A stretch of DNA of 64,000 nucleotides from Haliotis rufescens (taxonomy: Eukaryota): contig NW_025963779.1 of assembly GCF_023055435.1 (NCBI RefSeq), positions 59,768,001 through 59,832,000 on the forward strand, written 5' to 3'. The notes beneath the pieces are model-generated. The model did no database searches. It was not told the origin of the DNA and saw only the letters and a program-made list of their open reading frames with translations. The position numbers were made by a program, and so were the translations under genes. Within the stretch, counting starts at the first letter, position 1, and each line of letters opens with the position of its first letter. Shown here piece by piece: positions 1 to 64,000 of the stretch.

Positions 1-899
1 TAACCCTGGAAAATGTATTGGACAAGGTTGGAAGAGATTTTGAATTTCAACAGGAAAACTTGAAAATCACATGTTTGTACATATCATGACCGTGAATCAT
101 AAACATATTACGCTTAGTACATGTCCAGTGCAGCAGTGTTGTGTGAACAGGAATTTACGCTTACACATATTTCATCCCTCTAAAAGGTGCAACACATTTT
201 TCAACCAAAAAATACATGTTACAATTGATAGAATAGTTACATACTGACACCTGAATTAGTGGCATATAGTCAACATACTGAAAACTTTTGTGATAAATGA
301 GTAAATGTTTAAAAAATATAAACCAACGCCGATATTGGTCAAATTTCCCACTAAAACATAGATGGGTTCAGGAACCAATCTTGATATACCCAACGTCTTA
401 TCTTTTGATAATACATCTATGAATCAGGATGACTTGACATCTGCCACTTACCAAGTTGGGTCTATAGAACGAGCATAAAATAGGAATAGAGTTAGCAAGT
501 GAGGTACTTTTTATACCAACAACGCTTAGCGAATTTCCGAGTCCTAGACAAGTATGAATAAAGATACAGTTGCTTCTAACATGTCTATTGCATTTACATG
601 AGACTTAACCACACCTATAATTAATATCACATTGCATCTTGTTCTTCTTGGAGGTTAAAGGAATTTTTTCCCCTCTTTCCGGATTAGTCAGCAAAGTTTG
701 TTATCAGTGGAATGGTAGATACAGAAGTCAAGCCTACTGACAAATATACTCAATGTAGAACAAATACCTGAGACATGGTTATATTCCTCTGAAACTAAAA
801 TCCATGTAAATACAATTCTTCTTCTCTGTCTTGCATAAAATACACAAAGATGTTATAGTCTTCTTCCAAGACCCTAAGCTTATCACATAGCTGTCTACA

Positions 900-3800
900 T
901 CAGCTTTGGGATTTGTTTAGGAACACGTTGATATCTTCCTGTATTGTGTTTACAAGTTTTTCATGGTCCTGTGCTCCGTTCAAAAAACCTGCAAAAAGAA
1001 AAACAAATCTTTAAAACTTTGATGCTATGTGAAATTATCAAAACCTAAAAACTTAAGGGTATCTGACGTGAAACAAATATTCATTATGATGTACAGTAAA
1101 CTATGGTTAAAACAAACTCAAAGGGACCACTAAGTTTAATTTGTTATATCCATCTTTCGTTATGCGCTATTCGACCGTCAGACATCTTTTATCAAGTCAG
1201 TGGCATCCTGTTACTCGATAAATAACAAGAAAAAATGTGAGCGTGGCTCACTAATACCCCCGACCCGCCTAGAGTGTCAGTAGTTTCAAATTAAATAGCA
1301 AGGATAGGGTTAGGGTTTGAAAAATTCATTAAAAAAATGGAAAATTAATCAAAACAAATTTTTTCTTTTGACTGCACCCCTCCATATGACACAGATTATA
1401 TGTACTAAGTTTGAGAGGAATCCACTGAATAGTTTAAGAGAAATCACGCGGACAAAGTTTTCGGACAGACGTTAGGGTTTGAAAAATTCATTAAAAAAAT
1501 GGAAAATTATTAAAAAAAATTTTTTCGTTTGACTGCACCCCTTCATATGCCACAGATTATATGTACTAAGTTTGAGATGAATCCACTGAATAGTTTAAGA
1601 CAAATCGCGCGGATAAAGTTTTCGAATACGGACGGATGGAACATTGGTATAACTATATACCCCCAACATTTTGTCGGGGGTATAACAAAAGTGTGCAGTG
1701 TACATGTACAGAATATATCCACTTCAATCACTGTGTTACTATTGTTAATTGAGGGTGTAATTTGAGGGCAAGGTGTCAGTACTTTAAGAGTAAATCAATT
1801 GCCTTCAATTGTTTATTGACGCTTTGAAAAGCAGTGCTTGGCCGCGGTTGTTTTGATAGGTAGACTGGTGACACATGAGGAGTTCAGCTCAGGGATTAAC
1901 AGTTCCTTATACACTTCAACATTATCATTGACAGAGTATACACCCGGGACCACAAGGTGAGTTCACTATGTCCGTTATTTTGTTATGAGCGTTATACCCA
2001 TCAACTTTACATGATAAAATATACAGCAAAGGACCGGGACCAAAAGAACGGTTACAGGCCGGCAAAGCCACATTTCGAAAATAGATAGCCCAAATTGATG
2101 TGGCTCTCGCGGCAATGGTTATGGTTGCGTGATTGTATAATGTGGCTCTCGCGGCTATGCTGTCAAAACATGCTTTGTGATTCTAACAGGTTACCGTATA
2201 TAACAAAACAAGTCTTGTTTTCTCATTTTTTATTCAACAAGGATAACATATTCATCAAAACTTTACATTGATGTATATGAATAGCATATGAATATCATAA
2301 TGGATTTAATGTCATTACTGCAGATGAAGGAGGTCGCCCACGTGGTCAGCATATTCCATCTCACTCAGGTGTTGGTTCAGGAGCTGGATCTTGAGGGACG
2401 CAATACGTGCATCGATTGCCTTGTACTTCTTTCTTCATGAAGGTTCTGACCACTGGTGAGAGAGTCTCAGGACTGCAACCTCTTTGAGTGACTGCTCTCG
2501 CTGAAATAGCTTCACTACCTCGTAGATGTTCGGGTGGCACTTCTTGGCAAGTTTCTTTATCTTGTTGTGCCACCCTTCCAGGTGATTGTTGGTATGGTGG
2601 CCTTGGTGTTCGAAATGGTTCCAAATCTCTGGCATGAAGGAACATCCTTGAACCCAACTGGTTGTCACGTAGTCCATGAAGGCAGTCACTTTAGGTGAGG
2701 TGGGTGAGTCAGCAATGGCATCAAGTCACACATCATCCACTTTGTCACGAGGTACTAGAGGGAGGGCAGCAGCTCTTCTCGCCAGTTTCTTCACCTCCCC
2801 ATCTTCCTTATAGTCCATCACTAGACCTTCTTTCTGCCCCCTCCTCCAGATACATGATACAATGTTCTTGTCTGTAGTGAAGATGAGGATGTCGTCACTA
2901 ACACGGTGTAGGAACTGGTCGCCTCCCTCAGTCTGGGAGTACTTCTCCTCCAGCTGGATCTGGGGTCTGCTGTCAGGAAGGCGGGGCAAGGTCTTGTGTC
3001 TCTGGCGGTAGAGGATAGGGGTGAGAGACTTCAGGGCTGGTATCTGCTTCAGGAGGTCATCTGAGATGATGTCGTGATGTTGGCGTAGTCTGGATATCTC
3101 CTCTCCGTAGATAGTGGGTATAGGTGTCGCTTCTGTCCTCGCTCTCTCCATCAGTCTAGCCTTAAAGGCATCAACCTCAAACTCGAATGGTAGTGGGTCG
3201 TGGGAGTGACCCATGATCTCAATGGCGTGGAGCAACTCAGACTGCTCTTAGACCAAAACTTAAAGCCATCATAGTACAAATGTACGCCTCCTCTGACACT
3301 TTCAATGAACTTTATTTGAACTTGTGCGTTTGCCATGGTTCTGATATGGAGTGAACACGACGTCACTTAAATATGTTATGAATAGCAGGATGAACTCAAT
3401 GTCAATTAAGACTGCCTTTGATCTCTAAAGAACACCACACTTAGTAATTTAAATGTGGGACACTCATTTAAAGGTATCTCTAAAGAACACCACGCTTAGT
3501 AATTTAAATGTGGGACACTCATATAAAGGTATCGGTAATCAGATTAATTAATTACCCGCTAGAATAGGTGAAATGCACTCAGCTGAAAATGTGGCTCTAC
3601 CGGCAATAGCCATTTCTGAAATGTGGCCCTCCCGTTATCAATTAATTAATCAATTAATTATTAGATTTTCATCTAAATATATTTGAAATGTGTTTTTTCC
3701 TCAAATTTTCCTGTCAAGTCATCTGCATAAATTAACTGTCAACAGATGTGATTGACATGAATACTTGGTAGGACGATGTATCTTATCTGTTTCAAGTCAA

Positions 3801-6800
3801 GAAAGAAGGCAACACAAGTGGTGGTTTTCTTTGTCTGAATGTACTTGGGAACAATAAAATGACGTGAGGCGGTTGGGGACGAAACCCTTATAACAATTAT
3901 ATTATGGCCTAATGCCATCCTCAGCCGAAAGTTTTCAGAGAGACAAAAATATAAATCTAAGACGCAAGGACCCTGTTACATGGAACACTAGAACGCCCAT
4001 TAAACAAAAAAACATTAGGTAACCATATCTATTGCAACACCTTTTTCCTCAACTGTTCAACTTACAATATAAACAATAGAATATAACCCAAAACCTTTTA
4101 TATAAAAGCATGGCAACATAAAAAAATCAGAAAAAAGTCTCAAAGATCTTCGTAAAGACTGCCACAAAAATGGTCACTAATTAATAATTAACAAATTAAA
4201 TATTCTAAAAATCCCTGACCTTTTACTGATCATTAATGAATGATATTGCCACTTAAAAGAAGTTTCTGATCTATAAACTATCAAATGCTGACAAGCGTTA
4301 CACTTGTACAGGTCAAGTATACACCATGTTCTTCCTTTGATAATGTAAGTGTCGACATAATTCAGACTTCAGAGGAGAAACCTACATATGTCGTTCTGTT
4401 CTCTCAGTTCCTGTAGGTTCAGGTTATACATTGGCCACACCACCTCCTCAAAATACCACGGGGGATCTGCAGGTATGTAGACTCTCTCACTGGGGAACAA
4501 CACATCAACATATTAGTATCATGAAAACAAGGCAACAAGAAAACAGTGTCATCGATATACCTCCGCCTAATGGAGATGTTAATAAAATAACAATATAAAT
4601 TATTTGTAAATACATATGTTGTATATCTGATCATACTAAACAAAACTAGTCCTGAAGCTTGTGAGCACATGGGATATTATGGTGCACCCTGCAGATTTAT
4701 TTCTCCATGATAAGTCAACACCATAAGATTCCTTCTGTTTTTTAAATGCCGTCATTACTTCCATTCAAGTGAATTTAGGAATAGTACCAGTTCAAAACAG
4801 AACTTTTCATTTCAAAGTCTGTTGTTTAATGCTGCACTCAGCAAAATTCCAGCTATATGAGCTTCACACATTGTACCCATGTATTTCAACTGTATTTAAA
4901 GATGAAATTGAATAAAATCTTGAATAATTTTTTGGTAAAAATGAGACCCTGAATATATGATCAACACACATTAAGCATGTTGAGAGCCATCTTCCCAAGG
5001 CAAGTGTGTACACGAGCCTATATCAAAGCCTAGTTTCTACCCTTGACACATCAAGGCCGCTTTTCTTGGCTTGACCTCGTGCCACCTCATGATGATCACG
5101 AGTTGTGCCCCTTGTAATGAAAACGCGACATCCAATCAGATTCATCCCTGACATAAAACATAGGCAATCATTGGGTTTTTTTAAAAGATGATAAAAAATC
5201 CGTGTCAACAGAGACAGGCAGCAGTAAATCACTTTCATACGAAGGTGTGAACCAGTACGAAGATTTTGTGAAACGTTCTCTGATTGGACTATCGATATGT
5301 GCGATAGTCCAATCATACTTAGCACAGGAAAGTGGACTTGATGTGGCAAGGGTGGAAACAAGACTTTGATAAAAGGGCTAGTGGACGTTCTTGCCTTGGG
5401 AAGTTGTTTGAGAGCATAATTCAACACCACTTTTATTTCATCTGTTTGTTGTTTAATGCCGCACTAAGCAATATTCCAGCTTTATGATGGCAGTCTATAA
5501 ATAATCTAATCTGGGCCAAACAATCCAGTGGTTGACATTAGAATGGATCTATACAATTGAGATAGATGACATGCATGAACCAAGTCAGCAATCCTGACCA
5601 CCCAATTCCACTGGTTGTGTCTTATGACATTCATGGGTTTCTGAAGACTAATTCAAACCCAGATCTTCACAGGACTCACTTAGAAGTGTCTGACAGTAAT
5701 GTTACCTATTTTTTAAACTCTAAATTATATTTCCACAACCCCCCAAACAAGCATTTACTCGTATCCCCTGCCAAAAAATTCTGTTCTGACATGTTCTGCT
5801 GAGTGACCACTTGATGAGGAAAAACAAATTGTACACAAAAAGCAAAACTCATCAGATATGGCTAGACTGATATGTACATATATCTGTATACAGTTTGATC
5901 AAGACATATTGAACAGTCCTTCAACTATACTCTGGAAATAAAATGTGGTGGACAGAATGATTCATAGACAAAACGACTCACAATTCTTCCTCCCACCTCG
6001 TGAATGGTAATTATAAATAGTGATACAGTTCCTGAATTGATATATGATGTACATACAAAGTCTACCATTGAAACGTTGTTGATTGACACCAGGCATTAGT
6101 GGACGAAATGAAAAGTAGAAACAAAGTATCACCTCCGTCGATCTTTACACGTCTGCTTGTCAATGGTGATGAAATACTTCTTGTCGAATAACCTTGCCAG
6201 TGGACTGTAACAAAATAGTCAACTAGATATCAGTGAGTGAGTGAGTGAGTGAGTGGGTGGGTGGGTTGAATAAAATCTTGAATATTTCAGTGAAAAACAA
6301 ATTGGCAGCAAAGTATTGCTCATTTTCAATAAGCTAAACATAAGACCCTGAATAATTGCTGAACACACATTGAGAGTATAGTTCAACACCTCTTTCTTTT
6401 TATTTGTTTGTTGGTTGGTTAACTCTGCACTCAGCAATATTTCAGCTATATGATGGCAGTCTGTAAATAATCGAGTCTTGGTCAGACAATCAATGACATC
6501 AAGAGCATCGATCTACGCTATTATGATACGATACCATGTGTCAACTAAGTCTGACGACTCTATCCCGTTAGTCACCTCTTACAACAAGCAGGGGTACCTG
6601 AAGACCAAGCATCCAACATCACAAAATCTTACTCAGGGTAATAGGTATCTTTTCCATCCCCACCAAAATGTGTCACAGATATTGGCTCCCCAACCTACCC
6701 GTAGTTGAAAATAAGGATCCCCTCAATGAAGAGAAAACTTGTTGAGTTGCTTCCCTTGGTCTGTTGGTTCTGTATCCACTTGTGAACATGATTCACCATT

Positions 6801-9800
6801 GACTTCATGTCCAACGCTGATAGCTCTGTAACAGTGTGTTTATCAATCAGTTAGGTGTAAGGTACATGTATATGAATGACATGATGTCTTGTTGATGTTG
6901 TTATGGGTCAGTCTTTCATATACCAGCCACCATGCCGCATCATAAATTTATCACTAGTAAAACAAACAGAAAAACAGAAGAAGCCCGTTACCATTTCTAG
7001 AAGACCCAGAAATTATTCCATATCAGTTTGGTGAAATACATGCCTACTGCAGCGTCAAACCAGATGTGTTGCTTAGATAACTTTGTTTATTTGTTGTTTA
7101 ATGCCATCCTCTGAAATATTCTAGCTATTTGACATCTATATGAGCATTTATATAGCATCCACCTATATATGAGCATCGATCTACACAACTGGGATATGAT
7201 GACATGCATGAACAAAGTCAGTGAACCTGACCACCGAAACCTGTTAGTTGCCTCTTATGACTAACATGGATGGCTGAAGACCAACTGTAACCAGGTCGCC
7301 TTCAGCTAACCTAATCAAGAACCTTAAATGCAATTTTGCTTTACTGACATCATTTCCAGTCTAATGACATGATTTATAGTTTGGCAAACTAACATGTCAT
7401 ACACACAGGGCGTTCAGGTCACCAAGAAGGCTTTCTATTCAGTGACAATTTCTGTGTGACCTTGACATTCACTCAAAACCTTTCCACTTTAATCCGCCAC
7501 CCAATGTTTGTTGCGTATCAAATTTCACTCAATTGCAGCAAACATTCCTGGAGTTATCATCAACATTTTTGAGTGTTTGGATTGGTCTTAGGACAGTCAT
7601 AGGAAAGGATTTGCTTTGGAAAAAATCTAACATTGAATTCATTTGTCTAGTCTAAAAAAACAAAACAGTCTTGGTTCTCAGGCACTGCCCGCATCATCAT
7701 AAGGTCTGCAACGTGTTTCGTTTTTATTTCCATTTTTAAAAAATAAAAGTCTTTAAACACACGACCCTGTCAGTAAAATGCTACAATACTTAACAACAAC
7801 ATGATTTCCACGAAATTTATTGTAAACAAACTTTGGTTACATACTAGCATGAATAAAAAAAGCCAACAAACCACTGCCCGCCCATGCGATAATTTCAAAA
7901 GCCATTGCCTGAGATTCAATTCTATCATTTTTTTAAGCCCTATGTGTATACTATGCATCCCTCTCTGTCATGTCTGCATAGCTGCGTTTTCTTCTTAAAA
8001 AGCGTTTAACATGCATACACAAGACAATATGGAACATACTACAGTGTAACAAACTGGGGAACCGAGAACTACAACTTGTACAAAAATTGACAACATGATG
8101 AACTTACTTTCCCAGTTGGCATGATCTCGTTGTGGTACCATCTCCAGCCTTTCATCACAGGGATCCTAGAAAACATTCACAACAAAGTGTTAGCGTAACT
8201 TAGACAGAGGATGCACGACAGTACATTGTCAGGATTTAAAAGCATTGCCACCAAAAAGACGGCATGCAGTGCAAGGTGATTCCAGACATTTTCTCAAATT
8301 GTCACAAGTTATCTACCACATAAAGCCAAAATACCATTTGTGTAAATAATTCATCACACACATTTCAAGAATACTGTCAACAGTAGGTTTAACAGGATAA
8401 AGGGAGGTGAGGTGAAATGGGGATGAACGTCGCGTCCAAGATTATTGCACTTATATAGCAACATGCATGCGTGTATGTGTGCGTGCATGTACTAGTCTGG
8501 ACTAATGCCGATTTTATAGTGCTAATCCACTGAGATACCATGCCACAGTTTAACACTCAGACACAGTGTAGAGACTCCAAACCGACCAGTAATTGTTTTA
8601 GCCCATTTATGCCAAGCGCTAGGCATGGTAACAATAAGTACCATCTTTTAACGTCTTTTGGTATGACACGGCCGCTTTCCAGGCGGACACTCTACAACTA
8701 GATCACAGAGATAGTCCCAGGACATAAGTGTACTCTGGGATCATTGCATAAGTTCACAGGCAACAACTCTCAGGCATTGGTGCATCACACTAAATTCTGC
8801 AAATCCATCATTTTTAATGACAATTACAAAATATTTTTTCAAATTTCATATGTCATATGAAGAAGACTGTTATCCATGCTTGAAATATCATCATTCTAAA
8901 GAGATGAGTTCAGTGTGTGCCTAGTTGTGTTTGCTAGTATTCTTACTGGGGAAAAATATAAAATGTTCCTCCCTCATCACTTTTGTTATCAATAGTAAAA
9001 AAACCAATACATCCTACCTACTTTTGAGACAAATGTGACCTAAGAAACTTTTTTTATGCAGCCTAAACAGTCTTTAATTTTACAGATGTTGTGGTCTGTC
9101 TTCAATATGAACCCACCAGGAAGTAGAAGTCTTGACCCATCGCTGTAGCACCAGGAAAAGTCGCACATAGTTTCTTCACAGCAGTCGTTTTTCCACTGTT
9201 TGTTGTACTGAAAATATCAAGATCCAATTTACTCAAATCTGAGTGACTAAGAAACTGGCTCTCTTTGTATACTTTGCATTTAGTCCAGTGTCTTGCCAGT
9301 CTGAAATCCCTTCTGAACTTATTGGGTACCATAAACCACTTGCTGCCCTCTGACATTTGAGATTACATCACAAACATTCAGGGATTCCCCTGAGGAGACA
9401 ACTGATGACATATTCTATGTTGTTACTAATTCTTGGGATCAGTTGTGGACACTTAAATCAAACAGATGATCAGACAGAAAAGGCCTGTAATATAATAAAA
9501 AACCTGAGGCAGAAGTGGGCTGGCTGGGCAGGGGCTTGATTGTTGAAACTATGCAGCGTGACAAAAGAAGCAGAACCCGTCTTAACTTACATTGAGAAAA
9601 TATCCGTACTCATACTCCATGTGATGTCATCAAAGCCCTACGGAGAGCTAGTAATACGGTCACTTTGATGTGTAAAGCTATATGGTCAAGCACCTCAATG
9701 TTGCATTTCTAGTAGTATGTCTTAATTATATGTAAACGATATGTAAAGCATAGTGAAAGGCTTGCATTATTGTTTCAGAAAAGTCCAGTCACGTGATAAG

Positions 9801-10422
9801 CCTACACCCGCGGTGTGGTCACTGGAGCAGAAATTCTCGTGGACTGAGGTGAGAAGAGCTATGCTGGGGGGTTATCAGCTATTGTTTACAAACAATGCTT
9901 CAGAACATCAATGCCCTATCCCACATGGTATCGTGGTTGAGCACTCTGATTGGTAAATATCACCGTGTGGGTTTGTTTTGGTTGGAGCCTAGACCAATCA
10001 CAGCACTCGACAAAATTGAGCGCAGAGATTTTTTGTTTACTTTCGTGACCGACAGCCACGACTGAGCCAATATTTTGATGAAACCACCCGATATAGGTAA
10101 TAAATTTGAAAAAAAATGAGGCATTCAGTGAGTATGTTGAGAGAGGTGGGGAAGTTTTGTGAACACGACATGCATACATTTCCATTTAATTTAAACGATA
10201 CAGCTGATTTCTACATCGGCCAAGATGGCGAGTGATGTACCTTGTCTATTTATATATAGTATATATATATATATGGGTACAGTGTTCCAGTAATATTACT
10301 ATCCTGCTTCAGGGCCTGTGGCCTGTACCACCGACCTCAAGTGATCGTGACTTTGAATAATCTAATTACTTATTTACTTCAGCTTACCCCGATATGCCAA
10401 TTAGAAAATAGTTTCTTGCCAT
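900..10422 (-). CDS. NMRK1: Nicotinamide riboside kinase (NRK1-like), 7 coding exons, 191 aa
   Basis: Exons (- strand): 10388-10422, 9117-9207, 8108-8165, 6699-6825, 6133-6204, 4386-4489, 900-988. All junctions are GT-AG with consistent phases; total 576 nt. Translation: MARNYFLIGISGTTNSGKTTAVKKLC...MGQDFYFL...LSALDMKSM...LFIEGILIFNY.PLARLFDKKYFITIDKQTCKDRRSERVYIPADPPWYFEEVVWPMY...FLNGAQDHEKL...SQS*. It has the P-loop GxxxSGKTT, the QD and EG catalytic motifs, and the RR.R.Y...DP..YF...VWPMY signature of NRK enzymes. Confidence 0.95.
1224..1685. mobile_element. Non-autonomous Helitron/Helentron-like (HINE-type) element with internal tandem repeat
   Basis: Starts AACAAG. It has a subterminal inverted repeat (tacccccgac ~1255 vs gtcgggggta ~1673), a terminal hairpin cccccaacattttgtcggggg, and two ~161-bp internal repeats (~1310-1470, ~1471-1635). 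Confidence 0.55.
2060..3635 (-). mobile_element. Decayed Mutator-like (MULE) transposon with a frameshifted, internally deleted transposase, in NMRK intron 6
   Basis: Fragments over 2330-3340: FLYWCH-like start (IESVRGGVHLYYDGFKF), ...LYRQRHKTLPRLP...DILIFTTDKNI, ...AALPLVP..., and the MULE C-terminal TNNHLEGWHNKIKK...HPNIYEVVKLFQREQ. Degenerate inverted gccacatttc/gaaatgtggc motifs lie at both ends, and there is a 55-bp tandem pair at 3421-3530. Confidence 0.75.
8410..8715 (-). mobile_element. tRNA-derived SINE, Meta-SINE-like family
   Basis: Reverse complement of the family at 38258-38612 (gtcataccaaaagacgttaaaagatggtacttgttgttacc core). Confidence 0.7.
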
Positions 10423-10427
10423 AGTGA

Positions 10428-10703
10428 TTAGTTAGACTCGTCAAAATGGTCTTCCTTATTTTCGCCTCCCTCCGGTTTATTGGCACCAAATGCAACAGAG
10501 TTATCGCCGGTGTTCAGACGAGACAGAAATGCACCCAGCAATTTCTTGTTCAAGTGATCTGTTTGAGTTATTTTGCGTTCGTCCTTTTCGTCCTGGTTGG
10601 CAGATGCGTCTGCCTGAAGATGGGTTTCACTTATTTTCTTTTGGACACTTAACAATTCACTTTCATCTGTGTTATCCCCATGTGAGGAAACTTTGTCAGC
10701 CAT
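10428..10703 (-). CDS. Uncharacterised 91-aa small protein encoded immediately upstream of NMRK (candidate first cistron / long uORF)
   Basis: Intronless ORF MADKVSSHGDNTDESELLSVQKKISETHLQADASANQDEKDERKITQTDHLNKKLLGAFLSRLNTGDNSVAFGANKPEGGENKEDHFDESN*. The start is in a strong Kozak context (gacATGG). Composition is acidic and disorder-like with one amphipathic helical core. The stop lies 5 nt before the NMRK ATG. Confidence 0.7.
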   Translation of the reverse strand: MADKVSSHGDNTDESELLSVQKKISETHLQADASANQDEKDERKITQTDHLNKKLLGAFLSRLNTGDNSVAFGANKPEGGENKEDHFDESN

Positions 10704-12519
10704 GTCGTGTAAACAAGTACTTTGTATCTGATGCGATGCACAATCTACGCTGTATGTAAACATATAGACAGACCACAAGTTTTGTAAATGAATGCTGCCC
10801 GCATTACTCAAATACGCTGCAAGGAGCTACCAACTGGGTTGTTTTAAAATTGGTATCGTACATTGTAAACTCGGAGCCGAAAACCCAATATATTTTTTCA
10901 CTCAAAGAACAAAAATTAGGTGTTATCAAATATTAATTAGCGAAATCGTGCTGCTCATGGGGCTAAATAAATTCATTTGTTTGACAAAAGCAATTACACC
11001 ATCTACATCCACTCGCGTCCAGACACGTTTGAAGTTTGGGATCGTATTTCAGAATTTGCACATTGATGTGGTGACACTTCCTTTTCACATGTAAATATTG
11101 CAAAGTTGTAAGAAATATTGAAGTCGACCTCTTTTTCTGCGTGTAAGACTCAACAGATGGTCATAACCTATCTGTTTAACCATTTTGTTAGTTCAAAGGT
11201 AAAGTTTACAGGTAATGTGTGCAACAGACATGTTGTTTAACCAGCAGCAGATGAGAGTGGTGTAAACTTGCTATGAGAATTTTGACGCAGACTATAGTAT
11301 GTATAAATACTACCAATAATTATGTTAGATATTTAAACTGCTTGTTTTAGAAAGTTTAAAATCAGACTTCTTGACTTACTAAAGTCACCAGTGCCCTCGT
11401 CAGTGCCCTACTTCTAAGCCTATATTTCTGTGCTTTTTAGCAGCTGTTCGAGGTTTGGAATTGTTTGTTGTTTTGCTGAACTCTGCATCATTTATGATGG
11501 ACGGCTTGTAAATAATTAAGTTTTGACTAGGCCGTGTTTATGACCGTTGTCGTAATTATTATGCTCAGGGTTTTATCTTGACTTACAAACGTGGCATCAT
11601 GGGGAACTCAAATAATTTAAGGGTCACTGCAGGAAATATGAGGGTCCTTTAAAGTAATGAAATGGTGTAGTGTAATCTATGGTTTAATAATTACTTTAGA
11701 GCCTGGAATGATTAAATGATCATATGGACAGTGGTCATGACTGATGGATGAAATGAAAGATGTCCATAACTGCTCTTGATGCGCTTTAAGTAAAATGAAT
11801 ATTATTGTGTATCCTTCAGGATGCAGTATGTTCTTTTCTGCGTCCATTATCAACATTTGTGTGTAGCCTGCAACCTCGGGGTATCGCGGTACTTGTCATG
11901 TACGCTAAACGGAACAAAATGCACTCACTAACCATTATGATTATTTGTGTTCTCTCTATCAGATGTCATTTATTTGATCTAACAATGCATATTTTACTGA
12001 TAAAAATTCATTATTTACATTAGTAGCTCCGAGTAAAAGCCGGGCCTCCCGCTCAGTTTGACAAGGGAGAGAACTCCATCGTATCGCGGTACAGAGAAAA
12101 GTTGTGTATGGAGGTCCGAATTGGACAAAAAGTGGACATAATTCTACCAACCACTTGGTATGATCATGCAGGACATCAGTGATTTGTCCAGACAAGTGCA
12201 AAGACAGCACAAGTAAAATTCTAAATGTGTTATCAGCAATAGGTATTCAATGCATATTTACCGAAAAGTAAGAGAAAAATATTTTTATAAGTCAACATCA
12301 AAATATCAGAAATGATATTTTAAGATTGTTTAAAAAATATTGGATGACAATAATTTGTCACAAATTGGAAAAATGTTAAAAGTCAACAATAAATATATAA
12401 AAAGCACTCCTAGTATGCCCAAAGTATGTATTTATCTTTTGGTTAATTACTAGTGAAGAACGTATTTCTAAGTTTGGCATTATGGCCCTTATGATCTCCC
12501 AATAGATTCTGGGCACAGA

Positions 12520-12663
12520 GCGGGAAAAAATGTGCGGACTACGTAACTTCCGTTACCTCATTAGTCGCCATGAATATGCAGATGATCTAGTTCAGGTCGA
12601 TAGAGAAAGTTTACGTGGGGAACTGCGGGTTATATCGTTGGCCATTGATAGATGGGGGTAAGG
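12520..12663 (+). promoter_or_regulatory. Probable CCDC124 promoter / non-coding first exon
   Basis: CpG-richer patch with actacgtaacttccg (ETS-like cttccg) and a good donor ggg|GTAAGG at 12658, upstream of the acceptor at 13659. The assignment is inferential. Confidence 0.35.
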
Positions 12664-13047
12664 CAATATTACAACAGATGCCAGAAATATGTATCAACGG
12701 ATTAATAACTTCTTACTTACAGCAGACGGAACATTCCGAGGAAATTGAAATTGTTTACGAAGTGAGCACTTCCTGGTTACTGATTTGCATTAATAGACAG
12801 CCGCTAAGAGGCGTGTCCCTCGTGAACTATCGGAAATCACAAATGCCGCGGTACCATGGGGTCCGAGTATACTGGAGGCACATTCGTGCATTGCATAAAT
12901 CCCTGATGCTGATCTTCTACAATGTACCACAAAAGGCATAAACATGGTGAAATTAAGTCTGGACCAGACAAACCAAGGATTGATATTCACCATGTCTAAC
13001 CACCTGATCATTGCTGAGTTGACTCTTACATATCTTGTGACAAGTGA

Positions 13048-13305
13048 GGGCATGGGTGGCCCAGTTGTCTAGACGCTTCAATTCACTGTACAGAGTTGTG
13101 TCCCTATAGGGCACACCAGAAACCTATGATTGTGGATCAAATCCTGGTTTGCCCCGAGTATGTTTCCAGGTTTGTCAGCACCATACCATTGCTTATGGGT
13201 TTCACCAAAGTGGTAAAATGTCTGGGACCTACATCACTTTTGGCGTTCCGTTCCTTGAATACTGTTCACAGCATCGTTAAACCCATCTCACTCACTCACT
13301 CACTC
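13048..13305 (+). mobile_element. tRNA-Leu-like-headed SINE (diverged copy)
   Basis: Homologous to 60429-60722; ends in an (actc)n tail. Confidence 0.7.
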
Positions 13306-13695
13306 TATCCCAGAATACCCACAGATCTGGTATTTGACCCAAGTTGTGTCATTCTCCTTTCCATTTGTTTACCTTTGTATTTTGGTTTTATTTGTTTATT
13401 TGTTGTTTAACGCTGCACTTAGCAATATTCCAGCAATATGATGACAGTCTTGACCAGACAATCCAGTGATTGACATCATGAGCATCAATCTATACACTTG
13501 TTATGAGGAGAAACAAACCATACACAAAAAGCAAAACTCATCATTCCATGGCTAGACTGATATGCATCAAGCAAGTCAGATTTTAACGACAAGCATGGGT
13601 TTGCTGAAGACCTATTTGATCCCGATCTTCACTGGTCTTGTATTTTGTGTATTCTGCAGATATATCAAAGTACTGGACACAGTGATTTTTGAAAA

Positions 13696-16600
13696 ATGCC
13701 TAAGAAATTCAAAGGAGAAAACTCTAAAGCAGTGGAAGCAAGGGTACGAAGAGATGCCCAGAAATATGCTGAACAAGAAAAGAAACAAAAAGAAGCTGAA
13801 GATGAGCTTTGGAGAGATGATGACAAGCATGCTACGAGGAAGCAGCAACGGAAAGTAAGAACAAGTTGAACATCCTTATAAACTTGAAACATGTAAGCTA
13901 TATACAACAGTAAACATTTACTGAAAATACAGTCTCCATTCCACCAGTTACAGTTTGATTGTCGATATACTTTGGTCTCCTGCAAACTCAGATCTGATAA
14001 TCTACCTTGTTAACATGTTTAATCTGATGAAATAGAAGCATGAGACCCCTTCACATAATGCATATCATGTTCTCTAGGCAGTTTTAAGATAAAAGAATTT
14101 TGTGTAGAGAGCATTAACACAGCCACCAGATTATGGAGATGAAGCCATCTTTCGTCTTAAGGGAACTGTACTCATGCTCCACAAACTATACCAATGAATA
14201 TCCATAGTTTCAATATATATCTAGTGAAAGGGTTCCCTTCTGGGTGATAACTGGTGGCTTTGGAACTCCTATTACTATCAGTCTTCAGTCACTGTCTACA
14301 AAACATCAATTCTCAGCCAGTGCTACATCAGTCGTTGTTTTTTTAATCTTGTCATGGTAGAAATTAATCAAATGAATTTGGACCTGAACGCACAGCTTGA
14401 GGTTTCAAAAGATAAATTTAGCATAGTTAAATGTACAGGTAACCTACCGCGACATTGAAAACACAGTATGTTTCTCTCCATTCTACAATGACTAAATAAT
14501 AAGCGAACTCTTTGGTGTTAGCAAATATATTGAGTGAAGTGGCATATGCTCAAGCTGTTTCTTAACAGGGTAATTACTTCATTCAAACTTATGGCAGGCA
14601 CTGACAGCATGTAGCACGCCAATTTCGTAAGCTAGCGTGAGGTGGGCACCCCTAAAGAAAACTAAGCAAATGTTTCGTTCCACACCGCACGTCACTATTA
14701 TGCCATCATATAATTCATTGTGACGCAAAAGATATGACGTTACACTCGTATATAGAAAGCACCAAATAGCAAGCTCTCTGTTGTCTTCAAAACTTGAAAT
14801 ATATTCTTTTATATTATGTTTTCTGCATGATATGTATTGTCACACATCCTTTGAATTTTGTAGTAACAGCAACTTTGCATTTTGTAGCCTATAGTCATAC
14901 ATATAATTATTTAAATATTTCTACCAACAATGATTGTAAAAGAAGTACTATTCTAAAAATATTAGTTTCCCCGGTGATGTGGCTGTCAGATTGGCTGTTT
15001 CAATCAGAGGGGGTTTATTGTGATTTGAAACCTCTGATTGTCCAATCAAAATCAAGTATTTTCATGGTAGAATACATATTTATTATGCATAGGCTACATT
15101 CTATCATGGACATGTGTTTGGTGGTGTGGTAGTGTTGTGGGTAAAGCATTCACACATCACATAGATGACTTATGTGATATTGTCACAGTGTGTGAAGATA
15201 CTTCCTGGCGTCACCACCATGATTTAGCTGGTTGATCTCTTAATGTGACTTATGAGCCAACTCACTCACTGTTTGTTCAGGAGGACAAGGAGAAGAGGCG
15301 CTTGGATCAGGTGGAGAAGAAGAAGGAGCTGCAGCAGCTTCATGATGAGGAGATGAGCAAGCTGAAGAGTGCCAAGCCTGTCGCCGCTGCCAAGTTGACT
15401 CGTGCAGATATTGCAGCACAGCAGGAGAGACTCGAGGCTGCAGCAGCAGCAGGTAAAGTCTACTGAGACACCACATGTAACCTCATGTCAGGAGGACAAC
15501 TTTAGAGATCTGGGTGCTTATATCTTTGTCATTCATTTATTAAGCATGTTAAGCTCTGATGGCTTTGCCTTTGATTGTTACACACTCAGTCAACCACTGG
15601 TTTGCCTGGCCTTGGTCCTGTTATTTATGGGCTGCCATAAAGGCTAAGTGTATGGTGGATCAGTTGGAAATCACATGGTGGTGTCTTCCCTTGTAGGATA
15701 TCACATGGTGGTGTCTACCCCTGTTGGATATCATATGGTGGGGTCTACCCCTGTTGGATATCACATGGTGGGGTCTACCCCTGTTGGATATCACATGGTG
15801 GGGTCTACCCCTGTTGGAAATCACATGGTGGTGTCTTCCCCTGTTGGTTATCACATGGTGGTGTCTACCCCTGTTAAATATCACATGGTGGTGTCTTCCC
15901 CTGTAGGATATCACATGGTGGGGTCTACCCCTGTTGGATATCACATGGTGGTGTCTACCCCTGTTGGATATCACATGGTGGTGTCTTCCCCTGTAGGATA
16001 TCACATGGTGGTGTCTACCCTTTGTTGCATATCACATGGTGGGGTCTACCCTTTGTTGCATATCACATGGTGGGGTCTACCCTTTGTTGCATATCACATG
16101 GTGGGGTCTACCCTTTGTTGGATATCACATGGTGGGGTCTACCCTTTGTTGGATATCACATGGTGGTGTCTTTCCCTGTAGGATATCACATGGTGGGGTC
16201 TTCCCCTGTTGCATATCACATGGTGGGGTCTACCCCTATTGGATATTACATGGTGGTGTCTTCCCCTGTTGGATATCACATGGTGGTGTCTACCCCTGTT
16301 AAATATCACATGGTGATGTCTTCCCCTATAGGATATCACATAGTGGGGTCTACCCCTGTTGGATATCACATGGTGGTGTCTACCCCTGTTAAATATCACA
16401 TGGTGGTGTCTTCCCCTGTAGGATATCACATGGTGGGGTCTACCCCTGTTGGATATCACATGGTGGTGTCTACCCCTGTTAAATATCACATGGTGGGGTC
16501 TACCCCTGTTGGATATCACATGGTGGTGTCTACCCCTGTTGCATATCACATGGTGGGGTCTACCCCTGTTGCATATCACATGGTGGGGTCTACCCTTTGT

Positions 16601-19201
16601 TGGATATCACATGGTGGGGTCTTCCCTTTGTTGCATATCACATGGTGGGGTCTTCCCTTTGTTGCATAAACCAATGGTGGGGTCTACCCTTTGTTGGATA
16701 TCACATGTTGGTGTCTTTCCCTGTAGGATATCACATGGTGGGGTCTTCCCCTGTTGCATATCACATGGTGGGGTCTACCCCTATTGGATATTACATGGTG
16801 GTGTCTTCCCCTGTTGGATATCACATGGTGGTGTCTACCCCTGTTAAATATCACATGGTGATGTCTTTCCCTATAGGATATCACATGGTGGGGTCTACCC
16901 CTGTTGGATATCACATGGTGGTGTCTACCCCTGTTAAATATCACATGGTGGTGTCTTCCCCTGTAGGATATCACATGGTGGGGTCTACCCCTGTTGGATA
17001 TCACATGGTGGTGTCTACCCCTGTTAAATATCACATGGTGGGGTCTACCCCTGTTGGATATCACATGGTGGTGTCTACCCCTGTTGCATATCACATGGTG
17101 GGGTCTACCCCTGTTGCATATCACATGGTGGGGTCTACCCTTTGTTGGATATCACATGGTGGGGTCTTCCCTTTGTTGGATATCACATGGTGGGGTCTTC
17201 CCTTTGTTGCATAAACCAATGGTGGGGTCTACCCTTTGTTGCATATCACATGGTGGGGTCTACCCCTGTTGCATATCACATGGTGGGGTCTACCCTTTGT
17301 TGGATATCACATGGTGGGGTCTTCCCTTTGTTGGATATCACATGGTGGTGTCTTCCCTTTGTTGCATATCACATGGCGGGGTCTACCCTTTGTTGCATAT
17401 CACATGGTGGGGTCTACCCTTTGTTGGATATCACATGGTGGGGTCTTCCCTTTGTTGCATATCACATGGTGGGGTCTACCCCTTTGTTGCATATCACATG
17501 GCTGGGTCTACCCTTTGTTGCATATCACATGGTGGGGTCTACCCTTTGTTGGATATCACATGGTGGTGTCTTCCCTTTGTTGCATATCACATGGCGGGGT
17601 CTACCCTTTGTTGGATATCACATGGTGGGGTCTTCCCTTTGTTGCATATCACATGGTGGGGTCTACCCTTTGTTGCATATCACATGGCGGGGTCTACCCT
17701 TTGTTGCATATCACATGGTGGTAATGACTGTCATCTAGCAAAGATTGTATCATGCTTAGCACCGAGAACTGGTGGCCCATTACTCTAAGCGCCACGGTTC
17801 ACTGTTGCTTACCTTTGCCAAATACATACCGGTAATTGTGGGTTCGAATCCTAACTGCATAACTAAAATACTGTTCAAAAGCAAGGTTAAACCCAACTCA
17901 CTTACTCTCTGCATCACATTTGCCAACAGGTCATGCTTCATTTCATGTTTTCATGATGATCATACTACTTATGTGATGGATATTCTCAGTTGTCAGCTGT
18001 GTATGGATGACCATTTTGGGGGGTGTCTCCCTGGACCAGATGTTTGGTATGAACCTGTTCCAAATCTTTTTCCACAGCTGAGAAGCATGACAAGGAAGTG
18101 TCGCATGATGAGAAACCCCTTGAAGAAAACATCAACCGTCTGGAAATGGAGGGCCAGGAAGCAAGAACTGTAGAGGAGGCCATTTCCCTTCTCAGGTGCG
18201 AGCACTTCCTTAAGTTGTAAAATTAACTGGTTGACTTTGTGCAGGTTGTATAAGTCAGAGTTAGATTTGGTTGCAGTTTTTCGTCCCAAAGTGTAGGGTT
18301 GGTTCAGGAGGAAAGGACAGGACAATATATTTGTTTTCAATTTTCTTGGTTCAATATCTGAATTTTTGGGGAGGAGAATGAAAGGATTAATAATTGAAGG
18401 TTCCTACCTGCAACGTTTCATTAATCATTTTTTAACCTTATATGTAATTATTTAACATTGATGACCACTCTGTTGAAAATGACCACGGGTGGCCGAGTCG
18501 TCTAAGGCGCCACGATTTGCTGTGCAGAGTTGTGTCCCTTGGGCACACCAGAAACCTATGATTGTGGGTTCGAATCCCGGTTCGCCCAGATTATGTTTCT
18601 AGGTTTGTCAGCACCATACCTGTGCTCGTGTGGATTTCACCGAAGTGGTAAACGTCTGAGACCTGCATCACTTCAGGTTTTCCTCCCACATTAAGCTGAC
18701 ACGCCATGATATAACTGGAATACTGTTAAAAGCGGCGTTGAACCCAACTCACTCACTCGCCAAATGGATCAGGTGGTCAGGCTCTGTGACTTGATTGAGT
18801 GCATGTCATCATACCTCAACATTGTGGACTGTTGCACACAATATGAATCACTGGATTGTCTGGCCCAGATTTGATTATATACAGTCTGCTGTCATATAGC
18901 TTGAATATTGCTGAGTGCTGTGTTAAACAACAAACAAACTGTAGAAGGATAATGTCTGCAAGTTTCAAGATATTTTTTTTCTTTCATTTCTTTCAGTGTG
19001 AAATCAGAAAGACTTGACAGACATCCAGAAAAGCGTGTCAAGGCAGCATACACTGACTTTGAAGCTGAAAATCTTCCACGTCTCAAACAAGAAAATCCCA
19101 ATCTCCGATTATCGCAGTTAAAACAGATGTTGAAGAAAGAATGGCTAAAATCACCTGAAAACCCTCTCAATCAAAGGTCAATTGCATATAATTCAAAATG
19201 A
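13696..19201 (+). CDS. CCDC124: Coiled-coil domain-containing protein 124 (Lso2 homologue, ribosome hibernation factor), 4 coding exons, 217 aa
   Basis: Exons 13696-13854, 15281-15452, 18078-18195, 18997-19201, phases consistent (654 nt). Translation: MPKKFKGENSKAVEARVRRDAQK...EDELWRDDDKH...LEENINR...ARTVEEAISLLS...DRHPEKRVKAAYTDFEAENLPRLKQENPNLRLSQLKQMLKKEWLKSPENPLNQ, the family signature. Confidence 0.96.
15660..17722. repeat. ~2.06-kb minisatellite of 30/31-bp units in CCDC124 intron 2
   Basis: Units tcacatggtggggtctacccctgttggata (30 bp) and tcacatggtggggtctaccctttgttgcata (31 bp), with an internal 545-bp higher-order duplication. Confidence 0.97.
18485..18758 (+). mobile_element. tRNA-Leu-like-headed SINE
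   Basis: A box tggccgagtcgtctaagg, B box ggttcgaatcc, and the same body and tail as 60429-60722. Immediately followed by a partial SINE of another family (18762-18940). Confidence 0.8.
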
Positions 19202-19688
19202 ACTGTTTGAAAAGGGCAAGTGTGTAACCTTCCATTGTTAATCCCCAGTGAAATCTTATTATTATACAGGTGACAGAATGAACAGGCCCTCCAACTGAAA
19301 CAGGTACCCAGTACTGCTAGACACAGGGACAGTGTGGAGAATCGACCTGGAATGTATTTGTTTTGAACAGTATATCCTCATTGTTGTCATGACGACAAGA
19401 GTCATGCTTTAGAACTAAATATTGTCGATAAGTATTCAAGCATAGTGCTACCCCAAGCACCCAAGCACATACCACACACACAACCTGACCATTCTGTGTA
19501 ATCTACTAATGCCTACAGTGACAAACGCATACAGTGTCATGTTACCAACCACACAATTGTCTATACCAGCTGCACACAAATATGAAAATGCTTAAATTCA
19601 ATTGATTGCTGTGAAAACTGCCTATTTTATGGCTTCTTTGCACTGAATGTTTTTTTATGTTAGTTATTGAACATTGACCATAAACACC

Positions 19689-20240
19689 CATCTTCCCGAG
19701 GCAAGGGAGTTAACTGACTATAAAGGTCCAGTTCCATGCTTGCCGAACTAGGCTGGAATTCTGGAGTTATATCTTGGCTGCGCTAATGAGTTCATGCATA
19801 GTCCATTCATAATTGTGTTACGAAATTGGAATCTGGTTGGTAATCTGCCATGCAGATTTCGGTCGATAGCAGGATTTGCAAAACGTGTGGCCCGTCAATT
19901 TAACGTCAACATATATATATATATATATTCCATATCTTTTCATGTTTTTAATCAAGCTGCTCACGTGATTTGATGCACTTCGCGATGTAAGACCTGTTTT
20001 ATTACAATAAAGATCTTGATTATCAATCAGATCGTCTTCACTGGGTGCTGCCATTTTGTTTCAAGCAAATGCAATGATATGAGAGGTGGATTCTGATTGG
20101 TCAATAGGAGGGACATAGAAGGGACATAACTCATAATAGCCAGTGGTGGCGCTATGATTGAGCCCAGAAATTCCAGTCAATTTTGGCAAGGGTGGAAACT
20201 GAACTTTTACAGTCAGCTAACCTCCTTGTCACAGGAAGAT
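19689..20240. mobile_element. MITE with catcttcc...ggaagatg terminal inverted repeats
   Basis: 5' catcttcccgaggcaagggagttaactgactataaaggtccagttcc vs 3' ggaaactgaacttttacagtcagctaacctccttgtcacaggaagatg. Related pieces occur at ~22527-22910, ~29035-29440, ~37671-38150 and ~4988-5405. Confidence 0.7.
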
Positions 20241-21636
20241 GGTTAACACCAAATACAGGTTTATTATAAGAACAGATTGATACTTTATTAAGTTTTGGTA
20301 TACACAGCTTGGTCTTTAGTTCCTGCTTGAAAAGTCTCAATCTTCTCCAGTGCCTCACTATGAACACTTTGTATGATGATGTTTGCTTTATTAGATCTAT
20401 TGTGTGTGTGTAAAATGACCTTGTGAGTGTACTGAAATCTGACCTGTTGCATTATGTGCCCATACCTAGGTACAAATGCCTTGTTTACATTCATTTCTAC
20501 GAAATAACAATTAACTTCTAAAACACTTCTCAAGGACCTATGTACCTATAATGTAAACCATCGTCAGTACTTCGCAGATTTCTCCATTACCCACGAATAC
20601 ATACCATCGCTTTAGTGAGGTGTCTTTCTTCAGTCAGGCTTTGCATAACTCAAGGAAGTCAAATGAGCCTTATTCCATGCATGTGCCAACAGTAGCGTTG
20701 TCTGACGTTGAAGCAATGTGTAGAGTAGATGCCATGTTGGAAAAGAAATATCGCCAGGGTAATTTTTATACTTATTGTTCTGAAAACTGGCTGGTTTTCC
20801 CCCTTGGCTTGGACAGGACCAAGGCTTGATTCATTAGCTAAAATAGCAACTGAACCATTTTGTGGTTGTATGTATTTACGGTGGACAGAGGAATGTAGTG
20901 CACACAACCTGTGAAGTATTGGAGCATCCACAGACTATTCACTGGTGTAAACTCACAGAGGTTGTCTGAACATCTGGTTTACAGTGGACTTTTGCTTCTC
21001 AATGTAAGAGTCAACGGCAGTATGCTATTTCTTGTTACTTTCATTTGCTGAAATAAGTTGAAACCACTGTTTGACATGTTAAAAACATATTGTGGTCATT
21101 TCAAAGTGCTATTTTCCGATGTACTATTTTTTTCATGTGGTTATTTGTTTTGCTTAAGAAGCAGTCATTTATTTATTCTCCCCTGCTGTAAAGTGTACAT
21201 ATTACCTGTGATGTGTTTTGTACAGGTCATCTTATCTTTGTACACTTTTTCAACATGTTGCTGACCAGACAGACATCACTGTGGAGACATTCTCTAGGCA
21301 CTTGGCCTACATTGCAGTACTAACAATAAAGGATTTACAGAATTTAACTTTGTTGTTGCTTCTCAAATAAAGATGTTAAAATTCAAAGCAGGGGGGAATA
21401 TTACGTGCAGTCTCATACAGTAAATAATTCTGCTTTCCAAGCAGAACAGCAGTGTTAAAACTCACTGGTAACACAACCCTGCTAGCCTTTGGCTGCTATA
21501 ATTTTCGCAGGGCTAGTTAAATGCAGAAAAACACAAAACTAACTTTCAGAATTGATTTTCCGGATTTATTCCATGCAGTGATATAGTTCGTTTTTGTATT
21601 CACTGAATGAGTAGATGGGATAGGCTAGATCAGAAA

Positions 21637-22102
21637 CAATCTCATTAAAATCAGATCTTCGTTCTCGCTACCGCTAAACAAAGATCTGAGGACATCCCAT
21701 TAGGGATCACGTCAGAACGACCTTTCATCCGACCAATCAGAGCATCACTTACCAGATTATGAAAGTGAAAGTCGGAATGTGATTTCTAATCATGCAACCT
21801 CCGAACGATAGTTACGGGTTTAACGACTGAATCCATACAATTTAGACCATCTATTAACCATTCCAGAATGTTCTTTTGTTCAGATTTAAAATTTGTAATC
21901 GAGAATTTGTCAAAATATGTTTCGAAGCGTAGTCGCTAATTTGAAATTAGTGCCGTAAAGCACGAGATAGCTGCCTTCTGATTGGTCATTCCATTGGTCG
22001 GTCAGAGTTTGCTCAAGGTCGGTCTGACGTGACCCGTAATGGGATGTCCTCAGATCTTTGTTTAGAGGTAGCGAGAACTAAGATCTGATTTTAATGAGAT
22101 TG
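21637..22102. mobile_element. Mutator-type MITE with ~80-bp TIRs and a 9-bp TSD
   Basis: TIR caatctcattaaaatcagatct...agatctgattttaatgagattg; TSD gatcagaaa on both sides. Confidence 0.88.
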
Positions 22103-25100
22103 GATCAGAAAACCCACTGTACCAGCTTTCAGTAAACAAAAAATAAAGTAATGGCTTACTGGCATTCATTAGGGCTAATCCATATTGTATACACCTGGTA
22201 AGAACACTACACCAAACTTGTGTTTATCTTTTGGAAATATAAACTACATGTGACATTGATTTTATATTTCGATACATATCTACGACAATAGTATTAAGTG
22301 GTATTAATTAATTTCATGTGTATGTTTTTCCAGTGCTGAATGGCTTATGAAGCAATTGTGTTCAATTTTAACAGTGTAAAGAGTCCTATGTGGTAGGAAC
22401 TGTGTATTTAGCACAAGTAGAAGTTGTGTAGCATGATGTATGTAAAGTCCAGGTATGGGGCTTTGATTCATACCAGAAACATTAACATGCATAAATGGAC
22501 CGATACCCTGTGAGGAGCATGTTGATCATCTTCCCGTGACAATGGAGTTAACCGACTATACAAGTTGGAATTTCTGGGCCTCGATGGTAGCGCCACCAGT
22601 GGCTTTTACAAGTTATGTCCCTTCTATGTCCCCACAACTGACCATCTTCCTGTGACAAGGAGGTTCGCTGACTGTAAAAGTTCAGTTTCCACCCTTGCCA
22701 AAATTGACTGGAATTTCTGGACTCAAACGTAGCGCCACCAATGGCTATTATGAGTTATGTCCCTTCTATGTCCCTCCTATTGACCAATCAGATTCCACCT
22801 CTCATATCACTTTCATTTGCTTGAAACAAAATGGTCTCATACTGTCTAGACACACAGTCGTGTGGAAACTGGACTTTCGTAGTCAGTTAACGCCCTTGCC
22901 TCGGGAAGATATGAATGTTGATATACTACCTAACTTTTGATAGGGATACTCCGATATGTCATTCCATTTAAATATGCACTTGGCATGTTATAAGAAACGG
23001 TTTTGTGTATCATAGAAAGATAAAAAATATCCCTATCAAGAGTGGAGCTGTATATATTCCACTGTTCATGCTACAGAGTTGCATGTGAGCTATGTGCCAA
23101 ATACATCACCTTGATATTTCATGGTGAGAATTCATTGAATGATTCATCACGGTATTGAGAATACTTCAAGATGAATTCATGAGGCCATTCATATTTGTTA
23201 CTTGGATCATGGAATTATTCAGATGGGATGAAAAAGAAGACGATACGGACACCAAACCAGCAAAGTGTGCCACTGCTCTGGCACCTTGGTTAAACAAAGT
23301 TTACTGCCTATATATTCAGCAGAAACAAAATCAATGATCAATTCATATTCTTCACCTAAATCTTTCAATGATCTCAGTAATAAGGTTGGCCTTATGATGT
23401 GAAGAACCTTGAAGGGTAATGAGAGCCTTGTTGTATTGGTTAATATAAATGAATGGTATTTCTATCTGTATGAAAAACCTGAAATAAATTTTCAGATGGG
23501 ATGCCTTTATTTGTCATTTACTTGTATATACTACTCAAAAAGAATTTTAGAACACTTGATTTTTTTCATATGACTTTAGTATATGAGATGACAGATTAAC
23601 TAAAGTAATATGACAAATAGGGTGTTGTTTTACATCTTTTCAGTAGTATATGTAAATGCTATAGGAGCAATAGGAGATAAATATCATGCCGTTTTCTTGT
23701 ATTCCACATCATAAAAAGACCTATCATGCACTATCAGATTTGCAGTCAAACATCTATTCCACATAAGACCAAACCATTCATATTATGAAATCATTTATTC
23801 TTTAAAAAAATAGACTTCATGTACAATGAGATATTACAGTGATATCATTTATTCTACACAATACTTTTAAAGCACTGATCAGGTGTAGATCTTCCAAGCA
23901 ACAAGATTTACAGCTATCTGCATGCGGATAAATAGGTTCAGCACACTAAACTCACAATACGTTTTTGTGAAAGAAATATATTAAAATAGAATTTGTGATG
24001 AAAAGTTATAAAGAACATTCACACCATCCAAAACATTCTTAGACATCAGCAAAGATAACACTCAAATGTTACAAGTTTACCTACTAGTTTTTTACTCTCT
24101 TACATAAAATCCTAGTACAACAAACTCAATGACATGCATAGAAATGACAGACACAGATATTCATTGATAGGCAAGCTATGACATTCATGCCAACCGACTA
24201 TATTGTTATTGGGGCAATTTGAACCTAGTCAGAAGCTCCTGGCATGGGCAAGGGATGCAATGCTGCAACAACAGCCCTTCATCTCCACAAACAATGTTCA
24301 TGGTACAGCAAGGTACATGGTACAATGGCTGACACTAGTTGCCAAGAAAAACAAAAAACAAACACCCTGACAGATAACAAGGACCAGGATGTGTATGAAG
24401 TTTTATCCTTAAAACAAAACATTTGATTCCTTTGGTCAAAGAATTATAACAATAAAAACAATCATGATATTATATGCCAAACATTGCGTTTGATTATGCT
24501 GGAAACACATGGGCCACAAGGCTATAGCTCACCCTATATTTACCGCCTCCGTGGTCTAGTGGTAGAGCGTCCGCCCAGAGAGCGGAAGGTCCAGGGTTCG
24601 AGGTACAAAACATAGGTATGAAATTATTCTGTCTGAGAAAAAATTCCCATGACATTAACAAATGAGATTTTTTCAAGACTGAAATATCAGCTAGCTTTTC
24701 CATTGGACATTATTTTTCTGCATTGCTACACCTTGGCAGGGAAACCAGGTCGGAGGGTAATTTGATCTTGGTGTTTTACAGATTTCTCTTTATCTTAGAT
24801 GTTTGATACAGTTCTGTACAGGTCCTTAATGTAAGTGACTGTCAGGGATGGTTTCAAAAGTCATAACTGCACAAAACTGTCAAAAGAAACAGCTGCCTTA
24901 ACTTCATGGCACCCTTCAAATTAATTGATTAAGGCTAATGGTTTCTGTAATAACTTGTACATTGTACAATTCAAATGTAGTTTGCATAATTAAATATCCA
25001 ATCTGAAACATGCATCATATCTATGTTGACTGTTAGATGCATAACTCTCACGCCACACAATAATGGATATGCCTAAGATATGATTTAGAATAATACGATT

Positions 25101-25353
25101 TTCAAGTTAAAAAAGGTAACATTTCTCTTGGAAAATATTTTCAGTGAGACAGTTGGACATTTGTGACCGGAAATCTCATTAAAATATACATGTATACATA
25201 GTCTTTACATTCACATTATAAATAAGGTGCCTTTGGCAAAGCATATTATGCTAATCATCACTAAAATGGTGAAAAATACATAAACTCAGTTATGAGATTA
25301 AAACCAAATAAATATCAAAATGATAAACATTCATTCTTGCATATAATATAAAA

Positions 25354-25683
25354 TCACAGCTCAGTTTTATCACTGTAGTCATCACTGTTTACAAGCTGCA
25401 AAGCTTTCTTGATGAGTTCAACAAACTCTCCTACTTGAACTGTAGTGTCTGACTGTCCATGATAGGGATCGTTTGGGAGTTCTTGGGACAGGTTGGCGTG
25501 CTCGTTGTGCCACTCAAGGTAAGGACCACGGTTCTTCAGAAGTTGACCGAATTCTTTGAAGTTGAGATCAGCCCTGAACGGCACCAGCTGGACAGTGACG
25601 GCACCCGGGGACAGAAAGAGGCCATTCATAAGCCCGGCGCCATTCATGCCAACAAGCACGGAGTACTCCTGCACCTTCTCAAT
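25354..25683 (-). CDS. Duplicated terminal exon of the GT61 glycosyltransferase (possible alternative last exon or orphan exon)
   Basis: Intact acceptor tcttttcggcag|ATT GAG AAG. The peptide is identical to 32160-32489 and ends KTEL*. Confidence 0.6.
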   Translation of the reverse strand: MEKVQEYSVLVGMNGAGLMNGLFLSPGAVTVQLVPFRADLNFKEFGQLLKNRGPYLEWHNEHANLSQELPNDPYHGQSDTTVQVGEFVELIKKALQLVNSDDYSDKTEL

Positions 25684-26860
25684 CTGCCGAAAAGAGACAT
25701 TTCCGAGTCATCCTTGGAATCACAGTTTTATCCTCAGTCAGTGTTTGTTGATATTGTTTTTGGAGGGGGTTTGCAAATTCCAATACGTCAAAATCCATAT
25801 ATGGCCTTGAATCACAGATGTATTCAATATACATGATATAAATTTTACGAAAGAGGAATTTAAATAAAATAAAACACATCTGTTTTATGTAAGTTTTTGT
25901 CATTATCCATATTAAAAAAATTAAGATATAACTATTGGGGGTAACTGTGAACTTCCCCCTAACATACAATAGCCTTATTCTCCTGTTAGTAGTTACCGCC
26001 CTTAGCACATGCCAGGAAACAACAAACACCACCTTGAAGCTATCATGACATTACACATTACACTAGAATCAGCCTTGTAATCATGGTGAATGATATTCTG
26101 AATGGAAGAACTTGAAACTGGAATCTCACTTGGACAATAAATAGATTAGGCCATCACAATGCATTTGTCCTCCATCTCCCTTCTCAACTTCTGCAGTGCT
26201 CTGACTACTACTACTACTACTACTACATTTATATGGTGCTGTATGCCATGCATAAGCATGCTCCAGGTGCTTAGACATTAATACCCTGGTGAATGGATCA
26301 TTGTGCACTGAACAGTCATTCTCAGCTCCCTGGGGAGTATACAACCATAGCTGCCAGTGAGGCATTAGAAGGTTAACAACCACATTGCCATCTCAACCTA
26401 CAGGTTCCCTTTCACTGGTTGGACGCACATTTCGAACAAAGTCATTTGCCCAAGGACACACCACATGTGTTACAAGTGCTTCAGTCTGGGGCAAGACCAA
26501 AGCCCAAGAAACACTGAGGAGGCAAGCTGCCAACACACGGTCACCCATTCAAGGACTCTCTACAACCAACATGGTTTAACGCTGTAACCTGTGCACAGGA
26601 CCACGTGCCACTGTACTGTTGACAGCAGGAAGGCATAGGCGTGGAGATTTTCCCAGGAAACGGTCAGAGTGTCATGATTCCCGCCCAGTGGATCTTGGAT
26701 TGGAGACACAAATACTGTAAGCCAGTGGTTGTATCTTGCACTGCACAGATCATGACAGGATGTCAGCAGACGACATTTGTATTGCCTGGGATGTGGTGAT
26801 CTGTTGTCACTATCACAGCTAAGAAACTGTAGGCTGTTGTTGTGCAGTCTTGCCTGATCT

Positions 26861-27075
26861 CCTGATCACCCTACCAAGACGGAGTGGAGGTCCTGACCAC
26901 CTTACCGAGACAGAGTGGAGGTCCTGACCACCTTACCAAGACTGAGTGGAGGTCCTGACCACCTTACCAAGACTGAGTGGAGGTCCTGACCACCTTACCA
27001 AGACTGAGTGGAGGTCCTGACCACCTTACCAAGACTGAGTGGAGGTCCTGACCACCTTACCGAGACTGAGTGGAG
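26861..27075. repeat. 31-bp VNTR (7 units in copy 1; 4 units at 33680-33800 in copy 2)
   Basis: Unit cctgaccaccttaccaagactgagtggaggt. Confidence 0.9.
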
Positions 27076-28137
27076 TAACTCTGTCAGAATTTGTCAAAAT
27101 GAAACGGGACTGCGATATGTGTGTCATCAACATGTCGACATCTTCAAGGAACTCAAGGAAGTCAAATGAGCCTTATTCCATGCATGTGCCAACAGTAGCG
27201 TTGTCTGACATTGAAGCAATGTGTAGAGTAGATGCCATGTTGGAAAAGAAATATCGCCAGGGTAATTTTTATACTTATTGTTCTGAAAACTGGCTGGTTT
27301 TCCCCCTTGGCTTGGACAGGACCAAGGCTTGATTCATTAGCTAAAATAGCGACTGCACCATTTTGTGGTTGTATGTATTTACGGTGGACAGAGGAATGTA
27401 GTGCACACAACCTGTGAAGTATTGGAGCATCCACAGACTATTCACTGGTGTAAACTCAGAGGTTGTCTGAACATCTGGTTTACAGTGGACTTTTGCTTCT
27501 CAATGTAAGAGTCAACGGCAGTATGCTATTTCTTGTTACTTTCATTTGCTGAAATAAGTTGAAACCACTGTTTGACATGTTAAAAACATATTGTGGTCAT
27601 TTCAAAGTGCTATTTTCCGATGTACTATTTTTTTCATGTGGTTATTTGTTTTGCTTAAGAAGCAGTCATTTATTTATTCTCCCCTGCTGTAAAGTGTACA
27701 TATTTACTGTGATGTGTTTTGTACAGGTCATCTTATCTTTGTACACTATTTCAACATGTTGCTGACCAGACAGACATCACTGTGGAGACATTCTCTAGGC
27801 ACTTGGCCTACATTGCAGTACTAACAATAAAGGATTTACAGAATTTAACTTTGTTGTTGCTTCTCAAATAAAGATGTTAAAATTCAAAGCAGGGGGGAAT
27901 ATTACGTGCAGTCTCATACAGTAAATAATTCTGCTTTCCAAGCAGAACAGCAGTGTTAGAACTCACTGGTAACACAACCCTGCTAGCCTTTGGCTGCTAT
28001 AATTTTCGCAGGGCTAGTTAAATGCAGAAAAACACAAAACTAACTTTCAGAATTGATTTTCCGGATTTATTCCATGCAGTGGTATAGTTAGTTTTTGTAT
28101 TCACTGAATGAGTAGATGGGATAGGCTAGATCCGAAA

Positions 28138-28603
28138 CAATCTCATTAAAATCAGATCTTCGTTCTCGCTACCGCTAAACAAAGATCTGAGGACATCCCA
28201 TTAAGGGTCACGTCAGAACGACCTTTCATCCGACCAATCAGAGCATCACTTACCAGATTATGAAAGTGAAAGTCGGAATGTGATTTCTAATCATGCAACC
28301 TCCGAACGATAGTTACGGGTTTAACGACTGAATCCATACAATTTAGACCATCTATTAACCATTCCAGAATGTTCTTTTGTTCAGATTTAAAATTTGTAAT
28401 CGAGAATTTGTCAAAATATGTTTCGAAGCGTAGTCGCTAATTTGAAATTTGTGCCTTAAAGCACGAGATAGCTGCCTTCTCATTGGTCATTCCATTGGTC
28501 GGTCAGAGTTCGCTCAAGGTCGGTCTGACGTGACCCGTAATGGGATGTCCTCAGATCTTTGTTTAGAGGTAGCGAGAACTAAGATCTGATTTTAATGAGA
28601 TTG
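28138..28603. mobile_element. Mutator-type MITE (duplicated copy)
   Basis: Same element inside duplication copy 2; TSD gatccgaaa/gatcagaaa. Confidence 0.85.
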
Positions 28604-30190
28604 GATCAGAAAACCCACTGTACCAGCTTTCAGTAAACAAAAAATAAAGTAATGGCTTACTGGCATTCATTAGGGCTAATCCATATTGTATACACCTGGT
28701 AAAAACACTACACCAAACTTGTGTTTATCTTTTGGAAATATAAACTACATGTGACATTGATTTTATATTTCGATACATATCTACGATATATAGTATTAAG
28801 TGGTATTAATTAATTTCATGTGTACCGGTATGTTTTTCCAGTGCTGAATGGCTTATGAAGCAATTGTGTTCAATTTTAACAGTGTAAAGAGTCCTATGTG
28901 GTAGGAACTGTGTATTTAGCACAAGTAGAAGTTGTGTAGCATGATGTATGTAAAGTCCAGGTATGGGGCTTTGATTCATACCAGAAACATTAACATGCAT
29001 AAATGGACCGATACCCTGTGAGGAGCATGTTGATCATCTTCCCGTACCAATGGAGTTAACTAACTGTACAAGTTGTTTCCTACCGAAGTAGGCTGGAATT
29101 TCTGGGCCTCGATGGTAGCGCCACCAGTGGCTTTTACAAGTTATGTCCCTTCTATGTCCCCACAACTGACCATCTTCCTGTGACAAGGAGGTTCGCTGAC
29201 TGTAAAAGTTCAGTTTCCACCCTTGCCAAAATTGACTGGAATTTCTGGACTCAAACGTAGCGCCACCAATGGCTATTATGAGTTATGTCCCTTCTATGTC
29301 CCTCCTATTGACCAATCAGATTCCACCTCTCATATCACTTTCATTTGCTTGAAACAAAATGGTCTCACACTGTCTAGACACACAGTCTTGTGGAAACTGG
29401 ACTTTCGTAGTCAGTTAACGCCCTCGCCTCGGGAAGATATGAATGTTGATATACTACTCAACTTTTGATAGGGATACACCGATATGTCATTCCATTTAAA
29501 TATGCACTTAGCATGTTATAAGAAACGGTTTTGTGTATCATAGAAAGATAAAAAATATCCCTATCAAGAGTGGAGCTGTATATATTCCACTGTTCATGCT
29601 ACAGAGTTGCATGTCAGCTATGTGCCAAATACATCACCTTGATATTTCATGGTGAGAATTCATTGAATGATTCATCACGGTATTGAGAATACTTCAAGAT
29701 GAATTCATGAGGCCATTCATATTGTTACTTGGATCATGGAATTATTCAGATGGGATAAAAAAGAAGACGATACGGACACCAAACCAGCAAAGTGTGCCAG
29801 CTCTGGCACCTTGGTTAAACAAAGTTTACTGCCTATATATTCAGCTGAAACAAAACCAATGATCAATTCATATTCTTCACCCAAATCTTTCAATGATCTC
29901 AGTAATAAGGTTGGCCTTATGATGTGAAGAACCTTGAAGGGTAATGAGAGCCTTGTTGTATTGGTTAATATAAATGAATGGTATTTCTATCTGTATGAAA
30001 AAACCTGAAATAAATTTTCAGATGGGATGCCTTTATTTGTCATTTACTTGTATATACTACTTAAAACGAATTTTAGAACACTTGATTTTTTTCATATGAC
30101 TTTAGTATATGAGATGACAGATTAACTAAAGTAATATGAAAAATCGGGTGTTTTTTTACATCTTTTCAGTAGTATATGTAAATGCTATAG

Positions 30191-30467
30191 GTTGGTTGGT
30201 CGGTTGGTTTCTTGTTTAACGCCGCACTCAGCTACATTCCAGCTATATGACGGCAGTCTGTAAATAATCAACTCTGGACCAGAAAATCCAGTGATTGATA
30301 TCATGAGCATCGATCCACGCATTTGGGATCGATGACCGTGCATCAACCAAGTCAGCAAGCCTGACCACCCATTCCTGTTAGTCGCCTTTCACGACAAGCA
30401 TAGTCACCTTTTACGGCAAGCATGGGTTGCTGAAGACCTATTCTACCCCGGATCTTCACGGGTGTAA
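30191..30467 (-). mobile_element. SINE (V-SINE/RUDI-like family) present only in duplication copy 2
   Basis: Reverse complement of the family at 48962-49190; absent at the equivalent site (~23664) in copy 1. Confidence 0.85.
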
Positions 30468-32159
30468 AGGAGCAATAGGAGATAAATATCATGCTGTTTT
30501 CTTGTATTCCCTATCATAAAATGACCTATCATGCACTATGAGATTTGCAGTCAAACATCTATTCCACATAAGACCAAACCATTCATATTATGAAATCATT
30601 TATTCTTTAAAAAAATAGACTTCATGTACAATGAGATATTACAGTGATATCATTTATTCTACACAATACTTTTAAAGCACTGATCAGGTGTAGATCTTCC
30701 AAGCAACAAGATTTACAGCTATCTGCATGCGGATAAATAGGTTCAGCACACTAAACTCACAATACGTTTTTGTGAAAGAAATATATTAAAATAGAATTTG
30801 TGATGAAAAGTTATAAAGAACATTCACACCATCCAAAACATTCTTGGACATCAGCAAAGATAACACTCAAATGTTACAAGTTTACCTACTAGTTTTTTAC
30901 TCTCTTACATAAAATCCTAGTACAACAAACTCAATGACATGCATAGAAATGACAGACACAGATATTCATTGATAGGCAAGCTATGACATTCATGCCAACC
31001 GACTATATTGTTATTGGGGCAATTTGAACCTAGTCAGAAGCTCCTGGCATGGGCAAGGGATGCAATGCTGCAACAACAGCCCTTCATCTCCACAAACAAT
31101 GTTCATGGTACAGCAAGGTACATGGTACAATGGCTGATACTAGTTGCCAAGAAAAACAAAAAACAAACACCCTGACAGATAACAAGGACCAGGATGTGTA
31201 TGAAGTTTTATCCTTAAAACAAAACATTTGATTCCTTTGGTCAAAGAATTATAACAATAAAAACAATCATGATATTATATGCCAAACATTGCATTTGATT
31301 ATGCTTGAAACACATGGGCCACAAGGCTATAGCTCACCCTATATTTACCGCCTCCGTGGTCTAGTGGTAGAGCGTCTGCCCGGAGAGCGGAAGGTCCAGG
31401 GTTCGAGGTACAAAACATAGGTATGAAATTATTCTGTCTGAGAAAAAATTCCCATGACATTAACAAATGAGATTTTTTCAAGACTGAAATATCAGCTAGT
31501 TTTTCCATTGGACATTATTTTTCTGCATTGCTACACCTTGGCAGGGAAACCAGGTATGAGGTTAATTTGATCTTGGTGTTTTACAGATTTCTCTTTATCT
31601 TAGATGTTTGATACAGTTCTGTACAGGTCCTTAATGTAAGTGACTGTCAGGGATGGTTTCAAAAGTCATAACTGCACGAAACTGTCAAAAGAAACAGCTG
31701 CCTTAACTTCATGGCACCCTTCAAATTAATTGATTAAGGCTAATGGTTTCTGTAATAACTTGTACATTGTACAATTCAAATTTAGTTTGCATAATTAAAT
31801 ATCCAATCTGAAACATGCATCATATCCATGTTGACTGTTAGATGTATAACTCTCACGTCACACAATAATGGATATGCCTAAGATATGATTTAGAATAATA
31901 CGATTTTCAAGTTAAAAAAGGTAAAATTTCTCTTGGAAATATTTTCAGTGAGACAGTTGGACATTTGTGACCGGAAATCTCATTAAAATATACATGTATT
32001 TAAATAGTCTTTACATTCACATTATAAATAAGGTGCCTTTGGCAAAGCATATTATGCTTATCATCACTAAAATGGTGAAAAATATATAAACTCAGTTATG
32101 AGATTAAAACCAAATAAATATCAAAATGATATACATTTATTCTTGCATATACTATAAAA

Positions 32160-35100
32160 TCACAGCTCAGTTTTATCACTGTAGTCATCACTGTTTACAA
32201 GCTGCAAAGCTTTCTTGATGAGTTCAACAAACTCTCCTACTTGAACTGTAGTGTCTGACTGTCCATGATAGGGATCGTTTGGGAGTTCTTGGGACAGGTT
32301 GGCGTGCTCGTTGTGCCACTCAAGGTAAGGACCACGGTTCTTCAGAAGTTGACCGAATTCTTTGAAGTTGAGATCAGCCCTGAACGGCACCAGCTGGACA
32401 GTGACGGCACCCGGGGACAGAAAGAGGCCATTCATAAGCCCGGCGCCATTCATGCCAACAAGCACGGAGTACTCCTGCACCTTCTCAATCTGCCGAAAAG
32501 AGACATATCCGAGTCATCCTTGGAATCACAGTTTAATCCTCAATCAGTGTTTGTTGATATTGTTTTTTTGGGGGGGTTGTCAAATTCCAATACGTCAATA
32601 TCAATATATGGTCTTGAATCACAGATGTATTCAATATACATGATATAAATTTTATGAAAAAAGAATTTAAAACAAAACAAAACACATCTGTTTTATGTAA
32701 GTTTTTGTCATTATCCATATTAAAAAAATTAAGATATAACTATTGGGGGTAACTGTGAACTTCCCCCTAACATACAATAGCCTTATTCTCTTGTTAGTAG
32801 TTACCTCCCTTAGCACATGCCAGGAAACAACAAACACCACCTTGAAGCTATCATGACATTACACATTACACTAGAATCAGCCTTGTAAAATCATGGTGAA
32901 TGATATTCTGAATGGAAGAACTTGAAACTGGAATCTCACTTTGACAATAAATCGATTAGGCCATCACAATGCATTTGTCCTTCATCTCCCTTCTCAACTT
33001 CTGCAGTGCTCTGACTACTACTACTACTACTACTACTACTACAACATTTATATGGTGCTGTATGCCATGCATAAGCATGCTCCAGGTGCTTAGACATTAA
33101 TACCCTGGTGAATGGATCATTGTGCACTGAACAGTCATTCCCAGCTCCCTGGGGAGTATACAACCATAGCTGCCAGTGAGGCATTAGAAGGTTAACAACT
33201 ACATTGCCATCTCAACCTACAGGTTCCCTTTCACTGGTTGGACGCACATTTCGAACAAAGTCATTTGCCCAAGGACACACCACATGTGTTACAAGTGCTT
33301 CAGTCTGGGGCAAGACCAAAGCCCAAGAAACACTGAGGAGGCAAGCTGCCAACACACGGTCACCCATTCAAAGACTCTCTGCAACCAACATGGTTTAACG
33401 CTGTAACCTGTGCACAGGACCACGTGCCACTATACTGTTGACAGCAGGAAGGCAAAGGTGTGGAGATTTTCCCAGGAAACGGTCAGAGTGTCATGATTCC
33501 CGCCCAGTGGATCTTGGATTGGAGACACAAATACTGTAAGCCAGTGGTTGTATCTTGCAGTGCACAGATCATGACAGGATGTCAGCAGACGACATTTGTA
33601 TTGCCTGGGATGTTGTGATCTGTTGTCACTATCACAGCTAAGAAACTGTAGGCTGTTGATGTGCAGTCTTGCCTGATCTCCTGATCACCCTACCAAGACG
33701 GAGTGGTGGTCCTGATCACCCTACCAAGACGGAGTGGTGGTCCTGACCACCCTACCAAGACGGAGTGGTGGTCCTGACCACCTTACCGAGACTGAGTTGA
33801 GTAACTCTGTCAGAATTTGTCGAAATGAAACGGGACTGCTATATGTGTGTCATCAACATGTCGACATCTTCTAAAAGCTGGAGGAGGAAATTGATTTCAC
33901 AAGCTTAGTACCCTCTGTGGGACGGACAGACTGACAGATGGACAGAAGGAAAATCAATCAGTCAATGTTTTTGTCTGCTTTCTGGATTTCTTTGCTTAGC
34001 CTGATGTCACATTTGGAGCCCACAAGAGATATGAATATCTCAGCACTAGGGATAGGCTCATGTACCACACTCAAAAAAGGTTTATTCTTGTTGGGTCTGC
34101 CTGACAGGAGAATGAGGCTAGTGTATTCTGGAGGTGCAGTTTTCACAAAAATTACATATGTTCAAGAACTTGTTGTGCTGACAACTGGTCTATTCATCTA
34201 CAGCACAGATATTTGATAGTCACCACTTACCACAAACATGGAGAGAGGAGCCATTTAGTAGAAGTCATAAGGACAAGGAATATCTTTCCTTACAAAACAG
34301 ATTAATACACATGTACAAAGAGAATTAAACTGTCAAAACCTGTTGCTTAAAGCTGAGTCTTGAGAAGTCTACCAGTTCCACATCAGCGATGTTGGACACT
34401 GCCTCAACCAGCTCTCCTTCATTGAGGATTCTGCGACGGTTGGTTCTGAAATGGTTATGACGATATGTCAGCTCATATGATGCGTTGTCTGTCAGTCTGA
34501 GTGAGTGAGTAAGTGAGTTGGGTTTAACGCCGCTTTTAACAGAATTCCAGTCATATCGCGGCGTGTCAGCTTAATGTGGGAGGAAAGCCCGAAGTGATGC
34601 AGGTCTCAGACGTTTACCACTTCGGTGAAACCCACGAGCACGGGTATGGTGCTGACAAACCTAGAAACATAATCAGGGCGAACCGGGATCGAACCCACAA
34701 TCATAGGTTTCTGGAGTGTCCAAGGGACGCAACTCTGCACAGCGAATCGCGGCGCCTTAGACGACTGGGCCACCCGTGCCCCCCTGTCAGTCTTATATTT
34801 TCATTATTTTAGTATAAAGTGTCAGATCACTTGCATGTGCTATCATGGCGAGCAATAGAAAGAGGAAAGCTGTCAGTTTAGATACGAAATTGAGAATTAT
34901 AAATGCTGTTGATGTATATAACGAAAAACGGATATAACGAACTGATTTCTCTGGTCCCTTGTAGTTCGTTATATCCATGTTCTACTGTACATATGAAACA
35001 TATACTGGTACAAGCATGTACATTATAAGCTGTCAACCGATCCCTCGGGGTACATGATGTGATGTATCCAGTGTGTGAGCCTATATACCCCAAGCCGTCA

Positions 35101-38100
35101 TAGAGGCCCATAGACTTTCACACAGGGTACATCACACCATATGCCCTGAGGGATCGGTCCACAACGAATATATCTCACCAACATTCATTCCTACAGACCC
35201 GTAATATATGTCCGAAGTTTCTCCTGGTAAAAAGCTTTGATTCAGCCATGCTGATATCTAGCCGACGACGAAAACGAACCGAGTTAATTCCCTTTATCCA
35301 TTGCATTCAGATAAATAACAGCTGAACGATACTTATGCAAGATAAACAAGTAACCTATGGTTTATTCTGATTGATTTCTCAGCGGGCTACATGAGTGGGC
35401 TACATGGAAAATAATTGCCAGCTCCTTAACCAATCAGAAGCTAGTATTTTAATGTAAGGTGAGATAAGACGTGAATGGATAGCTTCAATCCTAGTAAAGA
35501 GTGACGGATTACCTCTTGATAATACCAACTTTATCCTTTGAGATTTGATGATGTCTTACACCAAGCTCTTCTTTGATGAACTGAACGTAGGGTATAATGA
35601 GGTCTTTGTCCGCACTGGAATACATGGGGGTCTGAAACACAATATTCATGCAAGTCTTTTTCAAACAATTTTATCAAAACTGTTTCAGTTTATTACCATC
35701 AGCTTTAACAGTTCAGTGATAGGTAGTAGAATATTTCAATTCATTCAACATTTTATCAGTTCTTAATAGGGCCTTCTTCTTTATCATTGCCTACTAATCG
35801 GTCGATGGCATGAAAACATTAAGAAATCAGTGACTTACCAGTAAAACACTTAAATTTCTTTATTAAACACATTAATAATTTAGACAAACTTTCAAAAGTC
35901 CTTCATCAAAATAACCCCTTCACAGATTTCCTTTATTTCTGTAGTGTAATGAAGGACTCAGAAACTTAACATAGATAAAATGGAGTAGAACAGTTAGTTG
36001 TATGAAGCTTTCATATGCTCTGTGGTGCATTGGCATTGTTTCTGGAGTGTTATACAGTGGTCCCTCGCTACGAAAGCGCGATTACGAAATGAATGACCGC
36101 CGTGTTGTGACAGCAACTACATGTATGTTACAGTGTCGCCTCAAATTGGATTGCCTACTAATTAAGAATATAAACTTCACTAGTGGTTCTCTTTTATTGC
36201 ATGCATGCGCTTCTAAGATCAAAGGATGTATAGTGTGAAAAGTTAACTAGTTGAACAATCGTATTTCCGGGACTTGCCGCGGATATTTTCAAACAGATTA
36301 TTAGAACCCCATTCAGCGATAAACGGTTGATTATGCAATGAGAAGCGTTATGTGCAAATGAACAACGAACAACAATACAATTATGTCTGTGTAAAACTCT
36401 CAGTATTAAAAGTGTACATAAATTTTGGGAGCCATGCGTTACCGCGCGTAGTAACCGAGGTAGCGCTTTATCGAAGAGCACAATAGTGAGGGATCACTGT
36501 ATTTCTGTTGGTTATTGGAGCACAAGCAAATACCACACAACTAACTTTTGCCAGACAAGTTTCATTTCATCCTTTCCTGTCCTTATCAAATACAATACTA
36601 TTTATATACATCTTTGATTTTAACCAAACACATAATGTTTATGGTCATCATGCTCTCACAAAATGCCTAGTCATAATGTTGGGCAATGTGATGAGGTAAC
36701 AAAGATCGGTAAAACTACTCTAATGAAAGCAACTTGACCAATGATGATAGTTCTAGCATGAAATTATACTCGATTCTGATTGGTTATTTAGAGGTATCAA
36801 ATCTCCCAATTGAACTGTCTGACAGATGTTGAATCAAGGCTAACTGATAGAATGTATACTGTACAGGGCAGAAAGTGCTTACAACTTAAAAGGTATATCA
36901 TACTTCTTCCGGACACAGGAGCCAACAGTCCTTGAATTTACAGGTCAAACCATATTTTACTATTCAAAATCTGGTTGTACTGGCGGAGAAACACTGATAT
37001 GGTACTCATTGTCATACGAACCCCAAAGTTTATGGTCTTGAAACATATGTTTCCTTGGCTCTTTTGTATCCTGTCATCCAGAGGTAGGAGAGTGTGTGAG
37101 GAGGCCAGCACCTGCAACATCAGCATCACACTGGTCACACAGGTCATTATTACCATCATATCTGTGAAAAGTAGAGCCATACATCTCTGTAGAATTCTAC
37201 TTGTGTGAGTAAGTTTATCTCCCAATCGAACTGTCTGACAGATGCAGAAAATCCTTAAGTAATGCTCGTCTTAGACCTTTAGCACTTTGGTAAAACCCAT
37301 GAGCACTAGCTGGTATGGCGCTTACAAACCTAGAAACATAATCCAGGAGGTCTGGGATTCTAATACATGATTTCAGGTTTCTGGCACAGCAAATTGTTGC
37401 ACCTCTTCATTGGTAGACAAGAAAATGTCTATAGGCTTCTACACAACAGAGGATTCTACACAATAGCCTCACTGCCTCTATGGTGAGGCAGATAAAGCAT
37501 CTGCCCAGAGAGTGGACGGTCTTTGGTTCAATCACCTGGCCATATCACAGCAAAAGATGTTAAAAGATGGTATACTTGTTGTTAGCCTGCCTGGCCCTTG
37601 GCATTAAGGGAATAATACAAGGACTGGTAGGATTAGATTCCATATACTGTGTCTGAGTGCAGTATCTAGGCATCTTCCCAAGGCAAGAGGTTAACTGACT
37701 ATAAAAGTCCAGTTTCCACCCTTGCCAAACTATGCTGGATTTATCGAGTTATATTATGGCTGGACTAACGATTCTATGCAAAGTCAAATCAAAATTGCGA
37801 AATGAAATCGACATCCGGTTTGTAAACAAAATGCATTTCAACACGCAGATTTTGGTTGATTGCAGGATTTGCAAAGGATGTGTACCTTTGACTTGGTGTC
37901 GACAGATATTTTTCAAATCGTTTCATGTTTTAATCCAGGTGCTCACATGATTTGATGCACTTTGCGAGGCAAGACCTGTTTTATTACAATCTAGATCTTG
38001 ATCATCGATCAGATTGTCTTGACTGGGTGCCGCCATTTTCTTTGAAGCAAATGCAAGTGATATGAGTGGTGGAATCTAATTGGTCAATAGGAGGAGCGTA

Positions 38101-41100
38101 GAAGGGACATAGCACATAATAGCCACTGGTGGCGCTACGATCAAGCCTCAACACGATCAACATGATATCGCAGTCAAAAAGCACCACATAACTGGTATAA
38201 GTCTGTACTAATACAAGCAGCCACATACACAAATGTGCATGAATGACGCCATAAGACTGCCTCCGTGGTCTAATGGTAGAGCGTCCGCCCGGAGAGCGGA
38301 AGGTCCAGGGTTTGATCCCCGGCCGTGTCATACCAAAAGACATTGAAAGATGGTACTTGTTGTTACCCTGTCTGGCACTTAGTATAAAGGGGCTATTACA
38401 AGGACTGGTCGGCTCGGAGTCAGTATTCTGTGTCTGAGTGGGGTATTCATGTTAAACTGTGGCATGGTATCTCAGTGAGCTAGCACTATAAATCGGCATC
38501 AGTCCGGACTAGTACAAGCAGCCACAAACACATACACATACACGTGCATGCAAATTGCTGTATAAGTACAATAATCTTGGACGCGATGTTAAACCCCATT
38601 TCACCTCACCTTACCATGAAGCTTTATAAGTGTAATAATCTTGAACACAACATTAAAGCCCATTATACTTCAACACACAACAGACCGTCTCCATGGTCTA
38701 GTGGTAGAGCGTTTGATCCCCGGCCGTGTCATACCAATTGACGTTAAAAGATGGTACTTGTTGTTACCCTGTCTGGAACTCGGTATAAAGGGGCTAAAAC
38801 AAGGACTGGTCGGCTCGGAGTCAGTATACTGTGTCTGAGTAGGGTATTCATGTTAAACTGCGGCATGGTATCTCACTGAGCTAGCACTGTAAATTGGCAT
38901 TAGTCTGGACTAGTACAAGCAGACACACACGTGCATGCGCGTTGCTATATAAGTGCAATAATCTTGGACGCGATGTTAATCCCAATTTCACCCCACCTCA
39001 CCTCAACACACAACAAGGAGATTAAACAGCACATCGATAGACATTAATAACTGGCTGCGAAGTGGGCCCAAATTGACTGCAAATCACAATCTGGGAAAAA
39101 AAGACATTTTCAATATGGCTGGCATGAAGGAACAATAGGTTTCACAAACTTATGTTATTGTCAGCAACATATTCCAGTATATAACTACTCACATCATCAG
39201 GGTTCAGCGACCTCCATTGTAACCACCTGATCCTTAGTTTCTGGTTCTTACAACAATCTTGGAGTACTAAGGACCTACACTGTCTCAGAATCCCCACATG
39301 GGGTTAACAAAAATAATTTTATAGCAAACACAGCATGAAAATCCTGTGCAGGATTAAGTGCAGAAATTGCCGGATAATTTGCGATATTACAAGTGTTTAT
39401 GAAAACATGCACTTCCTGTGACATTCCTGTGACACTGGTTCAGACATCGTCAATACTTCACAGCGTTGTATACGCCACGTTCATCCATCCCCTGTGAATA
39501 CATATGGCTGTTTTGCACTATTTTTAAAATCTGCTATGTTCAAGCAACGAATCAAGCCACGGCCTGACTCCAGCGAAAGGGAATATGGGAGTATTACACC
39601 AATGAGCCCTCAGATTACACTGCACAAACAGCAATGTGTTTTGCTTGACATCACATGCTACAGCCTTGTGGTATTTGCTCTACACATCTTCAATGTCAGT
39701 GTAGCCGCCCAAATACACCCTGTGTATAAATGTTTTGCCATTAAAGATTTTACGAGGCATTAATTTTGTCTGTTAAAAAGGGGAGATTACTCTAATTGTT
39801 TGTGACCTAGAAGCAGCATGGCTGAGATTTGAATGTAGATGGGCTGTCTAAGGAGAATGTAGAGTCATGTAGTCATATCAAGTGGCATGTTAAAAAAACT
39901 TTAAGCATTAAAACAATAAGCTTCATTATATGTAAAAAAGCTCAAATATTTATATTTAATGTTCAACTTGTATTTGCATGCCGTGTCATGCTGTCGGCCA
40001 TTACTGCAGTAGAGTAATTTTGCATATTTAACATTGTTGCAGTCAATCTTTATCTCACATTTCCTCAGCTACAGAATAAAGAGAAATGAACTGACATGAA
40101 TTGACTTTTATAGATACAGTCAGGCAATGGTAGGGTTTGCACAAAGTTCCTCTACAGAGTAAGGTTCACATGACTTCCATGCATTATTCATGGATTCTTT
40201 TGATTAGCTGACTGACAGTAGACATACATCTCCACTACAAAGCAATGTTATCATCATAAGGACCAGTGGACTAAAAAACTGTTCGTTTCTACCGCTGCAC
40301 AGCATACCCATTCAGTGTATTCATGGTGATGGAGGAACTTAGTGTATGCACACCCATGAAGTATTGACGATGCTCACTTTGGAATCCTTGTAGAGACCAG
40401 CTTCCTCTCACCTTCAGCATCTGGTACCAGTACTTGGATGTGTCGTGGAATGCTTTTGTCTCCCAGTACATGGCCTAAAACACAGGAGATGGGAAGATCT
40501 AATATGCTTCACACTTTTGAATCTGTTTCTAAATCACAAAGTAAAATATACAATCATGTAGTTTTCTCATATCAAGTTATACCCAAACTGTGGTTAGTCC
40601 TGAAGCTTGTGAGTACAAGTGACACTTTGGGGGACCCTGGCAGAATCATCTCCAATCTCATTAAATTCAGATCTTAGTTCTCGCTACCGCTGAACATAGA
40701 TCTGCGGACATCCCATTACGGGTCACGTCAGAACGACCTTTCATCCAACCAATCAGAGCGTCGCTTACCAGATCATGAAAATGACAGTCGGAATGTGTTT
40801 TCTAATCATGCAACCTCAAAATATTTATCCAAGGGTATTCCAAACGACAGAAACAGGTTTTAGGAATTATATCCATACAATCTAGGACATCTATAAGTCA
40901 TTTCAGAATGTTCTTTGATCAGTTTTAATTTTTGCATTCGAGAATACGTCAAAATGTGTTTCAAAGCGTAGTCGCCAGTTTGAAATTAGTGTCGTAAAGC
41001 TCGAGAAAGCTGCCTTCTGATTGGCTAATGTCGATTTCTTGTCAGTCATATCATTGGTCAGTCAAAGTTTGCGATAGGTCCTTTTGACGTGACCCATAAT

Positions 41101-42915
41101 AGGATGTCCTCAGATCTTTGTTTAGCGGTAGCGAAACTAAGATCTGATTTTAATGAGATTGAATCATCTCCCCATGCTAACTCCACACAAAAGGATTCCT
41201 TCTGTCCTTGAACTGATTGCTGATTGTGAAATAGTGTTTTCATTATTTGGTATTTAATGCCGCACTCAGCAATATTCCAGCTATAAAACGGCTGTCTGTA
41301 AATAATCAAGTCTGGACCAGACAGTCCCGCAATTGACATCATAAACAACTGAGCATCAGTCTATGAAAGTGGGATATGATAACATGTATCAACCAAGTCA
41401 GCAAGCCTTGGTTGTTAGTCGCTTCTTACAACAAACATGAGTTGCGGAAGAACAGTTCTAACCCAGATCTTCATGGGTAGTGGAATAGTAATGAATGAAC
41501 TCAAAGGCACAGCTCTAACCCATCATTGTCTTTACAAACCAGAGCCTACAAACCTCACCAATTTATATTTTGACCAATGTTACTATTATCAACATATGAC
41601 TAATATGTACAAAGTTTTATGAAGAAGCAGTTTATGAGTGATGCTCAAGAAATGAATACAACAGATGGATAGAGCCTATTTCTTTTACCCCCACCAATCT
41701 TTCTTTGTGGAAGAGATAATTATCTTAATCTTTACACCAGCTGAAAAAAAGAGACTGAATATTAAAAACAATATTTACAACACATCAACTATTGCAGTCC
41801 AACACCAATAGTATAGACATGTCTACCTGGGTTTCTGATTAAGGGAACAGCTGTTACCGTAAGCTTTTATTTATTATTCATACAAAGAATGGCATATTGC
41901 CTTGGCAAGTTTGAAGGCTATGTTTATTCCAGGTTTAGATATATTAGATAGTTTATGTCAATTGGTCAGTTTAAGTGATATACATGTACATGTATTTTTT
42001 AAAGAATTTTAACTGTTTTTCCTGAGAAATTATCCTGTGATAAAATTGAAACACTGAATCAGTATCAGTACAATAATGCTGTCGACCTCATCCCTGTTCA
42101 AGTGGATATAGCATCTGCCCGAAGAGCAGAAGGCTGGTGATTTGATCCCTGGCCGCATCATACCAAATGGCATTAAACATAGATACTTGTTGTTACCCTG
42201 TCTGGCACAAGGCAGATAAAACGAGGACCTGTCGGCTTGGAGTCAGTATACAGTGTCGGAGTGGGGTATCCATGTTAAACTGCAACATGGTATCTCAGTG
42301 GGCTAGCAGTACAAACAACATTAGTCCAGACTGGTACAAGCAGTCAAACATACACACGCACGTGCCCCCTCATTTCACTATAAGAGCATAATCTTGTTTG
42401 CGAGGCTCAACCCTTGTCACCTCACCTGATACTAAATTAATCCCAAGACATACCTGTAAGCGAACTGACTCGACAGAGGGCATGAGCACAATCTTCTTCC
42501 CCTTGTCCTCTTTGCGCAGCTCAGAAAACAGTGGAATCATCATGTCATAGTGGAGGTGGAAGTAGTTGCTACCGTAGTAGAAGTACATGGTGAACACGTA
42601 GCCTTCATCGTACGTCTCATCACAGGTCATTGAATCGGATTGTTCATCAGGCCGAACAGACCATATTCCTGCTCCTGCTCCACAAGAACTGTCAAAAGTG
42701 TTCCTCGAAGTGAGATCCTGCTTGTACCTAAACACTCTGTCTCTGGCGTCTAGAAGGACATGCGACATCTTGCAGAACACTGGGGGATAGTGTCCTCGCA
42801 CGGGGGAAATGTTGGAGGCCGGCCATGCTGCTTTACACAGGCTAGTACATATGGTAAGGAGGACTATTGCTCTGAACACCAGCAGCTTGAATAATTCCTG
42901 ACTGTAGTTGGTCAT
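32160..42915 (-). CDS. Glycosyltransferase family 61 (DUF563; EOGT/POMGNT2-like), 6 coding exons, ~389 aa, N-terminal signal/anchor and C-terminal KTEL
   Basis: Exons (-): 42454-42915, 40412-40474, 37022-37111, 35513-35631, 34340-34445, 32160-32489, GT-AG with consistent phases. GT61 motifs: NYFHLHYDMMIPLF, VGIIKRTNRRRILNEGELVEA, FKQQIEKVQEYSVLVGMNGAGLMNGLFLSPGAVTVQLVPF. Hydrophobic N-terminus LLVFRAIVLLTICTSLCKA. Confidence 0.88.
34499..34785 (-). mobile_element. tRNA-Leu-like-headed SINE, young full-length copy
   Basis: Reverse complement is near-identical to 60429-60722. It sits ~50 nt upstream of the GT61 exon 5 acceptor. Confidence 0.85.
36055..36499. mobile_element. Tc1/pogo-type MITE with TA TSD
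   Basis: ta|cagtggtccctcgcta ... tagtgagggatcactg|ta. Confidence 0.7.
38258..39005 (+). mobile_element. Two adjacent tRNA-derived Meta-SINE-like elements (38258-38612; 38685-39005)
   Basis: tRNA head (tggtctaatggtagagcg...gggtttgatcccc), core gtcataccaaaagac...gatggtacttgttgttaccctg, and (cacct)n tail. Further copies at ~37478-37670 and ~42095-42425; head-only pieces at 24545-24602 and 31350-31408. Confidence 0.8.
40653..41161. mobile_element. Mutator-type MITE, independent insertion
   Basis: Same TIRs, with a different perfect 9-bp TSD aatcatctc. Confidence 0.88.
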
Positions 42916-43089
42916 GGTACTGTCTGCAAACAAGAAACATATATCACAAACACGGGCAAATACAAACAGTTGTTAAAAAATAAGAAATGTTTGAACTTAA
43001 TAATGAATCTATTCATGATTATAGTTTACATCTGTTCACTGTATACCAATGTCATGAATTCCACACCTAAATCTTTATAAGCCTGTTAC

Positions 43090-46000
43090 TAGTTGCCGAC
43101 AAAAATGCACATGACTTGAAAACTGTTCAAGAACAGATCGGTGGAATTCAAATCAATAAGGTCACACAGCAAAGGTCAACCAATAGGAAGCAAGGATCGT
43201 GTCCTTCACCTCAGAATGACACAAGTGTAAGGTCACAGTCACAGAATCAGAAGTGTTAAAGAAGAAGCTAAAATCACACTGAAACCCAATGCCAGGCCTA
43301 TATTCATGACAGCAAGACCAGTGTCATATGCCCTGAGAGAGACAGTGGAGAAATAGCTAGACAAGTTGGAGTAAGATGGAGTGATTTCAAAAGTCAACTC
43401 AAGTGATTGGGCAACACCCATTGTTGTCGTTCCTAAGAAATCAAACGATGTGAGAATCTATGGGGACTATGAAGTTACCTTTAACCAGTGGATTGAAGTG
43501 GAAAAGTACTCCCTCCCGAAAGCAGCAGATTTGTTTGCAACTCTAGCAGGCAGTAAAATCTTCTCGAAAATTGATCTGACAAAAGCGTATCACCAAGTCC
43601 TGGTAAGTGAAGAAACCAAGAAGTTGCTTGTAATCAAAACCCACAAAGGACTTTACTGTTACAATCGACTGCCCTTTGGCATCGCTAGTTGTCCAGCAAT
43701 ATTTCAACAAATCATGGAACAGATCCTGCAAGGTATACCTAGAACTGTCACCTTTCAGAAAATGAAGAAAATGCCAGTTTGCACAACCCAAAATTGAGTA
43801 TTTGGGTCATGTGATCGATCGAAATGGATTGCATACAGTTCAAGAGAAGGTTGAAGCTATCACCCGAGGTACGGAACCTACAAACAGAACCCAGCTCAGA
43901 TCGTTCCTCAGAATGCTGCAATACTACGCACATTTTATCTCAAACCTATCGACGATGATTCATCCTCTCAACAATCTACTAAAGGTAAACACTAAGTGGA
44001 TCTGGACACCACAATGTCAGGAAGCTTTTAACCGAGCAAAACAAGCCTTGTCTTCAGCTGAAGTGTTGACACATTATGACCCCAAGAAGAAAATCAAGTT
44101 GGCATGTGACGCATCCAATTATGGACTAGGTCCGGTTATCTCACACATTATTGACGATGGAACTGAACAACCAATTGCATTCGCATCAAGAACACTGTCG
44201 ACCAGCGAAAGAAATTATGCCCAGATTGAGAAGGAAGCACTTTCCCTGATATATGGATTGAAGAAATTCCACGAATATCTCTATGGCCGCTCATTTACCT
44301 TAGTGACAGATCACAAGCCTCTTCTCTCAATTCTGGGACCCAAGAAAGGTGTACCAACTCTGGCAGCAGCTCGTATGCAGAGATGGGCATTAATCCTAGC
44401 AGCTTACCAATACGACATTGAATTTAGATCCACTGATCAACATTTCAAAGCAGATATGCTTTCTCGATTACCACTACAAGAAGAAAACATTCAAGATGAA
44501 GAAGACATATTCAACTTTTCCCACCTTGATACCCTACCAGTCACAGCCAAAATCATTGAAAGCGCAACCAGAAAGGACCCAACTCTATTGCGAGTCTATG
44601 CTTTCACACTGAATGGATGGCCTGCAAGTGTGACCAATCCAGACCTACTGCCATTCTTTGCAAGAAGAAATGAACTATCAGTAGAACAAGGTGTTGTACA
44701 ATGGGGACTCTGCGTGATCATACCATCCTCACTTCAGCTGAGAGTACTCGAAGAACTTCATTCAAAGCACATTGGCATTGTCAGGATGAAAGGAGTATCA
44801 AGAAGTTATGTTTGATGGCCGTCACTTGATTCAGACATTGAGAAGACTGTTAAATCCTGTGAAAATTGTACATCTGTGAGAAACATGACCTAATCCACAC
44901 CACTGCATGAATGGCCATGGCCATCACAACCGTGGGAAAGAGTTCACATTGATTTTGCCGAATACAAAGGACGAAATTACTTCATTCTAATCGATGACTA
45001 TTCCAAATGGCCAGAAGTGTACCTGATGAATTCAACAACCACAAGCAAGACAGTTGAAACTCTGCGACATATCTTTGCTACACATGGCACACCAGAACAG
45101 TTAGTATCTGACAACGGCCCACAATTCACCTAAGAAGAATTCAACACTTTTATGAAGATGAACGGAATTAATCACCTGCGCAGTGCTCTGTATCACCCAG
45201 CAACCAACGGTGCAGCGGAGACATTTGTTCAGGTATTGAAGATGCACCTCAAAACTTCAGAAAAATCTGATCCCCTGAGACAGTTAGCAAATATGTTGAT
45301 TGTGTACAGAACTACTCCTCACACAGTCACTGGAAAAACTCTGTCAGAACTGCTAGAGAAGAGAAAAATCAGAACAAGACTTGACTTGCTCCAGCAAAAT
45401 CTAAGACAACATGTTACAAAGAAACAAATAGGCCAGAAGATAACACATGATGGTGGAAACCCTACCTTGAGACAGTTTGAACCTGGAAAAAGAGTAGCCA
45501 TCAGAAGATTTAGAGGTCCAAACAAGTAGGTCTATGGTTCCATTTTGCAGAGAATCGGCCCCCTTGCTTACATTGTGGACATTGACAATCACCCCAGTCA
45601 TGTGCTTATTGATCACATCATTGTGGCTCCTAACAATGATTCAGGTAGTGCAGACATCCTTCACAGAAGAGAAATACTGTTACCAACAACTTTGCAGACT
45701 ACAAAGTCTACTTTTCCTGAGACATCACAGACCATGCCTCAGCAGCCTGCAACACCACCATCCACCACTGAGACTCCAAACGACGATGCACCATCAAGTG
45801 AGATGTCTTTCCCCAACACCACACCGGTGCCATCCATGATGATGCGACGTTCACAACGACTTCGCCTACCTCCTAAAAGACTTGATTTGTGACTTTCTCG
45901 CATTGTGACTTTTTCGCATTCTCGCATTGTGACTCTTTCGCATTTCCTCCTCCTAGTGTTGCTTAAACTTGTTCGCGGTTGTATTGTATATTCTAAACAG

Positions 46001-46170
46001 GTAGGAGTGAAGTGTTTTGTTGTTTGCATGCTGCACGTGCACCTTCGCGCACTGCCAATTCGGATGTGACGTCACATGTCCAAGTGACGTCACTGGTGAC
46101 GTCCTGCTTGTATTGACATCGTGGGCTCCCAAGTAAACAGGCATTAACTAGAAGGCATCTCGTTATCATT
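43090..46170 (+). mobile_element. Decayed Ty3/Gypsy LTR retrotransposon (RT-RNase H-integrase), antisense within the 5' region/first intron of the GT61 gene
   Basis: RT: WATPIVVVPKK, FSKIDLTKAYHQ, YNRLPFGIASCPAIFQ. RNase H: LACDASNYGLG, RNYAQIEKEAL, TDHKPL. Integrase: LEELHSKHIGIVRMK, YHPATNGAAE, C-terminal RRSQRLRLPPKRLDL*. Multiple stops and frameshifts; LTR boundaries are not resolved. Confidence 0.93.
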
Positions 46171-46267
46171 ACGTACTAGTTACTGAAGAAATACTTAGGC
46201 CTATACACTACAGCAACCTGTGGCGGTACAGAAAAAATAAAATACTAATTTGACCTTGACCTGAGTA

Positions 46268-46610
46268 CCGTATTCGACGTAATAAGCGCCCCGCTCTAAT
46301 AAGCGCCCACTGCGATATTTGCTAATATATTGGCAAGTGAACAATCCCAATTAGCACCCCTTCCGATTGATCAAAGTACACAAGACTTATTTATTCGTGT
46401 ATAATACACACTCGTGTGTTATATGCCTCCTTAATTATGGGCAATTAAATTCTGGAAAAATATATCTGTCATATATAAACAGTTCAGGCCGTCAGCATAA
46501 ACCTCGAAATTTACCTTTCAACTCTGTTTTTTTCCACCAAAATAATATTTTAATAAGAGCCCCTATTTCTAATTTGAGAGCGCCCTGGGCGCTTATTACG
46601 TCGAATACGG
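46268..46610. mobile_element. Tc1/mariner-pogo-type MITE (ccgta TIR, TA TSD)
   Basis: ta|ccgtattcgacgtaataagcgccc ... gggcgcttattacgtcgaatacgg|ta. Confidence 0.85.
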
Positions 46611-47538
46611 TATATAGAATAAAGGGTGTGTTATGTATGTAGCCTACACGAAGAGAATCTCACCCAAGTGTTTATTGATATCAAATATATAAACACAAGT
46701 CGGTATCTGAGGCTTGATACACTTGATATCCAAAGACACGAGTGTGAGATTCTATTTATCATCCAAAATCATTCTTTCAAGATTTTCAGTAATAAATAGT
46801 GTCTGGTGTGTAAACATATCAGCTCTCCAGCTTCTGTGTCATTTGATTATAACGTCATGGTAACAGCTGGATGTCTGAAAACCATTGTGATGCAATAGTA
46901 GTGATATCTACTGCTTGATCAACAGAAATATGTAACTGTGCACACAAAAAGTAACTAATTTATTGACCCAAGTATCCTGCAAGCCAAAATGTTTTTGTGT
47001 GTACAGACACGTATCCAAGTGCTTCATCTCACCCAGGTGATATCTACTGTGGAGCCAGCTTTGGATAATAAATAACATTTAGTTCCTACATATCGTTTGG
47101 CTAAATATATTTCCTACACTAACCCAGACTCCAATGAAAAATTCAGTTTTGTCAACATATAAACCTACAACTACACTACTATAAAATCAGCATTAGTCCG
47201 GACTAGTATGAGGAGGCACACACACACACACACACACACATTAATGCATGCACTTCGCTGTTTGTAAGTACAATAATCTTGAACGTGATGTTTAAACCCT
47301 ATTTCACCTCAACTTTCACCTACTACACATTGATTGATAATGTAATAAAGTACTTGGCACATGAAGATCCGGATTAGAATTCGTCTTCAGCAACTCATGC
47401 TTGTCGTAAAAGTGAAAAATCCTAAAGGGATCAGGTGGTCAAGCTCTCTGATCTGGTTGATTACAGGACCACGTAACTAATAATAATAACCAACAAATGT
47501 GCAGACGAGGCCGAAGGCCGAGTTTTTTTGCAAGTTTG

Positions 47539-47580
<42 letters not shown>

Positions 47581-48961
47581 TACATAGTCCTTTTGGTTGA
47601 TGCATGTCATCGTATCCCAACATGCGTAGATCGATGCTCATAATGCACTTGATTGTCTGGTCTAGACTCGATTATGTACAGACCGTGGTCATATAGCTGG
47701 AATATTGCTGAGTGCTGCGTTAAACAACAAACAAACACATAATTTATTTCCCCTTGCTAGCCACAATAACGTACAAATGTAACCAAAGCATTTATTCTTA
47801 TGTAATAAGACCTAAATTGTTAATATCATGAAAATTAATCTTCATAATTAAATATTAATTCCTTAAATAAGCTGGAAAAAAGAAGGTGTGGTTAAACAAA
47901 AATTATTGTCCGACGATACTGTCAACGAACTGTCATGGTTTGTCCCCCTGGATAAAAAATCACGGGCTACTTTTTCAGACTTACACCGAATGCTGGTGGG
48001 ATCGTTCGATCTGAGGCGGATGCAGGATTTTCAACAGTTCGAAAGAGGGGAAGCATATAGATACTACCTAGTTAAAATGCAAGTTGTCTAAAAAAAGGGG
48101 ACCCACAGTGGCCCTACAAAAATGGATCGTGCGGGTGGCATTTTGATTCCACGTAGCCATTGTGCTGTCGAGTAGCACTGGATCAGAACTGAGCCCGTTT
48201 CAAATAAAACACCATTGGGTGTCAAATGTCATCTTATCGTTCGTGCTTGAGTTAACTTCGGATCGTTAAAATGTCTAAAAAAAACTAAACAGATAATTTG
48301 CGCAAACCCAATAAAACGCACTTACTGTCGTTACTTAGACTTTCCTTATAGATGTAGATCTTTGATCTACTTCTTGCAAGTCGTATAAACTTGGACACAC
48401 CTGTTGTGTTGAGTAGAGTTCCAGATGGTTAAAGGGAGATAACTGTAATTTTCACTTTTTATTATACGATATTGCATGCAACAGTGGTTCAAATCAACCC
48501 TTGCATTATCTCACTTTTATTGATTTGAACTTGAAAAATACAAGATATTTACCTCTACTTACCACGTTGTGAAAATACAGGTATCAGATGTCAGATTGAA
48601 AACAAAGGTATCTAACGAGAATGAGTGTAGTATTTTCTATTGATTTAAAAATAAATTAGGCCTAATTGTTGACAAATGCACATTCTTTCAATTTTGTTCT
48701 TAAAGATTTAAAAGATCAGAAAATAGACTGAAATGCAGACTCGTCTCTATGTATTGAGGATAATGTGTACTTTGTTTAATATATTTTGTTTCAATGACAT
48801 CATTTAAATTATTACCTTCAAATGTCGTTATGCTCTCTCAGATCTGTAGATCTCTCATAAACTAATGGGATGCAATAGATTAGATATATAGGTTTTTAAT
48901 TATTATTCTTGTTGTTATTGTTGTTGTTGGTGGTTGTGGTGATGGTTGTTGTCCTCATCAT

Positions 48962-49190
48962 ATAGGTCTTCAGCAACCCACGCTTATGGTAAGAGGCGAC
49001 TAACGGGATCAGGTGGCCAGGCTCGCTGACTTGGTTGATGCATGTCATCGTATCCCAACATGCGTAGATGGATGCTCATGATGTCAATCACTTGATTGTC
49101 TGGTCCAAACTCGATTATATACAGACCGCGGTCATAAAGCTGGAATATTTGTTATTGCGGTCTTATACAAACAAACAAACAAACAAACAA
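48962..49190 (+). mobile_element. Abundant SINE family (V-SINE/RUDI-like core), representative copy
   Basis: gtcttcagcaacccacgctt..taagaggcgactaacgggatc...tggaatatt...(acaa)n. Other copies at ~5443-5655, 6410-6620, 7085-7295, 13395-13635, 41250-41478 (-) and 18762-18940, 47361-47735, 56590-56810, 56988-57200 (+). The family name is from memory of the core sequence. Confidence 0.75.
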
Positions 49191-52100
49191 ACACGCAGCA
49201 GCAGTAGGTGTAGTAGTTCTTCTGGGATTAACAGTCGGGTGTGCCTCTATATAGCATAGACTTAGACTCCCGATGTGAAATGTCAGATTGAAAACAAAGA
49301 CTGGTTTCTTAGTTTTATACTAATTAAATATTCACTTTTAGTCATCTCGCTCACAGCTTTTACATACTGTACGATAGATTTACGGCAATTTGTTCAAGGA
49401 CTGCATAAAAAAAGCAGTAGGTAAATATTGCTCGTTACTAATGAACATAAATATATACCAAAAATAAAGTGGATCTATAAAAATACCTTTTTACTGCCTG
49501 CATCAAATATTACGCACACTAAATCAGTTCAAAATTAACTGATTGTTTAAGATATACGAAACAAACAAGACTTTGTCTTTGAAAATGTGATATGTTATAA
49601 TAATATATTTAATAAAGATGAACCACACTGTGTATCACCTGATTGGTCTTTCCTTGGCCGCACAGTTCAAAGGCAGTAATGGGATATTTTACAGCCGCTT
49701 CCTAGACCATACGCGTACCCCCCAGACATGACCTTGTGAATTCTTCCGTGATTGACTGAGTTGAGTTTTACCTCGCTTTGAGCATCATTCAAGACCTTTC
49801 ATGGCAGGGGACACCACGAATAGGTTTGACACTTGAATTCAAGTGAGGAGTCATATAGTAATAACTGTTTTAGTGTCTATGTTAATGAAGCACTCCTCGA
49901 ATGAAATGACTTCATCATCTGTCTGATAGAACACACAACTTTAACATGGGTGTATTGAATCGGAGTGCAAGATTTGATTTTAACCATATTAAAATCTTAC
50001 TGGTAGGCTTGACCCTCGATATGATTTATATTTCTGGTTGATAAGATTTGAATCATATACAGTTGCCAGGATGGTACGTAATAGTTGAGAAGAAAACGTA
50101 TTACTCTTTATACACGACTGGTATTCGTGTCTTGAAATCCGGACTGGATTTTTTATCCGGGAAAATAAGGTCGACACCCATATCCCCCCAATTATCCATA
50201 CATCTCCATGTGGTTTCAATAAGTTTTAAATACAATGTACATTAAATTGGTGAATCCGGTACTCGCTTCCCTTTAATCCCCCCGGTCAGTTATGCACAAT
50301 TACTGTCTTCTCCGAAAGAGCCTGTGTTCCTCTATACAAGGCGGCTTAGACAAACATCTAGTCTTTGAAAAAATATATTTTACAGAAAAAGAGTTGTTAA
50401 ATTATAGTTATAAAATATATGAAAAAGGGCCAAGAGACCTTAATTTTCAGATACTGTAGTATTCTAGACTTGCCAAAAATATATAGACTTGCATGGGCTA
50501 TATTGGATATATTTGTTTCTGGGTCTGTATGACAGACAAAAAGGAGATATAAGGAGGAAGGTACAAGACCTTGGAAGACTCCACAGCAATGGATCGGGCG
50601 AGCAGCAGCCCTGTCCTTCCTTCTCAAGATACGCTGCACGTCTTATTTGCTTGTATCACATACGGCTAAGTCGGATATAGCTAGTGTTACAACTATAAGG
50701 GTTATGACATGAATACTTTGTATATGTAATGTAGAACGAGTATCAAAGGAGCAAGTACCCGTGTAAAAAGTAATTTAGAAGCTCAAAACCCACTACAGGG
50801 TAACCTTTTCTCACGTGTAATATACACTATTCACCAAGCAACCTAAATTTTGAAAAATATTTGTAGGTCGCCACGCAAAATAGTATTTGCATACCCCCCA
50901 AACTAGGGGTGTCAAGTGTGATAGCTGAAAAGGGAGATAGCTCATTATGTAGATATAATTAATCACAAAGTGTGCTTGTCATTGAACATTATTTAGAGAT
51001 GAAATACATATGCAGGTGTGATGTTTTACAATCCTCTCTGTTAATTAATTATTCATTGATAGCAATGCTCAATTAAATAAATCCCTATTCTCGTTGCAAA
51101 AAAAATTAATAATAACAAAATAAGTCAGGGAGGGGAATACAATGTGCCAAATTAATAATACAAGAGGACATGAAAGTTCTCGATATCCCCACTATTGTAT
51201 CCAACGTCTTTAACGTGGTTTGGGTATTTTGCATGTTGTGTGATTTTGAGATGTAAACTAAACGAGAAACAACATTGCATTGTTTTCCTTAAACATCAGT
51301 ATGACCATACATGTGCTTCATTTGTATAATCAACTTATTCTACTCGTGATGGACAGAGCACATCCAGGGTTCAGTTATGACCGAGGCATGCGCTCAACCG
51401 TCACTCTCAATCACCGACGTTCTAAACGTGTGAGTTATCTCCTCCTGAAACTGCGCCACCTGTATAATGCTGTCCAGACAGGTGCTTGTCAGAATCAAAG
51501 GTTTTCTTGTCAATTATCCGGATGTATTGCATTCTAATGTACATACCCACAGGTAGTGACACACCACGGCTATCAAACTACATCACACAAGACATTGACA
51601 CTTGAGTAAGTGATTAATGGACGCTAGAAACTGATTTAAAAGAATTCTTTTGGGTACAAATCAAACATATTAGTACAGTTCTTTCTTACAATGCTCAGAT
51701 GTACATCCTTTCTGACGTGTTTGATTGAGTGCATGTGAATTTTATTATTCTGTACTACACTCTAATTACAACATCGTGGTTAAGTTGTTTGTAGATGGCA
51801 TTTGTTCCTTACGAAATCAGTTTATATAGTCTCGCAATTGTCAACATGGGCAGATAACTCGTGGTGGGATGATAAATAAACTGTCGAGTAACGGCAACTC
51901 ATATCATCCGTGTAATAAAGAACATTATAGCTTGAGGCATTCTAGTATTATGTGATTGTTTTTTTTCAATATTGATTGACTTTCAAAGAATGACAAAGAC
52001 ACTTCTGGTTCATTATATTTGATTGACACTAATTTTGTTGATGAGGAAATGAAACAGCCTCAAGAAAATTATATTCCACATTCAAAGATGATGGTGTAAC

Positions 52101-52556
52101 AGAAATTCTAAATGGATGTTTGCCTTCCTTTACTCAGTAATGGTATTCATGAAGTCAGTAAGGGAACGAAGTCGGTCTGAATCCAACTCCAATCATAATC
52201 CAATCTTAACCGATTATGTTACTGTTGGTCTATAGATGCTAGTACCTATGGTCCTATGTGACAGTGGTCACAGAGATGAACTTAACTCGTATAACTAAAA
52301 TAATTGATGAATGTTTAGTATAGGATAAATCTTGAAATTAACCACAGATATTTCATTATATATCTATTTACTGTAAACCATATTTGGTGTTGGAACTTAG
52401 AAGGGGAAATCAAGGGTTCAGTGTCGGATGACTTATGTTAAGATTGATAAATGTAGGGAGCCCTTAGATTCAAATACTGTTGGCGAAATCCTCAAGTATT
52501 TGTTTTTTTATTTTTCAGTTTGAAGTTTTGCATTTTGATCACTGAAGATCCCCACC

Positions 52557-55280
52557 ATGGACCTGCCAATGACTGACACCAATGAGAATGTACTGGTGGT
52601 CACTGAGGACTTCCAGTACTACATACCCAACTTGAATCAGGCTCAGGTGCGGCAAGTTCAGCATACCCCAGTCTCTCATCATAACAGTATGAACATGGGA
52701 GGTCACATTCCCATGCCCCAGTCCAGCCAAGCCCAGCATCTAGCCCCTCAAAACATCCATGCCCCTCCCGCAATGGGAAATATTGGGGGCATGAGGCCAG
52801 TACACATGGTACCCACAGGGATGGACATGGGCGACGGGCTGCAGATGCTGGGCAACATCTGCATGCAGACACAGCAGGAAAATATGGGAGTACCGCGGAC
52901 TATGGGAATTCCACGAACAGTTATGCAACAGACACTTCCAGGTCAGAGTTGCAGCTACGCCCAAATGTCCATGAATGGAGGGTCAATGCAGCAACATCCT
53001 GGGAATACCATGGTGACTCAAGCAAAGGATCATGGGTATTCCAGGAACATGATGCAACCCCAAAGGGATAATGTGAACTATCAGTCGTCTGAAGCTTACA
53101 AAGCTGCCCTGATGATAATGACACCCGATAACATGCAGGACAGCATGACAACATACCAGACAGTCCAACTCAGTAATGTTAATCTCAATATCAATGCAAC
53201 CAATACCAACATTCTTCCACAAGTAAACAATCCAGTGAACTCTTTTAGTGCGACTATTAACACTCTAAACTCTGTGAATGCACTGAACACCCTTCCTCAG
53301 CCTGCGGTGGTCACCCAGACCATTGACAACTGTCAGCTAACGGAACTGAGGGCCCAGTTTCACACTGACTACAACACAGACCCATTCCAGAAAGAACTGG
53401 AGGAAGATAAATCTCCTAAAAAGAGAAAGAAGATGGCAGTTTTACGAACAGGGAAGGAAGATGATGGGAAGGTGAACCAGGTGATGTTGGACAATGTAAC
53501 TCTTCAGATGCCGAAGATACGAAAGAAAGGTAGTGGCAGAAAACCGAAGGTCAAGGCATGTCATTTCTGTGCAAAGGAGCTTGTGGAACCAGACAAGTCT
53601 GTGTTGTTTAAGATTGGAGAGGATGGTAAAAGCGTGTTCTTTGATACATGTAATGCTTGTTTAGCTCGGGAGAACTCACAGATTGCTGCAGGAAGGGGTG
53701 AAGTTCAACCAGAGCCAATACAACATGTTCCAGTTCCAGAAATTCCTGCTCCTCCTATTGTTGTACCTAAGGTTAAAACTCCAGAAAACATATGTCAGGT
53801 ATGCTCGAAACATGTGGAGAAAATAACGTCTGTCATTGCTAAAATTGAAGATGGAAAAGTAACCTACTTAAATGCTTGTAAAGAGTGCTCTTTCAAGCCA
53901 AAGCCAGTTGAAGAAAAGAAGAAAAAGAAATTGAAGGACAAGAAGAAAAAGAAGTTAAAGAAATTAAAGAAGTTGAATGAAGTAGAAGGTGGTGCAGCTA
54001 AAGTAGATGAACCTGTCATTGAAGGTGGAGATGTTACTGAAGCCAGACCCGATGAATCTACATCAGACGAACCGAAAGTAGTGAAGACAATCGGAACTCA
54101 GGTTGATGAAAATCCCTATAAATGGAAGTGTAGCACGTGTAAGAAGCTGTTTGGTTCTAAAAATGAGCTGCAGAAACATCGTCGTCAGAATCATCGCTAC
54201 TATCGTCTCTTTCAGTGTGATCAGTGTGAGAGTAAAATCAAGATCTACAGCTCGACAGAGATGGTTGATTGTTTCAACTGTGGTAAACACTTTGACCAAA
54301 CAAACTATAGTCCATATACTTTATCAAAACAGTTCTATGTTAAAAGAACTACTCAGGACCTCAAGTGCCCGATTTGTGAGAAGCAGTTTTCTTCACGAAG
54401 AGGTGTCCTTGAGCATCAGAAGATCCACACAAACATCAAGCCCCACCTGTGTAATGTGTGTGGGAAAACATTCCGGACCCTGCCCCCACTGCGGATCCAC
54501 ATGAGGGTCCACACTGGGGAAAAACCGTACCAGTGTGAAATGTGTGGCAAGTGTTTCCGACAAAGTTCAGCTCTCAACATGCATGTACGTCATCACACGG
54601 GAGAAACTCCATATTCTTGTGAAGTCTGTGACAAAAAGTTTGCACGAAGAAGCCAATACACCAAGCACATGGAGAGTCATACTGAGAAAACATTTGTGTG
54701 CACAGTGTGTAGTAAGAAGTTCCCTACAGAGGTCCGTCTGAAGCGACATCACCGTAAGCATACAGACGAGAACCCATACAGGTGCACTGTCTGTGGTATG
54801 AACTATGAAGAAAACAGCGCATACCGCAGACACATGCAGAAGCATGACGTCATGAATCCCTACCGCTGTACCCTGTGTGGCAAGCAGTTCGGGGGACGGC
54901 GGGGATTGATGGAACATGCCGTGGGTCACCAGGAAGGCAATGAGTTCAAGTGTGGCATCTGTGGGGAGGAGTACACCAACAAGGAGGACCTGGACACTCA
55001 CATCCAGTCCCATTTCATTGAGAAACCTTACAAATGTCAGCACTGTGACCTCTCCTTCTCCACCAAAAGCCTGCTGGAACACCACACCAACTTCCACTCA
55101 ACCAGGGAGTTCTTTGACTGTAAGAAGTGTGGTAAAAAGTTCACGAAGCGGGTGACATTGGACATGCACATGAGACGTCATGATGGTGCGAAGCCATTCA
55201 AGTGTTTCATCTGTGGTGAGGAATACTTGTGGAGCACCACATTAGATTCTCACATGAAGACACATTATGTAAATGTTTAG
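52557..55280 (+). CDS. C2H2 zinc-finger transcription factor, 907 aa, single coding exon, 12 C2H2 fingers
   Basis: Long intact ORF after an acceptor at 52518, Kozak cccaccATGG. It has a Q/M/N-rich N-terminus, basic NLS-like patches (PKKRKK; KKKKKLKDKKKKK) and tandem CxxC..HxxxH fingers with TGEKPY/TGETPY linkers. Confidence 0.95.
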   Translation: MDLPMTDTNENVLVVTEDFQYYIPNLNQAQVRQVQHTPVSHHNSMNMGGHIPMPQSSQAQHLAPQNIHAPPAMGNIGGMRPVHMVPTGMDMGDGLQMLGNICMQTQQENMGVPRTMGIPRTVMQQTLPGQSCSYAQMSMNGGSMQQHPGNTMVTQAKDHGYSRNMMQPQRDNVNYQSSEAYKAALMIMTPDNMQDSMTTYQTVQLSNVNLNINATNTNILPQVNNPVNSFSATINTLNSVNALNTLPQPAVVTQTIDNCQLTELRAQFHTDYNTDPFQKELEEDKSPKKRKKMAVLRTGKEDDGKVNQVMLDNVTLQMPKIRKKGSGRKPKVKACHFCAKELVEPDKSVLFKIGEDGKSVFFDTCNACLARENSQIAAGRGEVQPEPIQHVPVPEIPAPPIVVPKVKTPENICQVCSKHVEKITSVIAKIEDGKVTYLNACKECSFKPKPVEEKKKKKLKDKKKKKLKKLKKLNEVEGGAAKVDEPVIEGGDVTEARPDESTSDEPKVVKTIGTQVDENPYKWKCSTCKKLFGSKNELQKHRRQNHRYYRLFQCDQCESKIKIYSSTEMVDCFNCGKHFDQTNYSPYTLSKQFYVKRTTQDLKCPICEKQFSSRRGVLEHQKIHTNIKPHLCNVCGKTFRTLPPLRIHMRVHTGEKPYQCEMCGKCFRQSSALNMHVRHHTGETPYSCEVCDKKFARRSQYTKHMESHTEKTFVCTVCSKKFPTEVRLKRHHRKHTDENPYRCTVCGMNYEENSAYRRHMQKHDVMNPYRCTLCGKQFGGRRGLMEHAVGHQEGNEFKCGICGEEYTNKEDLDTHIQSHFIEKPYKCQHCDLSFSTKSLLEHHTNFHSTREFFDCKKCGKKFTKRVTLDMHMRRHDGAKPFKCFICGEEYLWSTTLDSHMKTHYVNV

Positions 55281-58200
55281 ACAACTGACTGTACGTCTTG
55301 GTATTTTACATGTTGAATGATAGACACATAGATGATCCATTGTTTGGCTGGGACTAAGTCTAATTATTAAAATTGTGATATATTTAACTTCTTAAAATCA
55401 AAAGACATTTTCTGTAAGGTAAGAAGACATTGTTTTGCTTACTGTATTGTAAGCAGTAAGTCTGTCCTATGACCTGGACGAATGGTCAAGTTATATATGA
55501 TTGTATAAATATGATAAAGATCGAACGACTTCTGAAACTTATTCACATTTATGAAAACCCACATTAGTCCGAACTCAATTTTCAACGAGAAAGAAGGATA
55601 AGTACCTCAGCTCAATGTTTCAGGTGGGCATGGGAACTGACCCCTGAATAGATAAAGCACATTAATTTTAGAGCAGTAGGCATGAATCTCCATAACCTTA
55701 CTCATCATTTTCACAGGTAGGGAATCAGGCAGACTTATTCTTTTGAAGGAGCTTTGTATGCATGCATATTGTTAAGTTACTCATAGCTATGCAGAGGCCA
55801 TGTCCAGTATTGGAGACCTCGTATTGTATATTTGTGTGTATAACACTGTACACACTTGTGTATAATCAGCTCCCCGCTCCTTCATGGGTTCAGGGGTGTC
55901 TTTTTAAAAAGCTAACCCGTGTACAGTGTGCCATCCAAAACTACATTGTATTGGGTCAGATGAAGTATATGTTGGCGCAGTCAGGAGATTTCAAAGTAGG
56001 CCATAATGTCAATGTATAAATGTTGCAAGAAACAATTACTAGACATCAGAAAATATGGTATTCAGGGTACTAGAGACAATTGATTTAATTGTAAGTTTAA
56101 TAGACATTATAGCCTAGCTATTGTGTATATATGTATATCTGTATCACAATGTTGGTAGAATATTGAGTTTCATCATGTGTATGATGTTACTGATTTGTAT
56201 GATAGTTATGACAAAGTCAATTATCATAGAAAAAGAGAGAGGAGCATTCTTTGAAACTCCAATATTGTATGGCATTACGGCTTGCTATGCAGTCTGTTTG
56301 CACATAATGAACAGCTTCATGCAGAGTCACTCCAACATCTATACAGTAAAGGTTGTTTGAAGAATACTTCTGGTAATGAGCTCTATATTTTATGCATCAC
56401 ATCAAATATTATTTTTGAAGATGAGGAAAGAGTCAGGAAATGATACATTGATGTACGTACATTCTCAATATAATGAGATCTTTTCTTCCATCTGATACTC
56501 TTCGGTGTGAAGATCTGAGGACACTTCATAGGAGATCAGGGGAACTTTCTAATCAGCCAATCAGCATCAAGGTCTCTAAATTCTCAGTACAATCGTTAGA
56601 GGCGACTAACTGGATCGGGTGGTCAGACTCGCTGACTTGGTTGATGCATGTCATCGTATCCCAATTGCGTGGATTGATGATCATGATGTCAATTACTGGA
56701 TTGTCTGATAGAGACTGGATTGTTTACAGACCGCCGTCGTATAGCTGGAATATTGCGGAGTGCTGCATGGTACAACAAAGAAAACTTACGTCCAAAAAAC
56801 AAATAACAAACAGTACAAATGATTGAAGAATTCAAACCAGCATATCTGATTTCTGTATCTCGAAAACAAAAAAGTCCCTAAAGTAGAAAGTATGAGGGCA
56901 TCATCATTGTTGTGGACGATTGGTACATTCTCTCGCTCCAAGCGCCATGGCATGTACACACAATAGCGAGTACCATCAAAGAAATATGATCTTCAGCAAC
57001 CCACGCTTGTTGTAAGAGGCGACTAACGAGAATGGGTGTCAGGCTTGGTGACTTGGTTGATGCATGCCATCGTATCCTATTTGCATTGATCGATGCTCAT
57101 GATGTCAATCATTGGATTGTCTGGTCCAGATTTGATTATTTATAGACAGATGTCATGTAGCTGGAATATTGCTGGGTGCAGCATTAAACAAGAAACAAAC
57201 AAATGAATTAAGGTGCTTAATAGTCAAATCATTTTAAAAAGCTGACATTTGAATGGCTCTAGAACAGCCTTCATTTAGACAGGGCGATTGAAGTGCACTC
57301 CTGGTTGACATCATGCAAACTTCCATGGAGGTGACCTCAGATCTTAACGCAGATATGTATCATGTCGGTGTAAAAGATAGGATTTTAATAACATTGCATT
57401 AATGTACAGCTTTCAAAGGAATTATGTTTAAGCAGTTTGGTTTGAAGTGGTTGTTAGTACATTCTGTAAATCTTTAATAATGTATCCATGGTATAGTATG
57501 ACAATCCTTAGTTCAAAGGATCTGGGACATGTACAGTACTTTAAGGGTAATCCTTTATCTGTTGGTCTAGATGTTATGTAGTGACAGATTATATTTCATG
57601 TACATGCATTATTAGTAGTTCTCGAATGTATCACAAGAAGGGCTCTCAAGATATCGCAGGGTGGATATTGCAAGGCAATATTACAATACTGCAGTCATGT
57701 TTTAATATTGCCATCATACAAGAGTATGTGATGGTTGGGTATACAATTTTGTGTTGGAAGGCACACAGTTTGGATACATTTTCAATTGATGTGATTGAAC
57801 TTATGTGAATAGGTGAATAGATGCCTGGCTTGAATAGACACGACTGATAGGCTCACAAATTAAATAAATGCCTGTGAATTGTTACCAGATCAATGCAAAT
57901 GGACAGGGAAACTTTTATCTCTACACATAGATATTCCTTTATGTACTCATTGAAGTGATAGTAAGAAACAAAAGCTGTCATCATACAAAATGCAAATCTC
58001 ACTCGTTCTGGTCAAATTTAACACCCTTCATTGAAATTTAATGTTTGCAATACTGAAAAAAATAGATGCCTGCCTTCAAAAGATGCTGGGTGTAAGATCC
58101 CCAGGCACCCATTCAAGGATATACAGTATTTGGCCCAGTGTCCTTTTGGGTCTCAACCTCTCAGGTGCCAGGATATTCTTGTCCTGGATTTGAATGCTGA

Positions 58201-59344
58201 GTAGGTGGACACAATATCGATGCTTATTGGTGTCACCAAAGTGGTCAAAGTTACCACCCTTCAGACTTTCAACCTATATGAAGCAGTCATGTCATTTCAT
58301 AATGTTACTGGAAGACTGTAACTCTAACACTGTTTGAACTGAAGGCTGTGTTAAGCCCAATTCACTCCTCCATTGTACTGCTTATGTCAAGTTGCCTGCT
58401 TCGAATCTGGTCACTAGTTTGAGATAGAAGACCCTTACCATGGTTACAGTTGCCTCTTACAAAGTTGAATATGTGTATTGAATATTTAGTAGTTGTTACT
58501 TTGTGAATGAAATGCAATAAATGTGATAATATACTCTTTCTGAGTGTAATAACCTATCAAAACAATAAGATACAATGCAATACAATGATGATATGTTACT
58601 ATTAGACTGGAGTCTGTTATAGATTTATCCACTGTTGCACCAATATTGTCCAGTGCTTTATAGCATTTATCTCAGATGTGACATAGTAAATAAATACTAA
58701 ATATGCAATAAATGCCCCAGCGTGAAATGGAATTACCACATCAGTCAGGGTACCTGTAATTCAATTGGGGTTATTCATGGGGCAATATCATACCATACGA
58801 TAATATTTTTGTTTGTGCGTTAGTTTGAATGCATGAAGTATGACAAGTACATTTTTTTTAATTTAGATCTTACAGTTATTTTGTGTGCCATGATTCCAAT
58901 GTATAATCCCCTCTCCATAAAAATGGATCAATAAATTTCCATAATAGATGAAACATGTTTTCTTGGTTTTTTTCTTGCAAGTCTTGTAAACCAGCAGGTA
59001 AAAAGGCAAACGGAAGTCACCTAAATGTAGAAGTGATACTTTTGACACTGTTTAGGACACAGTAAATCTATTTCATTACCATTAGACATCAAAAGTTTTG
59101 TGAATTCATTCGTTGAATATGGTGAGGATCGGTGAAAAAAGAAAGTTGGTGAAATGACTCTCCATGGCGGTACTACAAGAAAGCTGAAAGAAGCACACGT
59201 CTGCTCTAGGTGACCATTAGTACTGCTTGTGTCCACCTCTTGCGATTTTGCCGGCAGCTCCTTTTGAATCCACTTTTCGCACGTATTCTCAGCGTACTGG
59301 GTATCCTGCCAGAATGGATCTGGCATCAAGTTCATCCCCCCTAT

Positions 59345-59770
59345 GAGGGTTGAGAAACCAGCAACTGAGGATGCTCCTGGAACCGTGGAAGAACTAGTTC
59401 TTGCAAGACGTCATCCCTGCACACCCGGGTGTTAATATTCAGTCTGAAGATGTGAAGGCGATTGTGTGCATGGCTAGCACTGCCACCTCTGAATCTGTTC
59501 CATCATCACACAGTTGTCTGCATAACCAGCTGATGACACTCATTGGGTAGTCGCCAAATGTGGACACGTCCATCAGCATGAGGCGGATGAAAAACGACTC
59601 TCAACACAGAACATGACTTCTTGCATGCAGTGAGCGATCTGTCAGTCCCTATATGACAGTAGAATGTTTGAAACAGGCGTGTGTTTTTAGGCTGGTCTGG
59701 AAACTGTTTACTGTTGGGTGTTTTATCCAGTTGTATAATCCCATTAAACGACAGCAGATGTTTTGAAAGA
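59345..59770 (-). mobile_element. Highly degenerate Tc1-like transposase relic
   Basis: Frameshifted fragments ESxF..HADGRVHIWRLPNE, YADNCV...RF.GGS and DDVLQELVLPRFQ.HP resemble the Tc1 DDE region. Confidence 0.5.
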
Positions 59771-60428
59771 ACAGTATCCAAACGTTTTAAAGTTCCCATC
59801 TTTGGGGTTGTAGTTGATTCTTAGAGTTGGAACGAAAGAGTCACTGTGGTAGTTGAGCTGTTCTATTGATGAACTGATGTGTCAGGGAGAACTATTGTAA
59901 TCATCTCGAGCACGTATTGGGAGCCAATGAAGAGACTTAAGTATTGGCTGATTGACCATATAGGCTGATTGATGGTAACATTCGACTCAAAATAAATGAG
60001 AGAAAAAACACACCAAGCAAATGCTGTCCGGTAGTCGCGAGGATCTGTTATCAGTTGATCAGTCGTTCCCTATGCTTATGAACTAGGTCGGAATGAGGGT
60101 GTCGGGCTCAGTGACCCTTTCATCACAGAGGTCCTGGCATCACACAACAAGGTTGGCATTGAAACATTGCTCATAATATCAACCACTGGTTTGTCTGGTC
60201 CAGATTCGATTACGAAAAAAAAATACAGATCATGCATCCATATTGATGACTGCATCCTTTATCAACATTCACTCACTAAGTATCAAGTACCTGATGTAAC
60301 AGAAATACTTTCAAAGCGACCTCGCTCAATACACCACCATATATATAAGCAAGAGTAAGAAATTTGTTTTACACGAAAAACATTCATGGGTAAACGTACC
60401 GAGCTAATGATCATTTCATTGCCAATTA

Positions 60429-60722
60429 GGGGCACGGGTGGCCCAGTCGTCTAAGGCACCGCGATTCGCTGTGCAGAGTTGCGTCCCTTGGGCACGCCAG
60501 AAACCTATGATTGTGGGATCGAATCCCGGTTTGCCCCAATTATGTTTCTAGGTTTGTCAGCACCATACCCGTGCTCGTGGGTTTCACCGAAGTGGTAAAC
60601 GTCTTAGACCTGCGTCACTTCGGGCTTTCCTCCCACATTAAGCTGACACGCCGTGATATAACTGGAATAATGTTAAAAGCGGCGTTAAATCCAACTCACT
60701 CACTCACTCACTCACTCACTCA
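60429..60722 (+). mobile_element. tRNA-Leu-like-headed SINE, full-length
   Basis: ggggcacgggtggcccagtcgtctaagg (A box), ggatcgaatcc (B box), 3' tataactggaat..tgttaaaagcggcgttaaa, then (actc)n. Confidence 0.85.
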
Positions 60723-60865
60723 TTGCCAATAACAATCAGTCGTACATATTGTGAAGTAGTAGTATCCCTAAACCCGTGTTACAGGCGTACCGGGTCAACG
60801 TACGTGATTCGTGGCAAGAATGATGCACTATTGCGTCATTACACTGAGTGACATCAGTAATCATT

Positions 60866-61296
60866 AGTTACGTCCACGGCAGTAGTTCATTACGTCAACA
60901 ACGGTGTTTGTATTACGTACACGGCAGTACATCATTACGTCAACAACGGTGTTTGTATTACGTACACGGCAGTAGTTCATTACGTCAACAACGGTGTTTG
61001 TATTACGTCCACGGCAGTAGATCATTACGTCAACAACGGTGTTTGTATTACGTCCACGGCAGTAGATCATTACGTCAACAACGGTGTTTGTATTACGTAC
61101 ACAGCGGTAGTTCATTACGTCAACAACGGTGTTTGTATTACGTACACAGCGGTAGTTCATTACGTCAACAACGGTGTTTGTATTACGTACACAGCGGTAG
61201 TTCATTACGTCAACAACGGTGTTTGTATTACGTCCAAAACGGTAGTTCATTACGTCAACAACGGTGTTTGTATTACGTACACGGCAGTAGTTCATT
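60866..61296. repeat. 45-bp VNTR (~9.5 units) upstream of the HPGD-like gene
   Basis: Unit cacggcagtagttcattacgtcaacaacggtgtttgtattacgta. Confidence 0.95.
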
Positions 61297-62105
61297 TCAT
61301 CATAGGAGCAGTGTTGTCCTAACAAATGCAGCGTCATTTTGTTATTTTCTAAGATGCACACCTAAAATGACTTGTTATTTTGTTGATTAGATGTTGTATA
61401 AAGACTATATTATTATCACAACGGGAGCCGCATGTGCTTCTATAACATTAAATTGCTGTTTTTGTTTGGGGGGCGTCAATATCCCAAGTTGCCCGAATGG
61501 CAAATAAAAAATGTAAATTCTCGACAGTGGGACAAGTACCGTCAAACGGTTGGGCTGCAATGAGATCAACGTACATGTATCCCTCAACATGGTGGATATA
61601 CCAGATATTGATCTAATAAATTTTAAAGATATAATCGTCATTACGCCTTCAAGTTCACTATAACTTCACCAGTTGCCTTATTTTTTGTATTTGTATTTTT
61701 TATATATTTTAGAATAATTACACGGATATATGTTAACTCGCTTACTTTGCGCAATTAAATATAGATCTACATTCTTAGTTTTCCCACGGACTTGTATAAC
61801 CGGTTATATAGGTCCGTGGTTTTTCGTACATTTTATTACAAAACATTTCAAACGAGAATGTAAATTTAACAGTGTTCACATTCGGAGAACGAACGCTGTG
61901 ACATGACGCCGACGACATTGTGACCCTCGTTTATCCAGTTAACGCACATCTGATACAACAGTCTGGATGAGACGAATGCGGATGCATGCCGTCAAGTGAA
62001 ATAGCCTTTATACACCAAAGGACCTTGGAAAACTCACGTTCAAAAGGGTTGTTTTGAAGTGCAGCTCTTTAGGTTTTGCGTGTTCCAAATTACCCTTAAA
62101 TCAGC

Positions 62106-63839
62106 ATGTCATTATCGGGAAAAGTTGCACTGATTACTGGAGCAGCGCAAGGTTTAGGAAAAGCTTTCTCGGAAGTCCTGTTGAAGCGAGGAGCGAACGT
62201 AAGCTCAGAGGATATTTGGAGTCTCCGAGTGGCCGTTCATAATGATTTTGTACAGTGTATCTATAGTTTAGTGAGCTTTAAAGGATATTTCTTTAGAGGA
62301 ATCGTCCAAATTCATGCTAACATAAATGATTAACTGATTTCCTGTTTACCACAGGTTTGTGTGGCCGATATCAAAGTCCAAACAGGGGAGGCAACTGTGT
62401 CGTCTTTCCAACAACAGTACAGCAGAGACAGGGCTTTCTTCTTTAAGTGTGACGTGACGCGCGAGAATGACATCAAAGGTTCGAATCCTCATTATGAAAT
62501 ATATTTCTTGAAAGCATTAATTACTGGAATACGTTATAGTACATATTCGTAACGTATAATTGAATCCTAAGCACATTATTTGGCTCCTTGTGTGTAACCT
62601 CAACAACATTGAGACTTGTACCGAATTTGACGTAATAAGCGCCCCTCTCTAATAAGCGTCCACCATGATATTTGCTAATGTATTGGCTAGTGAACAATCC
62701 CAATTAGCACCCCTTCCGACCAATATACACAAGACTTATTTATTTGTGTATTATACGCACCCGTGTGTAAAATGCACCCTTAATTACGGGGTAAATTCTG
62801 TCTGTTGTGTATAATACACACAGACTTTTCTTTTGTATCATTACAGTCTGTCAGCATAAACCACGAAATTTACAATCTTTCAACTCTGTTGTTTTTTTTC
62901 CACCAAAATTATATAATAATAAGAGCCCCCTATTTCTAATTTTGAGAGCGCCCTGGGCGCTTATTACGTTGAATACGGTATACATATAGATGAAAAAAAA
63001 AGAAAGAGGAAGGTCATGAACACATATAGCTGAGAGCCGCGATGGGGTTCTACAGTCAAGACATGCCCCTACATCACGTGACTGTAAGACCCCATCGCGG
63101 CTCTCAGCTAGAACAGATATTGTGCAATATTGTGTGTTACTGAAGTTATTTGCAACTTTCAGCCACATTTGATGCAGTGAAGAAACAGTATGGGCAGCTA
63201 GACATGGTGGTAAACAATGCTGGCATAGCTGATGAAGGCGCATGGAATAAAATGATTGATATCAATCTGGTTAGTGGAACATGTCCTATGCTCCTTGGTA
63301 AATAAGATGTCACTCATACCACGTTTGATTACTAAGTGTACTCACTGGCAGACCCACAGTGGGACCCAGGGGTCAACTGCCATCTCAGCCGTCATGACTT
63401 TTGTACAATTAAATTATTGTTATGAAAATCCTTGCTCTGTCTCTGTAGACTCCACTCAAACCTGTCAGTTGGTACATTGGGTTCAGGGCTAATATCACAG
63501 AATTAATCAGCATGCTCTGACAACATATACTCACTGCAGTGAAAACACATGCCCCCATCCCATGCCCCCATCCCACGCCCCCATCCCTCACCCCATCCCA
63601 CGCCTCCATCCCACGCCCCCATCTCACGCCCCCATCTCACCCCCCCATCCCACGCCCCCATCTTGGTGATTACTCTGAACTTAGTTCTAACCAGTATTAG
63701 CATAGCACTAGAACTGACACCATGCTTGTTCGTGTTGAGCAGAAGGGTGTTGTCATGGGGTCCCAGTATGCAGTGGAAGCTCTGAGACGTGACAAGGGAG
63801 GAAATGGAGGCCTCATCATAAACGTCTCATCTGCTGCAG
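62106..63839 (+). CDS. HPGD: 15-hydroxyprostaglandin dehydrogenase-like SDR, first 4 exons (gene runs off the window)
   Basis: Exons 62106-62198, 62355-62478, 63163-63269, 63743-63839 (93/124/107/97 nt), phases consistent. Translation: MSLSGKVALITGAAQGLGKAF...KCDVT...LDMVVNNAGIADEGAWNKMIDINL...KGGNGGLIINVSSAAG, with TGxxxGxG, NNAG and NxSS motifs typical of the HPGD subfamily. Confidence 0.9.
62621..62978. mobile_element. Second copy of the ccgta-TIR MITE, in HPGD intron 2
   Basis: Same TIRs and internal sequence as 46268-46610; TA flanks. Confidence 0.85.
63550..63662. repeat. 14-bp C-rich tandem repeat (G-quadruplex-prone on the - strand)
   Basis: (cccatcccacgccc)n, ~8 units, in HPGD intron 3. 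Confidence 0.85.
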
Positions 63840-63904
63840 GTATCTACACTATCAGTTGTTATAATTATGTGCAGTGAAACCCCCTATTCCGAACAGTTTC
63901 CAGC

Positions 63905-64000
63905 AAATTGTTCAGATTAACATAGTCTCCTGATTATCAAATTGTCTAGATTAACATAGTCTCCTGATTAACAAATTGTCCAGATTAACATAGTCTCCTG
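63905..64000. repeat. ~34-bp tandem repeat truncated by the window end
   Basis: aaattgtccagattaacatagtctcctgatta repeated 3 times after a cagtgaaacccc MITE-like end. Confidence 0.7.

What the first reader, a model, noticed from the sequence alone, without database searches (positions are those of the whole stretch)
10388..10703. Candidate bicistronic mRNA: a 91-aa microprotein ORF ends 5 nt before the nicotinamide riboside kinase start codon
Seen in sequence: the - strand reads gacATGGCT...91 codons...TCT AAC TAA tcact ATG GCA AGA AAC TAT TTT CTA ATT GGC ATA TCG GG|gtaag. The upstream ORF and the NMRK ATG are 5 nt apart and in different frames. There is no AG between them, no polypyrimidine-rich acceptor just upstream of the NMRK ATG, and no room for a separate poly(A) site and promoter. 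Both ATGs have strong Kozak contexts. The upstream ORF contains several out-of-frame ATGs (e.g. cacATGggg, gATGaa), which makes simple leaky scanning to NMRK unlikely. The peptide looks like a real protein: acidic, disorder-like flanks around one amphipathic motif, ITQTDHLNKKLLGAFLSRLN. My unverified impression is that this motif resembles short uncharacterised proteins of other animals and fungi. Established: a few metazoan mRNAs encode two functional proteins (MOCS2A/B, ASDURF-ASNSD1, the MIEF1 upstream microprotein), and stop/start proximity is the hallmark of termination-reinitiation. Inference: an undescribed microprotein is translationally coupled to NAD+ salvage, perhaps as an NRK partner or regulator, or as a cis-acting, metabolite-responsive regulatory peptide.
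Basis: partly seen in the sequence, partly recalled or inferred. Interest (0 to 1): 0.92.

Follow-up and report, generated by a model that had tools for sequence, protein, structure and literature searches.

The report
Conserved microprotein ORF sharing NRK's mRNA
A 91-codon reading frame just in front of the nicotinamide riboside kinase gene encodes a real, widely conserved but unnamed animal microprotein that sits on the same spliced mRNA as the kinase, an arrangement repeated in several other animals and turned into a fusion protein in mussels.

Summary
On the minus strand a 91-codon ORF (10703..10428) ends 5 nt before the NRK start codon (10422), in another frame.

The ORF is a real gene. 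More than 800 proteins of about 65-125 aa share an almost invariant core, R-[EK]-I-T-Q-T-D-H-L-N-K-K-L-L-x-x-F-L-x-R-L-N. They come from molluscs, an annelid, a hemichordate, a beetle, corals and a choanoflagellate. They have no Pfam family, PDB relative or paper.

Spliced RNA contigs from four runs carry the ORF together with NRK exon 1, spliced to exon 2 in two of them. The contigs end near 10796, beside a divergent CCDC124-like gene.

The pairing recurs. Six environmental animal loci have the same ORF followed by NRK, with spacers of 4-179 nt. Mytilus annotates an in-frame fusion. Coral-like homologues are monocistronic.

The stretch between the two AUGs is about 7-fold depleted of ATG (P about 1e-7). 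That points to leaky scanning, or to internal transcription starts.

The microprotein's function is unknown. It is disordered, with one confident helix. Binding to NRK is suggested only by the fusion and the linkage.

This is a new member of a known kind (a bicistronic gene encoding a microprotein and an enzyme), and a good lead.

The parts
10388..10796 (-). First exon of the bicistronic mRNA: leader, microprotein ORF, 5-nt spacer and the first 35 nt of the NRK coding sequence
   Evidence: contigs X3 rec14 (2259 nt) and X7 rec20 (2254 nt) cover 10388-10796 without gaps and end 2-6 nt beyond 10796. X3 rec14 and X13 rec8 continue spliced into 9116-9208.
10704..10796 (-). 5' leader of about 93 nt, with one weak-context in-frame ATG at 10763-10761
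10428..10703 (-). 91-codon microprotein ORF plus TAA stop; single copy in this genome
10512..10577 (-). Conserved core, aa 43-64 (RKITQTDHLNKKLLGAFLSRLN). AlphaFold2 predicts a helix at aa 47-65 with pLDDT of about 87-91; the flanks are disordered.
10423..10427 (-). 5-nt intercistronic spacer (tcact), identical in the four RNA runs laid
10388..10422 (-). NRK start codon and first coding exon part (MARNYFLIGISG), with the donor GG|gtaagc
   Evidence: The same exon boundary is seen in L009, L014 and L015.
9116..9208 (-). NRK exon 2 (P-loop, TTNSGKTT...)
   Evidence: (splice junction in contigs).
4387..8156 (-). Further NRK coding exons found exon by exon, at about 8156-8109, 6874-6701, 6218-6132 and 4485-4387. 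The last exon or exons were not mapped.
   Evidence: (tblastn with the NRK proteins of L007, L012 and L013).
10797..11071 (.). Region of about 275 bp between the two divergent transcript ends; presumed bidirectional promoter
   Evidence: (contig ends at about 10796 and about 11072) and for the orientation of the neighbouring gene. That it is a promoter is inference.

Best explanation
The 91-codon ORF is the single-copy gene for a conserved, acidic, mostly disordered microprotein. Its only structured element is one amphipathic helix with an almost invariant sequence (R-[EK]-I-T-Q-T-D-H-L-N-K-K-L-L-x-x-F-L-x-R-L-N). It belongs to an unnamed family found across animals and in a choanoflagellate. 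In this genome, which an earlier unchecked note calls an abalone, it is the upstream cistron of the mRNA of the only NRK gene. The transcript appears to start near 10796, from a promoter region shared with a divergent CCDC124-like gene. Its first exon carries a 93-nt leader, the ORF, 5 nt of spacer and the first 12 NRK codons. Shown: both ORFs lie on the same spliced RNA contigs; the protein family is conserved; the ORF-then-NRK order recurs in six other animal loci; mussels have a fusion. Inferred: most ribosomes start at the strong-context microprotein AUG, and a minority scan past it along an almost AUG-free path of 281 nt and start at the NRK AUG (leaky scanning). One promoter would then yield much microprotein and little kinase. 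Also inferred: the microprotein acts in trans, docking its helix onto a partner that is functionally tied to NRK, possibly NRK itself.
For: Sequence. Family: 8, 378 and 807 homologues. Invariant residues are T46, T48, D49, N52, L55, L56, F59 and L60. Named members are all 'hypothetical' or 'uncharacterized' proteins, from Elysia, Batillaria, Dreissena, Mactra, Lamellibrachia, Saccoglossus, Nicrophorus and Oculina. Same transcript. X3 rec14 joins 9116-9207 to 10388-10796, X13 rec8 joins 9116-9208 to 10391-10744, and X7 rec20 covers 10388-10796. There are no indels, and the stop and spacer are unchanged in four runs. Substitutions among these relatives leave the core untouched. No upstream gene on the same strand: the neighbour at 11072-11196 and 13658-13855 is on the + strand. 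Single copy of both genes. Conserved linkage: L007 (4 nt), L012 (8), L009 (13), L014 (32), L013 (91) and L015 (179). L007 and L012 are intron-less and carry AATAAA near their ends, so they are cDNA-like. Mytilus isoform X1 (XP_076105253.1 and orthologues in two other species) fuses the two proteins. The N-terminus of isoform X2 is the +1 frame of the microprotein tail. ATG depletion: 6 ATG in 2339 nt in the linked loci against 46 in 2736 nt in monocistronic homologues, Fisher P=1.4e-7. In three cDNA contigs, 1 ATG in 955 nt upstream against 76 in 3010 nt downstream. In a synonymous-codon shuffle, 4 observed against 9.4 expected, P=0.005, while monocistronic controls gave 33 against 35. The same signature is used as evidence for leaky scanning in green algae and in Drosophila stoned/Snapin (PMC11291117). 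Drosophila sloth1/sloth2 have a 5-nt spacer, shifted frames and experimentally supported leaky scanning (PMC9681215). Structure: only helix 47-65 is confident.
Against: All RNA evidence is from assembled contigs. Contigs cannot show 5' ends, isoform ratios or that one molecule carries both ORFs. The run type 'RNA' is itself a guess, supported here only by the exact intron removal. The microprotein AUG has a strong context (G or A at -3 and G at +4 in 4 of 5 loci where it is seen) and the leader is not short. Both features disfavour leaky scanning. No translation data exist for either ORF. The linked and monocistronic sets are small, and some members are closely related. The motif also occurs inside a choanoflagellate CDC123 and in other longer proteins, and the family is monocistronic in coral-like sequences. 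The partner therefore need not be NRK.
Confidence: 0.7

Rival explanations
1. Internal transcription starts. The bicistronic RNA exists, but NRK is made mainly from shorter mRNAs that start inside the microprotein ORF, where the NRK AUG is the first AUG.
For: ATG depletion is predicted equally by this model. Promoters shared with a divergent gene often have dispersed start sites (general knowledge). Mytilus is annotated with several NRK isoforms that have different 5' parts.
Against: No contig end or coverage step inside the ORF was seen apart from a break at a polymorphic site (10593) in X1. However, contigs cannot show transcript starts.
Confidence: 0.25
2. Termination-reinitiation. Ribosomes finish the 91-codon ORF, stay on the mRNA and restart at the NRK AUG 5 nt downstream.
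For: Very short spacers in four lineages: 4, 5, 8 and 13 nt.
Against: The spacing and relative frame are not conserved (32, 91 and 179 nt elsewhere). Reinitiation after an ORF of about 90-110 codons is inefficient without special elements (established knowledge). No Rfam element and no unusual RNA structure lies at the junction (z=-0.58). This model does not predict ATG depletion in the ORF body.
Confidence: 0.12
3. A cis-acting regulatory uORF. The nascent peptide stalls ribosomes in response to a metabolite and so gates NRK translation. Under this view the peptide has no function in trans.
For: Its position as a uORF. Conserved-peptide uORFs are known in metabolic genes (PMC2811004, PMC7530721).
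Against: Homologues are stand-alone genes with long 3' UTRs (L001-L004, L008, L010, L019). Others are tandem repeats (P0009, P0010), a fusion to NRK, and insertions in CDC123. The conserved core lies 27-48 residues from a variable-length C-terminus rather than at the stop codon.
Confidence: 0.04
4. Assembly artefact. Two overlapping but separate transcripts were merged by the contig assembler, so no molecule carries both ORFs.
For: The tool warns that a contig across two genes does not prove a single transcript.
Against: With a 5-nt gap there is no room for a 3' UTR, a poly(A) site and a promoter. The same join is seen in three studies and in three unrelated cDNA-like environmental contigs. 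Mytilus gene models join the two.
Confidence: 0.04

Closest known systems
Drosophila sloth1/sloth2 bicistronic gene (human SMIM4 / C12orf73), PMC9681215
   Same: Two conserved ORFs lie on one mRNA, with a 5-nt spacer, shifted frames and no IRES. The bicistronic order is kept across distant animals and broken in others. Leaky scanning is the supported mechanism there.
   Different: There both products are paralogous mitochondrial peptides, and the upstream AUG has a weak context. Here the products are unrelated (a disordered microprotein and a P-loop kinase; hhalign probability 0.08%), and the upstream AUG context is strong.
Leaky-scanning bicistrons of green algae and Drosophila stoned/Snapin (PMC11291117, PMC7896298)
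   Same: Start codons are depleted between the ORF1 AUG and the ORF2 AUG. The ORF2 AUG has a strong context.
   Different: Those loci tend to have weak ORF1 contexts and short leaders. Neither is seen here.
   Same: A conserved small protein is encoded upstream of, and on the same mRNA as, a larger conserved protein.
   Different: No sequence relationship was found. No vertebrate member appeared among the named hits listed. The pairing with NRK is not described in the papers searched.
LC8 (DYNLL) client motifs anchored by TQT (PMC6607443)
   Same: K-I-T-Q-T-D fits the TQT anchor, with D at +2 and, in this window, K at -3. The context is disordered. Some family members carry 2-3 tandem copies, as multivalent LC8 clients do (P0009, P0010).
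   Different: 10% of members have TLT and 4% SQT, although Q is the most conserved LC8 anchor residue. Position -2 is I or L in 83%, a bulky hydrophobic residue that the paper lists as unfavourable. Conservation extends 15 residues further as a helix, and AlphaFold2 starts the helix at Q47. T46..D49 also fit a helix N-capping box (my own knowledge). Binding was not tested.
Nicotinamide riboside kinase 1/2 (NMRK1/2; Pfam AAA_18/PRK hits)
   Same: The downstream ORF is an ordinary NRK. Its exon-wise matches are 33-57% identical to NRKs from other animals, and it has the P-loop, DDYF-like and YxPPDPPxYF motifs.
   Different: Nothing unusual in the kinase itself. The novelty is its upstream cistron.

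Membership tests
Eukaryotic bicistronic mRNA encoding two conserved proteins | Both ORFs lie on one mature, spliced transcript | tested here: met
   spliced contigs X3 rec14 and X13 rec8 carry the ORF with NRK exons 1 and 2, and X7 rec20 covers all of exon 1. L007, L012 and L013 are cDNA-like contigs with both complete ORFs. Caveat: these are contigs, not single molecules.
Eukaryotic bicistronic mRNA encoding two conserved proteins | Each ORF is conserved as a protein | tested here: met
   Microprotein. NRK.
Eukaryotic bicistronic mRNA encoding two conserved proteins | Both ORFs are translated from that mRNA | not testable with these tools
   No Ribo-seq or proteomics was available. The raw-read runs listed were miRNA libraries.
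Leaky-scanning bicistron | Depletion of AUG between the ORF1 start and the ORF2 start | tested here: met
   6 ATG in 2339 nt against 46 in 2736 nt in monocistronic homologues, P=1.4e-7. Synonymous shuffle P=0.005.
Leaky-scanning bicistron | Sub-optimal context at the ORF1 AUG | tested here: not met
   gacATGG (window), atcATGG (L009, L014) and acaATGG (L015). Only L013 (acaATGc) lacks the +4 G. The Kozak preferences of these species were not derived.
Termination-reinitiation coupling | Stop and restart codons overlapping or a few nt apart, conserved among relatives | tested here: not met
   Spacers of 4, 5, 8, 13, 32, 91 and 179 nt and varying frames.
Termination-reinitiation coupling | Upstream RNA element that tethers the ribosome | tested here: inconclusive
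   No Rfam hit and no unusual fold. Complementarity to 18S rRNA was not examined.
Conserved-peptide (cis-acting) uORF | The peptide is conserved only as a uORF, with the critical residues near its C-terminus | tested here: not met
   Monocistronic, fused, repeated and inserted forms exist. The core is central and the tail length varies.
LC8/DYNLL TQT-motif client | TQT anchor with favourable flanks in a disordered, strand-competent segment | tested here: inconclusive
   TQT in 84%, TLT in 10% and SQT in 4% of 225 members. The +2 residue is D. Position -2 is I or L, which is unfavourable (PMC6607443). AlphaFold2 models the segment as the start of a helix.
LC8/DYNLL TQT-motif client | Direct binding to LC8 | not testable with these tools
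   No LC8 sequence could be handed to the complex predictor under its rules.
Pfam DUF3245 (PF11595) | Score above the curated cut-off | tested here: not met
   The window ORF gives no hit. Two of 79 members hit weakly. Only the triple-repeat P0009 reaches 28.3 bits, with no single domain passing. No hit in the own genome.
Nicotinamide riboside kinase | P-loop GxSGxxNxGKT and the NRK-specific downstream motifs, in order along the gene | tested here: met
   Exon-wise tblastn. The invariant columns of A4 are present.

The most novel reading that the evidence does not exclude
The microprotein is a dedicated, so far unrecognised component of nicotinamide riboside salvage in invertebrates. Its invariant helix would bind NRK, or bring NRK to a partner or place. 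Co-translation from one mRNA would set their ratio, and mussels would have made the link covalent. The mRNA would then be an ancient two-protein unit of NAD+ metabolism.
Probability: 0.25. Interest if true: 0.8.

Novelty: new member of a known kind. Interest (0 to 1): 0.62.

Why it matters
NRK is the entry enzyme for nicotinamide riboside into NAD+ synthesis, and no protein partner encoded with it is known. Here an undescribed microprotein family is found with a 20-residue core that is nearly invariant from corals to hemichordates. It is physically tied to NRK in three different ways: the same mRNA, varied spacers in several lineages, and an in-frame fusion in mussels. That is the classic genomic signature of a functional link, and it gives a concrete, cheap hypothesis to test. 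The locus also offers a natural series for studying how animal ribosomes reach a second cistron: monocistronic, bicistronic with 4-179 nt spacers, overlapping, and fused. The contrast in ATG depletion between linked and unlinked homologues serves as a built-in control.

Tried and rejected
The genomic context of the named homologues (Saccoglossus LOC102802350, Nicrophorus LOC108562868, Dreissena, Mactra, Batillaria, Elysia, Oculina, Lamellibrachia) could therefore not be inspected.
- Pfam gave nothing for the ORF. DUF3245 was rejected.
- The protein atlas gave no usable hit.
- A PDB sequence search with the family profile found no match even at E<=10.
- Literature searches for NRK with 'bicistronic', NMRK1 with 'uORF', and the motif string found 0 papers.
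- Complex prediction of the L013 microprotein (residues 40-109) with the L013 NRK returned 'no answer' (score 0.01). This counts neither for nor against binding.
- MAFFT placed the microprotein core against an NRK segment. A profile-profile comparison shows this is chance (probability 0.08%).
- AlphaFold2 on the natural Mytilus fusion was not run, because alignments A5 and A6 misplaced the microprotein rows and the output would not show contacts.
- Rfam and RNA folding around the junction gave nothing.
- Among 54 NRK homologues of 139-263 aa, none other than Mytilus carries the motif.
- SL trans-splicing into the NRK AUG was considered, but the contigs run through without a break and there is no acceptor. 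Most loose-end rows were not shown, so it is not strictly excluded.
- The spliced NRK protein was not joined or searched as one sequence. The exons were compared one by one by reference.
Full report
**1. The observation**

The minus strand reads cacgacATGGCT, then 91 codons, then TCT AAC TAA, tcact, ATG GCA AGA AAC TAT TTT CTA ATT GGC ATA TCG GG|gtaagc. The ORF occupies 10703-10428 and the NRK ATG is at 10422, in frame +2 relative to the ORF. The open frame continues upstream to 10811 and holds one further in-frame ATG at 10763 in a weak context (tatATGt).

Both lie in the first 40 nt of the ORF. They open ORFs of 10 and 5 codons that end at 10649, which is 227 nt before the NRK ATG.

**2. Is it a gene?**

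Yes.
- The 91-aa sequence alone finds 8 proteins of 79-110 aa. They share an invariant TQTDHxNKKLLxxFL block.
- A profile of these finds 378 representatives at E<=0.001 among 1.8 billion cluster representatives, mostly 65-125 aa.
- A broader profile finds 807 proteins.
- In a 79-sequence alignment, T46, T48, D49, N52, L55, L56, F59 and L60 are invariant, while the flanks are hardly alignable.

The few members that carry names are all "hypothetical" or "uncharacterized". They come from gastropods (Elysia, Batillaria), bivalves (Dreissena, Mactra), an annelid (Lamellibrachia), a hemichordate (Saccoglossus), a beetle (Nicrophorus) and a coral (Oculina). The family has no Pfam family, no PDB relative, no atlas hit and no paper in the library searched.

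AlphaFold2 with the family alignment gives one confident helix, residues 47-65 (pLDDT about 87-91). Everything else is low-confidence. The ORF is single copy in the 1.33-Gb genome.

Among the close relatives seen in the RNA runs, the ORF stays open. Six substitutions (two synonymous; A33S, G66D, N82K, S90T) all fall outside the core.

**3. Is it on the NRK mRNA?**

Contigs of four public runs were laid on 8600-14500. The runs come from four studies and carry four species labels. Their type, "RNA", is a guess by the tool.
- X3 record 14 (2259 nt) aligns to 9116-9207 and directly on to 10388-10796. The 1180-nt intron is removed exactly at the predicted donor, so the contig is RNA-derived. It runs through NRK exon 2, exon 1, the spacer, the whole ORF and 93 nt of leader, ending 2 nt later.
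- X7 record 20 (2254 nt) covers 10388-10796 in the same way.
- X13 record 8 joins 9116-9208 to 10391-10744.
- Every difference in these pieces is one of the substitutions listed above, and there are no indels. The stop, the spacer and both ATGs are therefore identical in all four runs.

Depth falls to near zero above about 10800.

The next transcript upstream has exons at 11072-11196 and 13658-13855, with gt and ag on the + strand. Its ATG in exon 2 opens MPKKFKGENSKAVEARVRRDAQK..., which I recognise from my own knowledge as CCDC124-like. That gene is divergent. No same-strand gene upstream could own the ORF as its last exon, and about 275 bp separate the two transcript ends.

The remaining NRK exons lie downstream on the minus strand. 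NRK also appears to be single copy.

Limits: contigs show neither true 5' ends nor isoform ratios, and they do not prove single molecules. Weak coverage in intron 1 (10176-10372) was not resolved.

**4. Is the pairing conserved?**

Twenty metagenome or metatranscriptome loci encoding family members were fetched. In six of them an NRK ORF or NRK first exon follows on the same strand:

| Locus | Spacer | Notes |
|---|---|---|
| L007 | 4 nt (TAA taat ATG) | intron-less, complete NRK ORF, AATAAA near the end |
| L012 | 8 nt | intron-less, complete NRK ORF, AATAAA near the end |
| L009 | 13 nt | genomic; NRK exon 1 ends GG\|gtaa |
| L014 | 32 nt | genomic; NRK exon 1 ends GG\|gtaa |
| L013 | 91 nt | intron-less, complete NRK ORF |
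| L015 | 179 nt | genomic; NRK exon 1 ends GG\|gtaa |

The three intron-less loci are mRNA copies. In the three genomic loci NRK exon 1 ends at the same position as in the window.

In Mytilus galloprovincialis, M. edulis and M. trossulus, RefSeq and an independent annotation give "NRK1-like isoform X1" of 279-280 aa. In it the microprotein is fused in frame to NRK. The N-terminus of isoform X2 (MLNGWKQLMKQMKLPVV) is what I obtain by back-translating the X1 residues DVEWVETTDETDEITSS and reading one base later; the Mytilus DNA was not examined. The two isoforms would therefore differ by a frame-changing splice choice on the same exon.

A coral-like group (L001-L006, L008, L011, L019) is monocistronic, with long 3' UTRs and no NRK. 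In a choanoflagellate transcriptome (Stephanoeca) two copies of the motif sit in a disordered insert of CDC123. Other proteins carry two or three tandem copies (P0009, P0010).

The helix is therefore a portable module with a function in trans, and its link to NRK is frequent but not universal.

**5. How is NRK translated?**

Spacer length and relative frame are not conserved. No Rfam family and no unusual RNA structure lie at the junction. This argues against a dedicated termination-reinitiation device. Reinitiation after about 90-110 codons is also generally inefficient (established knowledge).

The region from just after the microprotein AUG to the NRK AUG is almost free of ATG in every frame:
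- Counts per locus are 2, 1, 0, 1, 0, 0 and 2, giving 6 in 2339 nt.
- Monocistronic homologues have 46 in 2736 nt, with 4-6 each (Fisher P=1.4e-7).
- In the three cDNA contigs there is 1 ATG in 955 nt upstream of the NRK AUG, against 76 in 3010 nt downstream (Poisson P about 1e-9).
- No linked ORF has an internal Met codon. The monocistronic ones have 13.
- Shuffling synonymous codons within each ORF gives 9.4 out-of-frame ATGs against 4 observed (P=0.005). The monocistronic controls show no deficit, with 33 against 35.

Selection against AUGs in the body of ORF 1 is the signature used to argue for leaky scanning in green-algal bicistrons and in Drosophila stoned and Snapin (PMC11291117). The closest animal parallel is sloth1/sloth2, with a 5-nt spacer, shifted frames and reporter evidence for leaky scanning (PMC9681215).

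Two facts fit less well. The upstream AUG context is strong (G or A at -3 and G at +4 in four of five loci), and the leader is about 93 nt. Leaky scanning would then pass only a minority of ribosomes.

Dispersed transcription starts inside the ORF would explain the ATG depletion equally well. The present data cannot exclude this.

**6. What does the microprotein do?**

This is unknown. My best inference is that it is an acidic, disordered protein whose single amphipathic helix docks onto a conserved partner. The conserved face would be T48, N52, L55/L56, F59/L60 and L63.

The fusion in mussels and the repeated co-cistronic arrangement point to NRK or the NRK pathway. A complex prediction with NRK returned no verdict, which counts neither way.

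KITQTD resembles an LC8/DYNLL anchor, with TQT and D at +2 (PMC6607443). Against this:
- 10% of members have TLT.
- Position -2 is I or L in 83% of members, which is unfavourable.
- Conservation continues as a helix.

The T..D pair also fits a helix N-capping box (my own knowledge).

A cis-acting stalling peptide is unlikely, for the reasons given in section 4.

**7. Identity of the organism**

An earlier follow-up note on this genome (s1-813617) speaks of red abalone. That agrees with the gastropod-like tail (GDNSVAFG, shared with Elysia), but I did not check it.

**8. Verdict**

The locus is a genuine, conserved bicistronic gene encoding a microprotein and NRK. It is a new member of a known kind, and it involves a protein family that has not been described.

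Noticed in passing
window 11072-11196 and 13658-13855 (+): A divergent neighbouring gene whose exon 2 opens with MPKKFKGENSKAVEARVRRDAQKYAEQEKKQKEAEDELWRDDDKH. It is CCDC124-like (ribosome-hibernation factor family, from my own knowledge). Its transcript end lies about 275 bp from that of the microprotein/NRK mRNA, suggesting a bidirectional promoter.
   Followed up: partly
window 13131-13524 and 8600-8796: An interspersed repeat with enormous summed depth in RNA contigs (up to about 150,000) and many rearranged joints. A copy at 8600-8796 is joined to it on the opposite strand. No Rfam family and no tRNA were found.
   Followed up: partly
window 15648-17788: A long tandem repeat that reads as open frames on both strands (GYHMVVSTPV... 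/ NRGRHHHVIS...). GC content is raised to 0.46-0.48. It is probably a minisatellite rather than a gene.
   Followed up: no
window 43381-44815 (+): Two adjacent ORFs (138 and 337 aa) that look like reverse transcriptase/RNase H parts of an LTR-retrotransposon pol gene.
   Followed up: no
window 52557-55280 (+): A single-exon 907-aa ORF with a long C-terminal array of C2H2 zinc fingers.
   Followed up: no
P0021 (Stephanoeca diplocostata) and P0078: The same helix motif, as TLTDRLNQKLL.. and TLTDHLNKKLL.., occurs inside the disordered insert of CDC123 (D123 domain, E=1e-44) in a choanoflagellate. This is a second, unrelated host protein for the module.
   Followed up: partly
window 10176-10372 (NRK intron 1): Low but non-zero contig depth (3-6) in three of four runs, inside the first NRK intron next to an (AT)n tract. 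It could be unspliced RNA, a repeat, or an alternative 3' end giving a microprotein-only RNA.
   Followed up: no
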